Shown: positions 1 to 46,956 of the stretch, piece after piece
Position numbering within the stretch: the first letter of the stretch is position 1
How the letters are laid out: each line of letters begins with the position of its first letter
Source of the DNA: Candidatus Hermodarchaeota archaeon
GTDB taxonomy: Archaea > Asgardarchaeota > Hermodarchaeia > Hermodarchaeales > Hermodarchaeaceae
Direction: 5' to 3'
DNA: 46,956 bases
Assembly: GCA_016839805.1 (NCBI GenBank)
Contig: JAEOTO010000025.1
Location: forward strand, 1 to 46,956
Program-made: the position numbers and the translations under genes
The notes under the pieces: model-generated
The model's input: the letters and a program-made list of their open reading frames with translations, nothing else
Databases searched by the model: none
Told to the model about the DNA's origin: nothing

Positions 1-151
1 AGGACGGATTGTAGGTGCCTTTTTCAATGGCGATGATGGTTTGTCGGCTGACACCCACCATAGTGGCAACTCCTTCTTGGGTCCACTGTGTGGGGTCTGA
101 TGTGGTTTGTAGCTGTTGTTCGCGGAGCTCACGTAAGCGATTGGTGATCAC
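1..151 (-). CDS. XRE/Cro-family HTH transcriptional regulator (runs off the left edge of the window; not in ORF track)
   Basis: Hand translation from GTG at 151: MITNRLRELREQQLQTTSDPTQWTQEGVATMVGVSRQTIIAIEKGTYNPS, which carries the HTH_3 signature TQ..VA..VGVSRQTI.AIEKG.YNPS. Confidence 0.9.
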   Translation of the reverse strand, partial: MITNRLRELREQQLQTTSDPTQWTQEGVATMVGVSRQTIIAIEKGTYNPS

Positions 152-172
152 GAGGAACCTGCCCTGAATACG

Positions 173-208
173 ATGTAAAGTCTACTTGACGTTAAGTTTA
201 CTTTACAT
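173..208. promoter_or_regulatory. 36-bp imperfect palindrome, probable operator of the adjacent XRE gene
   Basis: ATGTAAAGTCTACTTGAC|GTTAAGTTTACTTTACAT; 15 of 18 positions complementary; 21 bp upstream of the XRE start codon. Confidence 0.7.
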
Positions 209-359
209 AAAAAAGTTGTGGTTTCAAACAAAATGTGGTGAAACGGAAAGAGGGGGTAATAGCCGATTCTGGTGCAACTCTGCAGTACGAGTGGAACAAG
301 ATTCAGTCCTGTCTTATGTAGTGTATAAACTAAGGCTATGGTGTTGAAGCCTGGATTGG

Positions 360-812
360 TTATTCTGACCTAATATGTGCAATTAGCGAAGGCATCATCC
401 GGAGACCCACAAGTACTCCCATGATGTAAAAGAATACGGCATACAGAATAGGGAAAATATCACGCATGATTCCCATGAACGAAAGCAGCAAACCGTAAAT
501 GTAGGGTGCTGACACCCCAATCACTACGGATGCTACTGCGTAGACATATCCTTTGTCAGGATCAAATCTTTTTGCTCGATGATAGAAGTACCAGGTAAGA
601 GGCAGGCCCAATGTTATGTAAAAGACTACTAGAATGATTGCAAGAATATTGTTCAGGGTATCTATAAAGATGAGAGTTAACTGCACTGCGCCTCCACGTT
701 GATACACTAAGAATATTGTCAGCAGGACATAGACTACGAACGAAAAGAACAAGATCCAGAACACAAGTACTCGAGCACGCAACCGGAATGATTCATCCGA
801 TACTTCTGACAT
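360..812 (-). CDS. hypothetical 4-TM membrane protein
   Basis: 150-aa ORF with four hydrophobic segments. Confidence 0.7.
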   Translation of the reverse strand: MSEVSDESFRLRARVLVFWILFFSFVVYVLLTIFLVYQRGGAVQLTLIFIDTLNNILAIILVVFYITLGLPLTWYFYHRAKRFDPDKGYVYAVASVVIGVSAPYIYGLLLSFMGIMRDIFPILYAVFFYIMGVLVGLRMMPSLIAHIRSE

Positions 813-1044
813 AAGCTAATCGTGGTAGGTAGTATCAGAAAAACATAACGCCATAGAAATATTAGTGCCACCATTTGAATAATGAAGGAGACGAGTCAGG
901 TGGTTCAGAATTCGAACGAGTAGCAGCATCTTTGACTAGTTCTCGTTGAGTTGAATTGCTAAAGCTTATTAGCCAAAATTACTAGCTCCTTCACAAGACC
1001 CTTACGGGTTGATAAAACGTTTGAATCAATTGAAGTGAAAGCAC

Positions 1045-1317
1045 ATGTCCAACGAAACTGCAGGAACTTTAGCATTAGTGGGTGGTATCCTCAACCTCAT
1101 CGGTGGTATACTTATTACAATCGCCTTACTCTTTACCATCATTTTAGCTCCCTTGGGAATATTTGCACTGCTTCTTGGAATCTTACCAATTATGTGGCGC
1201 GACGACCCTGGCTCCCACCGAGTTGGCTTAATCATCATCGGTGTATTAACTCTTTTTTCCATTGGTGGTATTCTGATTCTCGTTGCAGGAATCATCGCCG
1301 AAGAAGAAAAAGACTAA
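1045..1317 (+). CDS. small multi-TM membrane protein
   Basis: 90 aa, Gly/Ile/Leu-rich helices, acidic tail; T-tract follows at ~1362-1368. Confidence 0.75.
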   Translation: MSNETAGTLALVGGILNLIGGILITIALLFTIILAPLGIFALLLGILPIMWRDDPGSHRVGLIIIGVLTLFSIGGILILVAGIIAEEEKD

Positions 1318-1422
1318 CTCCCCCAATAATTGACACCAAACTCAATTGACCACCCTACTCCTTTTTTTCTATGTTATAGATTATGAATAGACAGGCTGAC
1401 TTTAGTAGAGCGGGATTTTCTC

Positions 1423-1458
1423 TGTTCAAATCTGTTTTCTCGCTGTTCAAAAATGTAG
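1423..1458 (+). promoter_or_regulatory. tandem TGTTCAAA repeat (21-bp period), candidate transcription-factor site
   Basis: TGTTCAAA at 1423 and 1444; same arrangement at 3604/3625. Confidence 0.55.
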
Positions 1459-1510
1459 GATAATATGTCCTTGAAACCTAATTTACTTCAAATCATTGTA
1501 GGTAATTCTG

Positions 1511-2185
1511 ATGAATCGAAAATGGTTAGGTTTGATAGTGATCCCGGTTGTACTTGGAGTGCTGCTTGCATCGCCCTTTTTGTTGAGCCTGTTTGCTCCT
1601 GCTCCTCCTGTGGATAATGGAAACATTGGAACATCACTTTCGAGCTTCATGGAAGAAAAATCCTCAGATATCTTAGCTGTTCAGATTTTAGGCAATTCCA
1701 CTGATATTGTATACCCGGAATTATTGGCGGCACTTTTTGTGCCAAATGTCACGGGTGCGTGGATCGTGTCAGCAACTTTTCTCAATGACACACCTGGACC
1801 CGGTAATCCTTCGCTATACCACGAAAATTTCCTGACGACATTAGCCGAAGTGGAAAACATCAACAATGCTCTTTATTCTGGACTCGATGCAACAAGTTCC
1901 TCTTCGGACTCCATCTCTGACATATTGTCCCCTATTGGCTTTGGCTTAGATATTCTCTACGAAGATGGAACGTGGGTTCAGGTTTTCTCTATTCAAAGTT
2001 CGACAGGACACATTATGTTCCTCAATGGCACATATACGGGCACTCCTGATACAGTCAATCCATTCGATCCGAATTTTATTCAACGTGACGAAAACTGGCA
2101 AAATGGCATCCTCTTAGAGCCGGGTACTGCACTTGATAATCTCGTTGTTGTAATGAACGAAGTCTTTGTTAACCATCTTGGTTAA
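1511..2185 (+). CDS. hypothetical N-terminally membrane-anchored extracellular protein
   Basis: Basic then hydrophobic N-terminus, Pro linker, acidic S/T/N-rich domain with several N-x-S/T sequons (NST, NVT, NDT, NGT). Confidence 0.75.
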   Translation: MNRKWLGLIVIPVVLGVLLASPFLLSLFAPAPPVDNGNIGTSLSSFMEEKSSDILAVQILGNSTDIVYPELLAALFVPNVTGAWIVSATFLNDTPGPGNPSLYHENFLTTLAEVENINNALYSGLDATSSSSDSISDILSPIGFGLDILYEDGTWVQVFSIQSSTGHIMFLNGTYTGTPDTVNPFDPNFIQRDENWQNGILLEPGTALDNLVVVMNEVFVNHLG

Positions 2186-2255
2186 CATCTCGAACGTTTA
2201 CATATTCAATGAGATTCTCGGTAGTTCAACCGTGATTACTAGCTGTGATGCGGTG

Positions 2256-2696
2256 TTACCAGACAAGGGTTTTGTCTTTATGCTGTTCAAAACAGTTGGA
2301 ACAGACACGCACATAGAGCTGGGTTTCAGGATTTTCCAGGGTATGCTCAATGATTTCATTATCTTCGATGGGTAACCCTTTTCCACAGAGATTACACCGG
2401 TAGGTGGCTTCAATTTGGAATTGGATTACACGAGATGGACAATTGTACACACGGACATTTCGATGAAGGCTTCCTAATTCTCGCATATCCCCCATTACCC
2501 GGAGGGAATGAAGAATTGGGTACATGCCGACAAAACTTTCTCCGCAAAGACCTTCCGGGGTATTCCACGTAAATTCAAAGGGTTCTCCTGTTTTGTGACC
2601 TGCTCGACAATTCCCATCCTTGATGACTGTCACTTTGAATTGTACCGGTTCGTTCCATAACTCTCCGATCTTTAACACATCTTCTTTCGTATTCAT
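2256..2696 (-). CDS. TIGR04076-like protein with C-terminal Zn-ribbon
   Basis: G.C..GHK.G..F...PEGLC...F..+YP...CP pattern, plus C-terminal CxxC...CxxC. Confidence 0.7.
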   Translation of the reverse strand: MNTKEDVLKIGELWNEPVQFKVTVIKDGNCRAGHKTGEPFEFTWNTPEGLCGESFVGMYPILHSLRVMGDMRELGSLHRNVRVYNCPSRVIQFQIEATYRCNLCGKGLPIEDNEIIEHTLENPETQLYVRVCSNCFEQHKDKTLVW

Positions 2697-2839
2697 ACTG
2701 TTTTCCTCTCACTACTACTATTTTCCCTCATGGATTTCTGCTTTACGTAACCTCTGTGCAAGTCTTCTTTTGAGTAGGTAAGGTAAACTCAAACCCCAAC
2801 TTCGGGTATTCGTAACCTTAGTTGGCAGGGTCCAATGCG

Positions 2840-3463
2840 TCATTGTTCTTGTTGTTTACGTTGTGTCCGTCGTTTGCGCTTGTAATTCTGATAGCGTTTG
2901 AGGAAGAAGGCGCCAATGGCGATAATGAAGAGCACATTCATGATGATTAGGATGCCAAGGTTCTGAAAATCGGTACCGATGAGATTACCGTGCACGATGA
3001 CAAAAACGAGGACAAGGTACATGAGTGCATGGAAGTAACGCCAGTATTTAGGAATAATCAATCGTAAAAGTGCAGCAACGGTAGCAATGTAGAGAATGTA
3101 GAGGGCAGGGCGCCCTGCGAGCTCCCAGAAGATTATCCAAGAATCAAATCGGGGAATAAACACCGCTAAATCCATTTGCAGAATGGCAAAGAAAACTGGA
3201 TGTAAAGTGGCAAAGATGAGGCCAAAGACTGCGAACAGATGATGGATTCGGATAAAAGGTCGACCAAAAGCTTGGGTGATCTCTTTGAGAAATGGTGTCA
3301 TCGCCGTAGCAATAGCTAGTGCGGTAAAGCCATACAAAGCACAGAGTCGAATAGCAAATCCTAGTGGGTCGAAATAAGATGTGAAGAGTGCTAGAATTGT
3401 AACGAGAACATAAAGCAATAGTACACCAAAAAGAAACAACCATCCGTTTCGTTTGATTGGCAT
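2840..3463 (-). CDS. ferric-reductase-like transmembrane (MsrQ-like) heme protein
   Basis: Six TM segments; paired His (RIHH...LH; WRYFH...VH) typical of bis-His heme b ligation. Confidence 0.75.
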   Translation of the reverse strand: MPIKRNGWLFLFGVLLLYVLVTILALFTSYFDPLGFAIRLCALYGFTALAIATAMTPFLKEITQAFGRPFIRIHHLFAVFGLIFATLHPVFFAILQMDLAVFIPRFDSWIIFWELAGRPALYILYIATVAALLRLIIPKYWRYFHALMYLVLVFVIVHGNLIGTDFQNLGILIIMNVLFIIAIGAFFLKRYQNYKRKRRTQRKQQEQ

Positions 3464-3603
3464 GATAATAACCTAGTTAGATACCTTAGGCTATGTTCTT
3501 CTTTAAAGTAATATAATTAAGTTTATTTTAGTGAAACCTACATCGGCTCAAGGACCGCTGTATAGGTTCGTCATCCTCCATCTATAGGGTACAACCAGTT
3601 GAG

Positions 3604-3650
3604 TGTTCAAAACTATTGTACGACTGTTCAAAAATTTAGATTATTGAACC
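3604..3650 (+). promoter_or_regulatory. tandem TGTTCAAA repeat (21-bp period) plus inverted TTGAAC half-site
   Basis: TGTTCAAA at 3604 and 3625; TTGAAC at ~3644. Confidence 0.55.
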
Positions 3651-3701
3651 TACTACACCACTCTTAGTAAAAGGAAAATTTCCCCTTCGGGGGGTTTTGT
3701 A

Positions 3702-4379
3702 ATGGGTTTCATTCAAAAAATCAAGAAGGTCTTATTAGAAATCAGCGGATACTTGATACTACTAATCCAACAAATTCCAGCATTGGGAGTCTATGTTGGT
3801 GTAATGACACTTCCCCTTTTCGTATTTCTTTTCCTTTTGTTTTCTCAACTTCCTCTTAATTTCATTACCGAAATAGCAGGCTTCTTCCTGGTAAGTTTCC
3901 TGTCTTTAGGTGGTATAATAGCGAATATCCTGGTCATAAGTGGACTGATTCTAGCCATCTATTCTATAGCCTATTTACATCGGCATAAAAATGAGGGATT
4001 GGTTACCACCGGACCGTACCGATATATCCGGCATCCTCAATACACAGGCTTCCTCCTCTTTACGCTTGGTTTGACAGGGCTTAGTTACTGGTTTCTCTCA
4101 ATCACCTTTGGTATGGGATGGTTGTCTCGCGAAGCCACCATTCTCCTCTGGTTTGGACAGCTCGCAGCATACATCATATTGGCTCTACTTGAGGATCATC
4201 ACCTAGCAAAAGAGTTCGGTGAGACGTTTACCACATACAAGAGTCAGGTCCCATCACTGATTCCCATTGGAAGAACTAGCCGTTTGGATATCCCCATCTC
4301 AATTGGAATATTCAGTTTGCTGGTAATAGGCGCCATCATGTTACAAATGATTGGAATCGGAGGCCCCACCTTCGGTTAA
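3702..4379 (+). CDS. isoprenylcysteine carboxyl methyltransferase / PEMT-family membrane methyltransferase
   Basis: LVTTGPYRYIRHPQYTG and ED..L...FG..F..Y...VP motifs. Confidence 0.85.
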   Translation: MGFIQKIKKVLLEISGYLILLIQQIPALGVYVGVMTLPLFVFLFLLFSQLPLNFITEIAGFFLVSFLSLGGIIANILVISGLILAIYSIAYLHRHKNEGLVTTGPYRYIRHPQYTGFLLFTLGLTGLSYWFLSITFGMGWLSREATILLWFGQLAAYIILALLEDHHLAKEFGETFTTYKSQVPSLIPIGRTSRLDIPISIGIFSLLVIGAIMLQMIGIGGPTFG

Positions 4380-4484
4380 TCACACAGGAGATAACCAATA
4401 AACACGATATTCTTGCTTGTCATAATATCGGATTCTAGAAAGTGTTAAGATACTGGTGGGTCTATGAGTATTGAGGGTTTCTAG

Positions 4485-5426
4485 GTGATTGTTGATGCAC
4501 ATTACCATTTGTATTGGGATGACTCAGATCCCATGGACTTTCTAATGGGCTGCGCACGGGTCGGCGCCCGGCGGTTCTCCAAAAACACGCCAGAGCCTAT
4601 GGATGCTGAACAACTGTTGCAAATGCAACTACCCATCCTGGCTGATGAATCAGGTGACAAACTAGTACAACTTATGGATGAATCCGGAATCGACAAGACG
4701 ATCCTCCTACCTCTAGACTACTGGTACTGGTTTGAGACCTCCAAGAATGCCCAACCCTATGATATTGTGAAAAAGAACGAAATCTATGCGAAAGCAACGA
4801 AAAACCATGAAGGGCGACTTTATACGCTGTTCGGGATCGATCCTCGTCGGAAAAAGAGTGTCTCAGCCTTCGAAAAAGCTGTAACGAAATGGGATATGAA
4901 GGGACTAAAACTTCATCCAACAACACGCTACTATCCCGATGACCCTGTGTGCTATCCTCTCTACGAGAAAGCTCTCGAGTTACAAGTGCCAATTGTGATT
5001 CATTCAGGGAATCAGCCAGCGCCGATGCCTGCTAAGTACTCAGAACCCAAATACATTGACACGGTTGCTGCAGATTTTCCTGAGTTGAAAATTGTGGTTG
5101 CGCATATCGGGCATGGCTGGTGGCGACAGACTTTGGATTTAGCATCCATGAAACCGAATATGTACGTGGACTTTTCTGGCTGGCAAGGCGTATACCAACA
5201 TGATCCCGCATATGTAGCTGGCGTAATACGTTCTGCCATCGACATGTTGGGGCCATGGCGGGTGCTCTTCGGCTCTGATGGTGCCCTACTCAATGTCATA
5301 ATGCCCCTTCCAGAATGGGTTGATACGATTAAGAACCTCAATTCTGTAGGGAATGCTAAATTCACAAATGAAGAATTCGAAATTATCTTAGGAAAAGCTG
5401 CAACCTATCTTTTTTCACTTCAGTAG
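4485..5426 (+). CDS. amidohydrolase family 2 protein
   Basis: IVDAHYH, GLKLHP, VIHSG, VAHIG and VLFGSD motifs. Confidence 0.9.
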   Translation: MIVDAHYHLYWDDSDPMDFLMGCARVGARRFSKNTPEPMDAEQLLQMQLPILADESGDKLVQLMDESGIDKTILLPLDYWYWFETSKNAQPYDIVKKNEIYAKATKNHEGRLYTLFGIDPRRKKSVSAFEKAVTKWDMKGLKLHPTTRYYPDDPVCYPLYEKALELQVPIVIHSGNQPAPMPAKYSEPKYIDTVAADFPELKIVVAHIGHGWWRQTLDLASMKPNMYVDFSGWQGVYQHDPAYVAGVIRSAIDMLGPWRVLFGSDGALLNVIMPLPEWVDTIKNLNSVGNAKFTNEEFEIILGKAATYLFSLQ

Positions 5427-5611
5427 ATTTACCCACAAAACCTTGGATTTACTTATAGGGGCTTTTCCTTCCTTAGATGACAAATGTCAGTTTCTGGTGA
5501 GGGCTAAGCGGTATTCCAAACAGAAGAGCTTTTATACCATAAACGTAGAATGCCTTCTCACATTGTGAGAAAATTAAGAACAAAATCAGGATAAATACTG
5601 AGGAGAAAGGC

Positions 5612-6904
5612 ATGTCAGGGTCAACAGGAAATGGGATTCGTGGATACTGGCATCGGATTCGCCTGTTCAGCCCAAACGCTCGAAAATACATGCTTGCGAA
5701 TACCATCTTAGGGTTTGCCTATGGGGTATCAAATACTATTTTCAACTTGTATCTGTTGGCTTTAGGTTATACCAATGCCTTCCTGGGTGGTATTCTTTCT
5801 ATCAGTTTCTTGGCCCTAGCCTTGAGTTCACTAGCTGTAGGTTCCATCTGTATGCGCATTGGAGCCAAACGCGCTACGATTCTCGGCGTATTTATCATGA
5901 CCTTTACTGCTCTCTGGCGAGTCTGGTTCCCCACGCCAGAAGTTCTCATACTTGGAGCAATAATTGAAGGGGTGGGCTATTCTCTGACCTGGGTTGCCTA
6001 CGGTCCCTTTTTGTCTGAACAAAGTGCCTCATATGAGCGAACGCACCTGTTTGGCACCACCCAAGCCTTGAACGTCATCAGTGGGTTTGTTGGTAATACG
6101 TTCGCGGGTATTATTCCCGTGTGGATTGCTATCACCTTTGCTCTGCCAATTGATAGTGCCATTGCTTTTCAGTTAGCGTTAATTTCTTGGATCATTCCAT
6201 TGGTCGTTACGCTTGTTCCATTACTCTTTATCCGGGATCACACTCAGGCAATCCAACTCAAGGAGGCTATGAAAATAGATAGAAACGTGGAGAATGAACA
6301 AAAATCCATCACAGAAAAACGAAGGAGTGTTCTGTGGATTATCGTTGCCTTTTCTGTGGTCTATGCGATTTTAGGAATTGGTGCTGGGTTCATTGTGCCA
6401 TTTCTGAATGTTTTCTTCTGGGATTTTTACAATTTACCGACTCCAATCGTCGGGTTAATCCAAGGCCTTGGCTCTGCTACAGTGGCACTGGGCGCCTTCT
6501 TAGCCCCGATGTTATCCACGCGAATAGGCAAGGCTCGTGCAATCATGGTCGTACAAACCCTTTCACTCCCCTTTCTTGTCGTCCTTGCTACTATCATTAA
6601 TCCCTTCATTGCTGGTATAGCCTACATCCTTCGCCAAGTCTTTATGACAGCTGCTATTCCCATTGATGGTGCCCTCCAAATGGAGCTGGTGCCAACTTCT
6701 TGGCGCACTCATCTTAGTGCAATGATTACTTTTTCTTTCAATTTAGCGCTAGCCTTTAGCGTTCAAATTACCGGACAGCTTTACGATTTGGGCCTTTACT
6801 TACTTCCCTTCTGGTTCACATTGATATGTTACAGTATAGGCACCGCCCTTTACGTCATCTTCTACAAACCAGAAAAACGCTTAACTACACAACCAGGGAA
6901 GTAG
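5612..6904 (+). CDS. MFS transporter
   Basis: About 12 TM segments in two halves, with motif-A-like RIGAK and RIGKAR loops. Confidence 0.9.
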   Translation: MSGSTGNGIRGYWHRIRLFSPNARKYMLANTILGFAYGVSNTIFNLYLLALGYTNAFLGGILSISFLALALSSLAVGSICMRIGAKRATILGVFIMTFTALWRVWFPTPEVLILGAIIEGVGYSLTWVAYGPFLSEQSASYERTHLFGTTQALNVISGFVGNTFAGIIPVWIAITFALPIDSAIAFQLALISWIIPLVVTLVPLLFIRDHTQAIQLKEAMKIDRNVENEQKSITEKRRSVLWIIVAFSVVYAILGIGAGFIVPFLNVFFWDFYNLPTPIVGLIQGLGSATVALGAFLAPMLSTRIGKARAIMVVQTLSLPFLVVLATIINPFIAGIAYILRQVFMTAAIPIDGALQMELVPTSWRTHLSAMITFSFNLALAFSVQITGQLYDLGLYLLPFWFTLICYSIGTALYVIFYKPEKRLTTQPGK

Positions 6905-6995
6905 CAAATTCACGATGAATCTCAGATTGAATTTTAACCTTTAACTCTCATTGATAGAGCAAGTTGCATTCCCCTTTCTCATTGAGGTTAAAAAG

Positions 6996-8126
6996 ATGAA
7001 ATTTGAGCGATTTGAGTTGGAGCGTATCCAATCTGAATGGGAGCATATTGTCAAATACAATCTAAGTGAAAGCGGAGTCGAAGCTCTTCGGGTTAGCGAT
7101 CTTATCAAGGATACTTCTCTTCAACACCAATTTCTAAATCAGAGTCTAGGGTATCCGCAAACGAATGGGACAATTCCTCTAAGAGAACTCATTAGTAGTC
7201 AATATCCCGATCTTTCCGCTGATCATGTGACGGTAACAAATGGTGGGGCGGAAGCGAATTTTATCTCTTTGCTTGGTTTGAGCCAACAACGCGATAACCG
7301 TAATGAAATGGTCATGTTGATGCCGAACTATATGCAGCTTTGGGGATTTGGAAAAGCCCTAGGCTACCGAATGAAGTCTTTCTATTTACAGGCATCATCC
7401 ACTGAATGGATTCCAGATATTGAAGGATTGAAACGGCAGCTCTCTAAGAAGACGCATCTAATCGCCATTTGCAATCCGAATAATCCCACAGGTGCTATAA
7501 TGGACGCCGATTCGCTAAAGGCTATTGCGGAGTTAGCACAGGATGCTAATGCTTGGGTGTTATCCGATGAAATCTATCGTGGCGCGGAACTCAATGGCTC
7601 AATCACACCATCCATGCTCGAATTTCATGACCAGACACTTGTGACCTGCGGATTATCGAAAGCCTATGGACTCCCAGGGTTACGGATTGGATGGGTGGCC
7701 AGCGCTAACGACGCATTCATCTATGATCTTTGGGCTATGACTGATTATACCAGTATTGCGCCCTCTTTACTCAGTGACGCCTTGGCAACCCTTGCCCTCC
7801 AGCCGCAGAACCGCAAAGAAATCCTCGCCCGTACTCGAACCATTCTTCGCACGAATTGGTCGATTGTTAATAACTGGCTCACGGAACATTCGCATCTTAT
7901 CGACTGTATTCCACCAAAGGCTTGCGCTGTCTGTTTACCCAAATACCATGCCGATATTGGATCAGTGGATTTGGCACACCGTCTTATCCAAGATAAAAGT
8001 GTCCTAGTTCCTCCTGGTGATTATTTTCAAATGCCCCGCCACTTACGTATTGGTTTTGGATATAATACAGACAAATTAACAATGGGTCTACATCTTATTA
8101 CTGAAACACTTCAATCCATTACGTGA
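6996..8126 (+). CDS. class I/II PLP-dependent aminotransferase
   Basis: NPNNPTG, DEIY, GLSKAYGLPGLRIGW; start moved to ATG 6996, which follows a GAGG RBS. Confidence 0.9.
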   Translation: MKFERFELERIQSEWEHIVKYNLSESGVEALRVSDLIKDTSLQHQFLNQSLGYPQTNGTIPLRELISSQYPDLSADHVTVTNGGAEANFISLLGLSQQRDNRNEMVMLMPNYMQLWGFGKALGYRMKSFYLQASSTEWIPDIEGLKRQLSKKTHLIAICNPNNPTGAIMDADSLKAIAELAQDANAWVLSDEIYRGAELNGSITPSMLEFHDQTLVTCGLSKAYGLPGLRIGWVASANDAFIYDLWAMTDYTSIAPSLLSDALATLALQPQNRKEILARTRTILRTNWSIVNNWLTEHSHLIDCIPPKACAVCLPKYHADIGSVDLAHRLIQDKSVLVPPGDYFQMPRHLRIGFGYNTDKLTMGLHLITETLQSIT

Positions 8127-8144
8127 TGGTATTTGACTACGTGT

Positions 8145-8780
8145 CTAGATGTGTTGCTTGGTGAAGACCTTTCGTAATCGTAGTTCGTCACGAATTGGAA
8201 TATTTGCAATACCAGGATGAAGATCTCCCAGTTTTTTCGCAATCACATCAGGTGCAACTTCATAGAGTTGGAAGCCGAGATGTTGGTAGAAGGCGAGTGC
8301 GGGAAGATTGTCATTGGAGGTAACAACTAAGAGCTGCTGTTTTCCTTGTTCCCTCGCATACTCTTCGATTTGCTTTACTAACATTTGTCCAATGCCACAA
8401 CCCTGATAGCCAGGGAGAATCCCCAGCGCAACAATCAAAACCGCGTTTTCGTTAAACTCTGAATAAGAAATGAAGCCGATGATTTTCTTATCACTTTCAA
8501 CGACTAGGGCAGGTTCTTGAGCAACAGTGAACTGTCTCTCGAACATAAGTTGGACTGGATCACCCCAAAAGAGTTGCACCATTTCCTCGATTGTCGTTAC
8601 ATCATCACAAGTAGCTTGATGAATGGAATACGTACAGGTCTGTGAGCGAAGACAATCAGTACATACTATTCTAATCCGTCCATCATTCCCACAGATGAAC
8701 TGGTTACAAACACTGCACTGAAATTCGCCATGCTTTGCGCATAAATGACATAGATTATATGAAGGAATCAATTCATTCAC
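8145..8780 (-). CDS. GNAT acetyltransferase with N-terminal Cys-rich zinc finger
   Basis: YQGCGIG (motif A), TSNDNLPALAFYQHLGF; N-terminal CxxC-x7-CxxC-x4-C...CxxC. Confidence 0.85.
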   Translation of the reverse strand: MNELIPSYNLCHLCAKHGEFQCSVCNQFICGNDGRIRIVCTDCLRSQTCTYSIHQATCDDVTTIEEMVQLFWGDPVQLMFERQFTVAQEPALVVESDKKIIGFISYSEFNENAVLIVALGILPGYQGCGIGQMLVKQIEEYAREQGKQQLLVVTSNDNLPALAFYQHLGFQLYEVAPDVIAKKLGDLHPGIANIPIRDELRLRKVFTKQHI

Positions 8781-9185
8781 ATCCAGTCAATCTTTTCTCA
8801 AGGCTATAACCACTTAAGCGTCTTAAGAGGTTCAATCCGGTTTCCAGTCTTTACTTTTTCGCAATAGAAAAACGACTGCTACTGCAATTACTATTGAGCA
8901 GCTCATGTCAATAAATACACAAAAAAGAGAATTCACGATCTCGTTTTGACTAAGAATCCGACGTGTGAAAATAATTGGTGGGTGCAGGTTAGAAGTATAA
9001 TGATGAGACTGGTTTTCAACATGAGGGTAAGTGGTTTGCCGTCCAATGTCTCCCCAGTATTAGGTTGGGCGATTGAATAATAAACGTTTTGAGAAAATGG
9101 TGAGAAAAAGGGAAGTGGGGACCCGTGCCCGTTCGCTCGAGCCCCAGCATTACTGGGCACGTTCAAGAGATCGTGAACAACTAAC

Positions 9186-9278
9186 TTAATGGCGACAGGC
9201 AAACAAGTATAGATACTTGACATCCCGTGCTGTTCGTTGTCCCTTGTTCGCGCCTTCCGGATAATTCATTTTTCGCAT
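9186..9278 (-). CDS. putative 30-aa peptide MRKMNYPEGANKGQRTARDVKYLYLFACRH
   Basis: GGTGA RBS at 9292-9288, TATA box TTATATAA at 9321-9314, structured 3' region and T-tract downstream. Confidence 0.45.
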   Translation of the reverse strand: MRKMNYPEGANKGQRTARDVKYLYLFACRH

Positions 9279-9497
9279 TTTGTGCGTCACCGAAGAAAGC
9301 ATTGGTCTCCGCGTTATATAAGGCGGACTCACTTTTTGGGCTCACATTGAGAGGTCACATAATGTATCTTTACTCACATACTGTTAAAATGACAACTTTG
9401 TAAAGGCAATATATGGCAACTATGCTATCTACCTAGGTCTTCACAAAAACTATTCTGGCAATAATACATTCTTGGTGAAGAGATTTAGGAAAAGTGG

Positions 9498-9965
9498 TCA
9501 CCTATACCCCAGCTTGCTATCCCATGGAGCCACGGTGAATCGCCAAGCACCCCATATCTCATAGGTATATCCGGTCACAACGCCAGCACGGGGAAAAGAA
9601 TGAGAAGTTACCACACCCTGTAACGAACCAACAAAGTACAAAGCAGTGTACCCATTATAAACAAGGCTCAAGTTTTCAATCAACCCATCAGAAAATCTAA
9701 CCACAAAATGCGCAGTATAGGGCAAATCTGGTATCATCGGATCCGGATGTGAAGAATAGAGAAACGTGAAATTCACTGAATGAAACACCACTGAATATGA
9801 AGAATTTTCATTCCAATCATACCGTGCACTCAAGAGACACAAACCCCCCTGCTCCGGCAACACAACCACCCCAAATAAGACTGGCACTACCAAGAAACCT
9901 AGAAGCACAACTACCATCACTATAACAACAATCACAGACTGCCTCAACCGTCTCTTCTTCACCAA
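9498..9965 (-). CDS. hypothetical N-terminally anchored membrane protein
   Basis: Basic N-terminus, long Val-rich TM, beta-rich domain; GGTGG RBS. Confidence 0.65.
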   Translation of the reverse strand: MVKKRRLRQSVIVVIVMVVVLLGFLVVPVLFGVVVLPEQGGLCLLSARYDWNENSSYSVVFHSVNFTFLYSSHPDPMIPDLPYTAHFVVRFSDGLIENLSLVYNGYTALYFVGSLQGVVTSHSFPRAGVVTGYTYEIWGAWRFTVAPWDSKLGYR

Positions 9966-10223
9966 ACCGCCACCAACACTCCAATGAAACCAGACTAAAA
10001 TTGTATAATAACACTAAATTAAAAAAACTCCGTTCAAGGCAGTATGTGAGTAATTCTTCAATTTGGAGGTCACAAAATGTGACTAGAAAAAGCGAACCTA
10101 AGGGTTCATCTTTTCACCTCTTTTAGCTGGTTTTTAGCGTATTTAGTAACTGACCGGCTCCCGTGAATATATGTGCCTGGTTTCCTATGTCATGACTGCC
10201 GCAACAAGTGTATGGTGATGAAA

Positions 10224-10382
10224 GTGGCATTCTTTAAGAGAAAGAAGAAAGAAAAGAAAGTGCACTTCGACAGAATCTCTGTCGGAGAAAGAGCAGCCTT
10301 AGGCTGTCGTAACCCCCACCCCACAACAGGGTTCCAACGTGCATATAAGATCATGACTTCTCGAAAAGGCGAAAGATGGTAG
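10224..10382 (+). CDS. putative ~52-aa basic peptide (start GTG 10224 or ATG 10218), or a structured RNA
   Basis: GGTGA RBS at 10214; (M)AFFKRKKKEKKVHF...; strong terminator downstream. Confidence 0.5.
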   Translation: MAFFKRKKKEKKVHFDRISVGERAALGCRNPHPTTGFQRAYKIMTSRKGERW

Positions 10383-10443
10383 CTGTCAAAGCTAACCTAG
10401 CGCTTTACGCTGATAGACTGTGGGGATGGGCTGATCCCCCTCT

Positions 10444-10494
10444 TCATTCATTCGTTGTGGACGCACAGCGGATGAATGATTTTTTCTCTTTTTA
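10444..10494 (+). terminator. 16-bp hairpin followed by U-tract
   Basis: TCATTCATTCGTTGTG-GACG-CACAGCGGATGAATGA (two G:U pairs, which pair only on the + strand), then TTTTTTCTCTTTTT. Confidence 0.75.
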
Positions 10495-10552
10495 TAACTT
10501 TGAAGGACTTGATAGTTTTAAAGGAGGAACCTTCAAGGTGAGTTGAACTGGA

Positions 10553-11572
10553 ATGAAATCGATCAACGTACTTTTTTTGTGGAAGGTCCCGGTTCAACTT
10601 CAACACTATCTAAAGGAGCAACTCGGGGAAATTGATAATCTTAATCTGCTTTTTCCGAAAGAAGATGAAGAGTCCGAGTTTATTTCATTAGCATCTGAAG
10701 CACAAGTAATTGTAGGGTGGCGCCCGTCACAGGAACTTTTAGATTGTGCAAACCAGTTGAAGCTATTCATTTTCCCTGGAGCTGGCGTCCAACATCTTCT
10801 CGAATGGTTTAGAGGCCAGGGTCAAACTCGTGGAGTGGTGTTAGTGAATGGTCATAGCAACGCCTATTTTGTAGCCCAACATGCCATTGCCCTTTTGTTA
10901 GCAGTATTGAATAAAATTATCCCACACCATGAGTGGATGGCAAAAGGTGAATGGCGGAAAGGTGATGTCGATGCTAAAACCATTCCACTCTGGAAGCGAA
11001 AAGTGGGGCTGTTGGGATATGGAGCAATCAATCAGAAGGTTCACCAACTTCTTACCCCATTTGATGTAGAATTTGCCATATTACGACGGAACTGGGAAGG
11101 CAAAGACGAGCGTTTGTTATCACCTGTGAAGAAGTATAATCCCTCGCAATTACACGAATTCCTTGCCAGTATAAACACACTCATTATCGCTATCCCGTTA
11201 ACTGCTGAAACAACTGGAATGATTGGCAGTGAAGAACTAAACCTGTTAGGCCAAGACGGTGTTCTTGTGAATGTTGCCCGAGGAGACGTAGTCGACCAAA
11301 AGGCCCTATATGGTGCCCTCTCACAGAACAAAATCGCTGGTGCCGCCATTGATGTATGGTACACCTACAAACCTGAACCCGACGAAGAAGGTCGGAGATA
11401 TCCCTTTGAAGAGCCATTCCAAACCTTAGACAACGTGGTATTTTCTCCCCATCGAGCCGCATCCCCCTTTGATGATCTAGATCGATGGGGTGAAGTTATT
11501 GAGAATATTACTCGGTTCGCCCAGAGACGAACTGATTTCATGAATGTTGTTGATCTGATACGCGGTTATTAA
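10553..11572 (+). CDS. D-isomer-specific 2-hydroxyacid dehydrogenase
   Basis: VGLLGYGAI, LVNVARG, AAIDVW and SPH motifs. Confidence 0.9.
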   Translation: MKSINVLFLWKVPVQLQHYLKEQLGEIDNLNLLFPKEDEESEFISLASEAQVIVGWRPSQELLDCANQLKLFIFPGAGVQHLLEWFRGQGQTRGVVLVNGHSNAYFVAQHAIALLLAVLNKIIPHHEWMAKGEWRKGDVDAKTIPLWKRKVGLLGYGAINQKVHQLLTPFDVEFAILRRNWEGKDERLLSPVKKYNPSQLHEFLASINTLIIAIPLTAETTGMIGSEELNLLGQDGVLVNVARGDVVDQKALYGALSQNKIAGAAIDVWYTYKPEPDEEGRRYPFEEPFQTLDNVVFSPHRAASPFDDLDRWGEVIENITRFAQRRTDFMNVVDLIRGY

Positions 11573-11731
11573 CTACCTCTAAACATGAAAACGCCTCAAA
11601 GAATAACTCTAAAGAACTGAAATTAATGGGTACAATTAGGTCCATTAATCCGTCTAAAAAAATCTCTAAAAAGAAATGATTATTGACCAATTATGATCAT
11701 GTAAAAATAAATTTTTGAGATTTTGCTTTGA

Positions 11732-11944
11732 CTATTTATCCTTAGGTATAGTCATAGGTTTCCTCTTTGGTGGAGTCTTGGGCTTAGGTGGAGCCTTCGA
11801 TTCTTCGGGCATTTGAACAATTACCTTGTGTAAAACAGCTAACCGTAAAACATCTCCTTCCTTTAGCTTAGCACTATCGATCAACCATTGTGGAAGCTGA
11901 ATTTTGTTCCCTTTTGTTACGCTAGCATTAAACTCGATCATCAT
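11732..11944 (-). CDS. AbrB/MazE/SpoVT-like small DNA-binding protein with Pro/Lys tail
   Basis: V.K.NKIQLP.......LKEGD.L.L pattern; GGTGA RBS. Confidence 0.65.
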   Translation of the reverse strand: MMIEFNASVTKGNKIQLPQWLIDSAKLKEGDVLRLAVLHKVIVQMPEESKAPPKPKTPPKRKPMTIPKDK

Positions 11945-12119
11945 AGCTCACCAGGATAAGACCTTTCCATATGGTCCTTCTAACCATGGATTAACCCCTA
12001 TTTAAGGAGCCCGTGCATCTCTACGAAAATGAGTCTCTTCTAAAGGTCTTCGAAACCCCTTTGTACCTCCTTCAAAGGAAAAGCTCTTTTCTCCTGGTGG
12101 ATAACAGCTCAAGGCTAAG

Positions 12120-13025
12120 GTGATTACCGTGCAAATACTTCCCTATGTTCAAACTAGCGTGTTTGTTGATGATCGCTACTTATTTGGTGGGAATCAACTC
12201 GCTACCTTTTGGAATAAAAAAGAAAATGCGCAAATTAAGGTTAAAACCATGCAAGGAATCGCATTGGAAATGAATTTCTCGGAAACCACATTTATTGAAG
12301 AGTCCAGCATCAACAATTGCTCCGCAAAAGTACGCATTTTTACACCTGCTAAAGAAATCCCCTTTGCAGGGCATCCCGCCTTAGGAACGGCCTTTGTCCT
12401 TAAACACACAAAGCTAGTAGAATCCTCAATTACTGAGACCAACCTAGAATTAGGAATTGGTGCTATAACCGTTGAGTATCTCTCTCCTAATATTGTTCGA
12501 ATGATTCAACCCGATCCCAAATTTCTGGATGAATTCACCGACCAGTTTGCTATAGCTAGAACAGTGAATCTCCCAGTATCGACAATCTCAACCCAATATC
12601 CAATGCAGTATGTGAGTACAGGAACACCTTTTCTCATTATCCCACTGACTTCTCTAAAGGCCCTTCAACAAGCCCAACCTAATAGCTCACTAATCCTTCA
12701 GACACTTAGGAATCAACTTACTACGAAAATCGTGTTATTATGCACTGAGACTGTGAACCCAGATTCGGATGTTCATGTACGAATGTTCGCTCCGGATGTA
12801 GGTGTCATTGAAGACCCTGCAACTGGAAGCGCCGCGGGACCAATCGGAGCCTACGTTGAACAGTATAATCTGCTTCAACGAGATACGAAAGGTGAACCGG
12901 TTATCATTGAACAGGGGTATGAAATTAGACGCCCGAGCCAACTTATTGCCGAAGTTGTCAGTAAAAACGTATTAGTGTCAGGAAAAGTGAAACTCGTCGC
13001 AGAGGGAAACTTTCACGTGGACTGA
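12120..13025 (+). CDS. PhzF family epimerase/isomerase
   Basis: GGNQLA, EMNFSETTF, RIFTP..EIPFAGHP, EDPATGSA. Confidence 0.92.
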   Translation: MITVQILPYVQTSVFVDDRYLFGGNQLATFWNKKENAQIKVKTMQGIALEMNFSETTFIEESSINNCSAKVRIFTPAKEIPFAGHPALGTAFVLKHTKLVESSITETNLELGIGAITVEYLSPNIVRMIQPDPKFLDEFTDQFAIARTVNLPVSTISTQYPMQYVSTGTPFLIIPLTSLKALQQAQPNSSLILQTLRNQLTTKIVLLCTETVNPDSDVHVRMFAPDVGVIEDPATGSAAGPIGAYVEQYNLLQRDTKGEPVIIEQGYEIRRPSQLIAEVVSKNVLVSGKVKLVAEGNFHVD

Positions 13026-13050
13026 AAGCTATTATGGCCAAGAGCTGAAG

Positions 13051-14244
13051 ATGTTGATCAATTCGATCTCCTATCCCCCGAACACTGCACAATTCAGCGA
13101 AGAACTCAGACTATATTTAACTGAACTTTTTGGAGCCACACGAAGCCATCAACTTGGAATTTCTCTCCGCCAACCTGGAAGCTTCTTCTATCTACGCGCA
13201 AATACGCTACGAACGACAACTAAAGAATTAATTGCTCAGTTGCAAGCTGAAAACGTCTCTGCAATCATTGCTGATCCTGAATTAAAAGCTGTAGCCCTTC
13301 CCATTCATCCTGGCGCGCCTGTCCCCAAACATAACAAAATCGTTGTTGCTGACAAAGCTAGCAGTGAAAACGTTCTCCTAGGAAGTCATCTATATCGACC
13401 AGGGATTGTTCGTGCAGACCGTTTTTCTGAAGGAGATGATGTCACAATAGTAAATCCACGTGGATACATTGTGGGCAGTGGAATCGTACAAACGAATAGT
13501 TCCCAACTTCCCACACAAAAACACGGGCTAGTTGTGAAGATAACAGACCCTTTTTACTCACTTCCAAGCTTAGCGGACTTGATCGCTTATCAAGAAGGTC
13601 TGTTTTATTCTCAGTCTCTCTCTGCCATGCTCGTGGCACCAATTCTCGATCCTCAACGAGGGGAAACCATCATCGATTTTTGTGCAGCTCCCGGAGGAAA
13701 AAGTACGCATATCGCCCAATTAACCAAGAATCAATGCCACCTGTTCTCAGTGGATCGATCAGAGAAACGCCTCGAACGGATGATGGCTGAATCGGAGCGC
13801 TTAGGAATTACCTGTATCACACCCTTTGTTGGGAGAGCTAAAGAATTCGTGGTAGAACACGCCCACGTACAAGCAGATCGGGTATTAGTAGATCCACCAT
13901 GCACGGCCTTAGGAGTGCGTCCTAAACTCTACGATGAGACTACGATGACCCGAATTCAGAGTACGGCTTCTTATCAACGGATGATTCTGGAATCTGCCGA
14001 AACTTTACTTCGACCTGGCGGAGTCTTGGTTTACTCTACCTGCACGCTTACTGTGGAAGAAAATGAACACAATATTCAGTACCTGATTGATAGCCAGGGA
14101 TTCAGGTTAGAATCTCAAACACCATATAAGGGAATGCAGGGACTGGTTGGATCCCCTCTTCTCAAACAGTATGTCCAACGCATCTACCCAGATCTTCACG
14201 ATTTACCAGGATACTTCATTGCAAAGCTTCGGAAACCAGAATAA
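13051..14244 (+). CDS. RsmB/NOP-family RNA m5C methyltransferase with PUA domain (NSUN6-like)
   Basis: PUA insert before DFCAAPGGKS; DPPCTALG and YSTCT motifs. Confidence 0.9.
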   Translation: MLINSISYPPNTAQFSEELRLYLTELFGATRSHQLGISLRQPGSFFYLRANTLRTTTKELIAQLQAENVSAIIADPELKAVALPIHPGAPVPKHNKIVVADKASSENVLLGSHLYRPGIVRADRFSEGDDVTIVNPRGYIVGSGIVQTNSSQLPTQKHGLVVKITDPFYSLPSLADLIAYQEGLFYSQSLSAMLVAPILDPQRGETIIDFCAAPGGKSTHIAQLTKNQCHLFSVDRSEKRLERMMAESERLGITCITPFVGRAKEFVVEHAHVQADRVLVDPPCTALGVRPKLYDETTMTRIQSTASYQRMILESAETLLRPGGVLVYSTCTLTVEENEHNIQYLIDSQGFRLESQTPYKGMQGLVGSPLLKQYVQRIYPDLHDLPGYFIAKLRKPE

Positions 14245-14251
14245 TTTAAAA

Positions 14252-14956
14252 TTAAGGTGCCCATCCTTCTTTTCCTATAAGGGGTACAAACGCAACCGAC
14301 ATCTGTTTTCTTTCCTTTACATTTCCCTGTTTATCCTTAGATATCAACAGTAAATCTTGCCAGAAATGATGACGCCCTACGGGAATAAGTAGAAGCCCTT
14401 CAACCTTCAACTGGTCGATTAGCGGTTGAGGAGTGTGTGGCGCTGCGGCTGCCACCATTATTCGATCATAAGAGGCTTCATCAGGATAACCTAATGTGCC
14501 ATCTGCCTCAATGACAGTTACCCGGTCGGAATAACCAGCACGTTTGAGATTCTTCTGCGCAAAATTAACTAACGCGGATTTCCGTTCAATTGTGATTACA
14601 TGCCCGGAAAGTGGTTTTCCAGTGGGGGATACTACCTCAGCAACTAATGCTGCATGATACCCTGACCCAGCTCCAACCTCAAGTACTTTCATACCTTTTT
14701 CAAGCTGTAAGAGCTCAAGATAAATTAGGCACATATGAATTGCTGAGATGGTTTGCCCTTCACCAATAGAAAGCGGTGTATCTACATACGCATCACGAAC
14801 AAGGTGATTGGGGACAAATAGTTCACGTGGAACAGCACGATAAGCTCGCTTGGTTTCCTCAAGTGACACTGTGCCCGAGGCAATCAATCGTTGTAACGTG
14901 GACTCCTTCATTTCTGCCAAACGATTCGACTCATTTGAAGTCGTATAATCACCCAC
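14252..14956 (-). CDS. pcm: protein-L-isoaspartate O-methyltransferase
   Basis: VPRELFVP, GQTISA, LEVGAGSGY, YDRI.V.AA, VAFVPL. Confidence 0.93.
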   Translation of the reverse strand: MGDYTTSNESNRLAEMKESTLQRLIASGTVSLEETKRAYRAVPRELFVPNHLVRDAYVDTPLSIGEGQTISAIHMCLIYLELLQLEKGMKVLEVGAGSGYHAALVAEVVSPTGKPLSGHVITIERKSALVNFAQKNLKRAGYSDRVTVIEADGTLGYPDEASYDRIMVAAAAPHTPQPLIDQLKVEGLLLIPVGRHHFWQDLLLISKDKQGNVKERKQMSVAFVPLIGKEGWAP

Positions 14957-15002
14957 CCACGTTCCACCAAACTATTTGTATTCCTCTTCTAAATAATCAA
15001 CT

Positions 15003-15449
15003 ATGGTGACGAAAATGCCAATACATTTTACCATGACTGCTAGAGGTCATGAGAATATTCGGGCCACACATCAGTCAACCTTCGAACTCACCACCGAATC
15101 GCATTTAACACTTCAAGGTGATTGCATCGTTGGCGTTGGAACCACGCACTCAGTTTCCATGCTTAATTCAATTTTCGGAGACGCGTTACGAAGCCCTGGC
15201 AGTCGTATTCATACCAAATTAACAATCGGTGAGATCACCGAAAAAATTCAGGGATATGGTTCTCCTCAACTCAAGCTTACAGACCCAAATTCAATTGTAT
15301 GGCGTAAAAGTAACTTCATTGATGAACGAACCATTGCAATCGGATGTAATAAATCTGCCAAGGATTTTAACCGCAATCTAATCAAAGCACTTCAAACCTC
15401 GAAGGCAATACTTCACGTAAGCATTGCCATTTACTCAGGAATCACTTGA
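15003..15449 (+). CDS. DUF371 family protein
   Basis: ARGHENIRATH.STFELT....LT..GDCIVG and RKSNF..RT motifs. Confidence 0.88.
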   Translation: MVTKMPIHFTMTARGHENIRATHQSTFELTTESHLTLQGDCIVGVGTTHSVSMLNSIFGDALRSPGSRIHTKLTIGEITEKIQGYGSPQLKLTDPNSIVWRKSNFIDERTIAIGCNKSAKDFNRNLIKALQTSKAILHVSIAIYSGIT

Positions 15450-16495
15450 AGATCTAATACAACTTGATTTTCATGAGGAGCTGACGGACGTACGATACGT
15501 GATTTTTGAATAGTAGCTTTATAACCCTGGTTCGTAAGTTGTGCTAAAACTTCAGCACTAAGCATTTCCAGAGATTGGGTTTGGCTAGTTATTCCATAGA
15601 AATGTATGGTTCCCCCACGCTTTTTGGTGGCTATTGCTGCGACATCCAGATAAGAAAAGGCATCATGTGGGAGATTCATGATGACTCGATCAGCCACACC
15701 GACAAGTCGCTCCTGAACGATATTCCGCACATCACCAACGAGGGGAATGATTCTGCCGGTTAGCCGATTGAGTGTAAGGCTCTTTTCAAGGCATTTAATT
15801 GCCTGGTTGTTGATGTCGATGGCATACACTGTAACAGGTTGACGATTCGCGGCTAGAAGAGCGAAGGGTCCTACGCCTGTAAACATGTCCACAAGAACTT
15901 CATTTGGCTGGATCAATCCAGTTACGCGGTCGTGTTCTGTGCCTAGTCGAGGACTAAAATAGGTCTGAGTCACGTCAATCGCAAGTTGAACACCATATTC
16001 CGTGTGTATGGTCGTAGCCTGTGCTTTTCCAGCTATTAGACGAAGGGGTCGAATCCGACGTATCCCAGTAATTCCCCCTTCCTTCACATAGACTGTTGTT
16101 ACTCGTGAATTTACTTCCATGATCGCCTCCCCTATCACTGATTCATAGGGTGTCACAGGCGTATCTAATTCAACGACGGCAATTTCTCCGATGATATCTA
16201 ATGAATGCGGGATTGATTCTATCAAAGGGACTGGAAGTTTTCCCTCCAAGGCGGTGACAAGGTCAGGAGGTTTTCGGTTAAATGGTTCCAGTTCCTTCTC
16301 CACGAGTTTCAGTTCCTTTGAGATATGCGTAAATTTCGATAATTGACTTTCAGGGATTTCATACCGTAGAGGAAAAAACAACAAATCATTCTTTTTCGTA
16401 ATGGGAAACTCTATGTCAAGAAGTTCCTCTTCAATGAGAAGCTGCCGTAATCGTTCTCCCAGGCTTTGTTCAACCTGAATACAAACCTTTCTCAT
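15431..16495 (-). CDS. trm5: tRNA (m1G37) methyltransferase, Trm5 family
   Basis: DIIGEIA, YFSPRL..E, DMFTGVGPF, DRVIMNLP. Confidence 0.9.
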   Translation of the reverse strand: MRKVCIQVEQSLGERLRQLLIEEELLDIEFPITKKNDLLFFPLRYEIPESQLSKFTHISKELKLVEKELEPFNRKPPDLVTALEGKLPVPLIESIPHSLDIIGEIAVVELDTPVTPYESVIGEAIMEVNSRVTTVYVKEGGITGIRRIRPLRLIAGKAQATTIHTEYGVQLAIDVTQTYFSPRLGTEHDRVTGLIQPNEVLVDMFTGVGPFALLAANRQPVTVYAIDINNQAIKCLEKSLTLNRLTGRIIPLVGDVRNIVQERLVGVADRVIMNLPHDAFSYLDVAAIATKKRGGTIHFYGITSQTQSLEMLSAEVLAQLTNQGYKATIQKSRIVRPSAPHENQVVLDLQVIPE

Positions 16496-16509
16496 GGTGG
16501 CTGTCCTGC

Positions 16510-16896
16510 TCAGGGGCTGCTGGAGGATTCACCCGTACTTTCATCCTCTGATGGCGCATCACGAAAGATCTTCACGCGACTTGGTGCAAGGATGATGTAC
16601 CGGTTACCAAGTTGTCCTATATCACCATCAACACTGATACACACAGCACGAAGCTGTTCCACGGCGCGTTTTAACTGTAATTGCAGTTCAGTTCCCTGTT
16701 GAACGAGAGGTGAGACATCCATTACTACAAGATTACCTTTTCGAATTTCCTCAGAAATGGTTGTTACATCCATTAATCCCGTAAGTTCCATAAATCGAAC
16801 ATACATAGAAGCCGCTTCTAAACTAGTACTCGGTGTAGCTTCAACCTTTTCAGGCTCGGATTCCTTTCCTTTCTTTTTTCGACCGAATGGGCTCAA
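16510..16896 (-). CDS. sepF: cell division protein SepF
   Basis: GNLVVMDVSPL...LKRAVEQL...GDIGQLG..YIILAP..VKI. Confidence 0.85.
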   Translation of the reverse strand: MSPFGRKKKGKESEPEKVEATPSTSLEAASMYVRFMELTGLMDVTTISEEIRKGNLVVMDVSPLVQQGTELQLQLKRAVEQLRAVCISVDGDIGQLGNRYIILAPSRVKIFRDAPSEDESTGESSSSP

Positions 16897-16964
16897 CCCG
16901 GATCATCCTCCGTCAATTCTACTAAGCAACGATGAAAAGTGAACTGTAAAAATCCTTCGCCTTC

Positions 16965-17489
16965 TCACTCGGAGAGCTGTTTAGCCAGCTTCCATAACTG
17001 GTCGCCCACATAATGAAGTGATTCGATGGCGCGCCCTCTATTCCTTTCTAGAATCACGTCAGGACTAAGCAGCATACGACCTACCGCTAAAGGCATCAAA
17101 TTTTTCTGATCAATAATCACCACCAGGTCACCTACTTTGAGTTGTTTATCCAGATCAAAGATACCTGGAGCCATCACATCCGCACCATTAGCAATATGGG
17201 CAACCGCTCCCATGTCGACTACAACTTTGGGTAATTCCACATTATTTGCTAACAATACCGGTAATCCAGGAAACAACATATGCTGCTGCTTGACTAGCCA
17301 TAATGTGCCTTTAACCAAATACAATTCTGTTTTATCATCTAACATAATTCGTTCCACTGACACCTTCCCTGAGGGCACCTCTCGTAACGCCTGATGAATC
17401 AATCCCGGACTATTCTCAAAGCCATTCAATAATTTTCGAAGCTCTTTTGTACGAAGGAGAGTTCGGTGCTTAATACGCATAAATCTCAA
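16965..17489 (-). CDS. PUA-domain RNA-binding protein (MCT-1/Tma20-like)
   Basis: VVVDMGAV..IANGADVMAPGI and HYVGD.LW. Confidence 0.9.
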   Translation of the reverse strand: MRFMRIKHRTLLRTKELRKLLNGFENSPGLIHQALREVPSGKVSVERIMLDDKTELYLVKGTLWLVKQQHMLFPGLPVLLANNVELPKVVVDMGAVAHIANGADVMAPGIFDLDKQLKVGDLVVIIDQKNLMPLAVGRMLLSPDVILERNRGRAIESLHYVGDQLWKLAKQLSE

Positions 17490-17569
17490 CTACTCCTATC
17501 ATTGGGGAGTAAACTTTAATAAGGGCTCTTTAGCATGCCAACTGCAATTAGCTGACAGGAGCTAATAAC

Positions 17570-17830
17570 TTGTCTGAAAATCGTCCCATGGATTTACTTG
17601 GTCGGTCATTAAAATCTCAAGTACTCGTAAAACTAAAAGGTGATAGAGAACTGCGAGGTCGACTCCGCGGATATGATCAGCATCTTAATCTCATCCTCGA
17701 TGATGCCGAAGATCTCACAGAACAACCACCCCAAGAACTTGGTACTGTGATTCTTCGTGGTGACAACGTCATCCTCCTGTCTCCTTCCATCAAACCTCAA
17801 GGAAAAAAACCCGCGAAAAAGAAAAAGTGA
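17570..17830 (+). CDS. Sm-like archaeal protein (SmAP1/Lsm)
   Basis: RP.D.L, GYDQHLNL.L.DAE, LRGDNV; conserved linkage to rpl37e. Confidence 0.93.
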   Translation: MSENRPMDLLGRSLKSQVLVKLKGDRELRGRLRGYDQHLNLILDDAEDLTEQPPQELGTVILRGDNVILLSPSIKPQGKKPAKKKK

Positions 17831-17836
17831 TGAGCA

Positions 17837-18022
17837 ATGGGTAAGGGCACTCCTTCCTTTGGAAAAAAGAACAAAAAAACCCACATTCGCTGCCGACGCT
17901 GTGGACGCCGCTCATACCACGTCAGGAAAAAACGATGCGCCGCCTGCGGTTTCGGACAATCCAGCCGTATCCGCCAATACAACTGGGCACGCAAAGACGT
18001 TACTCGCACCCGCCTCGTCTAA
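17837..18022 (+). CDS. rpl37e: 50S ribosomal protein L37e
   Basis: [27 protein letters not shown]. Confidence 0.97.
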
Positions 18023-18033
18023 TCTTCTTCTGT

Positions 18034-18140
<107 letters not shown>

Positions 18141-18240
18141 TTTCCTTTGATCTCAGGCACTGCTATAGACAAAAACATAAATACTTGCCTAGTTATCCCA
18201 TTGCCGTCCACAACTACTCGCCTTCCCTGAGGCTTGCCGC

Positions 18241-18705
18241 ATGTCACAAGTCTATTACTGGAATACCCCTGAACACGGAGCCCTCCTTCTCATCATTCTG
18301 GGGCTCTTTGGAGCAATTCAAATTTTTCTCTCCTTCGCAGGAGTCTTCATCTACCTAATTGTCTCTCCCATCGTTTTGACTCTCGTTCCACTTGGTGTTG
18401 TCTTGGCTCAAGGTGCAGCCACGGCAGTCCTCGCAAATCTTTTCGCAGTTCGTGTCTTTCCTTACCAACCACAACGAGGCAGCACTCCACTCAGTTCCCT
18501 TCGCGTCTATCTTCGTGGGTTTGCCCTAATCCTTCTCGCCATGGTGATTATCTTGGGAATTTGGGGTGGCTTCTATGTTCTCATCTTCTTTTTTTCCCCG
18601 TGGACGCAAATAGCATATGTCGTTGCTTACATAATTGGGAACACTGCCAGCGCTATCATCGCGCTCACCCTTGTAACGCTTCTTGACTGGCTCTTTCGCC
18701 GCTGA
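18241..18705 (+). CDS. hypothetical 4-TM membrane protein
   Basis: 154 aa, four hydrophobic segments. Confidence 0.7.
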   Translation: MSQVYYWNTPEHGALLLIILGLFGAIQIFLSFAGVFIYLIVSPIVLTLVPLGVVLAQGAATAVLANLFAVRVFPYQPQRGSTPLSSLRVYLRGFALILLAMVIILGIWGGFYVLIFFFSPWTQIAYVVAYIIGNTASAIIALTLVTLLDWLFRR

Positions 18706-18753
18706 AAATATCCTATTCATAACAGAAATGGTCGCGAAGCTAGGAAGAAGAAG

Positions 18754-18894
18754 TGGTGCCGACGGCGTGATTTGAACACGCGACAACGGGATCTCATCCG
18801 CGGCGTCAGAGCCGCCACGCCTTCAGTCCCGCGCTTTCGAGAACGCAGCACAATACCCATAGGCTAGGCTACTCCCGAGCTAAGCTACGTCGGC
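18754..18894 (-). tRNA. tRNA-Phe(GAA) with two introns: 22/23 (36 nt, 18871-18836) and 37/38 (28 nt, 18820-18793)
   Basis: Removing both introns gives a 77-nt cloverleaf GCCGACG...CTGAAGA...CGTCGGCACCA. Confidence 0.88.
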
Positions 18895-18899
18895 ATGTG

Positions 18900-18976
18900 T
18901 GGTGGGCCGGCCGTGATTTGAACACGGGACCTCCGCCGTGTCAGGACGGCGTCATAACCAACTAGACCACCGGCCC
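18900..18976 (-). tRNA. tRNA-Val(GAC)
   Basis: 77-nt cloverleaf, anticodon loop CTGACAC, encoded CCA; 5 nt upstream of tRNA-Phe. Confidence 0.95.
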
Positions 18977-19058
18977 AAGGTATGCAGCATTGCATACGCG
19001 ACCTGTTTCACGCCAGCGACATTTATTATTTTTTCCCATGAACCCGTTTAGGTCTGTG

Positions 19059-19454
19059 TTACCGCAAGGTTCGGACCCACTCGTCATGTAATGAGGGCTG
19101 CTCAGGCGCACCAGGAACTGCTTGAAACTCGGTTTCAAGCTCTTGGACAATTTCTGCTAACTTACCTTCGGCTTCGACGCAATCGAACAAGCCTTCCTCA
19201 AAATCAAAGTTGATGGGTGGGAAACTGATCCGGTGCATTAAGGTAATGAGCACACCATTGAGTTCTACACCAATCGCATACACGTGTAGGGCTCTCAACC
19301 ACTGAGCGGGGTTATCCACTACATCACCTTCAAACGGTGTCACATAATATACCGGCTCAAAGGTCACAATAGCAGCTCTCCGTGCAAAATCGAGGAACTG
19401 CTGGTAATTCTGGACTTCTACGGGGGGAACGTATTCCATTCGATCATTCTCCAT
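19059..19454 (-). CDS. hypothetical acidic protein
   Basis: 131-aa ORF with GGAGGT RBS. Confidence 0.7.
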   Translation of the reverse strand: MENDRMEYVPPVEVQNYQQFLDFARRAAIVTFEPVYYVTPFEGDVVDNPAQWLRALHVYAIGVELNGVLITLMHRISFPPINFDFEEGLFDCVEAEGKLAEIVQELETEFQAVPGAPEQPSLHDEWVRTLR

Positions 19455-19737
19455 GAGGTTCTACCTCCATTTAGGAACGCTCTCCCACCCCATCGTTTCC
19501 ATTGGAGCCGGAAGGCTCTAGCGTTCAATGGGGTGAACGGGAAACAATTTATTACAAACTATACAATACAACAATCACTTATAAATATTTGTATTACCTG
19601 AAACAAATAGATAAAAAACGAATATTTTCTATAAAACGAAAGAACACGACCTCTCCTACCCCCTATCTACACAAGAAGAAACTCAACGGCACACCAGCAG
19701 GGACAAAAATCAACTTACATTCTCAAAAAACAGGAGG

Positions 19738-19812
19738 TGGTGCGGTCGCCGGGATTCGAACCCGGGTATTCGGCGTGGAAGGCCGAAATCATAACCACTA
19801 GACCACGACCGC
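19738..19812 (-). tRNA. tRNA-Gly(TCC)
   Basis: GCGGTCG/CGACCGC acceptor stem, loop CTTCCAC, CCA. Confidence 0.95.
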
Positions 19813-19934
19813 TAAACCCGCAGGGTAATGTTGTCTCGCTTAAGTGTTTCCGTTTTGTGTCGATGAATATTTGGGGTAATGACCCATATTAGCCATAACC
19901 ATTAAAAAGGGGTGGTGGGTTGGACTAGCTCCGT

Positions 19935-20009
19935 GCGCTGTTGGTCTAGTGGCTAGGACTCCAGCCTGCCACGCTGGGTGCCCGGGTTCAAATCCCGGAC
20001 AGCGCACCA
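19935..20009 (+). tRNA. tRNA-Gly(GCC)
   Basis: GCGCTGT/ACAGCGC acceptor stem, loop CTGCCAC, CCA. Confidence 0.95.
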
Positions 20010-20043
20010 TTTTCGCCAATTTTTCGGCGTGTTGGTGTCGTGT

Positions 20044-20406
20044 GTGCGAGTTCGTGGGAGCCGTCGGTGGCGTGCAACAGTGGTGAAGCATCTACGCAGT
20101 CTATTTCAGCATGCCGAAGCAGTGGCGGGTCAGGATCCGGCTTTAGCCAAGCGGTATGTGCAGATGGCACGGCGTATTGTCATGCGGACCCGAGTACGGT
20201 TGCCCACGGATCTGCGGCATCGGTATTGTCATCGGTGTGAGAGTTATTTACGACCAGGTGGGAATGCTCGAATTCGGTTACGTACAGCTGGTCGAAATGG
20301 GTCGTTGGTGATTACCTGTTTGGTTTGTGGATATCGCCGTAAACTCATTTGGAATCGAGTAAAAAGAAACGCTTCAACCAAAGCTTCGAAGAATGCAACT
20401 ACATGA
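20044..20406 (+). CDS. rnp4: ribonuclease P protein subunit Rpp21
   Basis: LA.RYV..ARRI....R+RLP, YCHRC...ITCLVCG; start moved to GTG 20044 because the longer ORF overlaps tRNA-Gly. Confidence 0.9.
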   Translation: MRVRGSRRWRATVVKHLRSLFQHAEAVAGQDPALAKRYVQMARRIVMRTRVRLPTDLRHRYCHRCESYLRPGGNARIRLRTAGRNGSLVITCLVCGYRRKLIWNRVKRNASTKASKNATT

Positions 20407-20420
20407 GGACAGAATTTAGA

Positions 20421-20684
20421 ATGCCAAAAAAAGATCAGCTTGCTCGGATATGGGCGGATGAAAAGCCTGCAGTTCGTATTGGGAAATCCAAGTTGGATGC
20501 AGGTGTGGTTGAGGAGGTAAGACGCCAATTGAAACGACGGAAGGTGATTAAGGTGAAGTTTCTTCGGTCCTTAGCCGCATCCGAGGATATCGATAAATTG
20601 GCAGCCGATTTAGCGGCTCAGACTTCCAGTGAAGTTTGGGGGCGTCGGGGATTTGTAGTAGTCTTAGCTTACCGAAAACCTTGA
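20421..20684 (+). CDS. YhbY/CRM-domain RNA-binding protein
   Basis: VRIGKS....GVVEEV..QL......KVKFL, RGFVVVL; conserved position before rps19e. Confidence 0.88.
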   Translation: MPKKDQLARIWADEKPAVRIGKSKLDAGVVEEVRRQLKRRKVIKVKFLRSLAASEDIDKLAADLAAQTSSEVWGRRGFVVVLAYRKP

Positions 20685-20784
20685 AGGGACGGAAGTAAGG
20701 ACGAAGGGTTTTTATAGCTTTCATCGAGTACTTCTGCCGACCTGTCGGCGGGTCAATTTCCGTTTGCGCCGTGGGGTCTTTATC

Positions 20785-21213
20785 GTGTCTACTGTATTTG
20801 ACGTTCCTGCAGACCAGCTGATTCCGCGTATCGCGGAGGAGCTCAAAAAGGCGAAAGAAGTCACGCCACCTGAATGGGCTAGTTATGTTAAGACGGGTGC
20901 TCAAAAGGAACGGCGACCAACTGCCTCGGATTGGTGGTATATTCGGTGTGCCTCTATTCTCCGTCGGCTCTACGTGAAGGGGCCATCTGGAGTATCACGA
21001 CTTCGGACTGCATATGGAGACCGAAAACGTCGTGGCGTTCGCCCTAATCATTTCATGAAGGGCAGTGGTTCCATCGTTCGCACCGCGCTTCAACAGTTAG
21101 AAGCGGCAGGACTTGTCGAGCATGAAAAAGGGACAGGACGACGCCTATCACGACAGGGACGATCATTCCTAGATAAAATGGCGCATATGATGCGGACCCA
21201 AGGTGCAGGCTAG
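20785..21213 (+). CDS. rps19e: 30S ribosomal protein S19e
   Basis: TVFDVP, PPEWA..VKTG..KER.P...WWY.R.ASILR. Confidence 0.96.
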   Translation: MSTVFDVPADQLIPRIAEELKKAKEVTPPEWASYVKTGAQKERRPTASDWWYIRCASILRRLYVKGPSGVSRLRTAYGDRKRRGVRPNHFMKGSGSIVRTALQQLEAAGLVEHEKGTGRRLSRQGRSFLDKMAHMMRTQGAG

Positions 21214-21236
21214 TTGAAGACGGGAGGATACCCGTT

Positions 21237-21566
21237 ATGAGTGATGAAGAGTTAGAAGAGTTACGTCGTCGGAAAATGGCTGAATTACAACAGCAAGCCA
21301 TGGTAGAACAGCAGGCAGCCCAAGAGGAAGAAATTCGGGCGCAACGTGCAGCTGTGCTCCGTCAGCTTCTAACTCCTGAAGCGCGTTCGCGTTTAACCAA
21401 TCTTCGTATGGTGAAACCAGCATTCGCTGAGCAATTGGAAAATGAACTCATTCGGCTCGCGCAAGTGAACCGGTTACCTGAGGTTCCAATTACTGATAAG
21501 ACGCTCAAAACAATGCTTTCTCAATTACGATCTCGCCAACGCGATACTAAGATTCAATTTCGATGA
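21237..21566 (+). CDS. PDCD5-like DNA-binding protein
   Basis: ELEELRRRKMAEL, LRQLLTPEARSRL.N+.+VKP. Confidence 0.92.
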   Translation: MSDEELEELRRRKMAELQQQAMVEQQAAQEEEIRAQRAAVLRQLLTPEARSRLTNLRMVKPAFAEQLENELIRLAQVNRLPEVPITDKTLKTMLSQLRSRQRDTKIQFR

Positions 21567-21584
21567 TATAGGACGTTGTAGAAA

Positions 21585-21740
21585 ATGGCACGCAATAAAC
21601 CATTGGGTAAAAAACTTCGACTCGCTCGTCAACTCAAATCAAATGTAGGCATTCCTGCATGGATTATGGTTAAAACTGGTGGAAAAGTCCGAACTCACCC
21701 TAAACGCCGTAATTGGCGACAATCAAAGCTAAAACCCTAG
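21585..21740 (+). CDS. rpl39e: 50S ribosomal protein L39e (not in ORF track)
   Basis: [51 protein letters not shown]. Confidence 0.95.
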
Positions 21741-21765
21741 ATACGAATTTGGAGTGTGCCCAGGA

Positions 21766-22092
21766 ATGGCAGAAAAAGACGATGCATTACCCGAAACACT
21801 CGGTGTTCCCGATGTTACCGAAGAAATCGTAGTTGAACGGCTCTATACAATCCCTCTGGGCAAAGCCTACCAGGTGGTCCGAAAAAAGCGATCGAAACGT
21901 GCTGTGAATCTTGTTAAAGCCTTTATAATGCGCCATATGAAGCTTGAAGATGAAGACGAATTATCCATTGATCCCAAACTTAACGAGTATCTCTGGAATA
22001 GGGGTATCATGAAACCACCACGCCGTGTTCGTGTTCGTGCTACTAAGGATCGGGATGGCTTGGTAAAGGTCTTCTTAGTCGAAGGTCAATGA
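21766..22092 (+). CDS. rpl31e: 50S ribosomal protein L31e
   Basis: ERLYTIPL, RHMK, LNEYLWNRGI.KPP. Confidence 0.95.
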   Translation: MAEKDDALPETLGVPDVTEEIVVERLYTIPLGKAYQVVRKKRSKRAVNLVKAFIMRHMKLEDEDELSIDPKLNEYLWNRGIMKPPRRVRVRATKDRDGLVKVFLVEGQ

Positions 22093-22140
22093 TACTCATC
22101 TTTTCTTATTTGGGACTAATCGAGTAGTGTGGCTAACCTC

Positions 22141-22806
22141 ATGAACGGCAAAGTTCAGCGGTTTGATTTTGCTGGAAGTTCCAATATTGGTGCGTTCAGT
22201 TATATCACGGATCATTGGCTGATTCAGTCACCCAGTAATGAGGCCACCACGCAAGGATTAGAGAATTTATTCGAAATTCCACCTATTCGCACGACTGTGG
22301 GTCAGAGTACATTAGTTGGCATTCTCACAGCAGGTAATCAAAATGGCCTTTTAGTTCCTCATACGGTCTTTGATGAGGAGTTAGATTTCCTTAATCAGTC
22401 CTTAGAACTTCCTGTTCTTTCATTAGAGTCCAAACTCACGGCTCTTGGTAATCTCATCCTTACTAATGACCATGCTGCACTTGTCAGCCCGGAATTCACG
22501 CCTGACGATATTCAGACCATCCGAGATGCACTCGGTGTTGAAGTAGAAGCCAGAACTTTAGCGGAATCAGACTTGGTGGGATCTTACTGCGTCGTCACAA
22601 ACCATGGGTTACTCGCTCATCCGGATATAACAGAAGAAGAACTTGAGTGGCTGGCGGCGTTCTTTTCTGTCAATGTTGAAACTGGTACAATTAACTGCGG
22701 CGTTCCCTATGTTTCAATTGGGCTCCTTGCAACAAATAAGGCAGTGGCAGCAGGATTTGAAACTACGGGACCCGAACTCATGCGAATCACTGAAGCCTTT
22801 TTCTAA
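22141..22806 (+). CDS. eif6: translation initiation factor 6
   Basis: NIGAF, ALGNLIL.ND, GT+N.G, TTGPEL.RI. Confidence 0.95.
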   Translation: MNGKVQRFDFAGSSNIGAFSYITDHWLIQSPSNEATTQGLENLFEIPPIRTTVGQSTLVGILTAGNQNGLLVPHTVFDEELDFLNQSLELPVLSLESKLTALGNLILTNDHAALVSPEFTPDDIQTIRDALGVEVEARTLAESDLVGSYCVVTNHGLLAHPDITEEELEWLAAFFSVNVETGTINCGVPYVSIGLLATNKAVAAGFETTGPELMRITEAFF

Positions 22807-22886
22807 AACCGCTTCATTGCCTTTGTTCGGTGAAAGGATTAAAATAGAGCCGACCATTCGAAGGTTGGCTGCATACCACAAAGAGG

Positions 22887-23129
22887 TTGATTCATTTGAC
22901 TGTTCAAATATACCGCATACAAGGAACTTACCAGCGCCTTAAACGTAAATTCCGGTTTTCACAAGAAATCCGAGCACTCAATGAAAACGACGCCCGTGAA
23001 CAGCTCTATAGTCTTTTAGGCTCCTTTCACCGAGTGAAACGTCCAGCAATTACCATCAAAACAATTGATATCATTCCTCCAGAAGAAGCAGAGAAGCCAA
23101 TTATCCGAAAGCTTAGTGGTATCGAATAG
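22887..23129 (+). CDS. rpl18a: 50S ribosomal protein L18Ae/LX (eL20)
   Basis: F..EIRA....A.E.LYS.LGS.H.VKR..I.I. Confidence 0.9.
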   Translation: MIHLTVQIYRIQGTYQRLKRKFRFSQEIRALNENDAREQLYSLLGSFHRVKRPAITIKTIDIIPPEEAEKPIIRKLSGIE

Positions 23130-23175
23130 AAGAAGAGTGCAACCGCCTAAACAATATATTAGGGGATCTATTATC

Positions 23176-23628
23176 ATGACACAACCACCCCCAAATTCAG
23201 AGCAATTAGCTCAACGATTAATAGCCACCATTCAAGCCCTTGAAGAAGAAATGGTTCGGGGACAAAATAACCTTCAAATGATTGATCTCCAGTTACAACG
23301 GCTTGTTGAAACCGCCGCTGCGGTCCGCGAGTTGAAAAACCACAAACCCGGAGATGAAATCATGGTAAATATAGGCTCAGGAATTCACCTTCATGTCCAG
23401 CTTACTGATAATAAACGGGTGGTTACCTCCATGGGTGCTGGGTTTGCGGCTGAAAGAACTGTGGACGAGGCCCTTACTCGATTCGAAGAACAACAAAAAC
23501 AGCTGACGGATCTTGCTAAACGTCAACAAGAACAGCTACGCAATACACAAAATCAGCTAGAAGCCAGTCAAGCTCAACTTAATCAATTAATTCAATCCGC
23601 CCAGCAACAACCATCAAAACAACCATAG
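23176..23628 (+). CDS. pfdA: prefoldin subunit alpha
   Basis: Coiled coil / beta hairpins (EIMVNIGSG, V..MGAGF..E) / coiled coil; synteny. Confidence 0.9.
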   Translation: MTQPPPNSEQLAQRLIATIQALEEEMVRGQNNLQMIDLQLQRLVETAAAVRELKNHKPGDEIMVNIGSGIHLHVQLTDNKRVVTSMGAGFAAERTVDEALTRFEEQQKQLTDLAKRQQEQLRNTQNQLEASQAQLNQLIQSAQQQPSKQP

Positions 23629-23653
23629 GGAAGCTATTTTTGGGGCTATTGAG

Positions 23654-24565
23654 GTGTTTGAAAAACTTCGTAAGGCAGTAGATGGGTTCATCCAAAAGAT
23701 TACCCTTAAGGAGATTAGCGAAAAGAACCTTGATGAAGCATTCTCAGATCTCCAAATGGCTCTACTCGCCAACGATGTGGCTTATGAGGCAGCTGAAAGA
23801 ATCAACCATCGTGTAAAAGAAACTCTTGAGGGAGTTCAAATTGGTCGGTTACAAAGTAAAAAGGACGCAATTCGTGAAGCACTCTATGATGCCATTTTAG
23901 ATGCGTTGACACCTGACTCTCCGGTTAATCTTTTTGAACTACTTGAGCAGCGAAAAAAGGCAAATGAGCCTCTAATTATCATGTTTTTGGGGGTAAATGG
24001 CACTGGGAAAACAACAACAATCGCGAAAATAACCCACATGCTTCAAAAAAGGGGATACACTGTTGTTCTCGCATGCGCCGATACCTTCCGGGCAGGTAGT
24101 GCAGAACAAATCCAAATACATGCAGATCGACTCAAAGTCCGCGTGCTAAGCCGACCCTATGGTTCCGATCCAGCATCCGTAGCGTTTGATGCAATTAATC
24201 ATGCCAGGGCCCGTGGAGTCAACGTCGTATTGATTGATACCGCAGGGCGGATGCAAACGGATAAGAATCTCATGGCTGAACTCCAAAAAATTCACCGGGT
24301 TGCAGAACCTGATTTGGTCGTTTTTGTAGGGGATGCCCTTGCGGGTAATGATGCAATTGAACAGGCCAAGACCTTTAATGAAAAAATAGGAATAGACGCC
24401 GCGGTGCTTACAAAAGTCGATGCTGATGCTAAAGGTGGCGCAGCACTTTCCATAGCAATTGCCACAGGTAAACCTATAATCTTCGTCGGTGTCGGTCAGA
24501 AATATTCTGATATTGAAAGTTTCAATCCTGAATGGTTCACTGAAAAAATCGCACCCATTAAGTAG
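23654..24565 (+). CDS. ftsY: SRP receptor FtsY
   Basis: GVNGTGKTTT, DTFRAG, DTAGR, TKVDADAKGG. Confidence 0.97.
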   Translation: MFEKLRKAVDGFIQKITLKEISEKNLDEAFSDLQMALLANDVAYEAAERINHRVKETLEGVQIGRLQSKKDAIREALYDAILDALTPDSPVNLFELLEQRKKANEPLIIMFLGVNGTGKTTTIAKITHMLQKRGYTVVLACADTFRAGSAEQIQIHADRLKVRVLSRPYGSDPASVAFDAINHARARGVNVVLIDTAGRMQTDKNLMAELQKIHRVAEPDLVVFVGDALAGNDAIEQAKTFNEKIGIDAAVLTKVDADAKGGAALSIAIATGKPIIFVGVGQKYSDIESFNPEWFTEKIAPIK

Positions 24566-24846
24566 TTTTTCACACTAAGTTATGGTGACACAAAGGCTAA
24601 AAGGCAACAACGGTTGCAGGTTCATCGTTGGTTTCACTGTGTGTGATAACGATGGAATTGAAAGGACGACATTTGTTAAGTTTGAAAGATTACACGCGTG
24701 AAGAAATGTGAAGTTTTTCAGGTAATTTCTTTTAAAAACACTAAGTATCATTCCATCATTCACCACTAACCGCTTATATCCCCACCCTACCCCCCCGCGG
24801 GGTATTCTCACTAAATGCCGTAATAAAAAATTCCCCACTTTGGTCG

Positions 24847-27000
24847 ATGTGCAATATCAGGTCACTTGAGAATAACGGTTATGAGAAATGTGTGGAACAC
24901 AAACAAGACCTTGACCATCGATATGTCCATAGACAAACTACCACCTTAGAGAAACTTCGAAAATTAGAAAGAGACTGTAGCAATCCAACTGATGTTGTAC
25001 TCCGTGCTGCTGATAATCCTGAATTCCGTGCTCAGCTTCTCCCCGCTCGCGAACTCAATTCACATGCGGTCGAAACTTTACTTAGTCTATGTCATCAAGA
25101 GGGAGTGAGGTTTCTTGATCCAACAAGCTTCACCAGCATAAACAACCACACTCAATATAATCAGGCTTTGCGTGCATTTCCACTCATCCAAAGCCATCAT
25201 CAATTCGACAAACTTCACCGACAAGTCAAAATTTACTTCCTACTCCGTGAGAGTACACTTCGCCACCCAAATGAAACTTTTGCCTTCGGTCTTCTCGCAG
25301 ATTACGCCGCTGTCAGCAGAGTTACCATCCATTATTGGTTCAAGGGGACATTTCGCCCACGTCTCTTGGGGCTCCTCGAAAAACGCGCAGCCACGCTTAC
25401 TGTCCACCAACATCGCGTAGCTAAATTACGCAAAGCAGAAAACGGTATTCGCTCTTTAGATGACCTTACAAATCGCCTACACAGTAGGTACTTCAGATTT
25501 AGTGACAAACTCCAAGCCAATCCCAATTTCTCCCAAGAGATCAACGACGCTGTTAACCATCTCAACCTCCTCAACCTAGTAGAAGCCGGAATCCACCCTA
25601 GTGACCTCGCAACACACTTCAATCTTCACAAGGACACAATTCGTCAAACTCTTCGTCAGCAATTCCAGCCCCATCTTATCCGTCTCGCCTCTAATATTCC
25701 TAAACATCCACCCAATCATAAACTTCAATGGGTTCCCACACTGACAAATGGTAATGGTGTTCCCAATCGATTCATACAAGCCCCTTGCAAAATCTACAAG
25801 TACGAACAGCTGCTCCCTGTCTTTAACCAGCTCGTTACACTCACTAATCCCGACTCAAACCTGACACGCCAACTCAACGAATTCGGACCTAGTTCAATCA
25901 TCATTAAGAAGTGGATTTCTCAATTTGGTTTAGTCGAAACCCTCGAAGATAAAATCCACGCTTTTGGTTATATCATTGGAACACTCCTTAGCGATGGACA
26001 CATCGCCTTAGAATCCACTTATAGTAGTCAATTCAAAATCGAACTCTCTAGCAAATATTCTTGGAGCAAAACCTTTGGAAACCGCGTCGTGTACTACCTT
26101 ACCTGTCTGGGTGTTCCTACAAAATTTTTAGGAGCCATTCCTGCAAAACCACCCGAAAGACCTCATCCTTGCTACATTTGGCACTCTGTAAAAACTCCTT
26201 TCCTCACATGGATTAATGAAGGGGTATTAAATCTCGAACAAGGTCAAATCCACAGTGACTACCCTGTCAAAATTAACTGGGTGCTCGATGCCCCACGCTC
26301 TTTTCAAATCAAAATCCTGCAAGGGCTCTTCGATGGCGATAGTTGGGCCTCTGTTATTAATAGTGAAATCGGAATTGCGTCAAAGGTGAATACAGATTTC
26401 ATCGAACAACTGTTGCTTCAGGTTGAAATAAAACCAAATAAGTGTGAATCAAACCAGCTTCTTATAAAAACAAAGAATACTTTACGACAGGCTGTAGAAT
26501 TACCTATTTTCCTTTCTGCTACTAATAGGTTCGAATGTGCCAATAAGATAATACATATGTTAGACCGTACTAGGCTTTCACCGACAGCTATCGATAACCT
26601 CCCCTTAATCCGTCGAATCCACGAAATCAGACAAGACATGCACCTTTCGATTGGTCAAATTCGAATAAAAATATACGAAGAATTCAGGATAACCCTATCT
26701 TATGGGGCAATCAAGAGAATACTCGATAATATTGATGAACGCCAAAAAATCGACTATGACACTGTTCAAACCTTCTTTCGCGTTTTAGAACTTAAGCAAC
26801 AATTTCCCAATATTTCTCACAGACAACTCGCTAGAAGGGCTATCGAAGAAACCAACTCTACTAAAAGCATAGAAACACTTAGAGGTTGGATTCGTGGTAA
26901 TATTCCGAGAGATGCTAAGCGGGCTTTTTCCGAAGGCTATTTTTTCAACAAAGAAATCCTGCGGGTTAACCCCTACCTATACAAATACCTGCCGAAATAG
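24847..27000 (+). CDS. free-standing double-motif LAGLIDADG endonuclease-like protein with several HTH-like domains
   Basis: AFGYIIGTLLSDG (~25960-25998) and LQGLFDGD (~26317-26340); four HTH-like segments; no intein termini; start codon uncertain. Confidence 0.7.
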   Translation: MCNIRSLENNGYEKCVEHKQDLDHRYVHRQTTTLEKLRKLERDCSNPTDVVLRAADNPEFRAQLLPARELNSHAVETLLSLCHQEGVRFLDPTSFTSINNHTQYNQALRAFPLIQSHHQFDKLHRQVKIYFLLRESTLRHPNETFAFGLLADYAAVSRVTIHYWFKGTFRPRLLGLLEKRAATLTVHQHRVAKLRKAENGIRSLDDLTNRLHSRYFRFSDKLQANPNFSQEINDAVNHLNLLNLVEAGIHPSDLATHFNLHKDTIRQTLRQQFQPHLIRLASNIPKHPPNHKLQWVPTLTNGNGVPNRFIQAPCKIYKYEQLLPVFNQLVTLTNPDSNLTRQLNEFGPSSIIIKKWISQFGLVETLEDKIHAFGYIIGTLLSDGHIALESTYSSQFKIELSSKYSWSKTFGNRVVYYLTCLGVPTKFLGAIPAKPPERPHPCYIWHSVKTPFLTWINEGVLNLEQGQIHSDYPVKINWVLDAPRSFQIKILQGLFDGDSWASVINSEIGIASKVNTDFIEQLLLQVEIKPNKCESNQLLIKTKNTLRQAVELPIFLSATNRFECANKIIHMLDRTRLSPTAIDNLPLIRRIHEIRQDMHLSIGQIRIKIYEEFRITLSYGAIKRILDNIDERQKIDYDTVQTFFRVLELKQQFPNISHRQLARRAIEETNSTKSIETLRGWIRGNIPRDAKRAFSEGYFFNKEILRVNPYLYKYLPK

Positions 27001-27133
27001 AGTTTATCATATATGTTACAGGGATAACAAGCATCACTATTAAGCGACTTAACTAGCGGTTAAAAATTATAGGTAGGCAACAACTAAATACCTCAAACAA
27101 CTGCTGTGCTTTATTATTTAAGGTGTTTATGCA

Positions 27134-28063
27134 ATGAACCTTAAAGGCCGTCACTTGTTGACACTTCAAGACTTTAGTAGAGAAGAACTGACTCTTCTCC
27201 TTGATACTGCTGCAGATTTGAAACGGCTCCGGTATCGCAGTGAATTGGGAACAAGCCTTCTTGGAAAATCTGTGGGTATGATATTTGAACGTCCCTCAAC
27301 ACGAACACGAGTCAGTTTTGAAGTGGCAATCAATGAACTCTCCGGTGATTCATTGTTCCTCAGTTCACAGGAACTACAGTTGAGCCGTGGCGAACCAATC
27401 GCTGATACCGCCCGTGTACTTAGTCGATATCTACACGGTATAGTGATTCGAGCCACCAACCATGAACATGTTGTTGAACTCGCTGAACAGAGCACCGTTC
27501 CTGTAATTAATGCCCTTACACCGATGTACCATCCTTGTCAAGCTCTGGCAGATCTTCTCACCATAAAGGAGAAATTACACGAATTGGAGGGTTTAAAACT
27601 AGCATATGTGGGAGATGGCAATAATGTCTGCCATTCCTTGATGCTGAGTGGTGCCACGATGGGATTGGAAGTCATGGTTGCCACACCTTCCGGTTATGAA
27701 CCCAATCTCAAGGTTACAAAAATTTCTCGAGCACGTGCCGAAGAGAACATGAGTAAAGTTGAAGTTACTAATGATGCCAAAGCAGCAGTTCAAGATGCCG
27801 ATGTCATCTATACAGATGTCTTTGTGTCCATGGGACAAGATAAGGAACGGGCTAAACGCCTTGCTGAGTTCCTTCCTGACTTTCAGGTCAATGAATCCCT
27901 TGTGAAATTAGCGGCTCCCCATTGTATAGTCATGCATTGCCTACCGGCACATCGTGATGAAGAAATTACTGATAGGGTTATTGAGGGATCTCATAGTGTT
28001 GTGTGGGATCAAGCGGAAAATCGGCTCCACACAGAAAAAGCTGTACTAGCCTTACTCCTTTAG
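27134..28063 (+). CDS. argF: ornithine carbamoyltransferase
   Basis: STRTR, HPCQ, SMG, HCLP, QAENR. Confidence 0.96.
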   Translation: MNLKGRHLLTLQDFSREELTLLLDTAADLKRLRYRSELGTSLLGKSVGMIFERPSTRTRVSFEVAINELSGDSLFLSSQELQLSRGEPIADTARVLSRYLHGIVIRATNHEHVVELAEQSTVPVINALTPMYHPCQALADLLTIKEKLHELEGLKLAYVGDGNNVCHSLMLSGATMGLEVMVATPSGYEPNLKVTKISRARAEENMSKVEVTNDAKAAVQDADVIYTDVFVSMGQDKERAKRLAEFLPDFQVNESLVKLAAPHCIVMHCLPAHRDEEITDRVIEGSHSVVWDQAENRLHTEKAVLALLL

Positions 28064-28087
28064 GCGTTGCGAAATGGAAGAATCAAA

Positions 28088-28927
28088 GTGACGACTGTCT
28101 GTTTCTGTTCCTGCAAAGATCTAGCAGCCCAAGCTATCAAGGAGCAACTGCTTAAGCTCTATCAATTCACAGAAACTGACCAACGCTTCGACTCTTATCC
28201 CATCTACACACTTGATCAACTGTCGCTAGTAACAATCGAACAAGATAGTATTTACGCCGATAATCTAGATCAGCACTTCACAGCCGATTTATTCATCTTT
28301 GCATCTCGTCACAAATCGGCTGCTTTCAAACCTGCTCTTCTCACCCATGTTCCTGGAAATTGGACAGATGCCGACTTGGGAGGAAAAGCCTCCACACTTT
28401 GCGTAGCTCCATCTTCAGCTTTGAAAATTGCCTTGCAGATAATGCTTGAAGAACGGCGTCGCCTTAAGCTAACAGACTGGGCTTGTGGACTGGAAGCCAC
28501 TCATCATGGGCCTTTCATTGCAAACATCCCTGTTCTTTACATTGAAATCGGCAGTACTGAACAGGAATGGCAAAATCCTACTGCGGCAGAAATTATTGCT
28601 CGAACAATTATGGCCGTCTACCAACGTCACGACGAAACCTATCCTACAGTTCTTGGATTCGGGGGTCCACATTATTGTCCGAGCTTCACACGTTTATGCG
28701 CAGAAACGCAATATGCAGTTGGACATGTGTTACCGAAATATCATCTGGACCAACTAAACGAATCAATGGTTCAACAGGCAATTCATCAAAGTTCCCCTCC
28801 TCCAACCATAGCCGCTTTAGATTGGAAGGGTATGAAAAGTAGACACCGGGAACAGGTGAAGCATATCGGGGAACACCTAGGGTTAGAGATTCAACGTGTT
28901 CGCAAACTACTGCACCAACAAGACTAG
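28088..28927 (+). CDS. dtdA: archaeal D-aminoacyl-tRNA deacylase (DTD2/GEK1 family)
   Basis: SRHKS, H.PGN, EATHHGP, EIGS...W, GGPHY. Confidence 0.92.
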   Translation: MTTVCFCSCKDLAAQAIKEQLLKLYQFTETDQRFDSYPIYTLDQLSLVTIEQDSIYADNLDQHFTADLFIFASRHKSAAFKPALLTHVPGNWTDADLGGKASTLCVAPSSALKIALQIMLEERRRLKLTDWACGLEATHHGPFIANIPVLYIEIGSTEQEWQNPTAAEIIARTIMAVYQRHDETYPTVLGFGGPHYCPSFTRLCAETQYAVGHVLPKYHLDQLNESMVQQAIHQSSPPPTIAALDWKGMKSRHREQVKHIGEHLGLEIQRVRKLLHQQD

Positions 28928-29020
28928 TAACTTAAGTTTCATTATGCTAATGCGAAAAGACTTATTAGGAGAGGCACGGTGAGACTGCCCAAGACCTCTA
29001 GTTGACCATAGGTGTATAAA

Positions 29021-29206
29021 ATGTCAAGTCGATTAGGACAATTTTGGGAAAACACCAAACGAATCGCCAAGTTAGCGAAGCGACCGGATCGCAACGAAGT
29101 CTGGCTGCAATTTAAAATCAGCATGCTCGGCCTCTTTGTCGTCGGTGCTGTTGGATTCATGATCCGTCTGATCATGATTGTCATAAGCAGCTTCTTCATT
29201 TCATAA
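29021..29206 (+). CDS. secE: protein translocase subunit SecE/Sec61-gamma
   Basis: R+.KLAKRP...E.....K+..LG+..+G.+GF+I. Confidence 0.9.
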   Translation: MSSRLGQFWENTKRIAKLAKRPDRNEVWLQFKISMLGLFVVGAVGFMIRLIMIVISSFFIS

Positions 29207-29252
29207 ATCCCAAAAATTGGCGTTTTAATTCTGTGACATGGAGACAAACAGG

Positions 29253-29753
29253 ATGGCTGCTGAAAACACTAACATCTACATCGTACGAACCACAATTGGA
29301 CAAGAAAAAGGAATTGCCCATGTAATTTCTGGTCGAGTCTCAACACGAGAAGTCGACCTAAGAGCCATCCTTGTCCCCGAACCCTTGAAAGGCTATATCT
29401 TCATTGAAGCCCGAAGTCCACGCGAAGTCGAACTTGCTATTGCAGGCATTCCTCACATCAAAGGCATTATTCCAGGCAAAATTCTCATTAATGAAATCGA
29501 ACACATCCTTATCCCCACACCACCCACCGAAGATTTAGAGATTGGAGATATTGTCGAAATTACTGGAGGTCCCTTTAAAGGCGAACGGGCTCGAGTCATG
29601 CGGATTGATGCCTCGAAAGATGAAATCACCCTCGAACTCTTCGAAGCTCCCTCGCCCATTCCTGTAAAAGTTCATGCCGACTTCATTCGCATTGTTGAAC
29701 GTAGTGAACGTGAAGACACTGAGGAAGAGGAAGAAGAGCTTCTCGAACTCTAG
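29253..29753 (+). CDS. spt5: transcription elongation factor Spt5
   Basis: VRTT.GQE, LKGYIFIE, KOW motif GDIVEI..GPFKGERA.V. Confidence 0.96.
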   Translation: MAAENTNIYIVRTTIGQEKGIAHVISGRVSTREVDLRAILVPEPLKGYIFIEARSPREVELAIAGIPHIKGIIPGKILINEIEHILIPTPPTEDLEIGDIVEITGGPFKGERARVMRIDASKDEITLELFEAPSPIPVKVHADFIRIVERSEREDTEEEEEELLEL

Positions 29754-29816
29754 TGACACTCCTCCTAAAGCATCTCCGTCGTGACGGAACATTTTCTTCG
29801 GTTAAGACGACTTTAG

Positions 29817-30029
29817 TTACTTGTCTGATTCTTGCTCAGCTGATTTTAGTGATCGAAGGATGAGTGTTCCTCCAAAACCCATAAGGAGGAATGCCATGAA
29901 CCCGAATAACGCACCGTAAGCAAAGCCAGCTCCAATAGTGGCATGTAATGCATCACCGACGACAAACCCAATGGCCACGACCAGTAGTGCACCACCGAGG
30001 GCAAAACTCAAAATACCCGAAAAGCTCAA
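29817..30029 (-). CDS. small 2-TM membrane protein
   Basis: 70 aa, two Gly/Ala-rich helices; fills the spt5-rpl11 gap. Confidence 0.55.
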   Translation of the reverse strand: MSFSGILSFALGGALLVVAIGFVVGDALHATIGAGFAYGALFGFMAFLLMGFGGTLILRSLKSAEQESDK

Positions 30030-30279
30030 TTCGTTTCACGGTCCTGGACTAACTCTTTTGATAATAAACACTTATTGAGCCGAATCGCAAACCTGAACTT
30101 GAAATCAATCGCCAAATATCCAAAAATTATTTCACTTGTACTGCTTTTAGGTGACATCATACAGCAATATAACACAACCACAGATCCCCAGATTGAGATT
30201 TTTCCGTCTGCGTAGCAGCAATACATTTTTAAATTGCCTATAGCTCTTCAAGCTGAACCCTTAAGAGGAGACACCAACG

Positions 30280-30762
30280 ATGGGCAAAGTCGTATGCGAA
30301 GCCCTCATCGAAGGCGGCAAAGCATCAGCTGGACCACCGATAGCTCCAGTCTTAGGTCCGACGGGAATAAATTTGTACGCCGTGGTGACAAAGATCAACG
30401 AATTGACGGCGGATTTGAAAGGACTAAAGGTCCCAGTTACTATAGTCGCAGATGATGATACAAAGGAATTCGAGATTACAGTCGGGCTTCCTCCTACCTC
30501 TGCCCTTATTCTTAAAGAAGTCAATGCTGAGAAAGGGACTGGTGCTACAGGAACCGAAATCACAGGTGATATCACCTTTGATCAGGTCATAACGGTTGCA
30601 CGTGCCAAGGATAAGGACCTCTTGGGGAGTTCGATGACCAACCAAGTGAAATCGGTGCTCGGTACCTGTGTAAGCATGGGCGTCACTATTGATGGCAAGG
30701 ATGCCAGAACGGTACAACAAGAAGTTGAACAAGGCCTCTATGCCGAAAAATTACAGAGTTAA
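30280..30762 (+). CDS. rpl11: 50S ribosomal protein L11
   Basis: EGGKASAGPP+.P.LGP.G, PPTSALI, GTC.SMG. Confidence 0.97.
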   Translation: MGKVVCEALIEGGKASAGPPIAPVLGPTGINLYAVVTKINELTADLKGLKVPVTIVADDDTKEFEITVGLPPTSALILKEVNAEKGTGATGTEITGDITFDQVITVARAKDKDLLGSSMTNQVKSVLGTCVSMGVTIDGKDARTVQQEVEQGLYAEKLQS

Positions 30763-30781
30763 ACGTGGGTGAGAAATAAAG

Positions 30782-31432
30782 ATGTCAATGAAACTTGAGA
30801 ACATCGTCTCTGCGGTAACCGAAGCACAAACTAAGTCGAAAAAGCGCAAATTTGAGGAAGCCATAGAAGTTATCGTCAATCTAAAGGGAATCGATCTGAA
30901 GAAAGGCGGAAAACAACTAAATGTTGATGTTACCCTTCCTCACGCTGTCGGAGAAGGTATGAAAGTGAGCATAATTGGTTCTGGAAACTTCGCATTTCGT
31001 GCACGTGAAGCCGGAGCCACCCGAGTCCTTGAACCAGAAGATGTCGAACGCCTAGAAACCGATAAGGATGCCGCCAAAGCATTAGCGGAGGAGATGAGCT
31101 TCTTCATCGCGCAAGCTGACCTAATGCCCCTCGTTGGTCGCGTTATGGGACCGTATCTTGGTCCTCGTGGTAAAATGCCCCGTCCCGTACCCCCTAATGC
31201 TGATCTCAAAGCGCTCCTTTCCGAATTTTCTTCTTCAGTAAAACTAAGAATGCGGAAGAGCTTAGTGATTCAAGCGAAGGTTGGAAAACGTAAAATGGAT
31301 TCCAAACAGGTTGCCGAAAACATACAAGCTGTTGTCGGTGCACTTGAACGGAACCTTGATCGGGGTATGCAAAACATCGACGAAATATTCACTAAAACCA
31401 CTATGGGTCCCGCAATCAAAATTGAAATGTAA
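30782..31432 (+). CDS. rpl1: 50S ribosomal protein L1
   Basis: KRKF.E.+E, LGPRGKMP, KTTMGP. Confidence 0.97.
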   Translation: MSMKLENIVSAVTEAQTKSKKRKFEEAIEVIVNLKGIDLKKGGKQLNVDVTLPHAVGEGMKVSIIGSGNFAFRAREAGATRVLEPEDVERLETDKDAAKALAEEMSFFIAQADLMPLVGRVMGPYLGPRGKMPRPVPPNADLKALLSEFSSSVKLRMRKSLVIQAKVGKRKMDSKQVAENIQAVVGALERNLDRGMQNIDEIFTKTTMGPAIKIEM

Positions 31433-31449
31433 CAAGATGGTGAATCACC

Positions 31450-32376
31450 ATGAGTTCAGGCCAACAGACTCCCACAAAAGCTGAGGTACCCCTCACCTCA
31501 AAAGGGCGCCCTGTTCCTCAAGCCAAATTAGAACAAGTTAGTCATCTTGTCTCACTTCTGGAAAAATATGATTATATTTCGTTACTTCGCACCGAACAAA
31601 TAGGATCTAAACAATTTCAAGCTATCAAAAAGGCTCTGCGAAATAAGGCTATCATTTACATGGCTCGAAATTCTCTAATGGTACGTGCCCTTGAAGTCGT
31701 GGCTGCTAAGAAGAAGAACCTCGATAAGCTTATCCCGTTCGTAGAAGGTTCTTGTTCGTTTGCGTTTACCGATATCAGTCCTTTTGAACTCGATGATTTA
31801 CTCCAACAAAATAAAGCAAGGGCTCCTGCTAAAGTTGGAACTGTTACACCTGAAGATATCATTATTGAAGCAGGTAACACGGGCTTTCCACCGGGTCCGC
31901 TTATCTCTGAGTTGGGTCAAGTGGGTTTGAAAACGCGAATTCAAGGTGGCTCAATTTGGATCACCAAAGATCATGTCATTGTCAAGGCAGGAGACACTGT
32001 GACACGTGCCCAAGCACTAGTCTTATCTCGGTTAGGCATGGAGCCCTATGAAATCTTCCTTAAGCTCAGTGTAGCGTATGATAATGGAGTGATTCTATCT
32101 GCTGATGTTTTCGGAATTAGCCGAAGCGATGTACTGAATCAGTTAACTTTGGCTGCCCAAGAAGGATTAGCTCTCGCACTTACAATGAACTATATCAATG
32201 CAGAAACAGCTCCCTTTCTGCTGCAACAAGCCTTCTCGGAGGCACGAAGTCTCTCCCTTTTTGCAGGCATTCTCACGGAAGAGACTACCGATCAAGTGCT
32301 AGCTCAAGCTGAACAAAAAGCAACCGCCCTCGCCCAAGCCGTTCGAAACAAGAACCCAGAGGCAATGCCAAACTAG
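31450..32376 (+). CDS. rpl10: 50S ribosomal protein L10/P0 (no acidic C-terminal tail)
   Basis: AGNTGFPPGP.ISEL, L.RLG+EP. Confidence 0.95.
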   Translation: MSSGQQTPTKAEVPLTSKGRPVPQAKLEQVSHLVSLLEKYDYISLLRTEQIGSKQFQAIKKALRNKAIIYMARNSLMVRALEVVAAKKKNLDKLIPFVEGSCSFAFTDISPFELDDLLQQNKARAPAKVGTVTPEDIIIEAGNTGFPPGPLISELGQVGLKTRIQGGSIWITKDHVIVKAGDTVTRAQALVLSRLGMEPYEIFLKLSVAYDNGVILSADVFGISRSDVLNQLTLAAQEGLALALTMNYINAETAPFLLQQAFSEARSLSLFAGILTEETTDQVLAQAEQKATALAQAVRNKNPEAMPN

Positions 32377-32482
32377 ACGGGACGTAATTAAGACAAAAGA
32401 TTAAAATACGGCTCAACGGAAGCGTTCCCCCTCACAGGTAACGCCCCTGTCTTCCAATAAAAAATCGGAGGACGATAATAAA

Positions 32483-32794
32483 ATGGAATACATTTACAGT
32501 GCAATGCTGCTTCACAAAGCGGGTAAAAAAGTATCTGCATCGGGTCTAACTAAAGTGCTTGAAGCTGCCGGGGTCTCACCAGACGAAGGTCGTATCAAAG
32601 CACTTGTTGCAACACTCAAGGACATTAATATAGACGAAGCTGTCAAAGCGGTCCCTGTTGCCGCTGCCCCTGCAGTTGCACCTGCTACTAAAGAAGCGCC
32701 TGAAAAGAAAGCTAAAGAAGAGAAACCCAAGAAAGAAGAAGAAGAAGAAGAAAAACCAGAAGAAGTTGCGGGGCTCGGTGCCCTCTTTGGTTAA
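32483..32794 (+). CDS. rpl12: 50S ribosomal protein L12/P1
   Basis: MEYIY.A+LLH, Ala/Glu hinge, terminal GLGALFG. Confidence 0.97.
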
Positions 32795-32879
32795 ATCGAT
32801 CCCAGGGGCGATTCTCTTCGATTTTCACATTTCTTTACTCGGCTAGTTTGAGATAGGCGACCCGCCTATCCCCATTCCC

Positions 32880-33428
32880 TTAATGTCCTCGACGGAGATA
32901 CCAACCTAAATCCTGCTGATTCTTAATGGAAACCTTTCCTGTCTCCGCTGATTTCAACAATCCATATCCCAAGGCTTCTCCCTGGTCATTAACCACAAGA
33001 ACTTTTCTCTCTTCTTCAAGAACCGCAGGCCAGTCCTTGAGATGTTGATTCTCTAAAGGCTGCCCGTAAAGAAATTTCTGTTCACCTGTGTGCGTTGTTA
33101 TCACTTTCACCGTGTCTTTAACAGCATCACCTAATGCGTGAAGAATATGCAAGCTAGGCTTCAGAGCCGTTTTAGTGAGTTCACCCAAGAAACGCCCAAT
33201 AAAATAAGGATGACGCAGGGGCTGGATTTGTGTATATAGACGCCATAAATCCGATGATAGGATGTAGACTTCTTGACGGCGTCCTTTTGCTATTATCATA
33301 TGTTGGTCCGTTAGAAGTTGATTCACCTTTTGCTCAGAAATGTATTCAGCGAGGCCTTTGTAGATTCTCTGTTCTTCCTCAGCTGTGGGGATCGAAAAAA
33401 TCAAGCGGCGACTTTTATCATTTTGCAT
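32880..33428 (-). CDS. NIP7-like PUA-domain ribosome biogenesis protein
   Basis: PY..G..LG, EQKFLYG, C-terminal DLGWYLR; coupled to the NOP2-like gene. Confidence 0.8.
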   Translation of the reverse strand: MQNDKSRRLIFSIPTAEEEQRIYKGLAEYISEQKVNQLLTDQHMIIAKGRRQEVYILSSDLWRLYTQIQPLRHPYFIGRFLGELTKTALKPSLHILHALGDAVKDTVKVITTHTGEQKFLYGQPLENQHLKDWPAVLEEERKVLVVNDQGEALGYGLLKSAETGKVSIKNQQDLGWYLRRGH

Positions 33429-34366
33429 ATGAAAAAACCCTCCAGTTGATGTTTGTAGGGGTAAAACCGTCGTGCTAAGTGTAATGATTCATCCAACTCC
33501 TGGTTGAAAGGCGCTGTAAACCCTGGTTCACCCAGGGGCAGACCAGCATCAACGATCTGTATTGGGCAACGCTGTAGAGCATAGTCAATAATTTTCTCAT
33601 TTTCCTCAGGAGCAAAAGAGCAGGTCGCATATACCAAAACACCATTCTCTCGAAGCAGCTGGTTAGCCGCTAGAATCAAACGTTTTTGCACATTTGCTAA
33701 GATTGTTATGTCTTTAGTTATTCGACTTTGTTTACGTGTGGGATCCACTGGGATTAACCCTTCACCTGTGCATGGAGCGTCTAACAACACCGCGTCAGCT
33801 TGGATACCGAATTCAGGTAACTGCGTTGCATCCATCCGAATCGCCAGTGAATTTTCCACCCGCATTCGAGAAAGGTTCGACCGAAGACTCCTAATCCGAT
33901 CGCGACTAATATCCGTGGCTAATATTGCACCCTTGTTTTCCATGAACTGTGCAATTAACGTGGTTTTTCCACCTGGTGCCGCACACATATCGACAACCAC
34001 TTGATCCGCCTGGGGGTTCAGCGCTTCAACTGCCCACATAGATGCTGCACTTTGGAGCAGATAATATCCCAAGAGGTATTCCGTGGTCGCTCCCAAACTT
34101 ACAGTCGATTGGCGGACACGATACGCATATGGTAGACCGTCCACAGGTTCCAATTGGACACCTTTCGTTTGGAGTCGAGTAGCCACTTCAGTCGGGGAGG
34201 CCGCTAGCGTGTTCATACGAATCGTACTGGGTATCGCCAGTTCATTTCCCTTCAGAAATTGAACAGTTTCTGAGCCAAATAATTCCAGATAACGCTCTAT
34301 CATATACTGACGGTAACCATACTGTTTTGCTAATTGCTCTGCTTCCCGATTGTTCACCAAAACCAC
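33401..34366 (-). CDS. NOL1/NOP2 family rRNA m5C methyltransferase
   Basis: EYLLGYY.LQ, DMCAAPGGKT, LDAPCTG.G, YATCS..PEENE. Confidence 0.93.
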   Translation of the reverse strand: MVLVNNREAEQLAKQYGYRQYMIERYLELFGSETVQFLKGNELAIPSTIRMNTLAASPTEVATRLQTKGVQLEPVDGLPYAYRVRQSTVSLGATTEYLLGYYLLQSAASMWAVEALNPQADQVVVDMCAAPGGKTTLIAQFMENKGAILATDISRDRIRSLRSNLSRMRVENSLAIRMDATQLPEFGIQADAVLLDAPCTGEGLIPVDPTRKQSRITKDITILANVQKRLILAANQLLRENGVLVYATCSFAPEENEKIIDYALQRCPIQIVDAGLPLGEPGFTAPFNQELDESLHLARRFYPYKHQLEGFFICKMIKVAA

Positions 34367-34446
34367 ACAGTTATTCTAGCAACGCGGCAAGGCTTAAGAA
34401 GAATCCGCCTCCACACAATACAATATAACTACTATGGTGAACACTG

Positions 34447-34680
34447 ATGTGTCTCGCAATTCCTGCTCAAGTTGTTAGCATCGAGGGTAACACCGCGACT
34501 GTAGACTTTGGAGGGGTGAAACGCTCCGTATCCGTTGCTCTCCTCGAAAAGATTGAACCCGGTGACTACGTCATTGTTCACACAGGTTATGCTATCCAAA
34601 AGATGGATCAAAAAGAAGCCGAAGAGAGTTTGGAACTTTGGCGTGAAATTTTGGCAGGAGATACAGCGCCAGAATCATAA
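34447..34680 (+). CDS. hypC: hydrogenase maturation chaperone HypC
   Basis: MCLAIP, VDFGGV, GDYVIVHTGYAI. Confidence 0.95.
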   Translation: MCLAIPAQVVSIEGNTATVDFGGVKRSVSVALLEKIEPGDYVIVHTGYAIQKMDQKEAEESLELWREILAGDTAPES

Positions 34681-34704
34681 ATACTTCGTTACTCTGGTCT
34701 TTAA

Positions 34705-34753
34705 CGAATTGGATAAAAGAAGGAAAGGTGGTCCCCCGCGAAGGGAGACACCC
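34705..34753 (-). terminator. hairpin plus pyrimidine tract downstream of the DPM2-like gene
   Basis: Minus strand GGTGTCTCCC-TTCGC-GGGGGACCACC followed by TTTCCTTCTTTT. Confidence 0.55.
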
Positions 34754-34787
34754 GACGTTCTGCTAGCATGTCAGTGCGTTTTTCTGG

Positions 34788-35123
34788 TTACTCTTCCTTT
34801 GCTTCCTCTTCTTCCTCGATTTCTTCAAGGGGAATCGGAGGTGGTGTTGTAAGCATCGTCCAACCAATCCAAGCCACAATGAAGAGTATAAGCACAATCG
34901 CTAGCCACATCGGAATCGCTACCGCGAAGTAGGGCTCTCGGATGACTGGAATCCAACCAAGAAATGGCCACCATGGGTGAGTTGTTGGATAATCAAGAAC
35001 TCCACCTGTTGGAAAGACACTGAGGAACATGAAGGGATAAATTAGCGCCCAATAGGTATAATAGAGTAGGATTAGAATCGCGAAGAGGAGTATGAGAAAA
35101 CCATAGATTTTATCTCGAGCCAT
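34788..35123 (-). CDS. DPM2-like protein (dolichol-phosphate-mannose synthase regulatory subunit family), 2 TM
   Basis: D...G..+...+.I..YYT.W.++.PF and FAVAIP match the eukaryotic DPM2 pattern (recalled as YYTAWVILLPF and YAVAIP). Confidence 0.72.
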   Translation of the reverse strand: MARDKIYGFLILLFAILILLYYTYWALIYPFMFLSVFPTGGVLDYPTTHPWWPFLGWIPVIREPYFAVAIPMWLAIVLILFIVAWIGWTMLTTPPPIPLEEIEEEEEAKEE

Positions 35124-35315
35124 AATCGGTTACCCCTAAAGTTAGGGAATCTGGGACTGCCTTGCTAAGGGCTTGTTCTTAAGTCTTACCCACAAGCAGT
35201 CCAAATCCTAGAATAGAGACATAGAATTCCCCATAAATACTTATGGCAGAAAATGAATGCATTCACAGTCTCAAAATTATAGTAGTCAGGTCCAAACACA
35301 GAAGAAGGGTACGTA

Positions 35316-36383
35316 ATGAAAGCAGTAATCTTAGCCGGTGGATTTGGTACACGACTCCGTCCCCTTACCTGCAGTCGACCTAAACAACTCCTTCCACTCG
35401 GAACTTCTACACTCATCGGCTATCTGCTGGAGCAACTTCAACAGGCTAATGTATCCGAGGTTATCCTAGCTACTGGCCACGACATCAAGCATCTACAAGA
35501 ATATCTTGGTGATGGCTCAGCCTATGAGTTAATAGTTCACTATTCTGTCGAATCAGAACCACTCGGCACTGCAGGTGCCATTAAACATGCCGAATCATTT
35601 CTTCAAGGCGAGGACAGGTTTCTGGTTCTGAATGGCGACATCGTCTCAGACATCAAGTATCTTCAGCTCATCAAACATCATCAGCAACATAAAGCCACAG
35701 CAACTATTACTTTATTCAAAGTCCAAGATCCAAGCCGGTATGGTGTTGTAGAGATTACTCCGGAAGGACGAATTCGACGGTTTGTAGAAAAACCCGCACC
35801 TGGTCAAGCCCCAAGCAATCTAATTAATGCCGGTTGTTATGTTCTCAACCACACCATACTCGACCAGATTCCCTCCAATCGAGAAGTATCTATAGAACGT
35901 GAGGTTTTTCCTGCTCTGTGCAATTCAGCAACAGTGATTGGATGGGAACACCAAGGAATTTGGGTCGATACAGGAACCCCGGCCTCATTCCTTGAAGCCC
36001 ATCACGCTCTTTTAACAAAAATGCGTAAAAGCCAGTTCATTGGAGAAGAAACTCAAATTGCTTCATCCGCTGTAATTGGCTCTAATGTAACCATTGGCAA
36101 ACGCGCGGTTATTGGACCCCACACACGACTCACGAATACAGTAATTTTCGATGATGCAATCGTTGGTGAAGGTACAATCATTAACGAAGCGATTATCGGG
36201 CAAGGTGTAGTGATTGGGAAAGACCTTCGCTTAGAAAAACATGTAATAGTTGGGGATGGCGCCATTATAGAGGCGGGTGCAAACATCCCGCCAGGGACCC
36301 TCATCTGTCCCAACTGCCACATAAAGAAAGATGAAACGCCTCCTCACTGTTTTGTAAAGAACTACAAATCACTCAGTGTCTGA
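35316..36383 (+). CDS. NDP-sugar synthase, mannose-1-phosphate guanylyltransferase-like, with left-handed beta-helix domain
   Basis: KAVILAGGFGTRLRPLT..RPK, EPLGTAG, FVEKP, INAG.Y, S+E.E+FP, W.D.G; C-terminal hexapeptide repeats. Confidence 0.88.
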   Translation: MKAVILAGGFGTRLRPLTCSRPKQLLPLGTSTLIGYLLEQLQQANVSEVILATGHDIKHLQEYLGDGSAYELIVHYSVESEPLGTAGAIKHAESFLQGEDRFLVLNGDIVSDIKYLQLIKHHQQHKATATITLFKVQDPSRYGVVEITPEGRIRRFVEKPAPGQAPSNLINAGCYVLNHTILDQIPSNREVSIEREVFPALCNSATVIGWEHQGIWVDTGTPASFLEAHHALLTKMRKSQFIGEETQIASSAVIGSNVTIGKRAVIGPHTRLTNTVIFDDAIVGEGTIINEAIIGQGVVIGKDLRLEKHVIVGDGAIIEAGANIPPGTLICPNCHIKKDETPPHCFVKNYKSLSV

Positions 36384-37049
36384 TGGAGCAGAATTCGGCG
36401 GGTTCACAATGAGAACCCGCGCACGACGAATCGTCGCTATAAAAACACTAACTAGCGTAATCACCGCAAGGACTGTGGCTGTCGGAACCAAAGTGATACC
36501 CCACGGCGTGAAATTTAATGCAAATCCCACTAACACCGCGAAAGCAATACTCAATCCGCACGAAAGCGCCAACCGTTCCCATCGATCAATATAACGCTCA
36601 AAGGGAAAGAGAGCCCGAACAAAAGCAAAGCCCGGTACAAACACCAGCAGTAATCCACCGAAAATCCAACGCAAAATGACTAATGGAAACAACTCCACCG
36701 GAATTAAGAAAGTAGTGCTTAACCCCAAAACCAATAACACGAGCGTAAACCACAGATCAAACGCTAGTGTACTCCGCAAATACGTAAATATGCTCGATAC
36801 CGGTGTCATCACTGTATCTTCAGATGCACCTGGCAGGTTCAGAATCACCTTTCCCTCATTAGCCAAGTCCTTAATCATCCGCAGCGCTACGTCCTCAGGG
36901 ACACCTTTCCCCTTTAACTCAGTCACCACACCTGCCACGTTAGCAAAACGGCGACTCCGCAGCGCTTCCAGAATCAGCTCCCGTACTGTTTCCGGAACAT
37001 AGGTATCTTTTTCACGGAGTAACATCAGGCAAACGTCCTCTCCGACCAT
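36369..37049 (-). CDS. DUF1616 N-terminal (membrane) half with an extra soluble N-terminal domain
   Basis: FVPGF....ALFP......ERLALS.GLSIA....G..LNFTPWGI. Confidence 0.8.
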   Translation of the reverse strand: MVGEDVCLMLLREKDTYVPETVRELILEALRSRRFANVAGVVTELKGKGVPEDVALRMIKDLANEGKVILNLPGASEDTVMTPVSSIFTYLRSTLAFDLWFTLVLLVLGLSTTFLIPVELFPLVILRWIFGGLLLVFVPGFAFVRALFPFERYIDRWERLALSCGLSIAFAVLVGFALNFTPWGITLVPTATVLAVITLVSVFIATIRRARVLIVNPPNSAPSDTE

Positions 37050-37096
37050 TAAGCAAAGATTCTTTTAATCTTTAACTCCTATTCCCTTGGCGCCTA

Positions 37097-37644
37097 TGAA
37101 ACGTCAACACATGGTTCTACTACTGGGTTTTACTCTCCTTCTAATCACCCTGAGCTCACCAGGGATCATTTACAGTGCTTTTCACTCCCCATTCCGCTTC
37201 TTGGTGATTCCATCCCAACAATCAGAAGCTGAAAATGCTATCAACGCAGCTCAATCCGCAATTAATATCGCCTACACCCACCTAGTTGTCGCCGATCGAA
37301 CCGGAGCGCCAATTATTGACCTAATAGAAAGCCTCAATAACGCTATTGCCGACCTCAACCAAGCACGAACAGTGTACAACAATATGGATTATACCTCCGC
37401 AATTACTCTGGCTGGGAATGCGCAATACATTGCCGACTCTATTACTGAACAATCCCAACATCGGCGAATTGCCACGTTAGTCCAGCTACAAGTTCAAATT
37501 ATCCTTGCCATCGCAGTTACGGCAATTGTCATACTTGTCACTTATCTTGCCCTGACTCGATGGTACAAATATCGGAAACAACAACGACGAGACCTTCTCC
37601 AAATGGAAATTCGCCTTCCCGATGAGGAGGACGACGAGTCATGA
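37097..37644 (+). CDS. hypothetical membrane protein (TM, helical bundle, TM)
   Basis: Terminal TM segments flanking Ala-rich amphipathic helices; overlaps the next start (ATGA). Confidence 0.7.
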
Positions 37645-38126
37645 AGAAACACACTCAAACTGTTCTTACTATTCTCATGTTTGGCATCGTCTTCGCCACA
37701 GGAACTCTATTGGTATCAGTCTGGATTCTTCCGCCCCCTCAACCAACACCTGCGATAGCCCTACTCAACGAAAATATGGAAGCGCGTAACTATCCCACCA
37801 ATGTCACCGTCAATACCAATATCACCTTGAACATCGAAGTGTACAATTTCATGGGGTTCGTGCAGTACTTCTATGTGCGAACCAAGCTAGCCAACGATAC
37901 CACAATGGCATCCACTACAACCCAATCCCCAGCTTCTCTATTACAACAAAACGAACGGATTGTATCCAATGGTGGTATTTGGCGGTTTCCTGTTCAGTTG
38001 AACATGACAACACCTGGCCTCAATTACCGCTTAACCTTTGAACTCTGGCAGTATGACTCGGCGCTTGATGCGATTACATATACGGGCGTATGGGTTCACC
38101 TTCCCCTCAATGTAACTGGACCCTAA
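37641..38126 (+). CDS. DUF1616 C-terminal-like extracellular domain protein
   Basis: LL......NYPTNV.......L.+.V.N.......Y...RL.FELW. Confidence 0.7.
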   Translation: MKKHTQTVLTILMFGIVFATGTLLVSVWILPPPQPTPAIALLNENMEARNYPTNVTVNTNITLNIEVYNFMGFVQYFYVRTKLANDTTMASTTTQSPASLLQQNERIVSNGGIWRFPVQLNMTTPGLNYRLTFELWQYDSALDAITYTGVWVHLPLNVTGP

Positions 38127-38147
38127 TCACACGAAAATTAGTAAGTT

Positions 38148-39341
38148 ATGAAAGGTATTGGAGACGAGGTCATGGGACGTCGATTACGGATTACACAGGT
38201 CGTCCATGACTTCCACCCCGTCGTTGGCGGCATCGAAACCTATGCTTACAATTTGGCAAAAGGACTCGTGGAAGCTGGTCACCATGTCAAAGTTTACACT
38301 GCACGCTTGCCCGGTTTACCACGCTACGAGTGTTGGGAAGGCATCCATATCTTCCGATTCCGAGCTGTAATGCGACCCTTTAGCTACCCCTTTATACCTG
38401 GTCTCATTCCTGCCCTTACCCGCGATCAATCTGATATCCTTCATGCCCACATCAATTCACCCATGACCGTTGACTTCACGGCATTCTCCAGCCGTTTAGT
38501 AGGAATCCCATTAGTCATTACCTATCACGCTGATGCTCTCATTACAGATCTCGCCCTCAAACCACCCATGTTCCGACGGTGGCTAAGCCAAGTTTACTGG
38601 CTCTCTCGTCATGCTGCAGCGAACATCGCTAAACATCTAATCGTGACGTCTCCCATCTATCTTGAAAGTTCTCCCTTCCTCCAACGATACCGTGACAAAA
38701 CCTCAGTCATTCCCGCCTCAGTGAATCCTTACTATCTGGCACCCCTCCAAGAAACCCGTCAAGCAAAGGAAAGCATTGGCTTCTCTCCAGACCATCCACT
38801 CATCCTCTTTGTGGGTCGCTTGGTTCCCTATAAAGGGCTTGATGTGTTACTACGGGCATTTCACCAAATTCATAACCAATTTCCCAATGCCCAACTCGCT
38901 ATTGTGGGTACTGGACCTCAACACAACAACCTTCAGGAAATGAGCCGAAAAATCGGTTTGGAAAAAGTTGTACATTATCTTGGCGGCTTACCACAACGAC
39001 GTCTACGCGATATATATTCCGCCTGCGATGTTTTCGTCTTACCTTCGCGCTCACGATCCGAAGCCTTTGGAATCGTTCTATTAGAGGCTATGGCCCGTGG
39101 AAAACCTGTCGTTGCTACTCATGTCGGGGGGATCCCCTACGTTGTAGAGGACCAAACCACGGGAATCTTAGTTCCCCCCTATGATCCGGTTCCCCTGAGA
39201 AAGGCAATCATCGCGCTTCTCCAAGATCCGAGTTTCAGACTAAGATTAGGTGAAGATGGACGGAAACGGGTTCTCAAATATTTCACAAGGAAACCTACCA
39301 CACAACAATTAGAACAACTTTATCTTAACCTACTTTCCTAG
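38148..39341 (+). CDS. GT4 family glycosyltransferase
   Basis: GGIE, FVGRL..YKG, EAFGIVLLEAM (start may be ATG 38172). Confidence 0.93.
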   Translation: MKGIGDEVMGRRLRITQVVHDFHPVVGGIETYAYNLAKGLVEAGHHVKVYTARLPGLPRYECWEGIHIFRFRAVMRPFSYPFIPGLIPALTRDQSDILHAHINSPMTVDFTAFSSRLVGIPLVITYHADALITDLALKPPMFRRWLSQVYWLSRHAAANIAKHLIVTSPIYLESSPFLQRYRDKTSVIPASVNPYYLAPLQETRQAKESIGFSPDHPLILFVGRLVPYKGLDVLLRAFHQIHNQFPNAQLAIVGTGPQHNNLQEMSRKIGLEKVVHYLGGLPQRRLRDIYSACDVFVLPSRSRSEAFGIVLLEAMARGKPVVATHVGGIPYVVEDQTTGILVPPYDPVPLRKAIIALLQDPSFRLRLGEDGRKRVLKYFTRKPTTQQLEQLYLNLLS

Positions 39342-39366
39342 TCCACCTCATTCCCCCGCTAGTCTT

Positions 39367-40995
39367 CTACGTCAAGCGCTCAATAAGCCATGACACAGGT
39401 CTAGATACAGGATGAAGCACTTGGCTAATAGCCAGTAATGTCTGGACATCAATGGGGTTGAGAACACTACTTCTGACTAGCCCCCAAAGATAGAGAAGGG
39501 CAAGGGGAGCCAAGCTAAGTATGAGCATAACTTGGAACAGCCAAGACACCAGCCCTACAAGACTCAACACTGAGATGAGCAATCCTCCCAAAATGAGTAT
39601 TACAAAGGATAACAAGACAATAATCAATAGCACACCAGCAGCTTTTGGCATAAAACGCATAGAAATTTTGAAGCTCGTTCGCCGCTGGTATAATACTGAA
39701 AAAATTACCAAAAACGGAATTCCCACCAACCAAATGAGCGCTACAACCAGTTCACGCCAAATGGGGCAGAGAAACCACAACGTAACAGAAACCACTACCG
39801 TCCAAGCCGCATAGGTCACTAAAACTCCACGGATATTTCCAATCCCAATTAGTGTATCCATCATCATTGACGCCAGAGGATAGACTAGAAAACTCCCCGC
39901 CATTAACACTAGAAAGGGAACTGCGATTAACCCTGGACCTGCAAACAGAACCACGAGAATCGGTGTCGCATAAAAGACCAACACAACAGCGATAAATGCA
40001 CTAAATACAAATCCGAACTTCCAGGCCCTACCCATGTACGCTTTAATTGATGCCCACGCATTCCTCGCCACATCACCTGAAGTTCGGGGCATCAACACCC
40101 GAAATGGCGCCGCCTGCCCTCGCTGAACATACAGTGCAACACTCAAAGCTAATCCTAAACCTGCCAGAATCACATCGGAAGTCCGAAACTGATTCGCAAT
40201 TAACAACGGAACATTCAGAAAGACAGCACCCATCAATGCAAGTAGTAACGCCTGCAGTCCGGTACTAACAATTGATTTTCGAGTCAAAGAAACATACTCT
40301 TCCATTTTCTCAATTCGGTATTCACGCAGTAACTTGAGAAGAATGATTACCTCAAAGAAAATGGTTACAACGGAAGCCACAATGTTCAGTAAAATTACTG
40401 CCATTAATGTCATAGTCCCAAATGCAAATAGTCCTGCCAATGTGGCAAAGTACAGACCATGGTACAAGCCCATGGCCATAGTACAATAACGCATCTGCTG
40501 CATTCCCCGAAACACTCCCTGCAGCACCGTACTTACAGCCGTCAGAGGAACCGCGATCAACGCAAGTTGAAACAATGGCACCGCATAAAACGGTACAAAG
40601 AAGTTGAGAGGGAGCCACACAATAAGAAAATAAAAAACAGCAAGAACTCCCAGGCTTGCCAGCACACTAGTAAAAATCGCCCAAGCAATGAGTCGATACA
40701 GAAAAGAAGAACGTCGACTCATAATCTCTGGCATATGCTTCATTAACGCCACATCAATCCCCATGATTCCAACCGGAATGAACAAATTTACCCACGTAAA
40801 TACCAGAACATAAAGATAGAATTCATAGACTGGAGCCTGGGGTAATCCCCGAACAATCACAATGGATGAAGCGATGCCAAAAAGGACAATTAGGAGGATA
40901 GTGACTGCTTCAGCAACGATATTTTGGGCAAAGCGGATTTCTGTGCCAGCTAGCCCATCACGACTCGGATCTCGCACTACTTTGTTTGCAGACAC
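39367..40995 (-). CDS. oligosaccharide flippase / polysaccharide biosynthesis protein (MOP superfamily)
   Basis: About 14 TM segments, GVFRGMQ.M motif; lies between two GT4 genes. Confidence 0.8.
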   Translation of the reverse strand: MSANKVVRDPSRDGLAGTEIRFAQNIVAEAVTILLIVLFGIASSIVIVRGLPQAPVYEFYLYVLVFTWVNLFIPVGIMGIDVALMKHMPEIMSRRSSFLYRLIAWAIFTSVLASLGVLAVFYFLIVWLPLNFFVPFYAVPLFQLALIAVPLTAVSTVLQGVFRGMQQMRYCTMAMGLYHGLYFATLAGLFAFGTMTLMAVILLNIVASVVTIFFEVIILLKLLREYRIEKMEEYVSLTRKSIVSTGLQALLLALMGAVFLNVPLLIANQFRTSDVILAGLGLALSVALYVQRGQAAPFRVLMPRTSGDVARNAWASIKAYMGRAWKFGFVFSAFIAVVLVFYATPILVVLFAGPGLIAVPFLVLMAGSFLVYPLASMMMDTLIGIGNIRGVLVTYAAWTVVVSVTLWFLCPIWRELVVALIWLVGIPFLVIFSVLYQRRTSFKISMRFMPKAAGVLLIIVLLSFVILILGGLLISVLSLVGLVSWLFQVMLILSLAPLALLYLWGLVRSSVLNPIDVQTLLAISQVLHPVSRPVSWLIERLT

Positions 40996-42155
40996 GTCCG
41001 ATAAACTCCTTCAGTTAACTGGCCAACCTGCTCCCAGGTATGATGCATTTTCACGTAACGCTGACCCGCACGACCCATTTTTTGAAGCTCTGCACGATTA
41101 TTTATCCAACTCTTAAGTTCCTTTGTAATTTGATCCGTGTCTGGTCTAGTTAGAATAATTCCAAATGAGGGTTGCAGGACTTCGCGTACACCTCCCACAG
41201 CTGTTGCCATTACCGGTGTTCCCGTCGCAAGCGCCTCTAACAGTGTCGTCGGAAGCGTCTCAGTGAATGAGGGAATCACATACAAATCCAAGGAAGCCAT
41301 GAACGAGGGCATTTCATCGTATTCCAAAGGTCCAAGAAACGATACATTCTCTAAGCCCTTGACCTCCAGGAGTCTTTTTAATTGGTTTCCAGCAGGCATC
41401 TCTCCGGCGATTAACAGATGTACATCAATATGATGAGATAACTGAACCATTGCCTGCAGCAGTTGATTAATTCCCTTTTCCCGAGTCAATGCACCGGCAT
41501 ATCCTATGACAAACGTATCCTTCGCAAAATCAAGTTGTTTACGAAAATTTGGTCGGGCATTCGCATTAAACCGAGTCACATCAACTGCATGTGGGATATG
41601 GACCACCCGTTCAGCAGGCACTCCCTCTGCCCGTAATACCCGTCTGGAACGCTGAGTGAGACAAATAATCCGTGAAAAGGGACGATGAAGCGCCCGTGCC
41701 TCTAAAAACCGGAAAAACCGAGCACGAAGCGGATTCGATTCCACCCGAAACCATTGCGCTTCAACATGCGATAACACCGACACAAGAACAGGGATGTCAA
41801 GCCGACTTCCTGCTCGTAATGCAGCTTCTGATGCAATGGGTGGGACTGTATGAATAATATCCGGACGCCAATTCATAGCAAAATCCCGAACCACAGGGAT
41901 ATACCGCATCATAAATGCAAATCGGCTGATCACAGTCGAATACGAACGTTTCCGAAGTTCTCGACGAACCGGTACCATTCCAACCGTATTCGGGGACGCA
42001 AATTCAGAACCCTCTACCACTCCGCTCAGGATTATAACCTGGTGTCCATGGCTTGTGAGCCAATCACTCAGTTGTGCCCAATACCTTGGACCACCACCTG
42101 TCTCTTTAGCATGTGACTCAACAACCATGAGAACTTTCACAGGTATTTCACCCAT
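40977..42155 (-). CDS. GT4 family glycosyltransferase
   Basis: G.L..EKG, PS..ETLP..LLEA+A.G.PV..T.VGG. Confidence 0.9.
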   Translation of the reverse strand: MGEIPVKVLMVVESHAKETGGGPRYWAQLSDWLTSHGHQVIILSGVVEGSEFASPNTVGMVPVRRELRKRSYSTVISRFAFMMRYIPVVRDFAMNWRPDIIHTVPPIASEAALRAGSRLDIPVLVSVLSHVEAQWFRVESNPLRARFFRFLEARALHRPFSRIICLTQRSRRVLRAEGVPAERVVHIPHAVDVTRFNANARPNFRKQLDFAKDTFVIGYAGALTREKGINQLLQAMVQLSHHIDVHLLIAGEMPAGNQLKRLLEVKGLENVSFLGPLEYDEMPSFMASLDLYVIPSFTETLPTTLLEALATGTPVMATAVGGVREVLQPSFGIILTRPDTDQITKELKSWINNRAELQKMGRAGQRYVKMHHTWEQVGQLTEGVYRTCLQTK

Positions 42156-42259
42156 TTAAACACAGCAAAGACCGCTACTTGATTAGGCTAGCAGACGGAA
42201 TTATTATAAAAGTGTGGGCAAGCCAGATACAGTGATACGATTAGACAAGGTGACTGAGA

Positions 42260-43078
42260 TTGTCCAAACCTCGCACGACAAAGAAGACCACAAAAACCTC
42301 CAAGCCCAAAAGCAAAACGAAGGCCAAACCAAAAATCACTACCAAGAAAAAACCCAAAGCTGAACCTGCAGTGCTGAAGGAAGGTGACTTTGTACTAGCT
42401 GATTTTGTCGGGTATACTCATGAAGACCACCAACTTTTTGATACGACCAAAGAAGATGTAGCCAAAGCTGAGAATGTCTTTGACGAAGAGGAGATCTATC
42501 AACCCCGCCTCGTTATCATTGGTCAAGGCATGATGGTTCCCGGGGTAGATGAAGCACTAATCGGAATGAAAGTCGGGAGTTCGAAAAAGGTGGTTCTAGA
42601 ACCTGAGAAAGCTTTCGGGGTTCGAGATGCGAGCCAGGTTCGAATAATTCCTCGGGCCCGCATCAAAAGCGATCAAAAAATCGTCCGTGGAATGCGCGTG
42701 CGAATAGGCAATCAATCAGGAACCGTCCGCCATATTGGGGGAGGACGCGTCACCGTCGATTTTAATCCCCTACTTGCAGGGCACACCGTTGAGTACGACA
42801 TATCGATTACGAAAAAGCTCACACGAGCCCAAGAGCGACTCGAAGCCTTTGTCCAACGCAGATTTAGCGCCGTCGATCCAGGAAGCATTGCCGTCACCGC
42901 AAAGGGGAAGACCGTTACGATTTCAATTAGCGCAGATCCTCGAATTCTCCTCAACCAATCCCTGCAAATTTGGAAATTAGGACTCACTCACGATATTGAA
43001 ACTTACTTGAAAGACAAATACTCAAAGGTTCTCTTCACCGAGGAATGGGAAGTGACCTCAAAACCACCAGCCGAATAA
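42260..43078 (+). CDS. long-type archaeal FKBP peptidyl-prolyl isomerase with Lys/Thr-rich N-terminal tail
   Basis: FDTT, G+DEAL.GM.VG, PEKAFG.RD, VDFNP.LAG. Confidence 0.92.
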   Translation: MSKPRTTKKTTKTSKPKSKTKAKPKITTKKKPKAEPAVLKEGDFVLADFVGYTHEDHQLFDTTKEDVAKAENVFDEEEIYQPRLVIIGQGMMVPGVDEALIGMKVGSSKKVVLEPEKAFGVRDASQVRIIPRARIKSDQKIVRGMRVRIGNQSGTVRHIGGGRVTVDFNPLLAGHTVEYDISITKKLTRAQERLEAFVQRRFSAVDPGSIAVTAKGKTVTISISADPRILLNQSLQIWKLGLTHDIETYLKDKYSKVLFTEEWEVTSKPPAE

Positions 43079-43090
43079 CTCATCAAAGAA

Positions 43091-43546
43091 TTAACTAACC
43101 CGAGTAACATCCGCCAGCCCAAGCTTCCGGCGCCGTGAGCACTTTAACCCAGCCCGTTGGTGTACCTTTTCTACTCGACACCGATCGCCATCCCGAATTC
43201 CTGTAGGATTACATGCCTCATGATACTCACAGTCCCACTTATCACAAGGACGAACGTGCACAGTAAACACTGCTCCCTCAAAGAGCTGATGCGTCGGTAA
43301 CGTAACCGTAGCCCCTGCTTCTTCCACTTCAACAAGCTGAACTCCATCTTCATGCAGGGGACAATCATGCGCTCGGTCACGGACACTGATTACGGTGTAG
43401 ACCCGATTCGGTTCAAGCTTGTCACAACAGACCTTTCGTAACGGACATTCAATGCATTTCGTCGTTCGACCCATATACTCGAACTCATTCCCGACATGGG
43501 CTTGCCGCTTACCAATTAAGGTAATTACCGTCACCAAGTACACCAA
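43091..43546 (-). CDS. UPF0179 family protein
   Basis: ITLIG...A..G.EF.Y......C..C.L+..C..LE....Y.V..VR...H.C..H. Confidence 0.88.
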   Translation of the reverse strand: MVYLVTVITLIGKRQAHVGNEFEYMGRTTKCIECPLRKVCCDKLEPNRVYTVISVRDRAHDCPLHEDGVQLVEVEEAGATVTLPTHQLFEGAVFTVHVRPCDKWDCEYHEACNPTGIRDGDRCRVEKVHQRAGLKCSRRRKLGLADVTRVS

Positions 43547-43630
43547 ATAATCAAATGCAATGTACCATTCAGGCTAGAACAGAAGAACAAGAAGTTTTTC
43601 CTTTTCCCGAAATATCTTCTGCAAACCCTT

Positions 43631-43645
43631 GAAAAAGTTTATATA
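43631..43645 (+). promoter_or_regulatory. BRE plus TATA promoter upstream of aCPSF1
   Basis: GAAAAAG followed by TTTATATA. Confidence 0.6.
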
Positions 43646-43878
43646 AGGCGACTCGTCTCCACTCATTCGGCGAATCGGGTAAGCAATATTCTCACCCCGA
43701 ACCGTCATTTTCCCAAAATTCGACTCTTTGAATAATTATTGTCTGAGCCTAGTGCCAGGACATTTGCAGGGAACTATATTGAACCTTTCATTTGTATTAA
43801 TGGCTTCACTTAAGCCCAACTCACAATTCCAATTCTGTTACACCCTAATCCATTAAAGACAACAAGATGGTGCAAATA

Positions 43879-46800
43879 TTGGCAATCGAAGACCCCCTAG
43901 ACGATTTTCGTGACAAACTTTTACAAAAACTCCCTAAGGCTGCGAAAGTCACCCACATTGAATTTGAAGGACCTGAAATCGCGATCTATGCACGCAAACC
44001 GGATGAATTCGGCGAACAAACCACCGTTAAAGAACTTGCCAAACAATTCCGCAAACGCATCGTCATCCGATCAGACCCTGAAGTGCGAAATCCAAACGAC
44101 GTCGCCGAAGAAGAAATCCGCAAAATCGTCCCCGAAGAAGCAGAAATCACAGGGATCACCTTCAACGACACCATCGGCGAAGTCATCATCGAAGCCAAAA
44201 AACCTGGTCTTGTCATTGGTCGGACGGGCACCACAATGGAAGAAATCCGACTCAAAACCTTTTGGCGTCCCACCGTTATCCGTACTCCCCCCCTCAAATC
44301 CGATACTATCCTAAAAATCCGCCACGCCCTCCAAAACTCCAGCGAAGACCGCAAAACCATTCTCCGCACCATTGGTCGCCGCATTCACCGACCCCCCCTC
44401 ATTCGCGGCGGCTACATCCGACTTACTCCCCTCGGCGGCTTCCGAGAAGTCGGGCGCATGAGCATGCTCGTGCAAACACCCGAATCCAACATCATGGTCG
44501 ATTGCGGCGTCAACGTCGGCGCCACCGACCAAGCCTTCCCCCGATTTGACCTTCCCGAATTCAACATATCCAAACTCGATGCCATTGTCATCACCCATGC
44601 CCACCTCGATCACTGTCTGCCGCCGGAAACCCCTGTAAGAATGGCTAATGGTCTTTGGAAGCCTATTGGCGAAATTATACCTGGGGAATTCGTAACCAGT
44701 TACAATTGGGAAATTGGCGCCTTTGAAGCCGCGAAATGTGTTGGAAAAACTGTTACACATGGACATAGTAAAAGAATCGAAATTATAACACCATATCATA
44801 CCATTTCCTCGTCACCCAACCATCGCTTCTTTATCTACGAGGGATTAAAACTCTGTGAAATTGAAGCCCAAGATTTACATAAAAACATGCTTCTCCCCGT
44901 ACAGCGACCAGAAAATTTCGAAAATGTAGACACAATTCAATTGAATACCCAGATTCCATTCTCTGGTCGATTCCCCCTCACCAATGAAATGCGAAACGAA
45001 TTTCGAACCCATCGAATAAAACAAAACTTAACACAAAAGAATCTTGCTCAAATAATCGGTGTCCATCAGAACGCAATCTCGAAAATAGAAACCAATCAGA
45101 AGTTTATTACTTTCCCCGTATTGAAATCACTTCTCAATTTCCATAATATTGATTGGAATGACTTTGTTGAAAAATACCGCTTACCAAAACTACCATCAAC
45201 GCTCTCTCCTGAGCTTGCACAAATAGTGGGCTATATTCAGGGAGATGGACACAAGTCCAGTGAACACTCATTCCGAATTACTGAGGTTGATCAGTCGACC
45301 ATTCAAACGTACTGTTCTCTTTTTAACCAGCTTTTCAGAATCAATCCAATTGTCAAGCCACGCTCAGACACAGAGGAACCTACCTACTCAATCGATGTAA
45401 ATAACGCCTACGTTCTCCGGTTCCTCGAAATTAATTTCACTTCGATTTTTGCAAAGAGTCGCAAACTCTACATACCCCCTATCCTATACAATTCTTCAAA
45501 CGTAATTAAACAAGCCTATTTACGAGGTCTATTCGATGCTGATGGAACTGTCGTCAACGCTGTTAGGATCTGTAGTTATAGCTCACAGCTTCTCAAACAA
45601 GTGCAATTTCTCCTCTATCAATTGAACATCCCATCCAGCGTCAACGTAAAAACACACACAGTACAAATAGCAAGTACTGCAGCCATAAACCAATACACCA
45701 AATTAGTCGGATTCACATCTAAGACAAAGACAAAAAAATTACAACAGCTCAACCAAACCAAATCCCAAACACGAAGCGCGTCACACTTTGATCTACTCCC
45801 GATTTCCTCAAAAGATTTTGCGAAGATTTTGGATGATGCGAGAATAATTGGTCGGATTCATCATAGTCCTCGTATTGCCGATTTACCAATGGCACTTCTT
45901 GATTGGTATCGACGCAAATCAGGTTACGCTACACGGAACACCGTTGAGCTACTCATAAATGTATTAATGGAACGATACAATTCCATCGAAGCCCTGAAAG
46001 AACACGTCCAAGACAATCTACTTGAAACTCGTCAACAACTTTCACTCCCACGAACACTTGTTGCCAACGCTACTGGGCTATCCATGATGCAAGTACAGTA
46101 TCGAGAAGAAGGTAACCTACAAGATGAATTAACACAAAGAATTGAACACTTTATATTAAACGAAATCGATCGTGTTCAAGAAAAAATCCAAAACATTATC
46201 CAAAAAATCAATCATCTTCTTTCTCTCAACGTTGACTGGTACCCCATCAAAACTCTTCATCAACAGGATAATGATACTCCACTAATTGACATTGAAGTCT
46301 TACCAAATCGCAGTTTCATTGCACACGGCATCATTGTGCATAATTGTGGATTTGCACCTTTCCTGTACAAGTATGGATACGAAGGTCCCGTCTATTGCAC
46401 TTCTCCCACCCAAGATCTCATGACCATGCTCCAAATTGATTACCTTGAGGTCGCGCATCGCGAAGGGAAAGTCGCCCCCTATGGGCTCAAAGATATCCGG
46501 AAACTCATTATGCACACTATTCCCCTCAACTATGGCGAAGTCACCGATATTGCCCCCGACGTCCGCCTCACCCTCCACAACGCCGGACACATCCTCGGCT
46601 CCAGCATCGCCCACCTCCACATCGGCGACGGGCTCTATAATCTCGCCTACACCGGCGACTTCAAATACGCCCGCAGCCGCCTCCTTGAACCCGCCACCGA
46701 CCGCTTCCCCCGCCTCGAAACCCTCATCATGGAATCCACCTACGGCGCCCCAAATGACCTCATGCCCTCCCGCAAAAACTCCGAACGCCAACTCGTTGAC

Positions 46801-46956
46801 TACATCAACCGCACCCTCGAACGCGGTGGCAAAGTCCTCATCCCCGTCCTCGCCGTCGGACGCGCCCAAGACCTTCTCGTCGTCATCGACGAATACCTGC
46901 GCCGCGGCACCCTCCCAGAAGCCCCCGTCTTCGTCGACGGCATGATCATCGAAGCC
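43879..46956 (+). CDS. fttA: aCPSF1/FttA beta-CASP ribonuclease, transcription termination factor (intein-containing; truncated by window end; not in ORF track)
   Basis: [10 protein letters not shown]-domain [26 protein letters not shown]|[27 protein letters not shown]. Confidence 0.95.
44614..46344 (+). mobile_element. 577-aa intein with LAGLIDADG homing endonuclease and two HTH-like inserts
   Basis: Begins CLPPETPV, block B SSPNH, ends GIIVHN with +1 Cys; [13 protein letters not shown] and [10 protein letters not shown]; splicing restores HAHLDH-CG. Confidence 0.95.

Follow-up and report, generated by a model that had tools for sequence, protein, structure and literature searches.

The usual view is that a homing element can stay harmlessly in an essential sequence only by means of an intron or an intein. 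The intronless homing of the seg and mob genes of T-even phages involves endonuclease genes outside introns and inteins, and proceeds by double-strand-break repair with co-conversion of the flanks. These free-standing phage endonucleases lie between genes and are not known to leave behind a displaced copy of a gene end.

A third solution is end-swapping, for which the published cases come only from yeast nuclei and fungal mitochondria and involve only 3' ends (PMC7282813; bioRxiv 10.64898/2026.08.13.744650; PMC3630166). The WHO elements of Torulaspora and Lachancea yeasts are found at FBA1 (Coughlan et al. 2020, PMC7282813; Osborne et al. 2026 preprint, 10.64898/2026.08.13.744650). In fungal mitochondria, mORFs with a carried C-terminus are found at atp6 of Allomyces macrogynus and at atp6, atp9, cox2, and nad3 of Glomus (PMC3630166).

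The argF locus described here, on an archaeal chromosome, probably holds an end-swapping homing element, in which a multi-HTH LAGLIDADG gene is joined with a replacement 5' end of argF. This element and the WHO elements both combine a LAGLIDADG endonuclease gene, accompanied by a new end for an important host gene, with an old end that is displaced and kept as a fragment usable as a homology arm, and a chimeric host gene in which end and body have discordant phylogenies, all without RNA or protein splicing. WHO elements, in contrast, swap the 3' half of a gene in the yeast nucleus, whereas the argF element exchanges the 5' end, including the start codon and the upstream region, on an archaeal chromosome. 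Its swapped piece is only 19 codons long, its cleavage activity is a prediction, and it is a single element at its site rather than a cluster. The extra DNA-binding parts of its endonuclease, P0001, are HTH-type arrays instead of a Hint remnant and a zinc finger, and no WHO/HO ancestry is therefore evident for this protein.

The mORFs offer a second parallel. Each is a free-standing LAGLIDADG (or GIY-YIG) ORF inserted into a coding sequence, where the gene stays whole through a duplicate end of foreign origin. The native end persists close by and hardly differs from that of the closest relative with an empty site. The mORFs differ in residing in an organelle, in carrying C-terminal ends, and in having an ORF that is often in frame, while the argF case concerns an N-terminal end and a separate gene on an archaeal chromosome. 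The argF locus and its paralogues present the end-swapping layout on archaeal chromosomes. A 5'-end swap requires the element to supply transcription and translation start signals as well, so that a selfish element is able to put a new regulatory region in front of a metabolic gene and to make cross-species chimeras. This is relevant to the annotation of Asgard genomes and to the reading of gene trees built from them.

The interrupted argF gene and its two heads

The window is the whole stretch of 46,956 nucleotides that was analysed, and its genome (G000) was compared at the argF site with 14 other genomes of the genus (G-numbers denote other genomes, of which G013 is the closest) and with two metagenome contigs, L069 and L045. 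The earlier note had proposed a search for an empty allele in relatives as a check on mobility, and 14/14 congeners carry one, with argF directly after ftsY at a distance of ~90–100 nt. Window positions 23165–24707 and 27194–29000 align to G013, and these breakpoints delimit a 2.49-kb insert, from 24708 to ~27190, at argF codon 19, with an uncertainty of ~3 nt for its left end and of up to ~6 nt for its right end. The claim that no host gene is interrupted is thereby overturned: argF is broken at codon 19, with its original head stranded at 24652–24707. An intergenic free-standing homing element had been one of the two options put forward; the element is indeed free-standing, and the empty alleles speak for its mobility, but it sits inside argF and not in the ftsY-argF spacer. 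The neighbours had been named correctly, ftsY upstream (Pfam SRP54; TIGR00064, 320 bits) and argF downstream (TIGR00658, 426 bits where the cut-off is 281, with both OTCace domains complete). The endonuclease gene is the only sizeable ORF in the insert, and no DNA copies of the insert were found elsewhere in the genome except for weak similarity to the C48 paralogue. The features of the locus are as follows.

23654..24565, + strand: ftsY, the conserved left neighbour (SRP54; TIGR00064; 96% amino acid identity to G013)
24566..24651, + strand: ancestral ftsY-argF spacer (alignable with the spacers at the empty sites of the 14 congeners)
24592–24604: genus-conserved block AAAGGCTAAAAGG in the ancestral spacer, likely the native argF BRE/TATA, a putative promoter
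24652..24707, + strand: displaced original argF head, ATG and 18 codons (53/54 nt shared with G013)
24708..27190, + strand: inserted element, ~2.49 kb (absent from 14/14 congeners)
24708..24846, + strand: element left end, 5' of the endonuclease gene (conserved in part in L069)
24730–24739: A/T box TTTTAAAAAC in the element left end, putatively functional
24847..27000, + strand: endonuclease gene P0001, 717 aa (ORF call; AF2 model; dN/dS 0.18–0.25 against the L045/L069 orthologue)
25294..25647, + strand: N-terminal helical modules of DNA-binding type (model helices; HTH_23 and HTH_28 matches in relatives)
25942..26571, + strand: double LAGLIDADG core, aa 366–575 (Foldseek and VIA)
25966–26001: LAGLIDADG motif 1 (D383)
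26314–26343: LAGLIDADG motif 2 (D496, D498)
26599..26997, + strand: C-terminal helical region, aa 585–717 (domain model pLDDT 94.5)
27001..27133, + strand: element-borne argF upstream region (homologous to the L045 element; near the ATG also to the native G011 sequence)
27062–27073: A/T box AAAAATTATAGG in the element-borne argF upstream region, presumed replacement promoter
27134..27190, + strand: replacement argF head, codons 1–19, MNLKGRHLLTLQDFSREEL (in-frame fusion to the host argF body)
27134..28063, + strand: chimeric intact ornithine carbamoyltransferase gene argF, 309 aa (OTCace domains; TIGR00658)

The argF gene of G000 is a chimera of foreign codons 1–19 and a host body, kept whole by these codons and the upstream region that the element brings. 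What remains of the host's own upstream region and codons 1–18 is a dead stub that precedes the endonuclease gene. Alignment of this stub to G013 stops at 24707, and tblastn matches argF residues 1–19 to it at 68% identity (E 2e-4). The stub ends in ATG-TGA (24706–24711), the TGA coming from the first bases of the insert and sitting 135 nt ahead of the endonuclease ORF; an insert-supplied TGA closes the stub in both occupied lineages. The new head differs from that of G013 at 21/54 nt (39%), against 71/864 (8%) in the argF body (Fisher p 4e-9). Compared with G011, the new head differs at only 6/54 nt (11%), against 224/864 (26%) in the body (p 0.014). Its nearest relatives are the native G011 head and the L045 element, and the old and new heads of G000 are 39% different from each other. 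G000 and G013 are separated by a dS of 0.33–0.44, yet the stub retains 53 of the 54 nucleotides of the G013 head, which argues for a recent arrival of the element at argF.

A chimera of assembly or binning that joined unrelated DNA inside argF might be considered for a 50-contig MAG that is 87% complete with 3% contamination. Both junctions, however, lie deep inside a 47-kb contig, and the same left junction and right arrangement recur in independent metagenome assemblies from other samples, making such an artefact extremely improbable.

The arrangement of old end, insert, and fused new end is also the topology of integrase elements that rebuild their target gene, with the old end on one side and an element-borne copy fused on the other. 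A site-specific recombinase encoded elsewhere would then have acted on the argF-like head as an attP-side copy of the target, as in elements that integrate into tRNA genes. The insert encodes no recombinase, however, and the two heads differ by 39%. At the element ends neither terminal inverted repeats nor an att core was found, and the junctions share only GAAGA(A/G) rather than an identical core. Integration of this kind is most improbable.

Two copies of the 10-bp repeat AGGCAACAAC, described earlier as bracketing the gene and as a possible insertion scar, do exist, at 24602–24611 in the ancestral spacer and at 27075–27084 in the element-borne region, but they amount to no more than chance and do not mark the insertion. 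The left copy lies 97 nt outside the left junction and the right copy ~105–120 nt inside the right one, and each follows closely on an A/T-rich box, which for the left copy belongs to the ancestral argF upstream region and for the right copy to the element-borne one. Exact direct 10-mer pairs number three in the same 2.9 kb, and the second occupied lineage reads AGGCGTCAAT and AGGTAACAAC at the two positions, with 7/10 identity. A target-site duplication is rejected on these grounds: the repeats are off the junctions, the left copy is ancestral, such pairs number three, and the match falls to 7/10 in the second lineage.

The multi-HTH LAGLIDADG endonuclease

The 717-aa ORF of the earlier note is real (24847–27000, + strand), as are its two LAGLIDADG-like motifs with acidic residues. 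Motif 1, GYIIGTLLSDGH, spans residues 374–385 (GTLLSDG, D383), and motif 2, ILQGLFDGDS, spans residues 490–499 (D496, D498). Across 62 relatives, D383 and D498 are conserved in at least 90% and D496 is invariant. The AF2 model of P0001 has a pLDDT of 94.1 and a pTM of 0.85, and its core, residues 366–575, has the pseudo-dimeric alpha-beta-beta-alpha-beta-beta-alpha fold and aligns with I-DmoI, PI-PfuI, PI-SceI, I-SceI, and WhiA at Z 13–15.5 (Foldseek and VIA), with an rmsd of 2.5–3.0 Å over 160–190 residues. A PDB sequence search with P0001 gave no match at E<=1. The protein scores 22.3 bits against Pfam LAGLIDADG_3, for which the gathering cut-off is 22.5 bits; its paralogues reach 25–31 bits, and 46/62 relatives match at E<=0.01 (best 1.6e-13). 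The assignment to the LAGLIDADG family holds, and on the modelled fold, the motifs, and the Pfam matches of its relatives P0001 is a two-motif endonuclease of the monomeric type, with predicted cleavage activity. The enzyme also looks functional from its sequence: the 717-aa ORF is intact, the LAGLIDADG fold and the catalytic Asp are kept, and dN/dS is 0.16–0.25.

I-DmoI, I-Tsp061I, PI-PfuI, and PI-SceI share the core fold and two motifs with acidic residues. These enzymes reside in rRNA introns or inteins and measure ~180–450 aa, whereas P0001 is free-standing and, at 717 aa, has additional helical modules of ~360 aa on the N-terminal side and ~135 aa on the C-terminal side. An intein is rejected, as the earlier note had concluded: P0001 is a separate ORF with its own start and stop, Pfam finds no Hint domain, and the structural alignments to inteins cover nothing but their endonuclease domains. 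An intron-encoded endonuclease is likewise rejected, since an Rfam scan of 24400–27300 gave no match at E<=1 and argF owes its restoration to a duplicated head rather than to splicing. Neither Hint nor zinc-finger families were found in Pfam for P0001 and its 62 relatives, and the flanking modules are HTH-type, so the element is an analogue of WHO/HO rather than a member.

Four HTH-like segments had been proposed, two of them N-terminal (aa 150–167 and 254–267) and two within aa 585–717. They do fall in confidently modelled helical modules, and HTH families match across the family (HTH_23 in 16/62 relatives, HTH_28 in 9/62, and other HTH families as well), but the only Pfam HTH match of P0001 itself is a weak one to HTH_32 (E 0.02). 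The C-terminal domain alone weakly resembles bipartite HTH domains of the Pax, Tc3, and CENP-B type (Foldseek best E 0.25). In VIA it scores Z 5–7.5, with the best match, 7.5, extending over 51 residues and the best-scoring structures being mostly three-helix DNA-binding domains. Such Z scores are within reach of common helical arrangements, and the HTH call for this domain is therefore tentative.

The structural matches raise the alternative, also put forward in the earlier note, of a domesticated WhiA-like regulator, in which an inactive LAGLIDADG scaffold with HTH arrays would lie beside argF by chance. WhiA is among the best matches of the core (Z 14.3–14.8), and the protein has several HTH-type modules. 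Against this stand the catalytic Asp, which is kept, and the site, which is empty in 14/14 congeners. The family was found in 44/201 sampled genomes of the phylum, mainly in two families, and is patchy and multi-copy, with broken copies and with presence or absence varying between sister species; a duplicated gene end accompanies every copy that was examined. Domestication is highly unlikely, and of the two options offered earlier the free-standing homing element is by far the better.

Occupied lineages and a proposed homing cycle

A second occupied lineage is represented by the two metagenome contigs. L069 carries the end of ftsY, a decayed stub (ATG to CTG and a 1-nt insertion), and the same element left end, GTGAAGTTTTT; L045 carries a 68%-identical endonuclease followed by argF with an MNLKGRHLLTL head. 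Their flanks are nearest to those of G006, G002, and G005, all three of which have empty sites.

In the proposed cycle, the endonuclease would cut type A argF heads (MELKGRHLLSLKD[YF]TREEIQ) of element-free genomes near codon 19, a site read from the position of the junction. The break would be mended from an occupied chromosome, with the argF body as the right homology arm and ftsY, the spacer, and the old-head stub as the left one. Repair from such a template would copy in the endonuclease gene together with the new head, and the old head of the recipient would turn into a new stub. The occupied allele should then be immune, because the stub breaks off at the site and 21/54 positions are different in the new head. 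The imported head of L045 retains GAAGAAATTCAAC, as do the empty alleles, so immunity there would need other positions. The stranded native argF promoter may drive the endonuclease gene, and argF would be expressed from the imported upstream region.

In a different history, the insertion and the head duplication are real but the endonuclease has ceased to drive anything, and the element is a resident relic that is inherited vertically and occasionally lost or moved by homologous recombination. Between the two occupied lineages the dS of the element (~1.15) is close to that of host argF (~1.36), which leaves room for long residence with repeated loss, and some copies of the family are fragments or contain stops. 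A dN/dS of 0.16–0.25 with a conserved catalytic Asp argues, in contrast, for a maintained enzyme, and the stub of G000 is pristine despite its divergence from G013. Moreover, the intact type A heads of G013, G006, G002, and G005 cannot have reverted from a decayed stub such as that of L069. A passive relic is thus unlikely, and homing is the preferred reading of the locus.

Paralogues and family distribution

The layout of old end, endonuclease gene, and new end fused to the gene recurs elsewhere. It is found at the tail of a ThrRS-editing-domain gene in the same genome (G000:C12), a site that is empty in 10/12 congeners and at which G012 carries a 70.6% orthologue. No endonuclease remnants are detectable at this site in the HEG-less inserts of G005 and G006. 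A MoxR tail in a MAG of the sister genus shows the same layout, with a 46-aa duplicate at 91% identity (E 1.6e-23).

The family occurs in 44/201 sampled genomes of the phylum, mostly in two families, and its copies often lie at contig ends. Multi-copy, patchy, and partly broken, it fits a selfish element. Taken as a whole, it may tentatively be regarded as a third category of archaeal homing element besides introns and inteins, found mainly in two Asgard families and able to swap either end of a gene. The head-swapping form would exchange the host promoter and use the displaced native one for its endonuclease, and such elements could continually carry gene ends and regulatory regions from one species to another and seed the accumulation of gene cassettes without an integrase. 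In this family, nature also offers LAGLIDADG cores in fusion with variable HTH-type arrays, and candidate targets can be read from the junctions, which makes it useful raw material for the study of long-site recognition.

C48, the closest paralogue within the genome, lies on a contig that ends 76 nt beyond it. Directly next to its endonuclease gene lies a 29-aa fragment from the head of a thiolase-like gene, the body of which is absent from the assembly; no tRNA or credible RNA family was found in the spacer. A swap of the tldD head at C48 is rejected, as the tldD head and 200 nt upstream of it are native, 91% identical to G013. A scan of the genome collection for related loci returned 6, and a metagenome scan only 2, both distant. 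One relative, P0152, is 59% identical to P0001 and extends to 1047 aa on a 31.7-kb contig.

Argument by insertion: the broken argF gene

The gene for the LAGLIDADG endonuclease P0001 lies between ftsY and argF, among genes that mark an archaeon (eIF-6, prefoldin and archaeal D-aminoacyl-tRNA deacylase).

23654-24565: ftsY, the upstream neighbour (Pfam SRP54; TIGR00064, 320 bits)
24847-27000, plus strand: P0001 endonuclease gene, 717 codons (ORF call)
27134-28063: argF, ornithine carbamoyltransferase, the downstream neighbour (TIGR00658, 426 bits)

Comparison of the ftsY-argF junctions, as the earlier note had advised, reveals an empty allele in 14 of 14 other genomes of the genus, where ftsY is followed by about 90-100 nt and then argF, with no endonuclease gene. 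The source genome (G000) and the comparison genomes are MAGs. The closest congener, G013, shares 96% amino acid identity with the window genome in FtsY and 93-94% in ArgF; its alignment covers window positions 23165-24707 and resumes from 27194 onward. The left block passes beyond the spacer and takes in the original start codon of argF (24652) and 18 codons. This stranded head is identical to G013 at 53 of 54 nt and breaks off after GAAGAAAT, and the first bases of the insert, GTGAAGTTTTT, supply an in-frame TGA that ends the argF stub. At its right end, the insert carries a 133-nt upstream region and a different version of argF codons 1-19 (MNLKGRHLLTLQDFSREEL), in frame with the host argF body. 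The chimeric ArgF has 309 aa, and both of its carbamoyltransferase domains are complete. The locus is thus an insertion between a stub and an imported head, facing empty alleles in the congeners. Since the G013 alignment runs into argF and the insert ends in a replacement head, the earlier statement that no host gene is interrupted is wrong: argF is broken at codon 19 and made whole by the head that the insert carries.

The 10-bp direct repeat AGGCAACAAC does occur in exactly two copies, at 24602 and 27075, and its reading as an insertion scar fails because both copies lie off the junctions. The left copy belongs to the ancestral spacer, 97 nt before the junction, where G013 has AGGCATCAAT; the right copy is part of the insert and precedes the new argF ATG by 49 nt. 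Taken blindly, the repeat is no more than chance would give, since three exact 10-mer pairs occur in the same 2.9 kb, and the pair is not conserved in the second occupied lineage. An A/T-rich box stands ahead of each copy: all congeners conserve the left one, AAAGGCTAAAAGG at 24592, and the right one is AAAAATTATAGG at 27062. The copies may be corresponding parts of two argF promoters. The stranded native promoter, assigned by sequence inspection, would aim at the endonuclease gene, which starts 139 nt past the junction, and may express it.

Origin of the imported head and a second occupied lineage

The argF head of G000 differs from that of G013 at 21 of 54 nt (39%), against 71 of 864 (8%) in the body (Fisher p 4e-9). 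The relation is reversed with G011, a congener with an empty site whose native argF head is also of the MNL type: 6 of 54 nt differ in the head (11%) and 224 of 864 in the body (26%; Fisher p 0.014). In the alignment, similarity between the imported region and the native upstream sequence of G011 appears to extend about 35 nt before the ATG. The imported head therefore looks as if it was captured from a G011-like argF, and the native head of G011 would be its source or else an allele that is naturally resistant. At the junction, another congener, G009, reads GAAGAGCTGACT (EELT) in argF codons 17-20, as the resident G000 allele does.

The same arrangement recurs, one half on each, in L069 and L045, two contigs of a separate metagenome study. 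L069 contains the ftsY 3' end, the spacer, an old argF head decayed by an ATG to CTG change at the start codon and a 1-nt insertion, and then the insert end as in G000; after its junction, CGTGAAGAG/CTGTGAAGTTTTT, comes the N-terminus of an endonuclease with 65% identity. On L045, the remainder of an endonuclease with 68% identity precedes an argF beginning MNLKGRHLLTL. This imported head is nearest to that of G000 (80.7%) and next to that of G011, with which BLAST aligns it over a stretch that begins 14 nt before the ATG and reaches 60 nt into argF. The host flanks are nearest G006, G002 and G005 (91-94% identity in the argF body, 87-89% in ftsY and spacer), all of which are empty at the argF site. 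By these junctions and flank affinities, two host clades have the element at one and the same nucleotide, and the nearest sequenced relatives of each have empty sites.

The endonuclease copies of the two lineages have a dS of about 1.15 and the host argF bodies one of about 1.36, so by age alone the history could be repeated transfer or old residence with losses. Gain is favoured by two other observations. G000 and G013 have diverged to a dS of 0.33-0.44, yet the G000 stub is essentially the same as the functional head of G013; and the intact type-A head of the empty alleles would be unrecoverable by loss from a decayed stub like that of L069.

Structure of the endonuclease

The two LAGLIDADG-like motifs and four HTH-like strings noted earlier are all found in P0001. 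Against Pfam LAGLIDADG_3 the protein scores 22.3 bits (cut-off 22.5), while its paralogues and orthologues score 25-31 bits and 46 of 62 aligned relatives match at E<=0.01. The family call is borne out by structural alignment of an AlphaFold2 model built from an alignment of the 62 relatives (mean pLDDT 94.1, pTM 0.85). Residues 366-575 superpose on I-DmoI, I-Tsp061I, I-SceI, the endonuclease domains of PI-PfuI and PI-SceI, and WhiA, with Z 12-15.5 and rmsd 2.5-3.2 A over 160-195 residues. Of the acidic residues, D496 never varies among the relatives, and D383 and D498, which end the motifs, are kept in 90% or more of them. As had been proposed, P0001 is no intein: no Hint domain is detected in it, and inteins align by their endonuclease parts only. 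The gene has a dN/dS of 0.16-0.25 and is under purifying selection, and the enzyme looks functional.

Helical modules flank the core on both sides, and relatives match HTH_23, HTH_28, HTH_3 and others; longer relatives, up to about 1500 aa, have more modules of the same type. Residues 580-717 modelled alone give a pLDDT of 94.5. The best matches of this C-terminal domain are three-helix and bipartite HTH domains (Pax, Tc3, CENP-B); because these matches are weak (best Foldseek E 0.25; VIA-align Z <=7.5), its reading as HTH is no more than likely.

Related elements and a model for spread

Counting the paralogues with their insertion contexts uncovers a recurring layout. G000 encodes paralogues of 28-45% identity on contigs C48, C12 and C42, and a further locus, L063, lies in a sister-genus Hermodarchaeota MAG (JABXGV010000142.1, region 159-7001).

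C12 (L048), 2955-2978: old tail, the final 7 codons (ESGRSLD) and stop, about 100 nt before the endonuclease gene begins
C12, 3080-4696, plus strand: endonuclease gene at the 3' end of the ThrRS-editing-domain gene
C12, 4748-5170, minus strand: ThrRS-editing-domain gene, tail swapped
C48 (L047), 29232-31384 (contig coordinates): closest in-genome paralogue, 45% identity
C42 (L049), 268-1509, plus strand, and 1524-3188, minus strand: two family members at the contig start, 3' ends facing
L063, 159-296: duplicated 46-aa MoxR tail (91% identity, E 1.6e-23), upstream of the first endonuclease gene
L063, 703-3156 and 4458-7001: two tandem family members
L063, 3169-3978: functional MoxR gene, its tail abutted by the first endonuclease stop

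Every resolved case shows the displaced end first, then the endonuclease gene, then the replacement end fused to the gene. On C12 the old tail is stranded together with its native downstream sequence, and the replacement tail abuts the endonuclease stop. The endonuclease gene is absent from this site in 10 of 12 congeners, and G012 has a 70.6% orthologue. Two of those ten, G005 (L051) and G006 (L052), hold inserts of about 170 nt and about 520 nt between a functional new tail and a likely old-tail remnant, before the conserved downstream block. Neither insert has an endonuclease gene or a detectable trace of one, and that of G006 holds a roughly 110-aa ORF; they either remained when the endonuclease gene was lost or arrived as cargo by the same route. 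A thiolase-like gene is represented by a 29-aa head fragment, 93% identical to its G013 orthologue, at 35 nt from the end of the C48 paralogue; the remainder of that gene is missing from the G000 assembly, and C48 ends 76 nt upstream of the endonuclease start. The minus-strand member on C42 scores 23 bits against LAGLIDADG_3. The Walker A motif stands at the very start of the L063 MoxR ORF, whose own head may therefore be disrupted as well.

We infer that type-A argF heads are the target of the enzyme, with the cut near codon 19. An occupied chromosome would then template the repair, with the argF body as one arm and ftsY, spacer and stub as the other; the endonuclease gene and the new head would be copied in, and the recipient's head would become the new stub. 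The resident allele would escape, its stub being truncated at the site and its new head recoded. The same model has been proposed for WHO elements (PMC7282813; 10.64898/2026.08.13.744650), here mirrored to the gene 5' end, and fungal mitochondrial mORFs bear the same signature of a native end identical to the sister species and a divergent inserted end (PMC3630166). The argF element lacks the Hint remnant and the zinc finger of the WHO/HO family, of which it is therefore an analogue and not a member by descent; it is built on another LAGLIDADG lineage, one with HTH-type arrays. The literature searches turned up no account of archaeal elements of this kind, and the Asgard mobile-element papers checked mention only other nucleases. 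New here is the swap of a gene head with its start codon and upstream region.

At E<=1e-3 the P0001 family numbers 254 cluster representatives among 1.8 billion; the next-closest homologue is P0152, at 59% identity. In the phylum sample, 44 of 201 genomes have a match at E<=1e-10, concentrated in two families (14 of 18 and 25 of 43 genomes), usually in several copies, some of them fragmentary. Many copies of the family are situated at contig ends.

Two minor observations concern sequence composition and annotation. Codons 121-420 of the P0001 gene (window 25207-26106) have 32-40% C and 3-13% G at third positions, against about 20% C and 13-18% G in ftsY and argF; GC skew falls to -0.38, and the 3' third of the gene is nearer host composition. 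Foreign origin, a mosaic gene or a strand effect could be the cause. After the old ThrRS-editing tail on C12 comes an eS26-like coding sequence (LPSKRKSGGRSKGSTGRGATVQCSSCGKIVPRDKAKKRT...), at about 2700-2900 on the minus strand, and a 286-aa 'methyltransferase' ORF (1881-2741) overlaps it in another frame, so the N-terminal extension of that ORF is probably spurious.
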